Shown here piece after piece: positions 1 to 64,000 of a stretch of DNA of 64,000 bases. The notes below the pieces were generated by a model. The model was given only the letters and a program-made list of their open reading frames with translations. It was not told the origin of the DNA and made no database searches. Where the stretch lies: assembly GCF_026571515.1 (NCBI RefSeq), contig NW_026852521.1:1-64000 (forward strand). Reading direction: 5' to 3'. Every line of letters starts with the position of its first letter. Position 1 is the first letter of the stretch. The DNA is from Ruditapes philippinarum. Lineage: Eukaryota. A program made the translations under genes and the position numbers.

Positions 1-1164
1 TTTTTTTTTATAAAAGCAACCGTTTTTATTAAGGCCATATAACCCGTCAAAATCTTTTATAATTAATAATATATATGGCTAGTGATTTGTGTATAATTTT
101 AGAAATTTTATAAACATATCAAAGAACACTATAATTCATTTTCAGTCATGGTGTTAACATTTCTAGTTTCCTATACCATCAATATCTTATTGTTTTATAT
201 AACAGCGTGTTGACATTTTAGAAGGGAAAACTTCTTGTATTATATTAAAATGGTACTTGTATTTTATTACAATGTTATATGTTGATAAGACAATTTATAA
301 AGATGATGCCATAGTTATTTATCAATTATTATATAATCATTGAGGTAAGATAACGTAATGGAATTTATAAACACTAAAGTTTTTTCTGTCAATTATATAA
401 TTAATGTTTAGCTATAGCAACAGGTAATGAACCAATGAATCATGTTTCAATATGGTATTAGAATATGAAGATTTACCAGTTATCAGATAATTATTTTGTA
501 CTTTTAACTATTTTTCAAATCAATTAACGAAATGTCATTCATTGCTGTCACTCGTTATTCTGAAAGGAAAAGTCTTAAATTATCAGAAATTGGTTATAAA
601 CTATATTGTATCTGGAAGACCTTTTCTGTATTATGAGAAATAAATTTGTGATAAAATCTTGAAATAATCGCTGAAATATAATTCAAATATTTATTTCACA
701 TCTTATAAAACAAAATTTATGAACTTCAGGCATTTGCGCGTCGTGATGTTCCAATTTTAAAAAAAGTCTGGTTTTAATCTTAAAAAACAACTGTAGGTGC
801 TCATTCACTTAAATGTTAATAAATGTCTAAGGATCATAACTGAATCTGACAAGTTATCATAAGAACTCCATCCTCCGTGTAACAGTTCATCACCCGTGAT
901 TATTCATGCTTTATTATTTTATTATTGAAGGTATCTTCCCAAAGCCCATTACTCTGACATGGATTTTGACTGAATAATGATGAACTTAAAAAATTCCTAG
1001 TGCACTAACCAAAAACTCTGAATGAATGTTTTCTGTTATTTCCTACAATATGCAGTGTCTTGTTTTTTCGATATGTATCAACACTGTTAGAAGTGGAGCG
1101 CGTTGACCAACCCTACAACTCTTGTTTTTATCGTTTTATTGCAATATTAATCGTTACTTTACAG

Positions 1165-2483
1165 CATTTAGGATGGCAGCTAGCCGGACTTTGTGCGATA
1201 TTTGTGTGGTCAGCCATCCTCAGTATCATCTTATTCTTCACTCTCAAGAAAACAAAAATGCTCCGAGTTTCTTTTGAATATGAGATGAAAGGTGTGTATG
1301 TTGTTTTATAATTTGATGATGTTTGTAACGTCGATTTCGAATAATAATGCTATTCATGTACTCCCGCCGCTGGAAATCTGTCTATTATTTTCTTTTTATT
1401 CCACCTGCATAACAAACATGTTCCGTCCAACCAAATCTTGGCAAGTTACATAACTGTGTCTTCTATTTTCCAGTTATTTTCCCATTTAGCTCTTAGCTAT
1501 GCTACTACGGCAAGTTGGACATATCTTAAGTTATAACTGTACTTTGTTGCTAACACAGACACTGTCATGGTCATATGGCGAGGTTCCAGACTTACTAGTG
1601 GCGGAAGACCTCAGGTGTCTGTTCCATTACATTATTCCAGGCACAAGCTTGCACCTAAATAGAACCACTGACGTTCCGTAAGAAAACATTCAATTTGACA
1701 TAATGAGTAATGTTATTATGCTTGATAGAAATTATGTGGGCAATCATAAGTAATAGAAACAAGTAATTGATTTATGTATTAGGTTTGGACATACCGAAAC
1801 ACGGAGAAACCGCCTATCCAGCGGAGGCGTACGGTCATGGTTGGGGAGAAAAGGGCGACACTTTAGCTGGTCTGGCGAAAACAGCAATTGCATCTAGTAC
1901 AGTGACAGCCATCAATGAAGGTTAGACTTTCATTTTCTGAAAATCATTGTATTGGTTGTTATAATATATATAAAATAAATGAAAGACATTCATAAGTATT
2001 ACAAGACAATCGTATGTCTATAAAAATAATCTCGATTAGACTTCAAACAGTAAATTCGATCCTGGTTGACCTTAAAACAACAACCGGGTTTAAGCAGTAA
2101 ATTCGATCCTGGTTGACCTTAAAACAACAACCGAGCTTTTTAGAGAAATTATATACATGTATTCTACGAAACCTTTAACTGCTATGAATGTTTTCGTAAA
2201 TATTGTTTAATATAACATAGATTTGTTCCTTGTTGAACTAGAAAACATTAATTTTCATTATTCTTTAAGAGCTCCACGAATGTCGCGTTTTAACAAATTA
2301 TTAAATGACCATTAGGTGGTCCTGTCAATACAAATTTTAAATACATTTTTGTTATAATATTTAGATGTTTCGATGAGATTACCACAAAAAGCAAGCCCTG
2401 GAGAGAGCCCTGAAGTTGATGCAATGAATAACAAAAATGGTCACGTTAACAAATCATTTACTGGATCATCAACACAATTATAA
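1165..2483 (+). CDS. amt: Ammonium transporter (Amt family), last three coding exons of the upstream copy: 1165-1291, 1783-1920, 2365-2483. The 5' part lies before the window.
   Basis: AG/GT-bounded exons splice in frame to [16 protein letters not shown]...[23 protein letters not shown]...STQL*. GLD..HGE.AY is the conserved Amt C-terminal motif. AATAAA at ~3008. Confidence 0.9.
1535..1683 (-). mobile_element. SINE fragment in an Amt intron (duplicate at ~10050-10197)
   Basis: The reverse strand reads cttacggaacgtcagtggttcta..aggtgc...cacctgaggtcttccgccac...gccatatgacc, resembling the central domain of a widespread mollusc SINE (from memory). Confidence 0.55.
2048..2133. repeat. Two-copy 47-bp direct repeat (duplicate at ~10563-10649)
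   Basis: cagtaaattcgatcctggttgaccttaaaacaacaaccg occurs twice in tandem. Confidence 0.9.
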
Positions 2484-4644
2484 ATTGAAAATTCAGAAGT
2501 TGTATATATGAACATGAGTATTTTAATAAGAAGTAAAGGACAAAAAGCCTTTAAAATTCCTTATAGATGACATTGAATAATCTTACACATATTTTAGTTA
2601 CATTGTACACATGTATATTGAATATTGTTTTTATTTAATATTTTTATTTTAAGTTATATTTTAATATTTGTTATATCACATTTTGATATCTTATACTTGA
2701 AGCTGATATTTTTATATATGTTTTATAGATAGATATTCAGAGTTTACTGTCATTCGAAAGCACATTTCTTTTCTTCTGTTCAATATCTTTAAGTGATTGT
2801 CAAATATATACGCCACTAATCTGATACTGTCCGCATCTTTACTGAGTAACTCGTCACTTGCTTTTACTATATTGTCGATTTCGAACATTTAAAGGGTCAA
2901 TATTTTGTACAATGTATCATATATTTTAAACAAAACATTCATTGTATATCATATAATGTTTTATCTCATTTTAGTCGTATTTTGCGTATTTGGATATTTT
3001 TTACACTAATAAAATTATTTATATAAATGTTTGCATAGTTTTTCTGTGTTACTCTGTATCGTGACAGTATAGCCATATTCTCTTGACTCTGGATAAAAAT
3101 TGCAGAGCTATATAAACAATTAAATTTTAGTACCTAGTTTTGAATTCATTTGTATTTAACCACATCTTCTATCTTAAACTTATATATTGATTATATATTG
3201 AAAAAGTAGCGCATTGAACATACGACCGATAACTTGACGCGTCAGAGATAAAAATTAAGTAGAAATGCGTCGGATAAAAAGTAACCACTTAAATGCTTTG
3301 ATAATATTTAATGCAATTAACTGATATATGTCGATGGTAATGTATTTATAACAGAAAGTGAAATAGAACTTGTATGTTACATATTCTTCATAACTGGTAA
3401 AAATACAACATTCTACGCTTTCGAAACACATCTTTTACTGGTCTAGATTATGTGTTTAAAATAGAAGATACAACTTTAAATAATTATTATATATAAATAT
3501 TTTGATCTTGTATTGAAAGAACATCTAGGTTATTCCATTACTGATATAACTGTTGCTCAGGCTGATTATAGAGCATTAGGAATACTAATTGCTAACATTA
3601 AAGCTTTTCTGTTTGGGGCTGTGATACTTTATCTTTTTTTAATGCTGTGCTGAATACAACTGCACATTACCTTTTGTATGTTGGAAGATATACTTCAAAA
3701 TACAGCAATGTGTGGCGATGTAGAAACCTGTAATATATTTTGTTAAGAAACTGGAGTAGAATAAGTAATATGAAATAAACAAATATTTTTTATGGTCTAG
3801 TATTAGGTGTTGGAATATTAGATGTTAGAATTGGAATTTCAAATTCTGCCCATTGTTTAAGAAGTATAATATGGAATGATTGTACATTAATTTTGAAAAT
3901 CAGATACAAATACAAGAGTTGTTATTATATTGCTTATTATAATCATAATCGGAATAATACTGTCAATCAAGAAAATCAAGAATCAGCGGGAAACGGTACT
4001 TGAAGAAACAAATTAAGTTTATATAAAACATTTAAGTGTAAGTGTTGAGAATTGAGTACCGCTCAAGCCGTGCTAGGGGGCGTAAGGGATGTTGCACTTA
4101 TTCATTATCCCTCATGTACAGACTCAATCAAACCGAGTCTGCAATTTTCATGTCATTTTGTTGTGATTAATACTTCCTAGGGATCACTTGTTTCCAGATT
4201 TTTATACTTCACAACAGCAGGTGTCAAGTGCCGTGTGGCAGCTGTAAAAAGTTGCCCGTATTTCACTTCAGTGTTGTTCTGCTGAAACAGAATCACATTA
4301 CCGGTACAAACAATTACATTTGATAGCTATAAAAAGTTGTATTTAATGTAACGTTTTAATGAAGAAGCTAACATGAACTATCTGCTGTTCTACTTGTATC
4401 GTCTTTCCCAAGGGAAACATTTTTTGAACATGTTTCTATCTTTTATTTTATCATGCTACCCTTTATCCTTACCTGAATCAATATTAATAATTCAGCCTCT
4501 AATGTATCTATGTTTTATTAATGTTGTACTATCTAGTCATGAGAAGATTATTTAACTAGAACATGTTGGTTATACAACTCTCAATATGCATGACCTGTTT
4601 ATTGATTAAGCATTAAATGAGGCAAGGACTACATGTACATATGT

Positions 4645-5157
4645 TTTTAGCTCGAGTATTCAAAGAATAGTGGAATAAAGGAGCTATTCTACTCATCTCA
4701 TCAAGGCGTCAGTGTCGGCGTTTTGTTACACTTTGGTTAAAGAAGTTTGCTTGTAACTTCAAACATGTCTGAGATCATAGTAGGTCACTGTTAAAGACCG
4801 ATCTTCAAAACTACTGTTAGTGTTCACTTGAAACTTCATACATATCTTCGTGATCATAATTGAAGATCATTACCAAATTCATAAGTATGCTTTGAATACA
4901 GCATTGATTTTTAAAACTGTTGATGGTGGTATCCGCTTGACATGAGATTCATATCTTCTGAACTTTACAATTGAAGGTCACTATCCAATGCCTACAACTC
5001 TAGCATGCATTTTGGACCTACGAACGTTTTTTGTCATATGCAATACTCATATCTATATAATGTATCTGGAATGAAATCTTTCTCATTTATCAAGGTTCTT
5101 GTTTTTCTAATAAGCATTAAGAATAGTCGAGCTCGTTGTTCTACAACAGCTCTTGTT
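4645..5157 (+). mobile_element. Degenerate non-autonomous Helentron/HINE-type element, same family as 55790-57068
   Basis: 5' end ttttagctcgagtattc, a GGCGTC-like microsatellite remnant, and 3' end gaatagtcgagc...ctacaacagctcttgtt (subterminal inverted repeat plus hairpin). Confidence 0.65.
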
Positions 5158-5965
5158 ATGATAAACAATCACCAATGAAATCATTAGAAACACTTTTAAG
5201 AAATATACCTTAACACCAAAATTTACTATGCCAACTTCTAAGTTCAAAGAAAGAACATGTATCCTTCAATTGTACTCACATTATGGTGTTCATCTTAAAT
5301 ATAGTCAGCTATAAATAGGTTATGACAAAATACAATGGCTAGCTTTGAGATTGCAAATTTAAGGGATAAGTTTTGCAGCTCGTGTGTTGACATTGATTTA
5401 CTCGGGATAGTGCTATCAGCATGTCCCATATGGTTATACCCATAGTGAATAATTCATCAGACTGTAAAAGGTTTTTTGTATTAGACATATCTTGTATAAT
5501 GGTGTAATGACCGTCCGAAACTAACATTTCATTGTGTGTGTTTTTCTTTCGACGAGCCATCCAAGTATTAACGTTTAAAGTATTATTGTTTTTGCTCGTT
5601 CGTGTTGGAAGCTAAAAGCCTATTGGAAGGCTCTCGAATCCCACCCTAGGACCAACCAGTACTAAGCAATGAGTGTGGAGAAACAACGACTTGCCCTTAC
5701 GGGGTTTGAACCAACGCATTCCAGTAATCCTTAAATACATAATCCGACGCGATAATCAGTCGATATATACGATCATATAGTCATAGAGCTTAACAATAAG
5801 CTGAAGTTAACTGAAGAAACTTGTAGACAGGTCGTGAAAAAACTTGAAAAAAGCTTGAAAGTTATGCTTTTGTTATACAAGTAACACATATTGTCATGCT
5901 TACACGTACTAAAATTTTGAATGCTTTGGGATAAGTGATTTCAATAAGATTTCTGTATACTTCAG

Positions 5966-8900
5966 GATTTTGCAGGAAGCGGAGTTGTGCACATGGTAGG
6001 TGGTATTGTTGCATTTGTCGGGGCTTGGGCTCTTGGTCCACGTATAGGAAGGTTTGATAACCGTACTGGAGAACCCCTTGAAATTAGAGGACACTCAGTT
6101 CCGGTAAACACTGACAATTTTTACACCGCTTAAACTTTCTCTGAATTTCCCTAAAAGAATCTGTTCTTAAATATTATTATACCGGTATGACAATTTTATG
6201 CATTATAAAATTGTAAGATACATGTTTGCAAAAATAGAAGCAAAATCCACTATCTACAATAATTCAAAGTGTTCTAAAAGGTTCTACAATAATTTGCATT
6301 TTCTTTCTTGTACATGAAGCATGGTGTTTTGTATTCATCTCTTTAACTTTACTCAGAACTGCGAACGGTCTACTTATCAATGTTTTGTATTCTTCCGCAG
6401 TCAACCCACAAACGATCTACTTTTTACGCTTAATTATTCTTCGTTCATAATTAATCTCTGCAACATATCACAATGTTTCTCTGAAGCATATATCGTGATC
6501 TTGTAATTACTGTTGAAATCAGGGCAGTAGATATATATCTGATAATTTACTCAAATCGATAGAATATTAACGAGTTTGATTTAACCTGCTTATTGAATAT
6601 AGAACCATTCAAAATGGATACATGTCAGTCATTGACAATGCTTATATTTGAAACTGTGAAATGTTGTGGTAATAGTTTACGTAATATTAATCGATTATGG
6701 TCCATGGGGAAATTTAAATGCTTGTGAATTTCAAAATAAGTTGTAATTGAGAATTCAATATGTTACATTTTCATATTGTTGTATGTTTGAAAAAATTATA
6801 AAATGGCGACATATAATCGCATCACATCTATTTCTATTTCTCTGGTCCATATTCATATCAATACATTTCTTCTTTTTCAAAGTAAAGTGTTGATGTTGCT
6901 ATTATTATTTTGATAATTTCAGTTTGCTTCTCTTGGTGGTTTTATCCTCGTATTTGGGTTCTTTGCTTTTAACGGATCTTCCCAGGGTTCAATCTCAGCG
7001 GAAGGAGATGGCGCTGCAATCGCCGTTGCTGTTGTGAACACAGTATTGGCGGCAAGTGGCGGTGCTTTTACAACATTGATTATGAATAAGATAAAATATT
7101 TCGGTGACAAGAAATGGAGTTTTCTGACAACGTTAAACGGTTGCCTTACTGGAATGGTATTCTGTCTAATTTTATCACTGTTTCTTTATACATTTTATCA
7201 GCATATATCTTCCTTTGTAACTATATTGTGACAGATATTAACTTGATTCAGTTTAGTTTTTATTTAGTGACTGCTTCAACTTGGACTGCATTCGTTTATA
7301 ACATTATAAGAAAGAATATTACAATTTACATAGCTCTATTGATAGACTTATCACCACTATAACATTTAGAATAGAAGTTCTACATGTTAGATACTCAAGA
7401 AACATTTTTTTCAAATAAACGTTACAGCAGATAACATATTTAAGGTAAACATTGACAGGTAGCAATATGTGCAGGGTGTAACCAGTTTCAATCCTACATG
7501 GGTTTTGTCATTGGTATATTGGGCGGTGTTTCATACATGATATTTACATGGCTCGTACTAAAACTGAAGGTTGATGATCCCCTTGATGCCACAGCTGGTA
7601 ATTACATGTATCATTTCTATTCTTTAAATCAGAATATTCAAAAGAATTTGTTATCTAATTCACGTGTTATTTTCGCCTCATCAAATGTTGTTGAAGAGTC
7701 CATAAAATGGTGAAAATGGTGCAACGCTTTAACTGTATAATTGTCAAAAATCAAAAGAAGTGAAATATGGTTCATATAAATGGCATTTGGACGTTTTTGG
7801 AAACTATATCAGGCACTAAAATTAAAAGTTTTTGAGAATATAAAAGCATTTTAAGCTTAATTTACCTTTAAAACACATTAAATATTGAGCAATTTGCTGC
7901 TCTTCACCTTGTTATTACAATTTAGTTCAAAACATTGTCCCTCTACTTTTAATATTTCACATTTTACACATAATTACATGTTTCAAATTAAATGATGTAA
8001 TATCGTTCAGCTAATATATATATATATGACTATAAAAAGAATTCGAAACAATTTTATATTTAAAGTTCATTTTGGAGGAGGACTGGTTGGTGTGTTGACC
8101 GTGCCATTGTTTTCCAATGACTTTGGTATTGTGTACAATTGGGACTTGCGATCGGCTTACGTAAGTACAAGTTTTTACTGTTATACAGAAACAGATATTT
8201 TTCTTGCAAAAAATATTACATATACACATATCGCGTATTTCAGACCTAACGGATGATCGCTGTAAACCCCTGTTATGAGTAACCTTTAAATAATGATGTT
8301 ACTGTTGCTGTGGTATTAAAGACTTATATAAATGGCTCTACTGGGTGCTGTATGTTCTGATAAGGTAACTTCTATTAAACGTTTTATAATACTGCACGTT
8401 TGTAACGTCACTTTTCACTGGATAATCGTGACGTTTGTATAGTTTTATTATACACAGCTACAGTCAATTTTCCATGGCCGTATATAAACGGTTGTTCGAA
8501 CTATAACCCTCATCTCGCGACTCGGGTTATTTTTTTTAAAGCAACCGTTTTTATAAGGCCATATAACCCGTCAAAATCTTTATAATTAATAATATATATG
8601 GCTAGTGATTTGTGGTATAATTTTAGAAATTTTATAAACATATCAAAGAACACTATAATTCATTTTCAGTCATGGTGTTAACATTTCTAGTTTCCTATAC
8701 CATCAATATCTTATTGTTATATAACAGCGTGTTGACATTTTAGAAGGGAAAACTTCTTGTATTATATTAAAATGGTACTTGTATTTTATTACAATGTTAT
8801 ATGTTGATAAGACAATTTATAAAGATGATGCCATAGTTATTTATCATTATTATATAATCATTGAGGTAAGATAACGTAAATGGAATTTATAAACACTAAA

Positions 8901-11001
8901 GTTTTTCTGTCATTATATAATTAATGTTTAGCTATAGCAACAGGTAATGAACCAATGAATCATGTTTCAATATGGTATTAGAATATGAGATTTACCAGTT
9001 ATCAGATAATTATTTTGTACTTTTAACTATTTTTCAAATCAATTAACGAAATGTCATTCATTGCTGTCACTCGTTGATTCTGAAAGGAAAAGTCTTAAAT
9101 TATCAGAAAATTGGTTATAAACTATATTGTATCTGGAAGACCTTTTCTGTATTATGAGAATAAATTTGTGATAAAATCTTGAAATAATCGCTGAAATATA
9201 ATTCAAATATTTATTTCACATCTTATAAAACAAAATTTATGAACTTCAGGCATTTGCGCGTCGTGATGTTCCAATTTTAAAAAAAGTCTGGTTTAATCTT
9301 AAAAACAACTGTAGGTGCTCATTCACTTAAATGTTAATAAATGTCTAAGGATCATAACTGAATCTGACAAGTTATCATAAGAACTCCATCCTCCGTGTAA
9401 CAGTTCATCACCCGTGATTATTCATGCTTTATTATTTTATTATTGAAGGTATCTTCCCAAAGCCCATTACTCTGACATGGATTTTGACTGAATAATGATG
9501 AACTTAAAAAATTCCTAGTGCACTAACCAAAACTCTGAATGAATGTTTTCTGTTATTTCCTACAATATGCAGTGTCTTGTTTTTCGATATGTATCAACAC
9601 TGTTAGAAGTGGAGCGCGTTGACCAACCCTACAACTCTTGTTTTATCGTTTTATTGCAATATTAATCGTTACTTTACAGCATTTAGGATGGCAGCTAGCC
9701 GGACTTTGTGCGATATTTGTGTGGTCAGCCATCCTCAGTATCATCTTATTCTTCACTCTCAAGAAAACAAAAATGCTCCGAGTTTCTTTTGAATATGAGA
9801 TGAAAGGTGTGTATGTTGTTTTATAATTTGATGATGTTTGTAACGTCGATTTCGAATAATAATGCTATTCATGTACTCCGCCGCTGGAAATCTGTCTATT
9901 ATTTTCTTTTTATTCCACCTGCATAACAAACATGTTCCGTCCAACCAAATCTTGGCAAGTTACATAACTGTGTCTTCTATTTTCCAGTTATTTTCCCATT
10001 TAGCTCTTAGCTATGCTACTACGGCAAGTTGGACATATCTTAAGTTATAACTGTACTTTGTTGCTAACACAGACACTGTCATGGTCATATGGCGAGGTTC
10101 CAGACTTACTAGTGGCGGAAGACCTCAGGTGTCTGTTCCATTACATTATTCCAGGCACAAGCTTGCACCTAAATAGAACCACTGACGTTCCGTAAGAAAA
10201 CATTCAATTTGACATAATGAGTAATGTTATTATGCTTGATAGAAATTATGTGGGCAATCATAAGTAATAGAAACAAGTAATTGATTTATGTATTAGGTTT
10301 GGACATACCGAAACACGGAGAAACCGCCTATCCAGCGGAGGCGTACGGTCATGGTTGGGGAGAAAAGGGCGACACTTTAGCTGGTCTGGCGAAAACAGCA
10401 ATTGCATCTAGTACAGTGACAGCCATCAATGAAGGTTAGACTTTCATTTTCTGAAAATCATTGTATTGGTTGTTATAATATATATAAAATAAATGAAAGA
10501 CATTCATAAGTATTACAAGACAATCGTATGTCTATAAAAAATAATCTCGATTAGACTTCAAACAGTAAATTCGATCCTGGTTGACCTTAAAACAACAACC
10601 GGGGTTTAAGCAGTAAATTCGATCCTGGTTGACCTTAAAACAACAACCGAGCTTTTTTAGAGAAATTATATACATGTATTCTACGAAACCTTTAACTGCT
10701 ATGAATGTTTTCGTAAATATTGTTTAATATAACATAGATTTGTTCCTTGTTGAACTAGAAAACATTAATTTTCATTATTCTTTAAGAGCTCCACGAATGT
10801 CGCGTTTTAACAAATTATTAAATGACCATTAGGTGGTCCTGTCAATACAAATTTTAAATACATTTTTTGTTATAATATTTAGATGTTTCGATGAGATTAC
10901 CACAAAAAGCAAGCCCTGGAGAGAGCCCTGAAGTTGATGCAATGAATAACAAAAATGGTCACGTTAACAAATCATTTACTGGATCATCAACACAATTATA
11001 A
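5966..11001 (+). CDS. amt: Ammonium transporter (Amt family), 5'-truncated second copy with 7 exons: 5966-6103, 6923-7156, 7459-7597, 8066-8160, 9680-9806, 10297-10434, 10883-11001
   Basis: Spliced translation gives [13 protein letters not shown]...GPRIGRF...[42 protein letters not shown] and GLDIPKHGE. Both pore histidines are present and all intron phases are consistent. No N-terminal exons were seen between 4279 and 5965. Confidence 0.9.
8474..8562. repeat. Hairpin (palindromic) repeat element
   Basis: atggccgtatataaacggttg ... caaccgtttttataaggccat flank a central aaccctcatctcgcgactcgggtt. Confidence 0.6.
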
Positions 11002-12578
11002 ATTGAAAATTCAGAAGTTGTATATATGAACATGAGTATTTTAATAAGAAGTAAAGGACAAAAAGCCTTTAAAATTCCTTATAGATGACATTGAATAATC
11101 TTACACATATTTTAGTTACATTGTACACATGTATATTGAATATTGTTTTTATTTAATATTTTTATTTTAAGTTATATTTTAATATTTGTTATATCACATT
11201 TTGATATCTTATACTTGAAGCTGATATTTTTATATATGTTTTATAGATAGATATTCAGAGTTTACTGTCATTCGAAAGCACATTTCTTTTCTTCTGTTCA
11301 ATATCTTTAAGTGATTGTCAAATATATACGCCACTAATCTGATACTGTCCGCATCTTTACTGAGTAACTCGTCACTTGCTTTTACTATATTGTCGATTTC
11401 GAACATTTAAAGGGTCAATATTTTGTACAATGTATCATATATTTTAAACAAAACATTCATTGTATATCATATAATGTTTTATCTCATTTTAGTCGTATTT
11501 TGCGTATTTGGATATTTTTTACACTAATAAAATTATTTATATAAATGTTTGCATAGTTTTTCTGTGTTACTCTGTATCGTGACAGTATAGCCATATTCTC
11601 TTGACTCTGGATAAAAATTGCAGAGCTATATAAACAATTAAATTTTAGTACCTAGTTTTGAATTCATTTGTATTTAACCACATCTTCTATCTTAAACTTA
11701 TATATTGATTATATATTGAAAAAAGTAGCGCATTGAACATACGACCGATAACTTGACGCGTCAGAGATAAAAATTAAGTAGAAATGCGTCGGATAAAAAG
11801 TAACCACTTAAATGCTTTGATAATATTTAATGCAATTAACTGATATATGTCGATGGTAATGTATTTATAACAGAAAGTGAAATAGAACTTGTATGTTACA
11901 TATTCTTCATAACTGGTAAAAATACAACATTCTACGCTTTCGAAACACATCTTTTACTGGTCTAGATTATGTGTTTAAAATAGAAGATACAACTTTAAAT
12001 AATTATTATATATAAATATTTTGATCTTGTATTGAAAGAACATCTAGGTTATTCCATTACTGATATAACTGTTGCTCAGGCTGATTATAGAGCATTAGGA
12101 ATACTAATTGCTAACATTAAAGCTTTTCTGTTTGGGGCTGTGATACTTTATCTTTTTTTAATGCTGTGCTGAATACAACTGCACATTACCTTTTGTATGT
12201 TGGAAGATATACTTCAAAATACAGCAATGTGTGGCGATGTAGAAACCTGTAATATATTTTGTTAAGAAACTGGAGTAGAATAAGTAATATGAAATAAACA
12301 AATATTTTTATGGTCTAGTATTAGGTGTTGGAATATTAGATGTTAGAATTGGAATTTCAAATTCTGCCCATTGTTTAAGAAGTATAATATGGAATGATTG
12401 TACATTAATTTTGAAAATCAGATACAAATACAAGAGTTGTTATTATATTGCTTATTATAATCATAATCGGAATAATACTGTCAATCAAGAAAATCAAGAA
12501 TCAGCGGGAAACGGTACTTGAAGAAACAAATTAAGTTTATATAAAACATTTAAGTGTAAGTGTTGAGAATTGAGTACC

Positions 12579-12990
12579 GCTCAAGCCGTGCTAGGGGGCG
12601 TAAGGGATGTTGCACTTATTCATTATCCCTCATGTACAGACTCAATCAAACCGAGTCTGCAATTTTCATGTCATTTTGTTGTGATTAATACTTCCTAGGG
12701 ATCACTTGTTTCCAGATTTTTATACTTCACAACAGCAGGTGTCAAGTGCCGTGTGGCAGCTGTAAAAAGTTGCCCGTATTTCACTTCAGTGTTGTTATAT
12801 TTTTCTGGTCATTTGGGATCATTGATGCTAGCGCTATTAAGCTCAAGCCAGTGCTAGGGGGCGTGAGGACTGTTGCACTTATTCATTATCCCTCATGTAC
12901 AGACTCAATCAAACCGAGTCTACAATTTTCCTGTAATTTTGTCGTGACTTATGTTTTCGTTGGATCACTTTGTTTCCAACTTTTGTAACT
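12579..12990. repeat. Dispersed repeat family, two tandem ~260-bp units here. Related copies at ~4070-4278, ~14570-14605, ~20236-20330 and, reversed, ~31845-32080 and ~51090-51320.
   Basis: Shared motifs gtgctagggggcgt and the hairpin cag(a/g)ctcaatcaaaccgag(t/c)ctg. The copy at 20236 matches the linker portion 12733-12825. Confidence 0.75.
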
Positions 12991-13391
12991 GAAAACTATT
13001 GAATAAGTCACATATGGGTGCTTTCGCATTATTTCATTTTGGTACAGAACGTTTAGGCATAACACTACAATGTTTGCAAGTGGGACAACGATTGTGTTCC
13101 ACTGTCAAACCATGGTAGAAGATGTAAAACATATATGATGACCTCTATATAATTCCATCTGTATTAACTTGGTTCGAGAAGCACAAATGCTAAAACAATG
13201 GTTGTAATTCTCTCGCAGACATTGAAAAAGTAGGATATATTATTTCTTATGCAGATATTGTGTTTTAACTCCAACATACTGAACAAAAGAAAACTAGTTT
13301 TAAATTACTGTACTATTTCAAAATACATTTGCTAATTTTTTAAACCTCATTTTATTAAATGTAACTTTTTATATCTTTAATTACTCAAGAC

Positions 13392-14465
13392 ATGTCAAGT
13401 CAAATGTTTTATTGGCAAAACAAATACATGTTCATCGCCAAGTTACCGCGGCATATCGACATCACATAAGAAAAGTATGGTATACAGTTAACAAAACTAC
13501 TACAAAAACTTTACGGTTCTGTTCATGACTTAGGCTATTCACTAGTCTGTGATATTTTAAATTTACAAACGTAAATAGTAAATCTTTTTTTTTTGTCTCT
13601 TATCAACTTACGAATTGGCATTGTACATATACATGTATTATTGTATTGTATATATTGCAGAAGTGTGGGGGCATCATGCTGGTCCCGTGGTCCGAACATA
13701 GAAATTATACATACAAAGTTTTGTAGAAGATTGTTATGTGTGAAACAATCAACCAATGTAGATGTGTTATATGGTGAACTTGGTCGTACACCAATATCCA
13801 TTCATAGAAAACTAATATTGATCAAATACTGGTTAAAACTTCTTAAACTTAATGAAAGAACTATATTGTATAAAATTTTTATTATGTTAAAAACAGATGC
13901 CGACAATGGTGTAACTTGTAGTGGTAAAAACTGGGCATATACTGTTAAGACTATTTTAGAGCAGACTGGCTTGTTTTATATGTGGGAAAATCAGTTTACT
14001 ATACATATAGATTTTAATAATATTAAACAACGAATTTTAGACATATTCTATCAAAGTTGGTATTCCTCAATTAATAACTCGTCTAGATTAAATACATATT
14101 GTTTATTTAAACATTCATTCGAATTTGAAAACTATTTGGATTTTATCGTTGAACCGAAATTTAGGGTAGTTTTATCCAAATTTCGTTCATCTTCTCATAA
14201 TTTGGCTATTGAACGTGGACGGCATAGAAATATACCAAGAAATGAAAGACTGTGTAGAAATTGTAATGCCGGTCTTATAGAAAATGAGTATCAGTTTGTA
14301 TTAATATGTTCTAAATTCCAGGACTTAAGATCAAAATATAAAAAGATATTATTATACGTGGCCAACTAAACAGAAATTTGTTAATCTCATATGTGCAAAA
14401 TCAAAAGCAATAATTAATAATTAAGCAAAATATATATACTATGCAAACTTGCGAAATAACTAGTC
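13392..14465 (+). mobile_element. 5'-truncated non-LTR retrotransposon (RTE-X-like ORF2 C-terminus at ~13655-14463, frameshifted), with an apparent 3' UTR and tail in the opposite orientation at ~13392-13650
   Basis: Motifs EVWG, HTKFCRRLL, YGELGRTP, FRSSSHNLAIERGR and CRNC...ENEYQFVLIC are typical of LINE ORF2 downstream of the RT domain. The minus strand ends ...gccaataaaacatttgacttgac. Confidence 0.8.
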
Positions 14466-15711
14466 ATCTTTAATGCAGATACATATATTATATTATTGTG
14501 CAACTTATATCAATTACTTAGAGTCCACTTCCTTGAACTAGCCAGAAACATGACCTTGACCCGAGTACCTCAGTCTATCCGAGCCTGCAACATGTTCAAT
14601 TTATTTCTTAATGGATTCCGCTTTTATTTATTTTATTTAATGAGCAGAAGAAAATAAAACTGCTATATCAAGATTTTGAGCATCATCAAATAACCATTAC
14701 AAAGAATCTGGAAGCACGTGAACAGCGACTCCATTGAAAACGAATGTAATTTTCTGTAAGTATTTCCATTTTATCATGATTTTAGAAATCAATTTTAAAC
14801 AATTCGAAAAATTCTATACAGGTTCTACTGAATTAAGCATTTTCTTTTTACTTTGCAATGAAAAATCGCACCTAATATATAATAACATTAAGATTATCGC
14901 CGTTTTACTCCATTTACAAAATCTTTCCATAAAGCTTTGCCGTGTGCAAAATGCGTTGCGCTTTGAAGATGGGAACCAGTCGGCTATGTTCGGAGCCATT
15001 CGGTATTATATTGGTTCAAAGCGGGGCGTATTTGTGCACGGCAAAGCTGGGCCACGTTTGAATTTATGGAAAGATTTTGTAAATGGAGTAAAACGGCGAT
15101 AATCTTGATGTTTATTTAGGCTGTTGCGTTGTTTATATTACCGTTGAAGTTTAAAATTGACCATCACCGTGAAGAATTATATCTTCTGTGTCGATGGACC
15201 AAAGTATTATGTGAAAATATTGGAAATGGAATGAAATACATGGTGATTATGACGGTAGGGTCGGGATTTTTTTCCAGCGAACATTTTTATCTTGTGTATT
15301 ATTATAGACGTTGAAATATGATTCTTTTTCAAAACGGCTTATATTAAGTTTTTTTATATATATGATCAGTACATGGGTTGGGTTTGACAAATATGCATTT
15401 TGTTTGGATTTTAAAGGCGTTTTGAGCTCCACACCCCAAGTGTCTGTGACTATGACGTGACGTCCTGCCAAGTTTGCTGTTATTATTCAGAAAAAAACGT
15501 TGAGTGACTCGTAAATAAGTATTAAATAAGTCTATTTTAGTTACCGTCTTAACATTATATACGAGTTAGCGTGCCAATGTGCTCACTTAAAAGAAAGGGT
15601 CAAATTATGGAAAAAGTAGACAAGCTGAAAAATAATGATTTCCATCGTATGCAATGGCAAATTTGATAAGCCATATAAAAGCTATTTATAAATTATATAA
15701 TAAAACAGGTA

Positions 15712-15940
15712 TGAGCCGCGTCATGACAAAACCAACATAATGGGTTTGCGACCAGCATGGGTTCAAACCAGCTTGCGCACCCGCGCAGTCTGAACAGGAT
15801 CCATGCTGTTCGCCTACAAACCCTATTACAAGTAGAGAAACTGATAGCGAACAGCATGGATCCTGATCAGATTGCGCAGGCTGGTCTGGATCCATGCTGG
15901 TCGCAAACCCACTATGTTGGTTTTGTCATGACACGGCTCA
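15712..15940. mobile_element. Palindromic MITE with TA target-site duplication
   Basis: tgagccgcgtcatgacaaaaccaacata... pairs with ...tatgttggttttgtcatgacacggctca over nearly its whole length. TA is present on both sides. Confidence 0.9.
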
Positions 15941-15945
15941 TATGT

Positions 15946-16066
15946 ACTTTTTAGCTGTTGAATATGATGTGATATGTACTGAAAAAGTAATATTGACCTC
16001 GGCTATCGCATCGGTCAATATTAATTTTTTCAGTACATATCACATCATATTCAACAGCTAAAAAGT
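15946..16066. repeat. ~120-bp near-perfect hairpin element
   Basis: actttttagctgttgaatatgatgtgatatgtactgaaaaag...gacc pairs with ggtc...cagtacatatcacatcatattcaacagctaaaaagt. Confidence 0.9.
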
Positions 16067-16307
16067 CTATATTTGTATAATGTTTAATGCAATAAAATAA
16101 TTGAGTATTGTAAAAGAGTAGTGTAAATCGTCCACATTGTTACCCAATACCTTTAAACTTTCAGGTTTAAAATGTCATATAGATTTGTAAAATATATTTA
16201 TAGACAATAGGGTATACAATAGATCAATTATATATGCTTTAATAAAAACGAATGTTATGTTTTGTGATTTAATAAATGCGTTTAAAGTGTTAAACATTGC
16301 GTTAAAC

Positions 16308-18128
16308 ATGGGAGCTACACTTTTATTTGTAATTTTCTGTGTAATTTTTGGTGTTTTTTGGAGTTTTGAATCACTAATATGTTCATTGATTGCACTATTT
16401 ATGTGCATTATTTATGATTTGTATCATGTAGTTAAAACATTTATTTTCTCTTGTTTTTACAAAATAACAAGACGATTTAATTCAAGAAAGTTAATGGAAA
16501 CGAACAGTTTTAAAAGGTATTTAACCGTTTATGGTACATTTTATTACTCGAAAAACTAAATTTGTTATTCAAGATAATTTAATTTTTATTTGTGCTTTAT
16601 ATTTAAAAATATGTGATCCCTTTTGAGTATAATAAAAAAAAATTTTAAAACTGGTTTTTAGGGCCCGTCTGTATAATTTAATTCCAAAATTTTCTAAAAG
16701 TTTCCCCGATAACCTTTGCTTTGATGGGCAAAATAACCATTTTTTCCCTATAAAAAATGCTATTTTGGGTTTTAGTTTTTGGTTTTGGGGCGAGAGGGGT
16801 ATTAAACTTTTTTTATTAATTTCCCTTTATGTACAAACTCAATTTAAACTGAGGTTTTTCAGTTTTTTATGTTTAAATTTTGGGATTAAATTTAAAACTA
16901 ACAAGGTTGATCCATTTTTCCCTTTTTATAAATCCCGTTTCTGCAAAAAAACCGTTTAACTCGACAATTAAAAAAATTGGGGAAAAGTTACCCCTCACAC
17001 TTTGTTTGGTTTTTATAATGCACATGTCTGTATGAATATTTCGAATAAAGGTCAACAACGTGGTAACATGGTATCATCATTATCAATCGTCTCAGTATTG
17101 TAAGTTATTTTTTCATACTAAAATCCAAAATGGACTGATTCAAATCACAGATTCAGCATAGTCATTGTTAAAGTTGGTTGCCTTTTAAATGTCTTATAAT
17201 CTTTTTTTATTGCAGTTTTGTGTCTCCCAACAGACACAGACTTTAATTTGCTTCTGACAGAAAGATGTCTGTTGAAAGAATGCGACTTTGCTCTGCTAAA
17301 GTTTTGGACAGAAAACTATGTGTATGATGCTTTAAGCTCACGAAAGGCGGAGCTACTTCAATCAGGGCGATATACATGCTTCAAGTATCCAATCAGGGTG
17401 TTTGAAAGCTTTGAAATTGTTACTAAAGTAAGTCTAATCACTACGTGAATATAAGTTATAATACAAGAAGTGTAAGTTTGACGAAGAATACGTGAATTGC
17501 AAAATTAATACAAAAAAATATTGATAAGAGTATGTGTTATCATAATGTCACAAGCGATACTTTTATTGAAACCATTAAATGAACAATTTACCATAGCAAG
17601 TTGCAGTCAATCTCATTTATTTATTAAACACAATTATTTGAATGAAAAAAGGGTAAATTCTAATTTGACACAAAAAGAATAAGAATAAACTTTATGTGAT
17701 GTTAAATATTTCGAATGCTTGATGGTCTTATAAAGTTATCATTGATATTCGTCTTATAAAGTAGTCATTAATACTCGTCATATAAAGTAATCGTATAGAT
17801 CAATACATTGTCGATTTATTAATTCATATTTGTGATGTATTATGTCATTTACTGTTTTCAAACATTTTTTTCTGACTGTATATTTCAGATATCTTACTGT
17901 GACGAAAAAGCATTTTATGTAACACAATCTATTCTCAGGAACGCTGATAAATGTCTGTGTGCCACCGTGTTATCTGTTCATCAAATTGTAGGGACCAAGA
18001 TGTCTACATTATTGGGGAGCAAAAATACCACCTTGAATAAATCCAAGTTTGAAAATGTAGTTATAACGTTCCAAGAATTCCATTCGGATTATTTCAAACA
18101 AGTTAAAGATTCGTGGAAAGGTGTTTGA
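16308..18128 (+). CDS. THEM6: THEM6-like hotdog-fold protein, paralog A: exons 16308 (or 16257)-16516, 17216-17427, 17889-18128. There is a 1-nt phase mismatch at the exon 1 donor.
   Basis: Hydrophobic N-terminus, then CLPTDTD...LKECDFA...PIRVFESFEIVTKISYCDEKAFY...CATV, colinear with the THEM6 pattern [35 protein letters not shown]. Exon 2 is 212 nt, the same length as in paralog B. AATAAA at 18166. Confidence 0.75.
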
Positions 18129-18397
18129 TGATAGAAAATAATATATGAAACAAGTAGTGTCGTCTAATAAATTGATATAAAAATAATTTGTGTTTGAGTT
18201 TACCTCTTTATAGCTTAATTGAGATTCAAATACTCATATATGATGGGGACACAAATACTTTTTGCCCAAATTGCAAAATTAATTGAAATAAATGTTTTTA
18301 TGACAAGCTATGCATACAACATGTAATGTTAAAATGTTTCATTGTCAAAAGCGTCACTTACATTTTCATTGACACGGACTTGACATTATATTAATGA

Positions 18398-18449
18398 TTA
18401 TAATAATTATAAAATAATAATAATAATAATAATAATAACAATAATGATA
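18398..18449. repeat. (AAT)n microsatellite
   Basis: Run of aataataat... Confidence 0.85.
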
Positions 18450-18935
18450 AAAACTTTATCGAAGTTGATGCTCATTTGCTGAAAGTGAGTACAATAATGC
18501 GACAATTGGTTTCGTTTCCTCACACATTGAAAAATTGTTCATTTTTTTATTCGTACTTAGTGACATTTATCAAGCTAACTTGTTGATCCTGATCTTTATG
18601 TTTTTAAGCAAATAGAATTTAAAATTTCAGTTGTCGTTAATGAAAGGCTTTAAAATTCTCTCTATGAATAATACATACAAGTACAGATTCCAGCCTATAA
18701 CACTCGTAAGAGAGGTTGGCAGTATCCAGAGATAGATAGACATGGTCAGTTAAATTTACAGAATTTGTAAGTTCCTAAACGGAGCGTTTTTAAAAGGTGT
18801 TTAAACATGTTATAAAGTTATCAATGTAGGTCATTTATACTACAGTGTTTATGTAATCAGCCATAGCATTTAAAGTGACCGATTTTAAACGGGACGTTGT
18901 TTTCTTTTTCATGTTTATTATACAAGGACAGCAAA

Positions 18936-20805
18936 ATGAATTATACAAATATGTTTCTGGTATTAGTTTTAACATTTTGTGTGTTATGGATGTTCAGTTC
19001 ATCCCTGTGTCTAGTGTTTGGATTATTTGTAAGTTTAAGTGTTGATATACATGCAATATGGAGAAATGTATTGGTCCTTTATTTCTGTAAGATGAGACGG
19101 AGATATCATCCGAAGAAAATAACTGATCTCAATATATTCAAAGGTAAACATTATTGTCTTTTTGACATGATATGAACGGTCAAAGCAGATTGGCAATGTT
19201 TTAATTATATTTATAAAAGCTACAGCTTGGAAACACGTTTTGTTGTATACCTAAAATATTCAACAATGTGATTATGAAATTATATACAATATCATACACA
19301 GAATAACCGTCTCTTCATGATCTTGAATTAATAGAATGTTTTTTTTTCGAAAGGCAATTTGATTGCAGACAAAATATTATAGATATATAACAAAATCAGT
19401 TCCAATTTTCAGTGTAAAGTCAAAATAAAGATAATTATATACCTCTAAACTGGAAGTTTTATTAAAACTGGTTTTGCATTGCATAAAATACTTATATCAT
19501 AGACTTACGCTCATCAGCTGTTAAGTTTTAATATACAATACAATTATATAATTTCTAGCTCTTGATGTTATTTTTCTACATTAGTTAGTCTATCCTTTAT
19601 TGAGACTAACGCCCCCATGATTGTATTATGCACAAACATAATGCACTTGGTTAAGTAGTACTTATTTTTGACTTTATGTAAATGAAGAAACTAATGAAAT
19701 CAAAGGTACAACTTACTTGAATGATACTATTATCACTCACCTTTGTCGGTTATGGATGTACTTATACCTTGTACCTATCAAGATAAATTGCATATTATAC
19801 CACCTCTTTATACTATTAGAAATTATCACAAATAAGTATACATACACTGATATGTGTTAAGAAGAATTCCTCTTGAAGGACACGATATAATAATTGCGTT
19901 TTCTTTCCATACAGTAATATGTTTACCAACCGATGTAGACACCGACCTACAACTTACGAGTGGACGTCTTCTCAGAGAATGTGGATTTGGTCAAAGAGAA
20001 TTCTGGGTAGAGAATTTCGTTGAAGATGTCGTGGAACGTTTAAATGGGAAGATGAAAGTTGAAGCATATCATCTGTCATATGATACTCCTATTGAAATGT
20101 TTGAAACATTCAAAATAATAGCTGTGGTATAAATGTTTATATCAACTCAAATATACTACTGGTAATATAGCACGTAATACATAGCATGCATTATCGTGTA
20201 TCAAAGTTTCATTTAAGATATTTATATATCGCAAAAGCAGGTATCAAATGCTATGTGGCAGCCGTAAAACGTTACTCCGTACTTCACTTCAGTGTTGATA
20301 ATTTTTCTGGTCCTTCGGATCATTGACTCCACAAATCACTTTTTTTTAGATATTAAATTTGGAAATACTAGCTTCAATAAAACTTCAAATAGCTTTTATT
20401 TGTACCAATGTACCAAGTTTCATGACCATCATTCTATTTGAAACTTGAACACTGTTTGTTTCTTTTGTATTTCATATCGTATTTAGCAAGTGATTTGTTA
20501 CAAGAAATTACATAATGCCAGTATATTATTTGATTGCAACGTCATTTTACACGAGACTTTTTAAAAAAATTATATTGCAGTTGATATATTGGGATGACAC
20601 AGCGTTCTATATGAAGCAGACGATAGAAAGAAACAGAGACAAGAAGCAATGTGCGACCATTTTATCCCGCCACAAACTCACAAACGTTACGACGAAACAA
20701 ATTCTTAATTCATTAGATAAATGTGATGTAGAAAGTAAACCGGTTCCATCAGACCTGTTACAGAAACTACAGACGCTAAGTGGGAACTTTTCTAAGAAAC
20801 AATAG
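18936..20805 (+). CDS. THEM6: THEM6-like hotdog-fold protein, paralog B: exons 18936-19143, 19915-20126, 20581-20805 (214 aa)
   Basis: Splices in frame: MNYTNMFLVLV...FK/VICLPTDVD..LLRECGFG..PIEMFETFKIIAV/LIYWDDTAFYMKQ..CATILSRH..PVPSDL. The WDD.AFY and P.DL motifs match THEM6. Confidence 0.85.
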
Positions 20806-22126
20806 CTTTGTACTACTTAGTATCTATACCTTTATTAAGTATACTTTCTTACGTAATACTTAATTGCACTAGTGTATACATTCACATTTAAAATAAATGT
20901 ACTTATATAAGTGTTGAAGAACATTATTAGAGGCATTCCTGAATGTTGTTATCTGAGTACACTCCCGTGGTGTGCGCTTAGGGGCGCTTAAACATAAAAA
21001 GCAGTGTTTTGATATTTAATAAATTATATACTGATCAAAAATAATAAAGATGTTGCGTCATATTTAAACAAAGGTGTGAATGGGACAAGTTTTTCTAAAA
21101 GACTTACTTTAGAGCGAGCAGCTGACCGACATAGATCTAATAAATGAAACAGATGAAAAGAAAATACTACTCTCAACTCAATTGGAACACTGACGATTAC
21201 TCACAATCATCTCAGACATAACACGAAATAAAAATATACCTACAAAGTGACAGATTTAAACAATTCTTTGTTTAAAATGAATAACAAGTATATATTTGAC
21301 ATCCAAAGGAAAACAAAGTCTATACCGTTGAAATAACAGACTCAATTTAAAATTGTCCATTGAAATATATGTACTATCATACATTGTAACAATGTGTCAT
21401 AGAACGAGAAATATTCTTTTTGTAATACATGTATTCTATTATTTGCACTTTACATATCGTCATAGCATATGTACTACGTCTATTTTTATATTTTGTAAAT
21501 ATTTGTTATGAATAAATATCTTGGATATATACATGAACCATATACAAATAACTTCCGACTGGGCTACGTCGACAAATATCAATATGACTTGGTATATAAA
21601 CAATGAACAATGCACTGTTTAATGTCAGATCTATAATTTTACTTAATTCAACTATTACACGATATGGAACAAACTCAGTCAACTACAACCAGTATTTACT
21701 TACTATTCGGTTACATTATTAGTTTATTTAACGCATGTTACACCGAGGTACAGCATCCGTTTCTTACTATTGTGTTCAAAGTCCTAATCAGAGGCAGAAA
21801 AGTTGCTTTTGCTCCTACTCTGTGTTCCAATCGTAAAATAAGTAGCTATTGCAAGGCATAATAGCCGAGGAGATCTAACTTTCCTGCGTTCCTGATGATT
21901 TGATACAAACGGAACACCTCGATGAAAAGGATTAGATTTGTTATGGTTAAACTTGAAGCAAAAACACGACAATTACGTTTTCTACTGTATCATATACAAA
22001 AACCACCCTGTTTGTATAAAATCCTTTAGGAATTGAATGAATGTAAATCCTCCACAAAATTATCCCTATCAGAGAATGAGTAACGAGTGGCGGTGACCTT
22101 TACATGATTCGTTATCCACGCATTGT

Positions 22127-23874
22127 CACAGTATATAAACGATCTGAACCCAAACCGGATCTTGTGAGAAGATGTCAGTGTCAGCCATTTTCTGACGCTT
22201 AACTTGTTTAATATATTGGTATTTATATTGATACTTATGGACGTTAGGTTAGTAAATCTATATTTATATCGCAGAAGAGAAACTTTATTAAGCGTTTAAG
22301 TTATGCAAAATATAAATGTTAGCATTAAAGCTATAAAATAATCGAAACTCACGAACTGCTTTCAGGTGATCAACACTGAACACTAACAAAAATCCGTCTT
22401 ACTTCAAGGTTTATTTAGTTAAACATTGAATTGTGATATCCAACTACTAAAATAATCAATAACAAACGATAATTTAGTCATCTGCAAAAATATTGCTGTA
22501 TTTTGAACATTAAATTAAGAGTTTAACCAAGGAGGTCAATTCCGTAAACTGAACGTTACTTGCTGGTGATTGTGAACCCTACCTGTGAGTTTACGAATTT
22601 TATCTGTACCCTGACTTGCGAGTATTTTTAAAGATTTAATGGAGAGAACATTAATTATTTAACGTATTTATTTGTTTATTGACAGGCAAAATGGAAGAAT
22701 TTAGTTTTCATTGCCCCCTTTCTCTTTAAAAAAAATCGGAAACACTATTGTTCGGAATTTGGACATCAGAACAAAAGCTTAAAATAACAATAACAAAACA
22801 TAAAAATCATACTCAAAAGACTTTAGAATTATTCGAAAAGAACTGAAAAAAATAAAATAAAAAGAACTTTAAAAGCAAATGATATTACAAAAACAGTCAA
22901 AATTTTAAGACAAGAATGACTTGAAAAATAATCTCAAATCAAGAAATGTAACGGCTCGGGTGATATAAAATCTTAGCAGGTAATATATCCGCATATATCA
23001 CTCCAAAACCAAAATAACTTATAATACAACGGTCACGTCAAAACAAACAGTAATGCCGTAGTAGAAACGTTTATAGTACTTAATATGTTATATCTTAAGC
23101 TTTATATCTTTTCAAAGAAAAATGAATGGTAAATGAAGATAGGATTTGTTGGTTGATAATTCCTGTCAAGAAATAATTTTTTCCTAATTCGTATTAACAG
23201 CTACTTCATGCTGGTATTTCCATGGAAAGTAAAACATGATGAAGGTCCATTCATGTGCAGTATTGGTAACTTATATAGAACTAAAAGATGTGTCATGCTC
23301 TTGTGACACAATAACTTCATATTCTGCAAGATATAATTTGGAACATAGGACAAAAACAATAAAAATCATCAAAAGTGACTCGCAAGTTATGGTTCAGTGA
23401 AAACACAAGCAGGGTACAAATCATTAAAATTGTTTTAGCAAGACGAGTACAGTTATCAGAATGTTCGCCTCTATTATTTACTGTGTTTTTATCAATATTC
23501 AAAGATATCTACACAAGTGTCTGTGCGATAACACAAGGTAAGACAATAAAGTTCACATTCAGATATGAGTTATAGTGAAATAAAACAATTTTAGGCATAA
23601 ATTTGCTTGTGTAATCGGCGTGTGTTGACATAAACAAAACACGAAGCGGAGAGCACAGCGTTTTATGCGCATAAATCTAAAGAAGCTGGTTATAGATGTA
23701 TCTATAAGCAAAGAAAAAATATTTCTTAATATGATTCAAATGTTTAAATACCGTCACAGATTAAATGCAAGCCGTCTTAAAAAGTTTTATGGGTCACCCC
23801 ACCTGTTTGTACGGAACTGATGTTGAGATCTTCTCACAAGATCCGGTTGGGGTACAAATCGTTTATATACTGTG
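22127..23874. mobile_element. Non-autonomous DNA transposon with ~57-bp TIRs beginning CACAGTA and a 5-bp TSD (ATTGT); Transib/RAG-like signature
   Basis: Left end cacagtatataaacgatctgaacccaaaccggatcttgtgagaagatgtcagtgtcag. Right end, reverse-complemented, cacagtatataaacgatttgtaccccaaccggatcttgtgagaagatctcaacatcag. ATTGT at 22122-22126 and 23875-23879. Confidence 0.75.
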
Positions 23875-25192
23875 ATTGTTATTAGCTAACTGAATTCTTA
23901 TAAGAATGGTAAAACATAAGATCCGAATGGTTTTATTTTATACTCTTTAATTGCTGTACATCTTTACTCAACCTAAACAATATGTATATATCTATATAAT
24001 GTATGTAACAATATATGAGTAAACTTTAAGTAGGTGGAGATTACATATAATGAATAACATCACTACCCACAATTATAGAAAAATGCAGCACTGCGCCTGA
24101 AAGCGCTAGAGGACCCTTCATCAAAGTCCGGGCGACGCATGGTCTAGTGGTGATAATCATGACTAAAATCTATTAGTTGTAAGGTCGATATTACAGTACC
24201 ACACCGTACAATCAAATGGGCAGACAGCTGTTCCAGCGTCCACAGCTGTACCAGTATGTATACATGTCGGCGCGGGGAATACAATTGACGTACGGTAAGT
24301 ATTCATCTATTTTTAACATATCTTAACTATGTTTGAGTAAATCAATGTTATGGATTCATAGTCAACATCCTAAGGGACATGCTTACAAATTTCTGGCCGT
24401 GTGCAAGCTTTACTTCACGTGAATTTTGACTGAAAATAACCACACTATCCGATGAGATGCGGTGTTTTAGTTTAAAGTCACAAAAACTTATATTTTCTCA
24501 TGATAATAAATCCTTTTATCATACGATTCGTAAACGTCAACATTTCGTCATTAAATACTCCAAACCATACCTTCAAAAAAGCTTTCTGTTAAAGTTATAA
24601 GGTATTTAAGTTTGAGTGTCATCAAAATTTTAGTAACGTCATCAGCTGTTCGCCTCTTTTTAATGATAACATCGACAGCAATTCATCGGCAAGAATGAAT
24701 AACGCTGAACGCCGTTCAAAGAAACAATTTTCAGCGCTTTTGAAAGAGTAAAACTTTTTTGCTCATTTAAAATATTACTTTATTCATGATACTTTCTAAT
24801 TATATTATTTTTATTATTACTTTCTATTATATGTTGTATCTTAGCTGAGAGGCCTTTATCTCCATTTACCGCACTGTATTTCAATATAAAAAGGTAGCAA
24901 GATCTATTAATATGTTTCTGAAATATTAAATTCAAAGAAAGTAAAGGCAAATTTAACGCTTAATACGAATACACTTTATAATAAATAAAGGCATCCATCA
25001 AGTCAGTGTTATTATAAATAATGGCATATAGTAGACATGTCCCGTGCAGTAAATGGCTGTGTTACCCGAGATGTCTGCCACATAAAATGATTTATTTAAA
25101 ACAAAAAAAAAATAATTTTTAAGAATGATTATTATTTCTATTGCACTATAAATTAAATCAGATTTTAAGGATCAAAATCAACATGTTTATCC

Positions 25193-25409
25193 NNNNNNNN
25201 NNNNNNNNNNNNNNNNNNNNNNNNNNNNNNNNNNNNNNNNNNNNNNNNNNNNNNNNNNNNNNNNNNNNNNNNNNNNNNNNNNNNNNNNNNNNNNNNNNNN
25301 NNNNNNNNNNNNNNNNNNNNNNNNNNNNNNNNNNNNNNNNNNNNNNNNNNNNNNNNNNNNNNNNNNNNNNNNNNNNNNNNNNNNNNNNNNNNNNNNNNNN
25401 NNNNNNNNN
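25193..25409. other. Assembly gap (N run) inside the microsatellite of the left foldback arm
   Basis: Run of N characters. Confidence 1.
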
Positions 25410-25719
25410 TGTGCGTGCGTGTTTGCACTTATGTGTATGTGTGTGTGCGTGCGTATGTATGTGTATTTGTCTTTAGTTCTATACCCGATACACCAGTGAC
25501 ACTGTTTAACTCATATTCTCTATATTTCAGGCAGTTCAACTGATGTGTTTCCACCAAAGGCTTAATGCTGTCTTGGAATATTAAAAATGTCAATACACAA
25601 TATTAGCATTTATAAGTATCCATTGCTGTATCTTTTTCTCCCTTATAAATTCTGAAAAGTCAAAAACACAATGTGTCATAATTGCAGTAATTAACTTCAT
25701 CATATCATCGAATGATATA

Positions 25720-26345
25720 ATCAAAGCACAGACGTCGCTGAATTTGTTTGGGTCTCAGAATGACAGAAAGGTGAAGATTGTGAGATAATAAACCAATTTG
25801 TTTTTGTATAGTGCCACCAATGCTTTCCAGTGTTTTAACTGTAGTAATTTGGCTATAAGACTACTTGCAACACTGATAGTCAAATTGACTTAAAAAAAGA
25901 GTTTCCTCAACTGGGATTTGAACTCCAGACCTCTCGATTCTTACGCGAGCATGCAAACCCCTCGGCCACGGTGAAGTTTTATTTAAATAGCTTGAAGAAA
26001 ACCATATTATTCTAAATTAGGGTTTGTAACTTATTATTTCGACGCTAAACCTGTTGTTTAACACAGATGTAAATAATCATGGAGCTTCTGTAAACATGTA
26101 TATCTATAAAAAATGAAACAATTTTAGAAATATTCGACCATTCGGGAACTAATTTGCTTGAAAATTAATGCGCCTGTCATTTGACAATCTTTACGCATTG
26201 ATCCCCCCTGAATTTTTCGGCGTTACGTATAAAGGGAAGTAACCGCTTCAAAAAAGTGGACTACTTTAGGCATTTGCAATTAACAGCATTAGGCTCTGAA
26301 ATTTCGCTACCATTATTTGTTTGGTTTGACGACCCAAACAAATAA
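25720..26345. repeat. ~620-bp module, repeated in inverted orientation at ~29490-30115, containing a tRNA-like A/B-box segment
   Basis: aatcaaagcacaga...gacgacccaaacaaat matches the reverse complement of 29490-30115. The segment ccgtg(g/a)ccgagggg...gttcaaatccc resembles a SINE head. Confidence 0.85.
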
Positions 26346-27763
26346 AAATGGTTGGATTGACGGATGGATGAATTTATGGTACCATATGTATGCAGTCAAC
26401 CTTGTAAACACACACATGCACGTAAAAATTACACTTTCATAAAGCAATTACATGAACGCACAGACAAAAAATCATAAATACGCACAAAACACTCACATAC
26501 TACACGCACAGACAAATACACATGCATACGCACGCACACACACATACACATAAGTGCAAACACGCACGCACACGCACATACACACAAAAACATATACATA
26601 CATACGTCCGTCCGTCCGTCCATCCATCCATCCATATATTGAATACGGAAAAACATGTTGTTTTTTATCCTTAAAATCTGTTTTAATGTATAGTGCAATA
26701 GAAATAATAATCATTCTTAAAAATTATTTAAATTTTTATGTTTCAAATAAATAATTTTATATGTCAGACATCTCGGGTTACACAGCCATTTACTGCATGG
26801 CAACATATAATAGAAAACAAATAATAGAAATTAATAATAAAAATAATATAATTAGAAAGTATCATGAATAAAGTAATATTTTAAACGAGCAAAAAATTTA
26901 CTCTTTCCTAGTTACTGTAGCACAAAAGCGCTAAAAATTGTTTCTTTGAACGGCTTTCAGCGTTATTCATTCTTGCCGATGAATTGCTGTCGATGTTATC
27001 ATTAAAAAGAGGCGAACAGCTGATGACGTTACCAAAATTTTGATGACACTCAAACTTAAATACCTTATAACTTTAACAGAAAAGCTTTTTTGAAGGTATG
27101 GTTTGGAATATTTAATGACGAAATGTTGACCTTTACGAATCGTATGAAAAAAGGATTTGTTATCATGAGAAAATATAAGTTTTTGTGACTTTAAACTAAA
27201 AATACCGCATCTCATCGGATAGTGTGGTTATTTTCAGTCAAAGCACGTGAAGAAAAGCTTGCACAGGGCCAGAAATTTGTTAGCATGTCCCTTAGGATGT
27301 TGACTATGAATCCGTAACATTGATTTACTCAAACACAGTTGGGATATGTTAAAAATAGATGAATACTTACCGTACGTCAATTGTATTCCCCGCACCGACA
27401 TGTATATACTAGTACAGCTGTGGACGCTGGAACAGCTGTCTGCCCATTTGATTGTACGGTGTGAGTACTCCAACTTAAATTTACTAACATTCCTGAGGTT
27501 CTGTATAATGATATTTTACAGCTCTTGTAAAAAACTAATTGTTTTCCTCGATTGGACGTTTTTCTGTATAGGATGCACTATGCTCTAAGAAACTGTCATC
27601 TGGTCTGTGTCGCCAATATGCACACCGTATCACCGACACTAGTAATGACAGATTTCTGGAATGAAAACAGAAATCTAAAATTTAATACAGGTAGGTTATA
27701 AACGTGGTTGGTATATTTATATTACGCAAAGAAGGACAAATTCATTGCTATAGACATATTATC

Positions 27764-28101
27764 CAGGGTTTTTCCCCCAGGATTTTTGGGAACATCACCC
27801 ATACCCATGAAATTGGGAATTTCAGCGGTGTTTTGTTAAAAATTAGGAAAAAATGCATGACTGAAAGTTTACAGTGATTAAATAAATGCAAAGAATTACT
27901 GTCTAGGATGGCATCTTCAAACATTTAAGCACTATTACAAAGAAGAAGCCCTTATTTTCAAAGATTCTAGAATTTTTAATCAACATATTTATTTTGTAAC
28001 TTTCAATTGGGATTTTTTTCTGTGGATTGGGAAAATAATATACTATTTTCAATTGGGAATATGACCCAATAACGGCTATAAAATAAGCCAAACAATCCCT
28101 G
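27764..28101. mobile_element. Small hAT-like MITE (CAGGG...CCCTG) with an imperfect 5-bp TSD (ttatc/ttgtc)
   Basis: Terminal caggg/ccctg and repeated internal aattggga motifs. Confidence 0.55.
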
Positions 28102-28362
28102 TTGTCCATTGACTTTAGATACTATACGGTAATTTTGGACTCCTTTCACGATTTCATAAAATATTTTGAGCGAGTTAAAATAACATGAAAATGTTACATA
28201 TTCAAAATATGCATATTGGCAGACTGAAAATTGTAAAATAAAATTTATTTAAACTTTGAATAAGCTTAGAATATGAAAATAGATAAATAATGGGCGGAAC
28301 TAAACACAATGGAATATGGAAAGGAGATCAGAGGTATGAAAACTGCATATCACGGATATGAC

Positions 28363-31300
28363 CAGGGCTGGGAATCAAAACTGCGTCGTATCCTACAAAA
28401 TGTAAACAAACGCCGCCATCTTGGAACGAAAAATGTATGTTTTTGTTTATAACTCTTTTTGTTGGAAATGACTTAAATCCAGGTATATGTATTAACACGC
28501 TACACTATTTTCCGCTTCGTTCGGTATATGTTGCTTGCACAACTATTTTGTAAAACAAAAGTTATAGCGAACTTGCAACTCGAAGCGGGGCAGAATTTTT
28601 ATGAAAATGTGTGGATACAACGCAGTTCATATTGCTTTATCTATCGTTTTTTCCTTCAAATCATTTATATATTTGTTTCAGAGTTCACCATAAACTTCGA
28701 AATATAATTTTGCGTCATTTACAAAAAATTCATTAAAAAGAGATGTTTATTTTCTAAGAAAATAATGATTTTTACGAAATGATACGACGCAGTTGAAAAT
28801 AAAATATGATACGACGCAGTTGTATTTTTGACAGTCTTTTCAACAGGGATAATTTGGCAATATATTTCTTTTTTATGGAATAATCACTTGCGCTAGATAA
28901 AAAATCCCAGATCATTTTCGGTGTATAGCAATGCTCAGTTGCTTTTGATTATTTAGAATACATTGTGTCATGTCCAGTTGAAAGTTAACATTGCGGAAGC
29001 TACTTTTCAGTTAAACATGAGCATGTTGACTAATTGAACATGTTTACTAATTGATCATTATATCTGAAATAATTTCTTATATTTTCCTGTATGTTCATTA
29101 TTATCCCTTTTTTTTCGCAAAAAAAATTAAAATTATTAATTTTAAATTTCATTTTCTAGCTACCCTAATTAAGGGGGTTCGCATTTCTGTAAGCTTTTTT
29201 TTGGGTCTGTTTTTAAAAAACTTAAATCCACTTTAGCTTTACTAGGGGGGGACCCGGGTCGCTTTTAATTTTTTAAGCAAAATGTTCACCCAGAAAACCC
29301 ACACTTTTGAAACTAGTTTAAAAGGTTTTTCCACACAAAAAGAAAAAAAAGCCCCGGGTTTTTTCAATTCAACGTTCAGTTAAGTGTTTTAAATTTCAGT
29401 AAACTAAACACTGGGCCCTCGGTGGACACACCCCTGTCTGTTTTTTCAAAAAATTTTTTAACGTCAGCTGTACAAATAAGCAGCTTTTAATTTGTTTGGG
29501 TCGTCAGACCAAACAAATAATGGTAGCGAAATTTCAGACTCTGATGCTGTTAATTGCAAATGCCGAAAGTAGTCCGCATTTTTGAATTTGAAGCGGTTAC
29601 TTCTTTTTATATTTACACTAACGCCCAAAAATTCAGGGGAGATCACTGCGTAAAGATGGTCAAATGACAGGCGCAAAATAGTTCCCGAATGGTCGAAGAT
29701 TATTCTTTATCGATATACATGCTCATAGTAAGCTCCATAATTATTTACATCTGTGTTAACAGTTAGCGTCGAAATAATAATTAAGTGTTACAAACCCTAA
29801 TTTAGAATAATTTGGTTTTCTTCAGGCCGTTCACATATACATTCACCGTGACCGAGGGGTTTGTGCGCTCGCTTAGGAAGCGAGAGGTCTGGAGTTCAAA
29901 TCCCAGTTAAGGCAACTCATTTTCTTTTCAAATTGTTTAAGTGAAATAAACATTGAATTGAATATCAGTGTTGCTTATAGCCATTTTATTACAATTAAAA
30001 CGCTGGAAAGCATTGGTGGCACTATACAAAAACAAATTGGTTTATAATCTCACAGCCTGCACCTTTCTGACATTCTGAGACCCAAACAAATTCAGCGCCT
30101 TCTGTGCTTTGATTTATTAACTTCTGGCGTGAAGTTTTAAGATTATAAATATTTGAATTAATTATAAAGAGAATATCATTTAAATTTCTTATTTCGGTAT
30201 GACTAGCAGAGAATTTTTCAATGTAAACAGGGGGTACTGTAATCCTCTGTGAAGTCATTTTCTGAAAACGTTTGTTTAAGTTTTCAGTCAATTCATTATC
30301 AAATAAAAATCACACTTTAGTACGAAGGTATGCCATGTCTCTAGTCTTTTGAAAATTCGATGCGATAATCTGACCTAAATTTTCTGTTCAATATTGTGAA
30401 AACTTTATCAGTACTGTTGAAAGATCATGTCTGCCTATATCTGCATCAAATTTATCGGTGCACAGCGTAAAATAACCCACTTGCAAACATATTTTGTAGC
30501 TTAACCATTTATAATATAATTATTAAAATCTAATGTACAGTTTCAAATAATAAAGCTCATCTGTTCTCAACGATTATTAAAAAAATGATATACAATAAAT
30601 AGGCACGTAAAAGACATAAGTAATAACGGAATTGACGGAAATTATTGCTAATTACAAGTTACAAAGGTTGGCATGCAATTTGCGCATAGCTCTCTCCCGA
30701 TAGCGAGAGACCTTTTCAAAAAATTTGTAATTCTTTCTCTTTTTTTTTTTAAAGGTCATTCCTGATTAATACAGGGTCCAGGAGAGGTTACCCTGGTATA
30801 TTGAATTTTGTATCAAAAATAGTAATCACTCCCATTTCGAACTCACGGGAACAATTTTAGAAGCATGCTAAGACAACACTGGAAGACGTTGTCATATGGG
30901 TGTGCGGTCACGTGTTTCAATGTATATTGCATTTAATACAGCTTTTCGGAATTTGTAGATGCTTATGATAGGTACTAAAATGCGACCAAAAAATGCAGCC
31001 TTAATAGAATTGTATTATATTTCCATTTTTATGGAACCAATGAGTGACCTCTACTTTTGACTTAAGTTGTAAACAAGAAATGTTGTTGGATGTTATTAGC
31101 ATATCTAGCACATAATTTAAATAGTTTAACCAATTTGCAGCCTGCAATGAAAGTACAACTGCGTCGTATCATATTTTATTTTCAACTGCGTCGTATCATT
31201 TCGTAAAAATCATTATTTACTTGGAAAATAAACATCTCATTTTAATGAAAATTAAGTAAATGATGCAAAATTATGTTTTGAAGTTTATGGTGAACTCTGA

Positions 31301-31617
31301 AAACGAGTATATAATTGATTTGAAGGAAAAAACGATAGATAAAGCAATATGAACTGCGTATGTATTTACACATTTTCATAAAAATTCTGCCCCGCTTCGA
31401 GTTGCAAGTTCGCTATAACTTTTGTTTTACAAAATAGTTGTGCAAGCAACATATACCGAACGAAGCGGAAAATACTGTAGCGTGTTAATACATATATCTG
31501 GTTTTCAGTCATTTCCAACAAAAAGAGTTATAAACAAAAACATACATTTTTCGCTCCAAGATGGCGGCGTTTGTTTACATTTTGTAGGATACGACGCAGT
31601 TTTGATTCCCAGCCCTG
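28363..31617. mobile_element. Non-autonomous hAT-like DNA transposon with ~465-bp TIRs and a 5-bp TSD (ATGAC)
   Basis: cagggctgggaatcaaaactgcgtcgtatcc... (28363-~28825) is the reverse complement of ~31150-31617. ATGAC at 28358-28362 and 31618-31622. The motif gatacgacgcag is iterated within the TIRs. Confidence 0.85.
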
Positions 31618-32299
31618 ATGACGTCAAGAAGGAAAATTTAAAAGAGCAGGCCACATTAAGGAGTATTGGAACCCCCAAGTAGAAAAAGCCAAATATAAGA
31701 AAGAAAAAATACCATAAAGATGTACGTGTACACTACAATAATATCGTGCTGAACGATCTTCAAAGATCGAAAGTACTTGTACAACGAACGGGGCGATTTT
31801 ACGGCCTCTACATGACACAAATAACACTGTTAACGTTGTGACAATAAATAGAGAAAAACAGAATTCCTAAAGAAAGCCCATCATGTCAAAATTGAAAATG
31901 TTGCAGGCTCGGTTTGATTGAGCCTGTTCATGGACCGTAGTGGTAATTGCAAGCTACCGTCCACGCCCCCTACCACCGGCTTAACCAGAATACAACATTC
32001 AAACACGAATATATATAGTGATTGAAAGTTTGAATTTATAAAGATCTGCAGATGTGTTCATACGGCGGTTATCATAAACCACAAGTGAGAACTAACTTAC
32101 TCTCAAATAAAAGTTGCTAAATCCCGTTTACATGTCCTTAACCAAAAGGGACGAGGTTATCAATCAGACAAAGGTCCAACCTGTAGATTTCTGAGAGGGT
32201 CTCTGTCCTAGTTGTAAATTTCCTGGGAGGTCTTTTGTTCGTTTTGTCATGTTTAGATGGGCTGGGACGTCTTTCTTTCCATACTCCTCGCACTCTAGC

Positions 32300-32525
32300 A
32301 AAACAATATGCTCTGATCAAGAGAAGTAACCGCTGCGGGAAGTTTAATCTCCCTAATCTCGCTAAGTACGCCATTTGCAAAATAACTGAGTAACTTCCCT
32401 TTAACTTGAAAACGCCATTTGGCATCGCTAACAGATATACTAAAACCCGTGACGCCCGTGACGTCCGTGACGGCATCATCACGGAAAATATAATTTACTG
32501 TCACGGGTTATGTCACGGGTTTTGT
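32300..32525. promoter_or_regulatory. Putative CpG-rich promoter region
   Basis: Local CpG enrichment, two CGCCATTT (YY1-like) sites, GGAAGT (ETS-like) sites, and three tandem ccgtgac facing two inverted gtcacgg. Confidence 0.35.
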
Positions 32526-32817
32526 TATTTTGTTAAGTTAGATTATTTATTATTTATTACTTAACAGATCATTGTAAAAACGTGTAGCAAACAATTTGAC
32601 ATAAGACATCGATTTATATCTAATGCATTTAAACGATTTAATAAGTAATTATTTGAAAGAAATTGAATATCCTATGAATGAACATGCTAATACAAACTGA
32701 AATTAGAATTGTCACCTTACATAGGAAATATGTCCATTTAAATGTCACCACTGCCATGACGTTATCCAACTAGGAAGCAATATGGCTGTGCAATATTCAC
32801 CAAGGATACCAGTATCC

Positions 32818-33035
32818 CATACATGTGAACTCTCCCACTTTTAGCGGGAGACTACCACTTTCTGCAGCCATATTTTCAAAGAATTTTCTTAAAAGAAGGG
32901 GTATTTTTACAAATTCAAGAAATCTACCTATTTTTGATTTCAGAACTTCCTTCTTTGGTTATTGCAAATTCTAAAATCTCCCTCTTTTTGAAGAAAAATC
33001 TCCCACTTGATCATTGAAAAAAATTCACATGTTTG
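32818..33035 (+). mobile_element. 218-bp MITE with a 6-bp TSD (GTATCC)
   Basis: Termini catacatgtgaa and ttcacatgtttg, gtatcc on both sides, iterated ctccc motifs. Confidence 0.8.
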
Positions 33036-33611
33036 GTATCCAAATGTGATATGGTTGCACTTGATTAGTAAAATCAGTTTAAACAGATTTTTTACTAGTT
33101 TTATTTTGATTAATGATACTCTTTTATTTTGTTCTTTTATCTATCAATGCTGAATAAAAATCAATCTTTTAATCTAAAATCCTAATGCAACTTATTAACA
33201 TATTTGTATTAGGTGTAAATGTATATTTATAACATAGGGAAAAAACATTTTGTCTACCGTTGATGCATAAATTGTATTCCCCCAACATGTATAATAAGTT
33301 GCAATATGGCTGACAATAGATGGAAACATCAGTGATGAAATTTTAAATCAGTGTTCCAACCAATAAAGAAGTGATACTGTCACTGATTTTGAAACTGTCA
33401 GTTTGGTGATGAAATAAAAGTATATTTTTCATTGTATTGCACATATTTTGACATGAAATTCTTTACTTTTATAAATTTGATTTATGCTACGTCTTTTTGA
33501 TACAATCAGTTTAGACGTTGAAAAAAGCCTCGATAATATCAAATGTAAAATGTCACAATGATAAATATAAAATGTTAAATAACTTTTTTCACGGCTAATT
33601 ATTTGGACTAG

Positions 33612-34005
33612 TGTCACAGGGTGAGAAAAATGTGCAGCCTGACCGGGACTCGAACCCGGGGCCCTCGGAATACCGTTCCATGGCTCTACCGACTGAGCTA
33701 TCCGGCCTCTTACACATCTTCTCCCCTAAATAGTGAAACATTCTGAAACGTGACATACTTCACTACAATATTGAAATTCGTCCTCGAATTTCACAAAGCT
33801 ACAAAGCAATGCTAATTGAACTCTGAGCTACAGGCAGTCCCGGTCTCCTGTTGGGCGCCAAATGTCACAGGGTGAGAAAAATGTGCAGCCTGACCGGGAC
33901 TCGAACCCGGACCCTCGGAATACTGTTCTGCCACTCTACCGACTGAGCTATCCGGCCGCTTACGCATCTTCTCCCCTAAATAGTGAAAAGTTCTGAACCG
34001 TGACA
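33612..34005 (-). mobile_element. 394-bp non-autonomous LTR element (TRIM) with tRNA-derived LTRs at 33863-34005 and 33612-33755
   Basis: Both repeats are bounded by TGTCAC...GTGACA with a 4-bp TSD CTAG. The minus-strand PBS TGGCGCCCAACAGGAGAC (33843-33860) lies 2 nt after the 5' LTR and matches tRNA-Lys. Each LTR contains GCCGGATAGCTCAGTCGGTAGAG...GGTTCGAGTCCC. Confidence 0.9.
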
Positions 34006-34051
34006 CTAGTATTTGCATAAGAGTAGATCTTCATGTAAATTAATATAGATA

Positions 34052-35059
34052 CGAGGGTTGTCAAAAAAATTCGTGCACTGCAGTTATTGTCGTGTGAGTT
34101 ATTGATAGAAAAACATTAATTATATATCACTTGAAGGGGAGATATATCTTAAATAAGAGAACAAAAGAAAAAAATATGTAACCGGCATGTCCTGAAAACG
34201 AATCGTCATACAGTTACCTTGGTAACGTAATACCGGCGCATGACAAAAAATTGGGTTAGTTCATTACTTTGATGCATCACGGTATTCTTTAAACACTACC
34301 TATTAACGTTAAAATTCACGGAAAAGTGTGTGTACGTATTCCTAACGTCACTAAAAAATATGGCGTCATTTGCCGTATTGTAACAGTCGTAAACAAACAT
34401 TTGTGTGCGGTCATCAATACTGTAATTACATGAAAATGTCAGTCGCTAAACGTCTGGAAATACGGACGATCATTAAATTTGGTGCAAATATTGGTAAATC
34501 ACCAACAGATACCTACAAAGAACTAAAAATGGCAAGCGGGATAAGTTCAGTGTCACGAAGGCTGGTTTTTAAATGGCACAAACGCTCTGTGGAAGAGAAA
34601 GAGAGTCGGTAGACGAAGACAACCAGTCAGGCAGACGTCCGTCCATAATGCCGGCGCATGTGACGAGGGTTGTCCAATATATTCCTGCACTGGTGGAATA
34701 TGCTACATGTACGTTGCATAAAAAAAACAATAAAAACTACACAATACTTTTCATCAATCATTCCTCTATTGACAGTAAAACAAATTATAACATAAAAAGC
34801 AAATACCACTTTATATTTACAAGATACAAACAGTACAATTACAGTAATGAACTAACCCAATTTTTTGTCTTGCGCCGGTATTACGTTACTAAGGTAACGC
34901 AATGACCTTTCTTTTACACGACACGCCGGTTACTCGGCTTTTTCTTTTGTTTTCTTATTTGAGTCAGATTTCTCTTTCAAGTGATATATAATTCATTTGT
35001 TTTTATTAATAACTCTCACGACAATAACTGCAGTGCACGAATTTTTTGGACAACCCTCG
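34052..35059 (+). mobile_element. Internally deleted mariner element with a transposase N-terminal HTH remnant (~34430-34650)
   Basis: TA-flanked TIRs cgagggttgtc... / ...gacaaccctcg with extended ~200-bp inverted homology. The peptide RTIIKF..GKSPTDTYKEL..SVSRRLVFKWHKR..RESVDED..SGR is a Mos1-type HTH. Confidence 0.9.
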
Positions 35060-35694
35060 TAGCACTTTATAGTTTTTAAATGAAGATGTCGTCTTGAAGA
35101 GATTTGTGATATTTTATCTTGTCACATATTGATTACTATAACACAACATTTTACATCACCACTCAGAGTAGAAGTCGTGGGACGAACTCAATATAGTCAT
35201 CTAACTAGCTTACAGTAGATCTAAAAAATAATACCTAATATAAGTCATTCAAAAGTGGAATTTGTATCAATATGTTGCGACAACAATTTTTTTTTTGTTA
35301 AATATTATTTAGTAATAGATTTACTGCTTATTATAGATTTTATGGCATGATTAATTTATAATTGTAAACATTTTATATTTCAGGTAAAAAGTTTTAATCT
35401 GTTCAGACTATGAGTTTTTAATGTAAAGCATGAAATTGTGAAGTTTAGTGTCATTCATTAACCAACAACTGCGGAAATATGCATCGATGTACTGTTCAAG
35501 CTGGTGCAGAAATAAACAATTTCACCTGTCCTCATGTAATAACGAGTAGAATTAAAAAGAACTTAATGCAGGATGAGTAGAAAAATTTTGCTTGCAAATT
35601 GGATTTAGAACCAACCTGCCCTGTAGGATGAGTGACTCTAAAAAATATTTTGTGATTCCTGTGGTGTTTAGATCTATCATCATGAAGGAATTAA

Positions 35695-35912
35695 CATATA
35701 TGTAATGTTTTTTTGATGATCAAGTGGGAGATTTTTCTACAAAAAGAGGGAGATATTTGAATTTGCAATAAACAAAGAAGAAAGCTCTGACATCAAAAAG
35801 AGGGAGATTTCTTTAATTTGTGAAAATACCCCTTATTTTGAGAAAAATCTTTGAAAATATGGCTGCAGAAAGTGGGCGTCTCCCACTAAAAGTAGGAGAG
35901 TTCACATGTATG
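35695..35912 (-). mobile_element. Second copy of the 218-bp MITE, in opposite orientation, with TSD aattaa/aattat
   Basis: Reverse complement of 32818-33035. Confidence 0.8.
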
Positions 35913-37189
35913 AATTATTAAATCAGATCACATCACAGCATGGATTTATTTGTTATGTGAAGTGTTCATTTTGATGTGTACTGTTTGTACATATGTCAGT
36001 TGTTGTTTGTTTCCATGACGTCTGTTATCCTCTGTACAAGCTGGCATTTAGATCTATCATCATGAAGGAATTAATGAAAGTGCTGATGGAAATAAGGAAT
36101 AGTTGGTTTTTCAACAAAATGACATTCTCAGCTAATAAGCTGATAACATTGTTTCAATACAAATACTGGACAACTGGTCACTTATTAGTAAGTAACGTGA
36201 ATATGATTTAAATTGAATTATGTATATATGAAATATGGAAGTTAAGATATTTAATCGTAACAGGTACTTTTTGTATAAAAACAATTAATGAAATTGACTG
36301 AAAATCAACATATAAAACCACTCAAGGGCTATAATTTGGTGAAATAAGTGCTTTGAAAAGTGTTTAAGTCCAATACTGTAATATCTATATGCATTTTTCT
36401 GGGAGGGTTTGTCTAAAAGTGATGATTAGAATCTAAGTGACATATGTGCTTCTCAAAGCCACAGTCTAAATCTTTAAATGAAACTCTGAAATTTGACTCA
36501 AATGTGTTGGGTTGTTTATTTTAATAACGATACCTACTGATACAATCATTGAAATTTGATATTGTTTATGAATGGGTTTTTGCTTTTGTGTTATCCGTAT
36601 TGTTGCCCAAAATATATCACATTAGCCAAATTATGTGTAAATATGATTCATAAAACTGTTTTTTGTGCTGCTGTTTGTTTCAGTCAACAGTGTATTTGTA
36701 TCACATCAATATATTATTATTATTGTTTTCCAGTTGTTTATCATCATGAAAGCTGTGGGACACGAGAAAAGATCAAGTGTCATGGTCAAATTGTAGATCG
36801 ATGCTTTTGCTATTGAGCCACGTGGGAGGATTGTATTTTGGCTGAAACATGGCCCTATGTCAGCTTAGATAATTCCTGGTTAAAGTTTTGTGTGCAGCAG
36901 TAATCTTCAAAACAACAAGGTATTCACTTTAAACTTTATACAAGTCATTAGAGATCAATATCTTAGGTAGATAATGCTGATATAGGATTTCACAGATTAA
37001 TTGGGCTTTGTGAGGTTTCAATTTTCTTGTTTAATTTTCAAGTGCAACATTAAACTTTAAAATTGGTGATATTCATTTAAAATTTGACATGTCTTAGGGA
37101 TTATAAGTGAAGGTAACTTCAAAGTGCAGCAATTCAGGATTTTATGATGAAGTAATTGGCCTTTGTGAACTTGCAATATTGTTAGGTCA

Positions 37190-37481
37190 CTATCCAAGGT
37201 CTCAGGAATGAGCTTTTGTGATGGCAGTGTGTCCTTTGTCTGTTGTTTGTCATTGTCTACAATTTCTTTAAACAACATCTCCTAAACCAGTTGATAGATT
37301 TTGGCCAAACTTTACAGGAATGATCCTCAGGTGGACCTCTACAAAAGTTATATGAACGGTTCCAGTCTAATGCATATAGATGCAATAAGTTTTTTAATTT
37401 TTTTCTTCACAGCGTAACCTTTTACCCGTTTCTAACATTAATCTCAGGTGAGGGATCTAGGGTCATCATGGTCCTCTTGTT
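37190..37481 (+). mobile_element. Short degenerate HINE-type element
   Basis: gagcttttgtgat...aaacttta...caggtgagggatctagggtcatcatggtcctcttgtt resembles the ends of the 59661-61012 element. Confidence 0.6.
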
Positions 37482-38185
37482 AAAATGAAATCTTCCTCCT
37501 TTTTTATTCCATCATTATTTACTTTTAAGCTTTTTTTATGATTTTGAGCATTATATTAGGACATGTTAATCACTCATTGCACAATTTTATATAAATGATC
37601 AGTGAAATATTCAGATAATGACTACATGTAGGATTATATATGTTATACATTTAGAAATATATTTTTTCTATAATTTGAAAAAAAAAACACCAAAGAACAA
37701 AAGAAGCTACAACCCTAAAATTCAATAACTGTCCATAAATCCACTAATGATTTAAATAATTAATGGAAATGTAATGAGTGAAAAAATATTATGAATTTTG
37801 TATAAACAAAACATTTGTTTTGAATGTGCAAATTTGTGAAGATCAGACTGCTGTATTAACCTCAAGGCTACTGTTAATCAGCCTCAGGTCAATATTGTAA
37901 AACAATTTATACATAATGTCATAGTGAAATATGTAACAGATGTCTATAGTGACTCTGAATGAAACAATCATTTCCAAGTGTTAACGGGTATTCTAAAGTT
38001 CTTTTATTTATATAAATATATGTACATACATGTGTTTCATAAGTTTAGTGAGATAACTGTACATAAGCTATAATTTTACCAAGAATAATTTTAAGATCAA
38101 TACTATTACATGTTACAAAAGAGGCTGCCAGTAACCAAAGTCTTTATTTCCTCTCTAATAATTTCTCATTAAGATTATTGTAATG

Positions 38186-38558
38186 ATAACACTAAGGGCA
38201 AGCTAGGTAACACTGAGGGCAAGCTAGGTAACACTGAGGGCAAGCTAGGTAACACTGAGGGCAACCTAGGTAATACTGAGGGCAAGCTAGGTAACACTGA
38301 GGGCAAGCTAGGTAATACTGAGGGCAAGGTAGGTAACACTGAGGGCAAGCTAGGTAATACTAAGGGCAAGCTAGGTAACACCGAGGGCAAGCTAGGTAAT
38401 ACTGAGGGCAAGCTAGGTAACACCAAGGGCAAGCTAGGTAATACTGAGGCAAGCTAGGTAATACTGAGGGCAAGCTAGGTAACACCGAGGACAAGCTAGG
38501 TAACACCAAGGGCAAGCTAGGTAATACTGAGGCAAGCTAGGTAACACTTAGGGCAAGG
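38186..38558. repeat. 21-bp minisatellite (gagggcaagctaggtaa(c/t)act), about 17-18 copies
   Basis: Direct reading. It accounts for the spurious (PSVLPSL)n ORF on the minus strand. Confidence 0.95.
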
Positions 38559-41318
38559 TCAGTAAATGATACCTGATAGCCAAATGCAGGACATGTGAGT
38601 CTAATGAAACTTAATAACAAGTATTCTCAGTTACATAAGACTGAGAAGCATTAATCAAGTGGTTTGTATCATATAGCAAGGAATAATTTGATAAATTTGT
38701 TTGTTCTCATTTGAGACTATTGGCCAAAGTCAAGGTCATAGTTGGAGATCAAAGGTCAACATTGTCAGATGGAGGCTATATTTTGTGTTCTGTCAATAAT
38801 TTATTCACCCTTCAAGGGATTTTGTAATAACTTGGCACAAATATTTAACAGAATAAGATGATGTGTAATTTTCCAGCACTTAGGTCCCTACATCCAAGGT
38901 CAAGGTCACATTTTTAGCTCACCTGTCACAAAGTGACAGGGTGAGCTTTTGTGATCGCTTTTCGTCCGGCGTCCGTCCGTCGTCCGTCCGTCGTCCGTCC
39001 GTCCGTCCGTCCGTAAACTTTTACTTTAAATGACATCTCCTCATAAACCACTAAGCCAATTTCATCCAAACTTCACAGGAATGTTCCTTTGGTGGTCACC
39101 TTTAAAAATTGTTCAAAGAATTTAATTCCATGCAGAACTCTGGTTGCCATGGCAACCAAAAGAAAAAACCTTAAATATCTTCTTTTCAAAAACCATAAGA
39201 GGTAGAGCTTAGATATTTGGCATGAAACATCTTCTAGTGAGTGTCTACCAAGTTTGTTCAAATAAAAGCCCTGGGGTCAAAATTGGCCCCCCCCCGGGGT
39301 GTCATTGATTTTCCCTATATGCATATAGTAAAAACTTAAAAAATCTTCTTTTAAAGAACCCAAAGAGCTAGAGCTAAGATATTTAGCATGAAACATGTTC
39401 TAATGGGTGTCTACCAAGTTTGTTCAAATAAAAGCCCTGGGGTCAAAATTGGCCCCGCCCCGGGGGGTCATTGACTTTCCCTATATGCATATAGTAAAAA
39501 CTTAAAAAATCTTCTTTAAAGATCCAAAAGAGTTAGAGCTAAGATATTTAGCATGAAACATGTTCTAATAAGTGTCTACCAAGTTTGTTCAAATAAAAGC
39601 CCTGGGGTCAAAATTGGCCCCGCCCCGGGGGTTCATTGATTTTCCCTATATGCATATAGTAAAAACTTAAAAAATCTTCTTTTAAAGAAATCGAAGAGCT
39701 GTGGCTAAGATATTTAGCATCAAACATGTTCTAATAGGTGTCTACCAAGTTTCTTCAAATAAAAGCCCTGGGGTCAAAATTGGCCGCGCCCCGGGGGTCA
39801 TTGATTTTCCTTATATGTGTATAGCAAAAACTTAAAAAATCTTCTTTGAAAAAACCCAAATAGCTAGAGTTAAGATATTAAGCATGAAACATCTTTTAGT
39901 GAGTGTCTACAAAGTTTGTTCAAATAAAAGACCTGGGGTCAAAATTGGCCCCGCCCCGGGGGTCATTGATTTTCTTTATATGTGTGTAATAGGATGGGTA
40001 TTTACGGTAATCTAAGTTAACAGTTAATCTAGTAGTTATGAGTTACTATCTTTCATACTTATTGCATGGTATATACAATGTTATTCTCAACCAATCAAAT
40101 TGTTGTTTTGAATACTGAATTGTATAAATAAGCTGACTTTGGTAATGTTAGCGAGGTTAGGTACTGTACCTACTCTGGTCAGTACAACAAGGCTTAGCCT
40201 TGAAACATTAAACTGGACTTAGTCCTTAACAAACGTTTTATGTTTATTATAAACGACCATATATAAAAATATCAAAAACATAATCTTAATTAAATAATAA
40301 ATATAGTTATTCTTAATATAAAACTAAATATAATTTGATTAGTATTCTCTTTCAATTTGTTAGGGCTTTTCATATATTAAAAGCATTGATTGAAATTGAA
40401 TTTACTAGTTGTTGTTGTTTAGTCCATCATCTTTATATAGTGACACTTATATAAATCAACTGAGCCCTGAGAATTTACTCCAGTTATAATTTGTGATCGT
40501 TTGGTCTCCGTGTAAAGCATTGATTCTCATTAGAACCTGACCACTATTACATTGGTGCCGTGACCATAGAATTCAGTGCTTGCATAGAGACCATACATGT
40601 ATATAAGTCATATATAAATTAAGTTTAGTTTGTATTGTGTAAATAATACAACTTTTACAGTGATGACATGACTATATGCATGTAGATCTATAAATTTGTG
40701 TATTGTTTGGTACATATTTTGTGAATTGTACTAAATATTATTACGTGTAGTAATTTGAGAATCTATCTCATTTTCAATTTATATTGCACTATAACATTGA
40801 TTTCATAACTGGTGACTTTATATAGTGTGTTCTTTTTGCTAATTATTATTTTTCAGTGTCTTGTGTACTAGTATAGCAAAGTACAGACATTTCATGTTAA
40901 TCTGAAATACATGTATAAATGTAAAAATTATATTGGGCATTATTCAGTGGATGTGTATTATTATATAGATGTTGGACTTTTCAATACAATAATAATAAAA
41001 ATCTAAGAAAGTTTAAATAAGGAATAAAATAGGGTAAATTAAAATTAAAAAGTTTAGGAGTTTAAAAAAAATACATAGGATATATTTGTAATTTAGTAAC
41101 ATAAAATAAGTAAACTATTTGAAAATAAACTATAAAATAAACATACATTCATGTCATAAAATGATAAAGTAAAAAAAAAATAAAAAGTTTAAAACATGAT
41201 ATATTGACTATATACTTGTTTAAAAGTGTAAGGTTTATAAATAGTGGGTAAAATATTATCTTGAGTGTATATAATATAATACATGTATATGTATATAAAG
41301 TGCAGGTAAAGGTATACC

Positions 41319-43172
41319 ATGGCACAAGGTGGTCAAACAAGTTTTTCTACCGACGGTATCGGTCAATATTATGTAACTGAACAGTTAGGATATAATGAAC
41401 ATAATATACATGCTACTACACCTAGCACGAGAATTTCAAACACTCATTCACCACTTTATGTAGATTCATTTCCTTCTAATACAAGGCAAAGGGACACAGC
41501 ACATTCACAAAGGTATAGTGAAACTTTTGATGATAAATTAAGGTCTCCATATTTGGAAGAAAATTTTGTGTTTTCCCCTATTCATAAAACTGAAATTGAG
41601 GGACATTTGAATACACCTGAACAAATTATTTATAACAGGTATAGTTCAGATATGCCTACGCGTACACATGTACAGACACCGTTAGTTTTTAAGGGTAGTG
41701 AAGAGGGGTTGTTACGAACCAGTGATGGCTTTGTTTTGTCTAATACAAACAATGGACAACAACATCAGCGCCTAGGAACGTTTACCCCACAAATGCGTTC
41801 AGTAAATTATGATAGAGAGAAAGAAACAATTTCTCAAAATAAATCTTACACAGTACCAATGGTTACTATAAGAGAATATAGTGATGTTAAGCATTCACTT
41901 CCTTTGACTACAGCACCAGGTTTAAAGAGATATACTACACCAATCACCATCAACACTTACCAAACACCATTAACGCATACATTACCTCATATGTATAATA
42001 ATAATATGGGACAGACATCTCAAAAGTGTATACAAACAAATGCTGCATACATGACACCTCATACGCAGTCAAGCTATATGCCTATGCCTAGTAACATGCC
42101 AGTATTTAATTATAATACACATGAAAATCATACTAGTCCTCATTCAAACTCAAATAGAAACATAAAACCAGACAAATTTGATGGTTCTACCACTGAGTGG
42201 ACAGATTATATAATTCATTTTGAACGTGTTGCCTCCTGGAATGAATGGAATGAGCAACAAAAGGCGTGCATGTTATCCATCAATTTAAGGGGGGAAGCCC
42301 AGCGTTTACTTTCAACATTAAGTTCCTCTCAGTTAACAGATTATAATGAAATAAAACGAGCCCTGACTCAAAGGTTCAGTCCACAAGAGCGGGAACTGGC
42401 ATATAGGTGTGAATTCCGAAACAGGAAAAGGAATTCTGGGGAGTCTGTATCAGATTATGGATATGCATTAAGACGTATAGGACAGAAAGCATTTCCTTTA
42501 ATGCCCCATACGGCACTCGAATCTTGTATCATTGATCAGTACATTCATGGTCTGGGTAATTTTGAGTTACAAAAACATGTACAATTTTTACATCCAACTA
42601 CTTTAGATCAAGCTATTAGTGCCGCGGTAGAATATGCTGCTTTACAAGGGTCACTTGATAAAAGATCAAAACCCGTAGATGACGAAATTACAAGGGGACT
42701 ACTCTTCCATTGAAAGAAAATATAGTTTCTTCCCTTAGGCCATCAAATATGAAAACTGATTGTAATCTTGAAGATTTACAGCAAATGTTATCTTCTTTGT
42801 TAGATCAAAAACTTGAACAAAAGTTTAATGAAAAAATGTCTATGCTTGAAAACAAATACTCTGATAATGTTATTAAGAAACAAAACATATCAAGACAAAA
42901 TAGCCCTTCACGTAATTTACGTGCAGATTCATCTCCACACAATAACAGACGAGTGGGAATTCAGAATAGATCCCCAAATCATTCCCCAAATAGGAATTTA
43001 AGGAATAATTCTAGGAATATTTCCTGTTCATATTGTAATAAACTGGGACATACAGAAAGTCAATGTTTTTTCAAAAGAGCGTAGAGATATTTTCTGTACT
43101 TTTTGTAAAAAGAAAGGCCATATTGAGAGCCGTTGCTTTCTAAAACAAAATGCTCCCTTACAGGAAAACTAG
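41319..43172 (+). CDS. gag: Retrotransposon Gag (capsid plus two CCHC knuckles), with 1-nt frame breaks near 42700 and 43075
   Basis: Capsid-like region KPDKFDG..W.DY..HFE.VA.WN.W...LRGEAQ...L..RF, then CSYCNKLGHTESQC and, in the next frame, CTFCKKKGHIESRC ending QEN*. Confidence 0.85.
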
Positions 43173-44502
43173 AACGGACTGAGGTTGTGGCCAAAACTTC
43201 AGTCATTTGTAAAAATACTAGGCCAATATGTGACATTACTATGACAAAATGTGACACGCAGTGTTCACAAATTAGTGAAAACACTGAAAACACGAACTTG
43301 AAAAATGTTAGTTTACCAGAAATTGACAAACATAAACATTGTTCCGTTAAAAGTACTTTAACGTCTGAACATTCAAATACAAATGAACAAAACACAATGT
43401 ATAGGAAAATCCCGGAAATAACAATTACTCCACCCGAATTAAGTCCTACTCCTACTATAACTGAGACGAATGCTCAACGTGACTTAGGTCAAAAACTAGG
43501 ACAAGAGTGTTCCGCAAACGAAGGTCAAAATGTATATCGTGCAAATATAGATGAACAAAGTACATGTACGAATACATATACACCGTTTAGTTTGAAATTT
43601 AAAGTCACTGATTCAAATCATATTGAGAGTAAGGTTTTGCAACAGAATAATGTTGATATAAAAACACCACAAAATTTAGGCCAAGAAAAGGAAAACATTG
43701 TTTCTGATATAGGTGAAAAAAATAAAACATCATGTTATTATGTAAAAACTGCTATAGGGCAGGTTAAGGGAGGAATGCTCATAGATTCTGGAAGTCCAGT
43801 TTCAATTATTTCCACCAAGTGTTTATGATAGACTAGAAAATAAGCCTAAGTTAGAACTTGTTAAAGTGCCTCTATCTACTGCAAATGGGGTCAGGCTAAA
43901 AATTGCTGGAAAATGTACACTTAATTTTGAAATTGAACATCTTGCATTTTATTTTGAGTTTTATAGTTGCTGATATTGAGGAAACAATAGGCATTTTAGG
44001 CATTGATTTCTTCGAAAATTATAATGTCAGTCTGAAAGTACACAAACGCATGCTAAAAACTAGTGTGGGAAAAGTGAGATTGTATAACTTTAACTCAAGA
44101 ATGTGTGCAAAGGTACAAATAACAGATATTCCTCATAAAAACAAACCATTATTACACAACTACGATCATGACAATTTGAATAAGTTCAGTGCAACACGCA
44201 AGTACTGGTTTATAGATAAAATAGATAATGGTAAAATGATACTTCAATATGCATTGGACAATAATCAAAGTAAATCTTTTGAAACATTAGACACAAACTC
44301 TGTGTCAATATTTCAAACATATTTATACTTTGAGAGAAGCAAGCAGTTACTTATTCAAAGCAAAATAATTATGCTAGAACTGATGTCATGGATTAAAAGA
44401 GTGAAATGCTACTTAAAAATGACCATGTCTAACCAAGACTTAGACTTATGTATGAAATGGAATGTACAGAAAAATACCAAGTTTAAATCAACACGACTTT
44501 AG
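43163..44502 (+). pseudogene. Retrotransposon aspartic protease region (-1 frame to gag), frameshifted and truncated before RT
   Basis: LIDSGSPVSII, TANG and FIVADIEETIGILGIDFF motifs spread across frames. No YxDD, RNase H or integrase motifs were seen before the PPT. Confidence 0.8.
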
Positions 44503-47500
44503 AGGAAGATAAATTGATATGAATCATTTATCCTAAAAATGTAAATGTAATACAAAGTATACATTAATTAAATATTGTGATGATAATACATAGTTTGATT
44601 TAAAATAGCAGTATTCATGTTGACATATGGAATTGAATATATGTCCACATTGTATGTCTGAAAGATAAAGAGTTTAGACTTGTCATTTATTATGTTTATA
44701 TGAATATTAATTCTTGTTTAATTTTTCAGACTTCATATACATGTACATACTCAAGCCAGTTGTAACACACAAAACACCGCTTGTAATGGTGAAACACCAT
44801 GGACTCCACATTGTTTATATTCCACTACTGCATGTGCTCAATTCAGAGTGTATTCTAACATCAGGACTTTACAGTTTCATCGAGAACATTGAAAGTGGTG
44901 TGTTGCTTGAGTGATGTTTCATTCTTATTGTAATTCTTAACTTCCTTTGTTTTTGACATTATATTTATTAAATTTAAATCTCTAATTACATGGGGTTTCT
45001 TTGTTTTTAAGGAGGGAGGAATGTAATAGGATGGGTATTTACGGTAATCTAAGTTAACAGTTAATCTAGTAGTTATGAGTTACTATCTTTCATACTTATT
45101 GCATGGTATATACAATGTTATTCTCAACCAATCAAATTGTTGTTTTGAATACTGAATTGTATAAATAAGCTGACTTTGGTAATGTTAGCTAGGTTAGGTA
45201 CTGTACCTACTCTGGTCAGTACAACAAGGCTTAGCCTTGAAACATTAAACTGGACTTAGTCCTTAACAAACGTTTATGTTTATTATAAACGACCATATAT
45301 AAAAATATCATAAACATAATCTTAATTAAAATAAATATAGTTATTCTTAATATAAAAACTAAATATAATTTGATTAGTATTCTCTTTCAATTTGTTAGGG
45401 CTTTTCATATATTAAAAAGCATTGATTGAAATTGAATTTACTAGTTGTTGTTGTTTAGTCCATCATCTTTATATAGTGACACTTGTATATAAATCTACTG
45501 AGCCCTGAGAATTTACTCCAGTTATAATTTGTGATCGTTTGGTCTCCGTGTAAAGCATTGATTCTCATTAGAACCTGACCACTATTACATGTGTATAGCA
45601 AAAACTTAAAATCTTCTTTGAAAAAACCCAAATAGCTAGAGTTTAGATATTAAGCATGAAACATCTTCTAGTAAGTGTCAACAAAGTTTGTTCAAATAAA
45701 AGCCCTGGGGTCAAAACTGGCCGGGCCCCAGGGGTGTCATTGTTTTTAACTATATGTGTATAGTAAAAACTTAAAAAAAAATCTTCTTTTAGCTAGAGCT
45801 TAGATGTTTAGCATGAAACATCTTCTTATAGGTGTCTACCAAGATTGTGCAAATAAAAGCCCTGCAACGTTGGGGGTTGGGGGTGGGCTATATACAGGTG
45901 AGCGACCTCAGGGCCATCATGGCCCTCTTGTTAATATGGTCTTATAATTATAGGACCTGTTTTGTGCCTGGTCCACAACTTTTTATTCATGAAATGATTC
46001 TGAAATGAGTTTGCACAAATATTCACCATAATAAGACAATTATCTCCCTTTATGTACTTTTTTAGTAATGAAAAATGCTCAGATATATTTCTATTGATAT
46101 ATTCATTTTTATAATGAATTTATTGTTGCATGTTTATCAAGCTTTTGCACTGAAAGTCCACATCCATACCTAAAACATTTGAAATAATATTATTGTGTGC
46201 TTCATATAAAAAACTTCCTTTAGGCATGAATCATTTTTAACCTGGCCACTATAAATTCCTGTTTTACATTTGATCCATTGTAAAAACAGTAATTTACTAT
46301 TGTTGGAACGACCCTCAAGCACAATATTGTCATTTTAAAGGTTGAGTGTATGTAGAGATGTATCCACCTTTCATAATGAACAACCTTGAATGGATATTAT
46401 TTTATATAGTTAAATACTGGTTATAGGTAATTCTTTACGACATATTTTCATTGTAACTTGCTGTAATATGAAATAGAATAATCAGTAGTCAGGTAATGTA
46501 AGATCGGACAGTAATTGACAGCATAAATGAGGGATATATTGAATTAAGTGTGAATTTAAGATTGTTTAACTACAACAAATGTAATCTTTGTTATATTGCA
46601 TGTATATGTGAAGGGCATGTTTATTATGATAATCTTGTCATCTATATGTTAGCATATAACATAACCTCATGTGAAGTTCATCTGTATGTGTGTCGCGTAC
46701 ATTAAAATTGTGTTAGATTTATCAGAGACATAGATCTATGTCTCTGGATTTATGATACTGGAAATTAAAGATTCATAAGTGCATGTTTATTAGGCTTCCT
46801 GTTCATAGATTTAGTCTGCTGTTATAGAAGTGAAAGTATATCTTACTTAATGTAATTGTGGAAGCATTCACTTTTTGAATTTATTTTTATATACATGTGT
46901 GTTTATGACAGGTAATTGAAGGTTTTATTTCTTTTTAACAGTTTAGCTAGGTTTATTGAAGTTTTACAATACTGGGCTATATTGTAGTTCTTCTAGTCTT
47001 TTACCTGGTAGTGTATATTTTCATATGAATCCAGGTCTTGTCAAGTACTTGTATATAGATCTATATGAACATATGTCTTGTTTAATTGTTGTAACAGTGT
47101 ATAACAGACAGCTGACATACTGTAATTAATATTGCCTTATCAAAGGTTTAAAATACTGTCAATATTAACATGTTTGTCACCTGTAATATGATATCTCATT
47201 AAGTATTGTTAACCTTTCAGTGTACACATTGTACTCTCTTATAGTTATTTTATTACCTTTGATGTATAGTTTATGAGTTGGTTTAAGCACTGTCTTTACA
47301 CACTTCATGTTATAATATATTTGTCTTGGTGTACAATATTGGCCTTGGTAAAACAATTGTGTTCACTGAAGCATTTCAACAATAACAACAACTTTGGAGG
47401 GTTGTTCAAAAAGTTTCAATTTGTAAAATGAGCTGAATTGTTTATCTTGCTACCGGTATGTCTATCTTGTCATGGAAATAAGTCAAGGCTGTGTTGTGGG

Positions 47501-47669
47501 ATAATGAAATACATGTTGTACCCATTCAGCAAGAGTGGGTGTCTGTTGCCAAGTCGTTCAGGTCACTGATTCAATGAATACTTGCCCATAGCTGACTTTG
47601 GATCTTATTTTGACAGGGACATGTTAGGATCAAGCTTGGTAGGTGATAACAAGTTGAACATAAAGGTCT

Positions 47670-47890
47670 TCCTTCACCAGCAATTTTCTTCACCAGTTAT
47701 TTCCTTCACCAGTAAATTCCTTCATCAGTATTTTCCTTCATCCTTCATCAGTATTTTCCTTCATCCTTCATCAGTATTTTTCTTCACCAGCTATTTCCTT
47801 TACCTGTAAATTCCTTCATCAGTATTTTCCTTCATCTTTCATCAGTATTTTCCTTAATCAGTAATTTCCCTTCACCAATAATTTTCTTCA
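47670..47890. repeat. Degenerate ~17-24-bp tandem repeat (ccttcatcagtatttt)
   Basis: Direct reading. Confidence 0.8.
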
Positions 47891-49978
47891 ACAAAATAAG
47901 TGCATAGGATTAAAGGTTAGAATTAGGGGTGAGCAGCTAAAATTTCTGCACATTTTAAACGTTTAATGTCTGAACTACAAGTGTTTCTTGAAATGATATA
48001 AGATGATGAAATTAAAAAAAAAAATAACAAAAAAACTTCATTATCTTTTGCTTTGAAAAAGTTTATCCAGACATCATAACAGAACAGTTATTTATATAAA
48101 TTATCAAATTTTGTATTATAAAGATTGTTATTCCTGAATTATATACTCTTGTGTCATAATGAAGAAGACTGCTTGTTGAAAGAGCTCTTTCTGGATTCCA
48201 TGATGTGTATTATTTTGTCAGTTTTATGCTGTTAGTCAGTTATGATGCCATATAGAACTTTCATTACATTTTGTGGGATTTATATACAGATGTGTTATGC
48301 TAGCATACACCTGGGATGGTACCCTCATGTCATATATTAAAGTTTTACTGATTAAAGTTGTAGTTACAGAAATACTAAACAATTCATGACATTTTATAAA
48401 AATAACATAATGCCATGTCTGTGAATAATTCGTTTTTCTCCACCTTCCTCTACCCTTATGAACTCTGCACAAGTTATTCTTTTTTATGAAGTGTTCTCTA
48501 ACTCATTCATGAGACTTTGGGCAATGAGATAATATTTTAGCAAAAACAGAATGGCCTGTTATCTGTCAAGCTTTTTCTTGCAGCTCTTTTCATTATCATT
48601 AACTTCTTTAAAACAGAATCTCAAAAATTACTACGTAAACTTTGACGTAACTTCACAGGAATGTTTAGGTAGTCCTTATAGATTGATTCTGTCTGATGCA
48701 TTAGCATTAAGGAAGCCAAAAGATAAAAAAATAAAATCTTAAATTGCTGTGATATTGTGGTATAGTGTGGTATACATAAAAGTTACAGTATATGAATTAT
48801 GCCTTTTGAGGGCAACAATACAGGAGTTGGTCGCCTTTGTCTTCTCAGATATAGTAAGAAGCTTTTACTGTGACCACACCTGTTGTAAGTAGAACAGCTG
48901 GTTGTGAGTAGGAAATCTGGATGTGAGTAGAAAAACTTGTTGTGGGTTAAAAGAAATGGACATATTTTGACAGGATTATTTTGCACTTGTATCGGGTAAA
49001 TTTTCTTTTTTATTGCTGATAACATAGAAAGTTATGTCTATAGAAGGTCACATCAATGAAATACATGTCTGAAATAAGTCTTAAGTGTAAGTTGTTTAGA
49101 GTGATTTAAATGTGTACTGTTTGGGTACAAACATGAAAACATTTGATTTATATAATGCAATTTATATAATGCATTAATTATTTTCAGTCTATGAAGGTTG
49201 CACAAAATAAAGCCCTTTGCTGAAGAATGACCTCACCTTTTTCATTATAGACCAAATTTATTTAAAGATAAGTTTAACACTATAGAGATAAAAAATAATG
49301 TTATTTATGGTCACTGGATACACAAGCAATGATATAATGCATTAAAAGACTAAACTTTAGCCTTATACAAGGTACTCTTATACAATTTTATCTTCCTTTT
49401 GTGATTAATGGACATTGCTTGATATCACATTTCAAATGTGAACTTGCTATTTTTTCTTCCATTAATAATAATACTGTTACCCTTCATTTTCTTATATTAA
49501 TGGTTGTGTAAACAATGTCACACTTTAATTCTTTAAATATATATAGACCATGTATGTTACTAATATTGTGTTTGTATTTTAGATTTGTTAGCGGTGATGA
49601 GGGGTTGGCAAGGGGACTTCATGAAAAATTCAAATTCTAAATATATTGTAGTGATCATAATTTGAACAATTAAAATGGCAACTGTGTGTGGACTTAAATA
49701 TTTCAATTAAACTTCAATTACTGGGATAATTAATTTTATAGCTTCACACCTATTCTGAATTAGAAGTTTATATGATGCTATATTTGTATGTGGCTATAAT
49801 TATAATCTACATTACTTTTCTAAAATTTATAAATGAATGAAAAATAATGTAGAATTGTGTTTTTTTCTGATAATCAATTTTGTTTTATATTGTTGTTTAT
49901 ACTTTATGTTAATATTGATGATCAAACGCAGTGTTACTGCTCTCTTTGTCATGTTATACAGTCTGATACAAGATAAAG

Positions 49979-52900
49979 ATGGTAGTCAGTAGAAGATGTA
50001 TCATGAACCAGTTGTGTTACCGTGTATCAAGAAGCAAGGTTCACATATTGTTATTGCTTACATCTGCATGTCTTCTACTCCTGTATAAAAGGTATTTATA
50101 CTCTAAATTAATCTTTGCCATACTTATATATTCCCTTGTTTTGTACAAGGATTTTAAAGTTCCATGCCTAAATATTTTAAAAAATCAACCTTGAGAAAAA
50201 TGTACCAAGATTTTAAGAAAAGTAACATTTTCACAGTAATGCATGATTTTGAAGTATTTATAAGGATATTTCTACTGCCTGACTAATGCAGTTATGGATA
50301 TTTCTGCATATTCTAACCTATTTCAGGTAATTTTCATAGATTTAAATGCTGTGTGCAAAGTGTAAATTACTTCTTTGTTCACTTGGCAATATTTACTTTT
50401 AGTACATTTTAAAAATGTTCATGAAAATAAGCATAAATCTGCAGTGTAAGCTTTTCATTCAGTACATATTTTTTCTAAAAATGATGAATGGTTTTATCTG
50501 GATTGAAAGATTGACAAGTTAAGATGTTTATAATAAAACAGCATGGTAAGTGTTTAGAAAAAGGGGAGCTATATTATTCTACATTATAGTTATATGATTT
50601 GCTGTTGTGTAGCTTTTGGTTAAAGTTGTGCTGGTAATTTCATTTATTATAAAACTATTCAAGGTCGTCACTTAAAACTTTGTCTTTACAATCATAATGG
50701 TAGGTCACAGATTTAAAGACTCATAACTCAAGCATTAGTCTTTACAGAGTTGTTTCTCTTTGTGAACCTAAAAATTACAATTCTTGACCAGTGGCTCTTC
50801 AGTATATACAAAAAATTTCTGACGAAATCTGTAACATTTTCCAGGAATTCAGTGACAGTTATCATAAGAACTTCATCCTCCATGTAACAGTTCCTCCCCC
50901 GTGTTATTAATCACTATAAAATTTTTCAGTGAAATACAGTCAAGTTGCTCAAGGCTGAAATAGTTACATTATACAGGCTCTTGTTTTACTATCAAGCACT
51001 GAGAATAGTTGAGCATGCTGTCCTACCAACAGCTTTTGTTTTCAATGTATATTATTCATCACTATTCAGCAGTTCCCTCATTTGTATAATTAAATAGAGA
51101 AAACAAGAATCCGTAAAGAAAGCCCAACACGTCAAAATTGAAAATCTTGCAGGCTCTGTTTGATTGAGCCTGTTCATGGACGGTACTGATAAGTGCAAAC
51201 TACCGTCCATGCCCCCTAGCACCAGCTTAAGCAGAATTCAACATTTAAACATGAAATGGTACAATTTTGAATTTAGAAATATCCGCAGATGTGTTCAAAC
51301 GGCCGTTATCATAGAACCTTCAATGTGAGACAGTAGTGCCATTCCATGAAAAGCGGCGTATGGTCCCCAAGTAATAAAAAGCGTGTGCCCTAAGTCTCTG
51401 TAGAGTACAATTGTTAATTGTGCAATTATGCAGGTTATGTTAGGTTTTGAAATAAATCTTAGTACAGTAATGATATTTTTATCTCCATTAATGAATGTGT
51501 TAAAGTCTCTGAATGACAAAATAAAGTCTGATACTGTTTTATATGTTATTGTATGCATTTAAAATTGAAGTGAAAAAATTTTCTCCCTTGAAACAGCAAT
51601 TAGTCTATGAGGCTTACTCTGTCACTGATTATACATTATATATACAAAATTCTTTATATACTTTATCTTGTTTTCAGTTCATTTGATGCAACAAACACTG
51701 GTTCAAAATACAGCTTCTCATTATTTAGAGGTAAGTGTCACTTATCTATATTTTTAGTTTAAATGTTCCTTAAAAATATATGAAAGTATGTCTACCTTAT
51801 ATCGCACAAGTCTGTTTACTTCTTGTTTAGAGTAACACTAACACTGTAAAGGTCATATATATCAAAGTTTCAGATTTTCTTATAGATGTAATACACAAAT
51901 TTCTGTCTGTATGTTTCATATTTTACATCAATATTCATGTTAGCAATCTTAAAATTTATTTGAACCACTCATGTAAATACTGATGATATAAGAGGAAACA
52001 TGGTTGTGAACCCCCTGTAGGGCTCAACCTCAGCTCCATGGCTCAACCAACTATCCTTGAGTTGAAAGGTAGACAGCTTAACCACTACAGCCTATCTCCC
52101 CTATGTTATCATTTCATACAGACATCTTGGAAGTACTCAGAGGCTCAGTTGTGCCCAAAATAATACAGCTAAGGTCTTGCTCAGTGAAGCTGGCATGACT
52201 TTATACCAAACAAACTTTCTACTAGCTGGGTTGACTGCTGCCTCACATAAAAGAATTTAATATCCAGGTGGGATTTGAACCTACAGAAAATTGAAGGTCA
52301 GGTGATTTGAAATGAGCTACTTTCATTACTTAGCAAGAAAAACCCATATTTGATTGTGGGAACTTGCCATGCTGTAAGGTAAAATGACTGATTTCTCACA
52401 CTCAGCTGCTGATTATTAGTACAGTTTCAGTGTGAAGAGTGTAAAAATATTTTTTATAGCATCATAAAAACCAGAACAAAAATTAACAAACAAAATATAG
52501 ATCAGATTTATTTGTGGTTTTGTTTTTTTTCAGAACAACAACTTCCAGAACCAACACAAGAAGATATAGACTATTTTTCAAGATTTGTTAATGTTAGTTT
52601 TGCCGTGGAGGATAATTTCATCAGTGGGGAATTAATGGGTGGAAGGGGATATTTCCTATGTAGCGTAACATTGACTAACACAGGTGTACAAACTGTAAAG
52701 GCAAAACGCTGGCATCTTTACGGTTATTTCATGAGACTTATGGAGATAGATAACTATCCTTATCAATTAGGATATCATATTAAGTCATGTGGTTTGAAAT
52801 TATTTCATGTTGGTGGCAGCTTGTACACGATTTGAACCTGACAGGGAACGTTTTCGTTGATCTCAAACCGTCCGAAATGGTAACATGTAGATTTAAGGGG

Positions 52901-55900
52901 CAAGCATTCCAGATTACTCGTTCTGATTCTATGCCAAGGTGGTATGTCACCAGCAGTTTGTCTATGCCAAAAATTATTGCTAACACGGACGATGAATCTC
53001 TGAATTATGTAAAAGATTTTACAGACAAAAGACAATACCAGCGTAGAATTGATGATAAGTCACATCCATTAACTCCACAACAAAGATTCCAGATGTTTAA
53101 AATGGACAAAAAAGAAACAAATACAAGATTTAAAATCATTCCAACACCATTATCTGTTCAAGTGAAAGAGAAAGTAGAAATGGAATTTAATACAAAGCAA
53201 TGGGTTATTATTAAGTCTGATCCATTTTTACAGGAGATTAAACATTTTTCAGGTAAGCATGTCTGATTCTAAGTAAAGAACATAATTATTAGTTTATAAA
53301 GAAAACTTGAAAATTTTAAAATTAATTTTAAACATTTCATTGACATAATATTTTTATCAAACACAAGATGGATTATTATATGTTAAACTGGACAAATGAG
53401 GCCCATCATTAATTCTAGATATGGTAATGCGTCAGTAAAGGTATTATAACTGTTACTCAAGGGACGACAGGGGTAAGTTTAAATTAAATTGGTATGCTTT
53501 AGTAAAAAAAAAGTATGCTTCAATTAAAAAAATTTGTTTTCATTGAAATAATGGACTCTAAAATAAATTTGGAATGCGTAAAAATTGCCTTCAAGGAGGT
53601 ATAGTTATGTTCAATTAAGAAAAAGAATAATGTTTCAGGTAAAATATGAAATGCTTCAGTTAAAATATGATAATACTTCAGTTAAGATGTGATAATGCTT
53701 CAATTAAGATACCTTTATGGTTCAATTAAGATATGATAATGCTTCAGTTAAGATATGGTGATGTTTCAGTTAAAATACTGTAATGGTTCATTTAAGATAT
53801 AGTAATGCTTCAATTAAAAAATAGTAATGCTTCAATTAAAATATAGTAATGTTTCAATTAAGATATAGTAATGCTTCAATTACAATACATGTATTGTCAT
53901 GGTTCAAATAAGATATGATAATGTTTCAGTCAAGATATGGTAATATTTTAATAAAGATATCATTATGGTTAAATAATGCTTCAATTAAGATATTGTAATG
54001 CATCAATTAAGATATGGTAATGTTTCAGTTGAGAAAAGTAATTCTAAAGTCAATTTATGGTGTGATAATGCTTGACTGAAGATTGGGATTATTTTTTATA
54101 TTTATAATTTACCAACAATCTTGTTCTTTATTACAGATGAGCTGTCAATGAAAATTGTAAAGTCTAAACCAATGAGAAAGTATATCGAGATAAGGGAAGG
54201 TCCTGTTATAGTGGACATGGATGAAGTATCTAAAGAAAACAAGGATGGTTACAGTATTGAAGCTTTTTCATCTAGAGAATATATTATTGTTACCGCAGCA
54301 ACAAATGAAGCTTTATTTTATGCATTCCAAACTTTGAGTAGTATTTTCTTTACACCGGAAGCCCGTACAAGTGTTGGTATACCAATAATGTTACCAGAGT
54401 TTACTATCAAAGATGCACCAAGATTCTCTTATAGAGGTCTACATATAGGTAGGTTAGATATATAAATATCTGTATAGACAAGAGAATTATTGAAATGATA
54501 TTAGATAAACTATGTACACCACTGCTGTCAATTTATGAAGTAATAAATAAAGGAAGTTAAATTTGCTGTATTATAAGTTTGTTATAAAGGTTTAGGTAAG
54601 GTTATATAACCATGAATTTATTGTTTTTTTCAATATAACCATTGTCTAGCAGCTCTGAATATATATGCAAACAACCATTTATATGTATAGGGTCAAATAC
54701 ATAACCTAGCTGTAATAAATCTTTATAACTATTAAAATATGCATGATTTGGCCTATACATGTGATATGGTGCCTTAAGAAAATATTCAAATGTAAAATAA
54801 ATTGTGAGACATTTAAAGCTACATGCCCCTAAACAAAGAAAAAGGTTTTTAAAAATACTTCAGAAAAATGTACTTTAAAAGAATAAGAAGTATAGAAATA
54901 TTTACAATACAACATGTTTCATGCATGATTACGGTAGTCTGAGTATTTTGTCATATTTCTAGCAAAGAGCCTTGTTACTTAAAGAGTAATAGCTATTTTT
55001 GAAAATTTTAACTCATTTTATGTTATTCATATGAATAACATGTATGCAAAATATTGCTTTTCATGGATTTTTTTTGACATTATTTTCAGATGTATCCCGT
55101 AATTTTATAAAAGTTGAAGAAATTTTAAAGATCATTAATATAATGTCAATGTACAAGATGAATAAACTACATCTACATTTATCAGATGATGAAGGCTGGA
55201 GACTTGAAATACCTGGAATACCAGAGTTAACACAGGTAATCTTATAATAAATGTCCACATATAAGATGATGTGTCTCCTTTAACCAATTAGTTATGATCC
55301 TGCACATCATCATTACATAACCACCTTCCACTGTTGATTAAACTTTTACTGAAGGTTTTGATATTTTTAATGTAAAAAAAAGAATGAAATGTAACATACA
55401 GAAGAATCTGTTTATGTCAAAGTTTCATATGGTAAGCATGATGTCAGACTTATAGTTTTATCCCAGACTTTTGGTCTGCTAATATCTATTATATTTCTCT
55501 CCCTCTGTAGTCATTCATTCTGTTTCTAATCCAACTGACTTTTAGTGGCAGAATTTTATCACTCAATCACACATACTTATTAACAACTGTGTGAATCAAT
55601 TAAGGGAGTTGTTTGATTTGAGGATATAGGCAATATTATTGATATGATGCACATTCCTAATCTCTTGATACATATGTACAATTGAATAACTGCTCCCTAC
55701 AAATTTTTTTCTTGGCTTACAGGAATGTAGTGTCCTCCAATAACAGCCATTTACTTTCACAAAAATTAAATGACCCTGAAAAATACACATTTTTAGCTTG
55801 ACTATTTGAAGAATATGAGAGCTATTGTAGTCGCCCCGGCGTCGGCGTCAGCGTCCGCGTCGGCGTCTGCGTTGGTTAAAGTTTTTTGAAAAGTCAAATA

Positions 55901-58900
55901 TCTCAATTATTACTTGAGATATTCAATTGAAACTTACAATACTTATTTATAGTAACAAGGTACATCAGATTGACAAGTTGGATAACTCTGCCTACAATAT
56001 TGACAGAATTATGCCCCTTTTTAACTTAGAAATTTTGGTTAAAGTTTTTTTGTAAAGTCAAATTTCTTAATTATTGCTTGAGATATTCAATTGAAACTTA
56101 CAATACTTATTTATAGTAACAAGGTACATCATATTGACAAGTTGGATAACTCTGCCTACAATATTGACAGAATTATGCCCCTTTGGAACTTAGAAATTTT
56201 GGTTAAAGTTTTTTTGTAAAGTCAAATATCTCAATTATTGCTTGAGATATTCAATTGAAATTTAAAATACTTTTCTATAGTAACATTGTACATCAGTTTG
56301 CAAAATTGCATAACTCTGCCTGCAATATTTGCAGAATTATTTGCCCTTTTGAAACTTAGAAATTTTGGTTAAAGGTTAAAGGTCTTCAAAGATATTTATT
56401 TGAAACTTTACACATGCACTTAGGGTCATAATTGGAGGGTCATAATTGTATGTCACTGACCAAGTTCCATAACTCTATCTTGCATTAAGGCTGATTCAAA
56501 TCCCCTTTTCTACTTAGTCTCTTGGTTAATGTTTACATGCAAGTTTTACATATCTCAATAACTATTAAAGATATTTATTTAAAACTTCACATATTTAGGG
56601 TCATAATTGTAGGTCTGACAAAGATCCATAATTCTATCTTGCATTTAGGCTGATTTTTCTCCCCTTTTTCAACTTAGAAATTCATGGTACAGTTTTGCTT
56701 GTAAGCTGTTATCTCAATAACTACTGAAGGGTTTCTGCCTTTTTTGGGACAATTTTATGCATTCATATTAATAAAGCAGTGATTTACTTGATTAAACATC
56801 TTAATAACAAGCCTTTGTACCTTTTCTGTCAAATTTATGTATTCATAAGTAATTAGTATTATTATACTCAATAAAACACCCTTGTGACATTACTTTCCGA
56901 ATAGTCAAGCCAATACTGTATAATTAGACTCTCTCTAAGGCCTATAACATGAATTTATAAAAAAAAATTAGCCCTTTTGTGAAATTAAAAAAATTTAACA
57001 TTATCAAGGCTCTTTTACTATCAAGCACTTGGAATAGTCGAGCGTGCTGTCCTACTGACAGCTCTTGTTTTTTTATATAATTCTAGAATTGATTTTATAT
57101 TGGTCAAAATGATAATCATGTAATAGCTACATTTTTTGAAAGGGCTGGTGTGGTCAAGTGAACAAATAATAGTTTACAGTTTATACAGTTTATTTTGGCT
57201 AAATCGGCATGAGAAAATGCCTTTGGCCATTTACAATAACTTATAATATTTGGTAAACAAAGCTTTTGTGTATATTTGTTACAAAATTATATAACTGATT
57301 TATCTTGATAACTGCCTGATAATTTTTTGTTTTCTTTTTCAAATTTCTACACAATGTAGTCAAATGAATAATATATATTGTTAAAAATTGTCCTGAATTG
57401 TATGATATATTGAACATCATATAACACATATTTTTAAAGGTGGGATCTTCACGCTGTCATGATCTCAAAGAAGAGCAGTGTATTTTACCTATGCTTGGAT
57501 CAGGGCCTTACTCTAATACATCAGGATCTGGATATTTTAGTGTCGGGGACTACAGAGAAATTCTCCTTAATGCAAAAGAACGTCATATAGAAGTTATACC
57601 AGAATTTGATATGCCTGGACACAGTAGGGCAGCTATAAAGTCTATTCATTCCAAATCACAGCGTTCGATACGTAAAGACATGAAAGCAAACCTATACTCT
57701 ATTATAGACAGTGAAGATGTACCTAAATTTAAATCAGGTCAACATTTCACTGATGATGTCATGAACCCGTGCATGGATTCCACGTATGATTTTGTCAAGA
57801 AGATCATAATGGAAGTAAAGAAGATGCATCAAGATATACAGCCTCTAAAATTTTACCACTTTGGTGGTGATGAGGTGGCTCAGGGAGCATGGGATGGTTC
57901 CCCTGAATGTAGGAAACTCAAAAAGCCAACAGGAGGTAAGATATTGATCAAATGTATAAATGACAAAGTATCTTTACTGATGAAAATTCTCAAAAGCTTT
58001 TACTAAATGAGTCAATTTTGGAGTATTGTCATCAGTGTTTATTGAAATTGTTTTCATGTTTTGTTATCTCTAGATACTGTGTAACTAGAGCAAGGAAATA
58101 ATGTTGATAAAATTATATGTGTAGACTCCTAGTTCTTATTTGTCTGAATCATGTAAATACAATCTGCAATATAGGAATGGCTTTATCATTTTGTTAAAGG
58201 GAAACCACTGTAAGTTTTATGGGGCAAATAATTTCTTTCAGTAATTTCCCTTAGATTATCTGTTGAACTAACTAAATTATAAGTGTTTTACTACTCCTCA
58301 TTTTAGTTAAGGTAGATTATAGAATTTCAAATCATTACGGAAATAACTGTATTCTGTAACTCATTGCCGAATATTTACCATTCATATTTTAAATACAGTT
58401 TTATATAATGTCTTTTATATTCCACACTTTTGTAAGTTTAGTAGTTTTAAATTAAGTAACCATATTAACATAATTATTGATGTATAGTTAACCTTAAAAC
58501 CCTACATCTATATAGAATCTTATCATTTTCAGAAAACATGGGTCAGTATGATTTGATGAAATATTTTATCAACAATCTTACACGTATTGCCTTGGAAGAA
58601 TCTATGTCTGTAGGAGCTTGGGAAGATGGCATGATATCACATGACATTGAAAACGTAGGATTACCTTTCCCACGTGATGCATTTAAAAACAAGTAAGTTT
58701 TGATTATGTGGAACAAAGTTGCATAGTTTTTGAAAGAAACAGTCTTATGTATAATGGAAAGTAACTTTCAAATATCTACAATGCAAATTGTGAATTCGTT
58801 AACTTAAACTTTGCATGAGTAAAGTGACATTATGCCTATCCAAGTATAAATGTGGGGACTAAAGGGAAAAGTCCAAATAAGTTTATATTTTGTGATGTTT

Positions 58901-61900
58901 GTTTCCAGTGTCATATTCTGCTCTTAATTATTATTCAGTTACCCACATTTTACACAGAAATTTCTACGAATATCCTTCAGAATGTATTAGTTAAGCTCAG
59001 GCACAGTCAGATTAGCTCAATACAAGGTAGAGTGTCAGACTGTGAATCGGGTGATCCGGGTTCAATTCCTAGACGGTGCTGGTCACTTTCTTTGTGATTG
59101 ATGATGAAATCCTTTCTATGGTCATTCTCACTGTACCTCTGCTCTGGCATGAACAGAAGTTATCTATTCCTTGTAAAAGTTAAGGCAACTAGTACTGGTA
59201 AACTACTTGACAGCCTGCCCAGGAACCAGTTGTTGGCTGAACTGTGCTGCAGAAAATTCAATGTGACTTATTGACGTGATCTGGAGTGAAAAATACCAAC
59301 ACCACTATTCCTCAGTAAAGCTCAGTTGATAAAAAGAGTTGGGCAGTCTTTTATAATTAAGGCAGTCCTAAACATTTATGATTATCAAATGTTGGCCAAT
59401 CACCATTTATTGAATATAATTATTTTTATTTCATGATAAAAACAAATTGAAGGAAAAGATGTTGGGGTCACAATCCTACTTTTTGAGTTATCTGCCCCCT
59501 TATTTAATGACGAGGGCAAGGATAATCTTTATTTCAATCATAATCCACATGTGTGTTGTTATCATGACCCTTTGTTATTTCAAAACAAGCATTTTCTAAA
59601 GTAAAATTTCTATTCAGAATCATATTGATGTATAGAAGAAGTACAGCAAAATTACTTCCCTTTTTAGCTCACCTGTCACAAAGTGACAGGGTGAGCTTTT
59701 GTGATCGCTTTTCGTCCGTCGTCCGTCCGTCCGTCCGTAAACTTTTACTTTAAATGACATCTCCTCATAAACCACTAAGCCAATTTCATCCAAACTTCAC
59801 AGGAATGTTCCTTTGGTGGTCACCTTTAAAATTTGTTCAAAGAATTTAATTCCATGCAGAACTCTGGTTGCCATGGCAACCGAAAGAAAAAACTTTAATT
59901 ATTTTTTTTTTTTAAAAACCAAAAGAGCTAGAGCTTAGATATTTGGCATGAAACATCTTCTAGTGAGTGTCTATCAAGTTTGTTCAAATAAAAGCCCTGG
60001 GGTCAAAATTGGCCCCGCCCCAGGGGGTCATTGATTTTCCCTATATGCATATAGTATAAACTTAAAAATCTTCTTTTAAAGAACCAAAAGAGCTAGAGCT
60101 AAGATATTTAGCATGAAACATCTTCTAATGAGTGTCTACCAAGTTTGTTCAAATAAAAGCCCTGGGTTCAAAATTGGCCTCGCCCCAGGGGGTCATTGAT
60201 TTTCACTATATGTATATAGTAAAAACTGAAAAAATCTTCTTTTAAAGAATTCAAAGAGCTAGAGCTAAGATATTTAGCATGAAACATGTTCTAATGGGTG
60301 TCTACCAAGTTTGTTCAAATAAGAGCCCTGGGGTCAAAATTGGCCCCGCCCCGGGGGTCATTGATTTTCCCTATATGTATAATAGTAAAAACTTAAAAAA
60401 TCTTCTTTTAAAGAACTCAAAGCGCTAGAGCTAAGATATTTAGCATGAAACATGTTCTAATGGGTGTCTACCAAGTTTGTTCAAATAAGAGCCCTGGGGT
60501 CAAAATTGGCCCCGCCCGGGGGTCATTGATTTTCCTTATATATGTGTATAGCAAACACTTAAAAAGTATTCTTTGAAAAAACCTAAATAGCTAGAGTTAA
60601 GATATTAAGCATGAAACATCTTCTAGTGAGTGTCTACAAAGTTTGTTCAAATAAAAGCCCTGGGGTCAAAATTGGCCCTGCCCTGGGGGTCATTGATTTT
60701 CCTTATATGTGTATAGGAAAAACTTAAAAAACATCTTTTAAAAAACCCAATGAGCTACAGCTTAGATGTTTAGCATGAAACATCTTCTTATGGGTGTCTA
60801 CCAAGTTTGTTCAAATAAAAGCCCTTGGGTTAAAATTGGCCCTGCCGGGGGTAGGGGTGGGCAGATCATTGTTTTTCATTATAAGTGTGTACATCATGAA
60901 ACATCTTCTTATAGGTGTCTTCCAAGTTTGTTCAAATAAAAGGTTTAAACTGGCCCCGCTCTGGGGGCCTACATACAGGTGAGCGACCTTAGGGCCATCA
61001 TGGCCCTCTTGTATAACTTAAAGATCCACCATTTTACTAGTTTACAAATAAAAAAATCTCTTTCAAAATGTATGTACATAAAATGTATAATATAGTATAG
61101 TTGAATTGTAATGTTTTAGAATTTAGGATCTGTATATAGTTATTTGATGAATGGTTTTGCTAGTCCTTTAATTTAATAATAGATCATGTGTATCTTATAA
61201 TTAGCATCACCATATAAATCAGAGTAAATTTTGAAAATTTTATTTATTGTTTGTCTAATTGGATTCATAATTGAATGAATGTAAATTTCCATATTTTATT
61301 TTACATGAATCATTAAATAATTTGTATGTTTTAGTAACATTCTTTAAAGAAAAAAACAAATGACATTACATAATGTCATAATAAAACTATAATTGCATTA
61401 TATATGATCATCATTTAGGATGTCCTTTACTATAAAGGCTATTTTACTTGACACAGGTCAGTTAATGGGCCTTGTGTTATTATAAGGAAAAAATTCAAAT
61501 TAATCTCCTAATCTCATGTTCTGACATACTTAAAATAAAAAGCTTCAATAAAGTGATTTGTATCATATTACCTGGAAAAATATCAATTCAAGTAATTTAC
61601 TTGTTATATTCAATGTTTGTTTGATGGGTAATACTTGTTAAACAGATATATATACTTTCAGAGATATATATGTGTATGTATGGAAGAGACCTTCAGAGTC
61701 ACGAACCCCACACAGAGCTAAACTGTTTGCTAATAAAGGCTATAAGGTATTTTGATCAATATGATAATAAGATTAATCTCCTTCAGTATTATGTTTGTTA
61801 TAAGAATATTTCATCAAGATTACAGAAAATTAGAGATATGTATAATGTAAATACATTTACCAAAATTTTCATCTACAATATTTTCACTTCAGTCTAGGTT

Positions 61901-62831
61901 TTTAATATACCAGCCGATCAATTGATATGTATAAACCTCATACACCTTTTTATCATATAACTCTACTTAAATCTTACACCACAGTGATTGTTTGCAAACA
62001 GAAACATGCAATTTAGTAGAACTAATTGCTACAACATTTTACAAGTATTGTCACTATAGTTGATTAGATCAAAGCATTTGTCCCTCATTGCCATAGGTAA
62101 AAGTCATGTTAGGTATTTTAAATGATTACATGTGTCTGAATGTATGGATGTCATCTGAAACTCGGCAAATGTGGCTTTCCCCATCTTATTCCAAGCACAA
62201 ACAAACATTTTACTGTTGTTGCTTCATAATGCACTATCATTCACAACACATTTAGTAAGTCATTGGTCTTATTATTGATATATTTATCAAGTTGTTATTT
62301 CATAATTTTTGTACCCTTAGATAGGAGTAACCCACATTTGCTGAGTTCAGGAATATCTATATTTAGCAAGCTTACAAAAGCTATATAAGCTAGATAATGA
62401 CCATATGATCTTAAGGGTTTTCATTATTTACAGATTGGCAATCATTATCATTGGTTGAATTGTGGTTACAATCGGTTGTATTTTCAGTTTGTAGAATAAA
62501 GGAAGTGGCTAGCCGTACGGGCCAATAAAAATGAAAACCCTGGATCTTACCCAGTGTTGTTATGACTTAATACCCAACTGTATCATTAAAATTCTAAATT
62601 CTGGTTGCTTTCAGGTTATATTAGCATATGGAACATATCTGTATTTTGATCACCCATATGAACCTGACCCGGAGGAGAGAGGGTTGTACTGGGCTACTAG
62701 AAAAATCTCTACAAGAGATGCCTGGGGATTTACACCATCTATTATGTTTAATGATAACCATTTGGAGTGTCCCGAACAAATAACAAACAAAAAAGAATGC
62801 TATGAACTCATTAAACCAGAAAACATTATGG
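49979..62831 (+). CDS. GH20 beta-N-acetylhexosaminidase, chitobiase type. Exons 49979-50091, 51678-51730, 52534-53252, 54137-54448, 55090-55235, 57440-57935, 58533-58692, 61662-61746, 62615-62831; continues beyond the window.
   Basis: Phase-consistent GT/AG splicing. Motifs IIPTP, DAPRFSYRGLHIDVSRNF, KMNKLHLHLSDDEGWRLEIPGIPELT, IPEFDMPGH, catalytic HFGGDE, WEDG and YFDHPYEPDPEERGLYWATR. One local frame disruption at ~52830-52860. Confidence 0.92.
50600..51040 (+). mobile_element. Degenerate HINE-type fragment
   Basis: The 3' end aagcactgagaatagttgagcatgctgtcctaccaacagcttttgtt matches 57024-57068. Confidence 0.55.
53640..54032. repeat. 22-bp intronic minisatellite (taagatatggtaatgcttcaat-like)
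   Basis: About 17 degenerate tandem copies. Confidence 0.9.
55790..57068 (+). mobile_element. Helentron/HINE-type element (second family) with ~163-bp internal tandem repeats
   Basis: 5' end ttttagcttgactatt, a (GGCGTC)n microsatellite, repeat units starting at ~55876, 56038 and 56202, and 3' end gaatagtcgagcgtgctgtcctactgacagctcttgtt. Confidence 0.85.
59003..59265 (+). mobile_element. tRNA-derived SINE
   Basis: A box tagctcaa..ggtagag and B box ggttcaattcc, followed by a body (gaaatcctttctatggtcattctc...agtactggtaa...gcctgcccagg) resembling mollusc SINEs. Confidence 0.65.
59661..61012 (+). mobile_element. Uninterrupted copy of the 38911 HINE family (~165-bp array)
   Basis: Same 5' end, microsatellite, array and 3' hairpin as 38911-45932. 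Confidence 0.9.
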
Positions 62832-62893
62832 GTAAGTTATTTCTGTGTTAATCTGCTTCAAAGTTTATGACTAATGGAATTAACTTTGAAGTA

Positions 62894-63690
62894 CAGTAGA
62901 ACTTCCATGAGTCAAACTTCGATTAGTTGATTTTCTCGATGTGTCGAAGTAAAATGAAAGTCCCGATTTTTTCCCTCTATATATTCCTTATAAAAACCTA
63001 TTTATGAGTCGAGATTTTATGTGTCGAGTTTCGATGTGTCGAAGTTTTTTTCGTGCTCCGTATAGAATAAATCTAGTACAATTTACCGCAAATAAGACGA
63101 AGTTCTTCTGTTATTTTGACAATTTCGATCTCGAGACATTTTCACACCTTTTATGGCCGCAAAGACGATTTTCGATCAACTTTAGTGACATGTGTTAATT
63201 ACACAGCCGAGTGTTCAAACAGCCTTTGTATGCGTTTAAATGTGTGAAAAAATGCTTTAATCATTTCTATTTTAATTGCGGTAGCGGTTTTTTAAAGTAC
63301 ATGTGAACAGTAAGAACTATAATTTGTGTACTTCCGTGACCCGGTGTCGCGTGATAATCACACGCGAAATATTTATTATAAGCTGGTTTAGTTATTGCCC
63401 TTTCGTATTTTTACGCCCTTTGTAACTTCATTGTATACGTCAACAGGGAGTCCAAATCATTAGCCGTGAAAAGTTACTTAATATGTCATATTTATCATTT
63501 TATAATGTAAAATATCAGATAAATGAATGAAAGAAAAACATGAAACAGGTTACGTTATAGATCTTATAATTAGGGCTAGTCACGGGTTGAAATTTTGTCA
63601 TGAAATTCAGACCGATTCATGAGTCGAAGTCCTGATGTGTCGAAGTTTTTACGCAAGTCCCTCCAACTTCGACTTACCGAAGTTCTACTG
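62894..63690. mobile_element. Tc1/pogo-type MITE with TA TSD
   Basis: ta|cagtagaacttc ... gaagttctactg|ta, with iterated gtcgaagt/tcga motifs. Confidence 0.85.
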
Positions 63691-63850
63691 TACATGTGTT
63701 TTTTTCCCAAGCTATACCATACTAAATTGTTTACCAAATACAGATACCTGCGGTCCTAATATTAAAAATATTCAGTTGTCTTTAGAACCACAGCTTTGAT
63801 TGAATTGAAAAGGTTTGCTCTTAAGTTCAGACTGCTATGTGATTGTAATA

Positions 63851-64000
63851 CTGTGAATTCACTTATATACGTGGGCATGAAATTTCGTGGTTTTTTCAAA
63901 AATGGCATTTTCGTGGGTTCTTAAATTCATGGATTTTCAATTTCTTGTAAAAAAATAAATAAATAACCTAATGCAAAGTAATTTACATTTAATGTATCAC
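63851..64000. mobile_element. Left end of a probable TA-flanked MITE; the other end lies outside the window
   Basis: ta|ctgtgaattcacttatatacgtggg...tttcgtgg, with iterated ttcgtgg motifs. Confidence 0.5.

What the first reader, a model, noticed from the sequence alone, without database searches (positions are those of the whole stretch)
22127..23874. Transposon with RSS-like ends (CACAGTA) and a 5-bp TSD: candidate Transib/RAG-like non-autonomous element
Seen: both termini start CACAGTA (6/7 match to the V(D)J heptamer CACAGTG) and are flanked by an exact ATTGT duplication. The left end has ACCCAAACC 14 nt after the heptamer (7/9 to the nonamer ACAAAAACC), and both ends carry CGGATCTTG 22 nt after it. 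Established: CAC termini with 5-bp TSDs characterise Transib and ProtoRAG/RAG-like transposons, and amphioxus ProtoRAG TIRs carry a GCCATCTTG element. Inference: a RAG/Transib-type transposase mobilised this element in this genome. The spacing is symmetric, unlike 12/23 RSS. Caveat: the ends can also be read as TCAC...GTGA with a 3-bp TTG duplication.
Basis: partly seen in the sequence, partly recalled or inferred. Interest (0 to 1): 0.75.

Follow-up and report, generated by a model that had tools for sequence, protein, structure and literature searches.

The report
CAC-ended clam transposon, probably not RAG
This is a real, many-copy, 1.75-kb jumping-DNA element in which no gene was recognised; its tips look like antibody-gene recombination signals, but its deeper end sequences and its AT-rich landing sites differ from the RAG/Transib family, so it was likely moved by a different cut-and-paste enzyme, which was not found.

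Summary
In detail: 22127-23874 has CACAGTA ends, 47/51-bp inverted repeats and an ATTGT duplication. It is an aged multi-copy family (21-36 flank-bearing contigs per run), and one sample carries an allele without it. Flank consensus across copies (A at +1, T at +5) fits a 5-bp duplication at AT-rich ANNNT sites; the 3-bp reading is less likely but was not excluded by paired flanks. The RSS-nonamer and ProtoRAG-TR5 likenesses are at chance level (p 0.06-0.34). They overlap two halves of a motif, TGWACCM..CYTGYG, that recurs twice in each arm 447-479 bp from the tips and nowhere else in the window: likely the mover's own binding sites. The described Transib and protostome RAGL end signatures and their GC-rich targets are not met. 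No protein remnant was recognised, so the mover is unidentified. The scan noted other CAC/5-bp elements on other DNA of this genome, three linked (unchecked) to a P-like, exonuclease-bearing transposase; I rank that first (0.45) and a divergent Transib/RAGL second (0.3). An ordinary non-autonomous transposon with an open, testable question about its enzyme.

The parts
22122..22126 (.). left target-site duplication ATTGT
   Evidence: sequence
22127..23874 (.). whole non-autonomous DNA transposon copy, 1748 bp
22127..22177 (+). left terminal inverted repeat (47/51 with right; weaker to 22184)
22145..22166 (+). outer copy of bipartite motif TGWACCM..CYTGYG (spacer 9); overlaps the 'nonamer-like' and 'TR5-like' stretches
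22466..22646 (+). left inner arm segment (offsets 340-520), inverted-similar to 23355-23535
   Evidence: score 60 vs 7.6+-9.8, 0 of 300 shuffles; 1 of 4 non-overlapping segments tested
22573..22587 (+). inner motif copy, offset 447
22605..22620 (+). inner motif copy, offset 479; other copies read T at 22619, making its second half identical to that of the TIR
   Evidence: table 3
22918..23026 (.). piece of a far more abundant repeat with a weak hairpin, probably nested or captured; limits approximate
   Evidence: X1 depth 31119 vs 92-1518 in most other element bins; loose end at 23026; fold
23233..23575 (+). two open frames (55 and 70 codons), joined in one other copy (P0008); no family, likely non-coding
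23355..23535 (-). right inner arm segment (offsets 340-520)
23381..23396 (-). inner motif copy, offset 479 (same offset as on the left)
23404..23418 (-). inner motif copy, offset 457
23835..23856 (-). outer motif copy in the right TIR
23824..23874 (-). right terminal inverted repeat
23875..23879 (.). right target-site duplication ATTGT

Best explanation
This is an aged, multi-copy 1.75-kb DNA transposon with CAC ends and no recognised gene that was likely moved in trans by a cut-and-paste transposase other than RAG/Transib, which likely duplicates 5 bp at AT-rich ANNNT sites and is predicted to bind a two-part motif present once in each terminal repeat and twice more about 450-480 bp inside each end. 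Shown: ends, duplication in this copy, many flanks, an allele without the element, six motif copies. Inferred: the enzyme loads on the outer and inner sites, pairs the ends, cuts at the CAC tips and joins them to target strands 5 bp apart, and gap repair makes the duplication (general DDE chemistry, established knowledge). Inferred and untested: the enzyme belongs to the P-like, exonuclease-bearing group that unchecked scan notes link to other CAC/5-bp elements of this genome. My odds by step: non-autonomous transposon 0.97; 5-bp duplication with CAC ends 0.88; inner motifs are binding sites 0.7; mover not RAG/Transib 0.7; mover P-like 0.45.
For: Multi-copy: in the listed rows, 22 and 36 contigs per run leave the TIR at 23873-23877 into unrelated DNA; element depth is far above flank depth in 4 of 4 runs. 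Allele without it: joint 22119-23886 in X11, 1 of 4 runs. 5-bp ANNNT: of 92 listed contigs that reach 23874, 25 stop there, so the next A is common, not fixed; the consensus letter at +5 is T in 11 of 14 rows (8 of 8 rows ending at 23874/23875) against 7 of 14 at +4 (read by eye). A neighbour at 24200-27463 has CAC ends and AGTAC on both sides, which cannot be re-read as 3 bp. Motif: 6 copies in the element, 0 in the other 62 kb, shuffle mean 0.001; same offset 479 at both ends. Not RAG/Transib-like; only one Transib ORF in a mollusc-wide screen (passage). Inner inverted repeats some 400 bp from the tips are a feature of zebrafish P elements (passages).
Against: No transposase was found, so the enzyme is not tied to these ends by any result of mine. 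Described P elements make 8-bp duplications. The X11 allele keeps no TIR bases, loses both duplications plus 2 and 6 flanking bases and gains 4 letters; if it is an excision scar this fits a flush or hairpin-type cut better than the P element's 17-nt stagger, but it is a single allele and may be an unrelated indel. CAC plus 5 bp is the textbook Transib/RAGL mark, and Transib ends vary more than first described. Left and right flanks of other copies could not be paired; rows are consensus lines of 3-18 contigs, 81 rows were not shown, and loci recur between runs. The motif was defined from the sites it is counted on. Sequence look-ups found no look-alike of this element among the scan's notes, so the P-like elements are other families.
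Confidence: 0.45

Rival explanations
1. A divergent Transib or RAG-like transposase moved it: nick-and-hairpin cleavage at the CAC heptamer, 5-bp staggered insertion.
For: CAC ends and 5-bp duplication are the shared marks of Transib and RAGL; heptamer 6/7; an AAACG stretch like the protostome consensus lies 3 nt further in; RAGL elements and 1.5-2.6-kb non-autonomous copies exist in oysters; Transib TIRs can be symmetric and variable; the X11 allele keeps no TIR bases.
Against: Positions 24-25 CC and 34-35 TC instead of AA; AAA at 11-13 not 8-10; 7/17 to the protostome consensus; nonamer and TR5 matches at chance. Targets A...T and AT-rich against 46/70 GC and 11 of 14 ending in G for RAGL. 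One Transib ORF in the mollusc screen. No inner repeats at 450-480 bp were mentioned in the RAGL/Transib passages I read.
Confidence: 0.3
2. The mover is another lineage that makes 5-bp duplications: an undescribed member of the CACTA-Mirage-Chapaev-Transib clade or an hAT5-type enzyme.
For: The clade shares CA..TG ends and 2-5-bp duplications, and hAT5 makes 5 bp (passages). A second neighbour, 28363-31617, has CAGGG ends with a 5-bp ATGAC duplication, so 5 bp is not confined to CAC ends here.
Against: No enzyme found; no described family with these ends turned up in 8 literature searches or in the supplements searched.
Confidence: 0.17
3. The true ends are TCAC...GTGA with a 3-bp duplication (TTG), the element inserting between A and T somewhat as Chapaev3 does.
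For: Formally fits this copy; 67 of 92 listed contigs run on past 23874; all 5 listed left-end pieces include the T; Chapaev3 inserts at A-TWA-T.
Against: 25 of 92 contigs lack the A, more than lack the terminal G (8 listed); it needs two assumptions (extra terminal base and A/T outside the duplication) where ANNNT needs one; Chapaev ends are invariably CAC and Chapaev3 duplicates TWA, not TTG; the CAC neighbour has an unambiguous 5-bp duplication.
Confidence: 0.08

Closest known systems
Non-autonomous Transib elements (TransibN1-3_AG; Kodama/Hopper) (PMC1131882 passages and section 9; 10.64898/2026.08.26.747230 passages)
   Same: CAC ends, heptamer-like tip, 5-bp duplication with a sequence preference, gene-less copies of 1.4-2 kb moved in trans
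   Different: No AA at nonamer positions 5-6 at 12- or 23-type spacing; AT-rich ANNNT rather than GC-rich CASTG/CAWTG/CARTG targets; inner repeated sites at 450-480 bp
Non-autonomous RAGL/ProtoRAG elements of pearl oyster and amphioxus (PMC7204232 passages and supplement 2; PMC8289069 passages)
   Same: CAC ends, 5-bp duplication, 1.5-2.6 kb size, bivalve hosts
   Different: 7/17 to the protostome TIR consensus; TR5 6/9 without the critical CC, spacer 22 and symmetric; duplication composition opposite
P superfamily, zebrafish Pdre2 and Drosophila P (PMC7776569, PMC10983969 passages)
   Same: CA..TG ends; inner inverted repeats far from the tips (about 400 bp in zebrafish); internally deleted copies
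   Different: 8-bp duplication in P, 5 bp here; longer TIR; no THAP or transposase remnant recognised here
Chapaev/Chapaev3 (PMC4079192 passages)
   Same: CAC..GTG ends; A...T context at the insertion site
   Different: 3-4-bp duplication (TWA); neither 3 nor 4 bp is duplicated at CAC ends here

Membership tests
Transib | 5'-CAC ends | tested here: met
Transib | 5-bp duplication | tested here: met
   exact in this copy; family-level support indirect
Transib | AA at nonamer positions 5-6 at RSS12/23-type spacing (Kapitonov and Jurka section 9) | tested here: not met
   CC at 24-25, TC at 34-35, CT at 35-36 at both ends; later work finds TIRs variable
Transib | GC-rich target sites | tested here: not met
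   ATTGT here; consensus flanks A/T-rich with A at +1, T at +5
Transib | Transib DDE transposase | tested here: inconclusive
   no remnant in six frames by Pfam or in four frame searches; no genome held
RAGL/ProtoRAG | protostome TIR consensus with AAA at 8-10 | tested here: not met
   7/17; TAT at 8-10
RAGL/ProtoRAG | TR5 GCCATCTTG at 27/31 spacing, positions 2-5 and 7-8 critical | tested here: not met
   6/9, positions 1-3 differ, spacer 22 at both ends, p about 0.2
RAGL/ProtoRAG | convergent RAG1L and RAG2L genes between these TIRs in a partner element | not testable with these tools
   no eukaryotic genome search available
P superfamily | 8-bp duplication | tested here: not met
   only 5 bp duplicated
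P superfamily | inner inverted repeats or binding sites away from the tips | tested here: met
   not unique to P (own knowledge)
P superfamily | THAP plus P-type DDE transposase | tested here: inconclusive
   no remnant recognised
Chapaev / CACTA (CMC) | 2-4-bp duplication at CAC ends | tested here: not met
hAT5 | hAT transposase with 5-bp duplication | not tested
   known only from one passage; its end sequences were not seen

The most novel reading that the evidence does not exclude
This family is a gene-less passenger of an undescribed group of animal transposons that combine RAG/Transib-style CAC tips and 5-bp duplications with a P-like, exonuclease-bearing transposase and P-like inner binding sites; the 'CAC plus 5 bp' signature would then have arisen twice and would not by itself mark RAG relatives.
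Probability: 0.4. Interest if true: 0.6.

Novelty: new member of a known kind. Interest (0 to 1): 0.3.

Why it matters
As tested, it is one of many gene-less DNA transposons of bivalves. It matters as a caution and a lead: ends that look like V(D)J signals are used to flag RAG ancestors, and here the likeness stops at the tip. The family gives a sharp probe (51-bp TIR, six motif copies, ANNNT target) for finding the enzyme in a clam assembly. A RAG/Transib partner would add a lineage with reversed target taste; a P-like partner would show convergent end chemistry.

Tried and rejected
No whole genome is held, so the genome-wide TIR search could not be run. Pattern scans for relatives: 16 metagenome hits and 2 prokaryote-genome hits were chance, with no extension of the TIR and no blastn match of the element to the 16; 0 viral hits; P0008 found no viral locus. 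Protein remnant: Pfam on 6 frames of the element gave 1 sub-threshold hit; 15 frames of two neighbours gave 2 sub-threshold hits. Word searches with one plus frame at 165-525 aa, one minus frame at 306-2000 aa and P0008 at 194-2000 aa gave nothing; phmmer with another plus frame found only 2 short ORFs from other copies on 1.1-1.6-kb contigs. The first plus frame's start (22691 on) and four of six frames were not searched by phmmer. P0008 scored like shuffled protein in the Atlas. Splice-like signals (AG then ATG at 22684-22693 on + and 23325-23318 on -) were seen by eye, were not flagged by my scan, and the apparent donor at 22585 is part of the repeated motif, so I do not claim a gene. Long ancestral TIRs: offsets 60-340 are not similar between arms (290 and 52 of 300 shuffles reach the score), so only the inner segment is claimed. 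TIR likeness to the CAC neighbour is weak (p 0.02-0.12); no internal homology. Rfam 21500-32000: 1 chance-level hit. The X11 scar was not used to assign chemistry.

Full report
Observation. The element spans 22127-23874 (1748 bp). Both ends begin CACAGTATATAAACGAT and the inverted repeat is 47/51. ATTGT flanks both sides. With CAC ends only the 5-bp duplication exists among lengths 2-10; with one more base at each end TTG is duplicated; the repeat extends no further.

Setting. The window is about 31% GC and rich in repeats. The element lies about 1.3 kb behind thioesterase-like exons at the start of a cluster of inverted-repeat elements. The runs that hold it are of one coded organism. Earlier scan notes call the genome a clam; I did not test this.

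It is a multi-copy, aged family. In 4 of 4 runs laid on 21700-24300 depth rises from about 5-50 in the left flank to about 90 to tens of thousands across the element (the tool warns that this is no copy number). Listed pieces differ from this copy by roughly 8-15% (for example 22/212, 57/456). In one search, 559 contigs were laid on the right end; in the 14 listed 'behind' rows 100 of them (21, 21, 22, 36 per run) leave the TIR at 23873-23877 into unrelated DNA; 81 loose-end rows were not shown. One run (X11, 1 of 4) has a contig joining 22119 to 23886 with 4 other letters between, an allele without the element, and another joining 21820 to 23912. The first is not a clean empty site: it lacks both duplications and 2 plus 6 flanking bases. 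It may be an excision scar or an unrelated indel.

Five or three bases. A clean empty site cannot tell the readings apart, and flanks of other copies could not be paired. Indirect evidence favours 5 bp. Of 92 listed contigs reaching 23874, 25 stop there and 67 run on, so the A after GTG is common but not fixed. Counting outward, the consensus letter at +5 is T in 11 of 14 rows (8 of 8 rows ending at 23874 or 23875), against 7 of 14 at +4; +6 is G in 7 of 14 (read by eye; rows are consensus lines of 3-18 contigs and loci recur between runs). A at +1 and T at +5 from both ends is what a 5-bp duplication of a palindromic ANNNT site gives, and it explains why most copies can also be read as TCAC plus 3 bp. 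Against: all 5 listed left-end pieces include the T. The neighbour at 24200-27463 has CAC ends and AGTAC on both sides, unambiguous 5 bp.

The RSS likeness stops at the tip. Nonamer matches have p 0.061 and 0.34, TR5 matches p 0.19 and 0.20. The AA pair conserved in Transib TIRs (PMC1131882 section 9) is absent at 12- and 23-type spacing. The protostome RAGL consensus (PMC7204232 passage) is matched at 7 of 17 and its AAA at 8-10 is TAT here, though AAACG occurs 3 nt further in. ProtoRAG TR5 needs CC at 2-3 and 27/31 spacing (PMC8289069 passages); here those bases differ and spacing is 22 at both ends. Transib and RAG prefer GC-rich targets. The 14 paired duplications of non-autonomous RAGL copies in supplement 2 of PMC7204232 are 46/70 GC, 11 end in G, 2 begin with A, 1 ends in T (my count; rows without paired duplications left out), the opposite of ANNNT. 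A mollusc-wide ORF screen found one Transib element (PMC10294476 passage). On the other side, Transib ends and duplication lengths are reported to vary (preprint 10.64898/2026.08.26.747230 passages; PMC9435367 passages), so these misses lower but do not exclude membership.

What the ends do contain. The stretches taken for nonamer and TR5 overlap two halves of a motif, TGWACCM..CYTGYG, found at offset 19 of both TIRs and again at offsets 447 and 479 (left) and 457 and 479 (right), all facing inward; 0 copies in the other 62 kb; shuffle mean 0.001 against 4 inner copies (motif defined from these sites). ACTTGCGAGT lies at offset 488 from both tips (9 of 5000 shuffles give such a run on the diagonal), and offsets 340-520 of the two arms align at score 60 against 7.6+-9.8 (0 of 300), while 60-340 and 520-870 do not. 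Other copies read T at 22619 in 4 of 4 runs, making that half-site identical to the TIR's. I infer binding sites for the mover or a helper protein. Zebrafish P elements have subterminal inverted repeats about 400 bp in (PMC7776569 and PMC10983969 passages), but P makes 8-bp duplications.

No enzyme was found. Pfam on six frames, three word searches, one phmmer search and the Atlas on P0008 gave only two short ORFs from other copies. Collection scans gave chance hits. No genome is held.

Earlier scan notes. On other pieces of this genome, notes describe several CAC-ended elements with 5-bp duplications; three (e1-9944638, whose ends also begin CACAGTA, e1-9972552, e1-9181860) report remnants of a P-like transposase with an inserted exonuclease, others found no enzyme. 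I could not check them, and sequence look-ups show no look-alike of this element. They moved my odds from Transib/RAGL first to P-like first; they are leads, not support.

Mechanism. Shown: ends, duplication, many insertion flanks, absence allele, repeated motif. Inferred from general DDE chemistry: an enzyme supplied in trans binds outer and inner sites, pairs the ends, cuts at CAC, inserts with a 5-bp stagger at ANNNT. Odds for the enzyme: P-like group 0.45, divergent Transib/RAGL 0.30, other 5-bp lineage 0.17, TCAC/3-bp reading 0.08. The X11 allele, if a scar, leans mildly against a P-type staggered cut.

Literature. Eight searches turned up no description of this family; that a P-like exonuclease-bearing group is undescribed rests only. 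Seen: PMC7204232 abstract, passages, supplement 2, part 1 of supplement 6, term search of 9 supplements (file 9 cut); PMC1131882 passages and section 9; passages of PMC8289069, PMC10462144, PMC4079192, PMC12730594, PMC9435367, PMC7776569, PMC10983969, PMC10294476 (12 of 33 supplements searched), and of the two preprints. Repbase and Dfam were not available.

Verdict. Real, ordinary in kind, unassigned in enzyme; the RAG link is not supported beyond the tip and the duplication length. Interest 0.3.

Noticed in passing
window 24200-27463: Foldback element with about 1-kb arms, CACACCG ends (46/46 identical) and a 5-bp AGTAC duplication; high copy; a second CAC/5-bp family 325 bp from the finding. 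No Pfam remnant.
   Followed up: partly
window 28363-31617: Foldback element with CAGGG ends and a 5-bp ATGAC duplication; shares an inner stretch (29485-30114) in inverted form with 25719-26348 of the previous element. All three adjacent 5-bp duplications begin with A.
   Followed up: partly
window 22918-23026: Short piece of a repeat far more abundant than the element with a weak hairpin; a Crypton-like non-autonomous fragment is a lead from recall and note e1-9818671.
   Followed up: partly
window 22119-23886 and 21820-23912 (run X11): Two alleles lacking the element; the first replaces 13 expected bases by 4 letters that match the reverse complement of nearby flank on either side; unexplained.
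   Followed up: partly
window 32818-35912 and 34050-35061: Inverted-repeat element with CATAC ends and no matching duplication, holding a nested element with TA-CGAGGG ends (mariner-like, recalled label).
   Followed up: no
window 783-4215 and 9301-12733: Near-100% identical direct duplication at 8.5-kb spacing around ammonium-transporter exons; recent tandem duplication or assembly artefact.
   Followed up: no
window 38963-39982, 45608-45892, 59713-60942: 165-166-bp satellite arrays, the first preceded by CGTC microsatellite; like Helitron-borne bivalve satellites (recalled label).
   Followed up: no
window 41310-44502: Broken Ty3/gypsy-type gag-protease region, flanked by a 254-bp identical repeat at 39985 and 45022.
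   Followed up: no
window 17200-18128 and 19851-20805: Two tandem thioesterase-like gene copies; beta-hexosaminidase (GH20) exons at 52413-62851.
   Followed up: no

Follow-up and report, generated by a model that had tools for sequence, protein, structure and literature searches.

A probable aged copy of a Helenus-type miniature LTR retroelement with tRNA-like units in both LTRs in Ruditapes philippinarum

Overview

The 394-bp element at positions 33612-34005 (minus strand) of a Ruditapes philippinarum contig is very probably an aged, gene-less copy of a many-copy TRIM of the Helenus type, whose family is likely to be transcribed by Pol III from a tRNA-like unit in its LTR and to be copied and inserted by the proteins of separate Gypsy elements. 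This particular copy is probably no longer mobile. All positions refer to the stretch of 64,000 nucleotides that was analysed (contig NW_026852521.1, positions 1 to 64,000), hereafter called the window.

Structure of the element

The boundaries and main parts of the element are as follows.

34006-34009, no strand: target-site duplication CTAG on the side of the 5' LTR (from sequence)
33863-34005, minus strand: 5' LTR of 143 bp, TG...CA, with a 6-bp terminal inverted repeat (from sequence; loose contig ends behind 34005)
33756-33862, minus strand: internal part of 107 bp, non-coding, without a run of four or more Ts (from sequence)
33850-33860, minus strand: primer-binding site of 11 nt for tRNA-Lys-CTT (by-eye comparison with the text of Fig. 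S2C in PMC10886601)
33756-33770, minus strand: position of the polypurine tract, weak in this copy (from purine count)
33612-33755, minus strand: 3' LTR of 144 bp (from sequence; loose contig ends before 33612)
33608-33611, no strand: target-site duplication CTAG on the side of the 3' LTR (from sequence)

Both LTRs start with TGTCAC and end with GTGACA, so that each carries a 6-bp terminal inverted repeat. The chance of a 4-bp flank match is ~0.7%, with CTAG paired for this copy alone. The primer-binding site (33860-33850) is separated from the LTR by 2 nt, and its 11-mer is the sole match in the window at one mismatch or fewer, against a chance mean of 0.16. The polypurine tract is poor, with 9 purines in the last 15 nt and a longest purine run of 4. 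The element has no coding capacity: the sole overlapping stop-free frame of at least 90 aa extends out into the flank. It carries no A-rich or tandem-repeat tail, and no second copy is present within the 64-kb window. The initial annotation had reported two LTRs of 143-144 bp, a 107-bp internal region, a CTAG duplication and a Lys-type primer site, each of which was confirmed by coordinates, and its description of a small LTR retroelement that encodes no protein and carries a tRNA-type Pol III unit in each LTR is likewise supported. A scan of the stretch for bacterial promoters and terminators, which is irrelevant to the present question, found nothing.

tRNA-like units in the LTRs

Each LTR contains a tRNA-like unit with the following features.

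33886-33957, minus strand: tRNA-like unit of the 5' LTR with poor pairing in the anticodon stem; anticodon typed as Thr-AGT (ARAGORN, Rfam)
33939-33950, minus strand: A box of the 5' LTR (from sequence)
33897-33907, minus strand: B box of the 5' LTR (from sequence)
33877-33881, minus strand: T5 run of the 5' LTR, a predicted Pol III terminator that would have to be read through for a full-length RNA (putative function)
33635-33707, minus strand: tRNA-like unit of the 3' LTR; anticodon typed as Thr-GGT (ARAGORN, Rfam)
33689-33700, minus strand: A box of the 3' LTR (from sequence)
33646-33656, minus strand: B box of the 3' LTR (from sequence)
33626-33630, minus strand: T5 run of the 3' LTR, predicted 3' end of the full-length RNA (putative function)

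The two units score 42.7 bits (33886-33957) and 46.5 bits (33635-33707) against the Rfam tRNA model, the gathering cut-off of which is 29, and in the region 33300-34300, searched at E values up to 1, both of the two Rfam matches are tRNA and nothing else was found, 5S rRNA included. ARAGORN detected two tRNA genes in total in the 64 kb, one in each LTR, and typed both as tRNA-Thr, not as tRNA-Lys. The claim that each LTR holds a tRNA-like unit followed by a T5 run thus stands, as does the claim that the A and B boxes are identical between the LTRs; the T5 run is also identical. The strand of the element has three runs of four or more Ts: besides the two T5 runs there is a single one ahead of the 5' tRNA-like unit, and the 3' LTR has no such run ahead of its T5. 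Only 48 nt of LTR sequence lie upstream of the tRNA-like unit.

An explanation that has to be weighed here is that the units are working tRNA-Thr genes and that the element spreads usable tRNA genes. The ARAGORN typing agrees with it, as do the largely paired stems of the 3' unit (acceptor 6/7, D 4/4, anticodon 4/5 and T-stem 5/5, G-U pairs included) and the report that the Helenus-3_CGi group is among seven bivalve families able to encode tRNA-Thr (Kojima 2024, PMC10886601). Against this, the two units disagree in their anticodon (AGT versus GGT), and the anticodon stem of the 5' unit is broken, with two standard pairs plus one G-A, one C-G and one A-C position. The Thr-GGT anticodon is rarely used in eukaryotes. 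In addition, free folding of the units is no better than that of shuffled sequences (z -0.28 and -0.14), and a cloverleaf by free folding was rejected on these energies. Working tRNA-Thr genes are therefore a very unlikely explanation. For the putative derivation of the units from tRNA-Lys, as put forward in the initial annotation, there is the figure legend of Kojima 2024 (PMC10886601), in which the molluscan Helenus elements are aligned with tRNA-Lys-TTT, whereas the anticodons of our element read as Thr.

Two further candidates were rejected. Self-priming by the LTR's own tRNA-like unit would have had at most four contiguous matches to the primer site in all six trial ends, and Kojima 2024 (PMC10886601) gives the same finding for Helenus. 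A 10-nt stretch of the internal part (33845-33836) that is complementary to the T-arm was dismissed as a family trait because 1,746 of the 1,752 depth units in run X1 differ at 33840.

Divergence between the two LTRs

When the two LTRs are aligned, 13 of the 144 columns differ (12 substitutions and one gap; K2P 0.09; 91% identity), and the insertion is therefore not recent. Six of the 13 differences fall in the 20-nt region of the anticodon arm, where a cluster of mismatches had been claimed, and five of these form one contiguous block. The clustering has p=0.003 when each site is counted and p=0.25 when adjacent changes are taken as one event. The corresponding values are 0.09 and 0.29 for the absence of changes from the 23 nt of the boxes, and 0.003 and 0.05 for the last 49 LTR columns, which contain no differences. 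The changes at 33680 and 33681 of the 3' LTR are CpG transitions relative to most matched copies. The initial annotation had gone on to read these mismatches as selection of the unit as a promoter. That reading is unsupported, judging from the event-based values of 0.25 for the cluster and 0.29 for the clean boxes, because differences within the LTR pair of one copy are expected after insertion and because two changes in the arm are transitions of the CpG type. The reading of the units as putative promoters rests instead on conservation across families, as in Kojima 2024.

Relationship to known TRIMs

Helenus comprises TRIMp3 elements with a tRNA-like unit in the LTR and lengths of 311-1,263 bp; animal Helenus elements generate duplications of 4 bp and are regarded as dependent on Gypsy elements, and many bivalve families are primed by tRNA-Lys, a site that is also used by Gypsy-125_CGi (Kojima 2024, PMC10886601). 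The A and B boxes of our element match the consensus motifs given there, and its lengths (143, 107 and 394 bp for LTR, internal part and whole element) are within the limits that Table S1 gives for bivalve families. By-eye comparison with all 51 bivalve consensus pairs found none that is the same family, the nearest being Helenus-3_CGi, -3_CVi, -4_SaGl and -4B_SaGl. With the Helenus-3_CGi group our element shares the Lys site (tRNA-Lys-CTT), the 4-bp duplication, a length below 1 kb and A and B boxes in both LTRs, as well as, by eye, the LTR start TGTCAC, the LTR end CCTGTGACA and a loop of the Thr-GGT type. By eye, the likeness to Helenus-3_CGi itself extends to the start and the last 9 nt of the LTR, to the letters of the anticodon loop and, within the internal part, to the first 13 nt and an identical motif of 19 nt. 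It differs from this group in the 48 nt of LTR sequence ahead of the tRNA-like unit, in both the acceptor stem and the anticodon stem and in the central stretch of the internal part. Two other features set the present copy apart from Helenus as described, namely its weak polypurine tract and its venerid host, which is outside the listed pteriomorph orders. A text search of the supplement with 11 short motifs of this copy left nine unmatched (one of the nine was mistyped), and the other two matched only LTR boxes of brachiopod elements. On this by-eye comparison, the element appears to represent a new family within the established Helenus group, which Repbase or Dfam may already hold; the earlier suggestion of a new member rather than a new class is thereby supported.

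The name Ajax that had been proposed for the tRNA-bearing group is wrong, since the tRNA-bearing group is Helenus and Ajax contains a piece of 5S rRNA. Ajax elements, known from two nemerteans, are primed by tRNA-Leu and make 5-bp duplications (PMC10886601). They resemble our element in being TRIMs whose LTRs carry a Pol III-type unit, and the 8-mer core of the hairpin described below also lies ahead of the polypurine tract in Ajax-1_NGe. Membership in Ajax was rejected on the basis of the tRNA-only Rfam matches, the 4-bp duplication and the Lys primer site. Cassandra, a plant TRIM with 5S rRNA, is the only validated TRIMp3 as summarised in PMC10886601; according to that summary it shares with our element a Pol III promoter derived from a small RNA in both LTRs, and the model of transcription from the 5' LTR unit to the 3' LTR unit is borrowed from it here. 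biv-TRIM is a TRIM of venerid clams including R. philippinarum (Satovic 2019, PMC6934838). As far as the portions of that paper used here go, it resembles our element in its venerid hosts and an inner part with inverted repeats, and it differs in having repeats of 202-218 bp, an inner part of 77-80 bp and no canonical primer site; these portions mention no Pol III unit. Membership in biv-TRIM was rejected on repeat length and primer site.

All 51 molluscan Helenus families come from five pteriomorph orders (Kojima 2024, PMC10886601), and Ruditapes, Mercenaria, Venerida and clam are mentioned neither in the main text nor in Table S1 of that study. Because R. philippinarum belongs to Heteroconchia (Venerida), the element would widen the molluscan range of Helenus beyond Pteriomorphia to include Heteroconchia, which would imply either an older origin of Helenus or horizontal transfer. 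Of later papers, PMC12859917 and PMC13570524 merely cite Helenus in the portions used here, and a paper on bivalve SINEs (PMC11481361) does not mention it.

The tRNA-like units have a further implication, as LTRs called tRNA-Thr by tRNA finders would inflate tRNA gene counts. The portions of PMC9679248 used here give 791 tRNA-Thr genes for Mercenaria mercenaria, 339 for Ostrea edulis and 153 for Crassostrea virginica, and leave the excess unexplained. Helenus elements might underlie the excess in venerids.

Dispersed copies in sequencing runs

Four of 24 sequencing runs were aligned at 82% likeness to a 901-base stretch that includes neighbouring repeats: X1 and X3, which are probable DNA runs, and X22 and X24, which are ordinary RNA-seq runs. 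In X1 and X3, 3,735 and 6,340 contigs, respectively, matched this stretch. Loose ends lie ahead of 33612 in 69 contigs of X1 and 106 of X3, ahead of 33611 in a further 44 and 78, and behind 34005 in 113 and 164. Flank agreement at both termini is ~0.4, with TATA as the modal flank letters on either side, and the flanks are therefore many and unrelated. The contigs of X1 and X3 thus reveal a dispersed multi-copy family with fixed termini. No empty sites were found among the joints listed (15 of 175).

The internal part is itself repeated, with X1 bins of 1,750-3,260 compared with ~12 in a near-unique flank bin. The LTR bins are deeper than the internal bins, which would fit many solo LTRs; the depth sums give no copy number. 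At LTR position 18, both LTRs carry a letter absent from 397 of 437 and 37,260 of 37,802 X1 depth units, and such a rare letter common to both is expected if both LTRs derive from one template.

These data bear on the explanation that a tRNA-derived SINE or a tRNA pseudogene was duplicated locally in tandem and mimics an LTR element. Two 91% identical copies 250 bp apart and a weak polypurine tract are what such a duplication might leave. It is, however, largely refuted by the repetition of the internal part in the runs, and the inverted TG...CA ends, the primer site 2 nt from the LTR, the 4-bp duplication, the homology to published Helenus internal parts and the missing A-rich or tandem tail also speak against it. 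We regard this explanation as extremely unlikely and retain the reading as a Helenus-type TRIM.

At the position of the polypurine tract, the contig letters are C-rich on the plus strand, and most matched copies carry letters other than those of this copy at four listed places, which suggests that the tract has decayed in this copy. At these four places, ~5-23% of the depth or reads in X1, X3 and X22 lack the majority letters, and 27 of the 28 X24 reads agree with this copy at 33760. This minority, together with the X24 reads that are nearly all like this copy, makes a subfamily with a weak tract possible.

The left flank of the element (33546-33611) is also repeated, with a depth of ~520 in X1. 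In other copies the similarity stops or breaks down at 33610, with no visible continuation from the repeated left flank into the right flank.

Transcription and proposed mechanism

In the RNA runs, 90% (X22) and 73% (X24) of the records run on into unlike sequence, and only 96 of the 6,988 X22 reads are 99% alike. The first mates are split about equally between the strands, so that the strand of the transcript is not readable from these runs. Neither read starts nor read ends accumulate in X22 or X24 at positions that would mark a discrete RNA product; such libraries would miss small RNAs and speak neither for nor against transcription by Pol III. In X22, ~210-226 reads cover each of 33688-33723 and 33938-33973 with one fixed flank on each side and only the A-box region in common. 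Their flanks resemble another LTR start and another B box, which suggests an expressed sister family.

By analogy with Cassandra, initiation by Pol III is expected at the tRNA-like unit of the 5' LTR or immediately ahead of it. The majority of transcripts would be expected to stop at the first T5 run, at ~81 nt, and those that read through it would cross the T4-free internal part and stop at the second T5 run, at ~332 nt. Read-through of the T5 in the 5' LTR is, we infer, a sound assumption. An RNA of ~332 nt would have the unit at both ends, so that the tRNA-like unit could serve as the repeated R for strand transfer. The primer of reverse transcription would be a host tRNA-Lys, and a hairpin before the polypurine tract, described below, may help the Gag or reverse transcriptase of the partner to recognise the RNA. 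A Gypsy partner would supply reverse transcriptase and integrase, the latter making the 4-bp duplication. No Lys-primed autonomous partner is present within the 64-kb window.

The RNA reads, which carry mostly flanking sequence and lack sharp ends, are also what could be expected of an ordinary Pol II TRIM that carries the tRNA-like unit as a passenger, or of an element mobile only via host read-through transcripts. The T5 run in the 5' LTR, which obstructs Pol III, points in the same direction, as does the statement of Kojima 2024 (PMC10886601) that the Pol III promoter of Helenus has not been validated. However, the 48 nt upstream of the tRNA-like unit, the fit of the boxes to the Helenus consensus motifs, the position of the T5 run directly behind the unit and the T4-free internal part all argue against such an element. 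We therefore consider a Pol II TRIM unlikely and Pol III transcription of the family the likelier reading.

Hairpin before the polypurine tract

The internal part contains one further feature.

33772-33793, minus strand: perfect 9-bp hairpin with an AGGA loop, 16 nt before the 3' LTR, a candidate packaging or recognition signal (from folding and motif search)

This is the only stem of at least 6 bp around an RGGN loop in the window, compared with a shuffle mean of 0.9, the motif having been defined after the hairpin was seen. Among 20,000 shuffles of the internal part, a 6-bp stem occurred in 0.12% and a 9-bp stem in none. When the predicted full-length RNA is folded, the hairpin is present and its pairs have probabilities of 0.69-1.0. 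Its folding z-score is -3.07, in a segment picked after the hairpin was seen, and that of the internal part as a whole is -0.53.

The 8-mer core of the hairpin occurs 19 times in the supplement of Kojima 2024, in a text search from which line breaks may hide matches. Eighteen of these occurrences lie just ahead of a polypurine tract (seven in bivalve, ten in wasp and one in Ajax elements), and the remaining one is in a fish LTR. No fungal entry of the supplement contains the core; the composition of the fungal entries differs. By eye, 24 of the 51 bivalve internal parts have a stem of at least 6 bp with an RGGN loop in the same place and differing stem letters, 15 have a hairpin with a different loop, and no hairpin is visible in 12. 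Hairpins were also seen by eye in nemertean Helenus and coelacanth families. The text of Kojima 2024 (PMC10886601) does not mention the hairpin, and we found no prior description of it or of this family in the literature listings searched.

It is possible that the hairpin acts as a packaging signal. The Gypsy-like element at 39985-45589, with its His primer site, has no RGGN hairpin ahead of its polypurine tract, and this absence counts against a general Gypsy signal. How the dependence of a TRIM on its partner is maintained is not known (Kojima 2024, PMC10886601), and a 22-nt hairpin with varying stems would be a direct candidate. We tentatively propose, as a broader picture about which doubts outweigh confidence, that the RGGN-loop hairpin is a shared signal, conserved in structure, of Pol III TRIMs of both the tRNA and 5S types that hijack Gypsy particles in molluscs, nemerteans, wasps and coelacanth, that Helenus is present in heteroconch clams and that its LTRs constitute the venerid excess of tRNA-Thr genes.

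Genomic neighbourhood

The element is located within a 3.1-kb element with 221-bp inverted ends (88%; 32818-35912), and an adjoining 1-kb element (34050-35061) has 224-bp inverted ends (85%) and a TA start. These two are probably nested non-autonomous DNA transposons. Among the nine frames tested, no Pfam-matched exon lies near the element.

The Gypsy-like LTR element (39985-45589, plus strand) is young, with LTRs of ~567 bp that are 98% identical, a TGTG duplication, a primer site of the tRNA-His type and a clear polypurine tract, and it lies inside a 165-bp tandem array. It has gag and zinc-finger matches with broken frames behind them, and no reverse transcriptase match was obtained in the frames tested. 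As a partner it was rejected on its His primer site and missing RGGN hairpin. A degenerate tRNA-like unit with a B box at 59000-59100 (plus strand), which was not called by ARAGORN, may be the head of a SINE.

Short microsatellites followed by 164-166-bp tandem arrays are present at 38911-39988, 55837-56570 and 59661-60967, and presumably resemble tandem-repeat-bearing elements of bivalves. A 4.3-kb direct duplication with 99.3% identity (2-4278 and 8527-12796) lies around an ammonium-transporter exon (6917-7231) and represents either a recent duplication or uncollapsed haplotypes. The region 52413-58006 (plus strand) contains exons of a family-20 beta-hexosaminidase gene, one of which (57425-58003) matches a beta-hexosaminidase-like protein of R. 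philippinarum at 99% identity across 86% of the exon and one of Mercenaria mercenaria at 80% identity.
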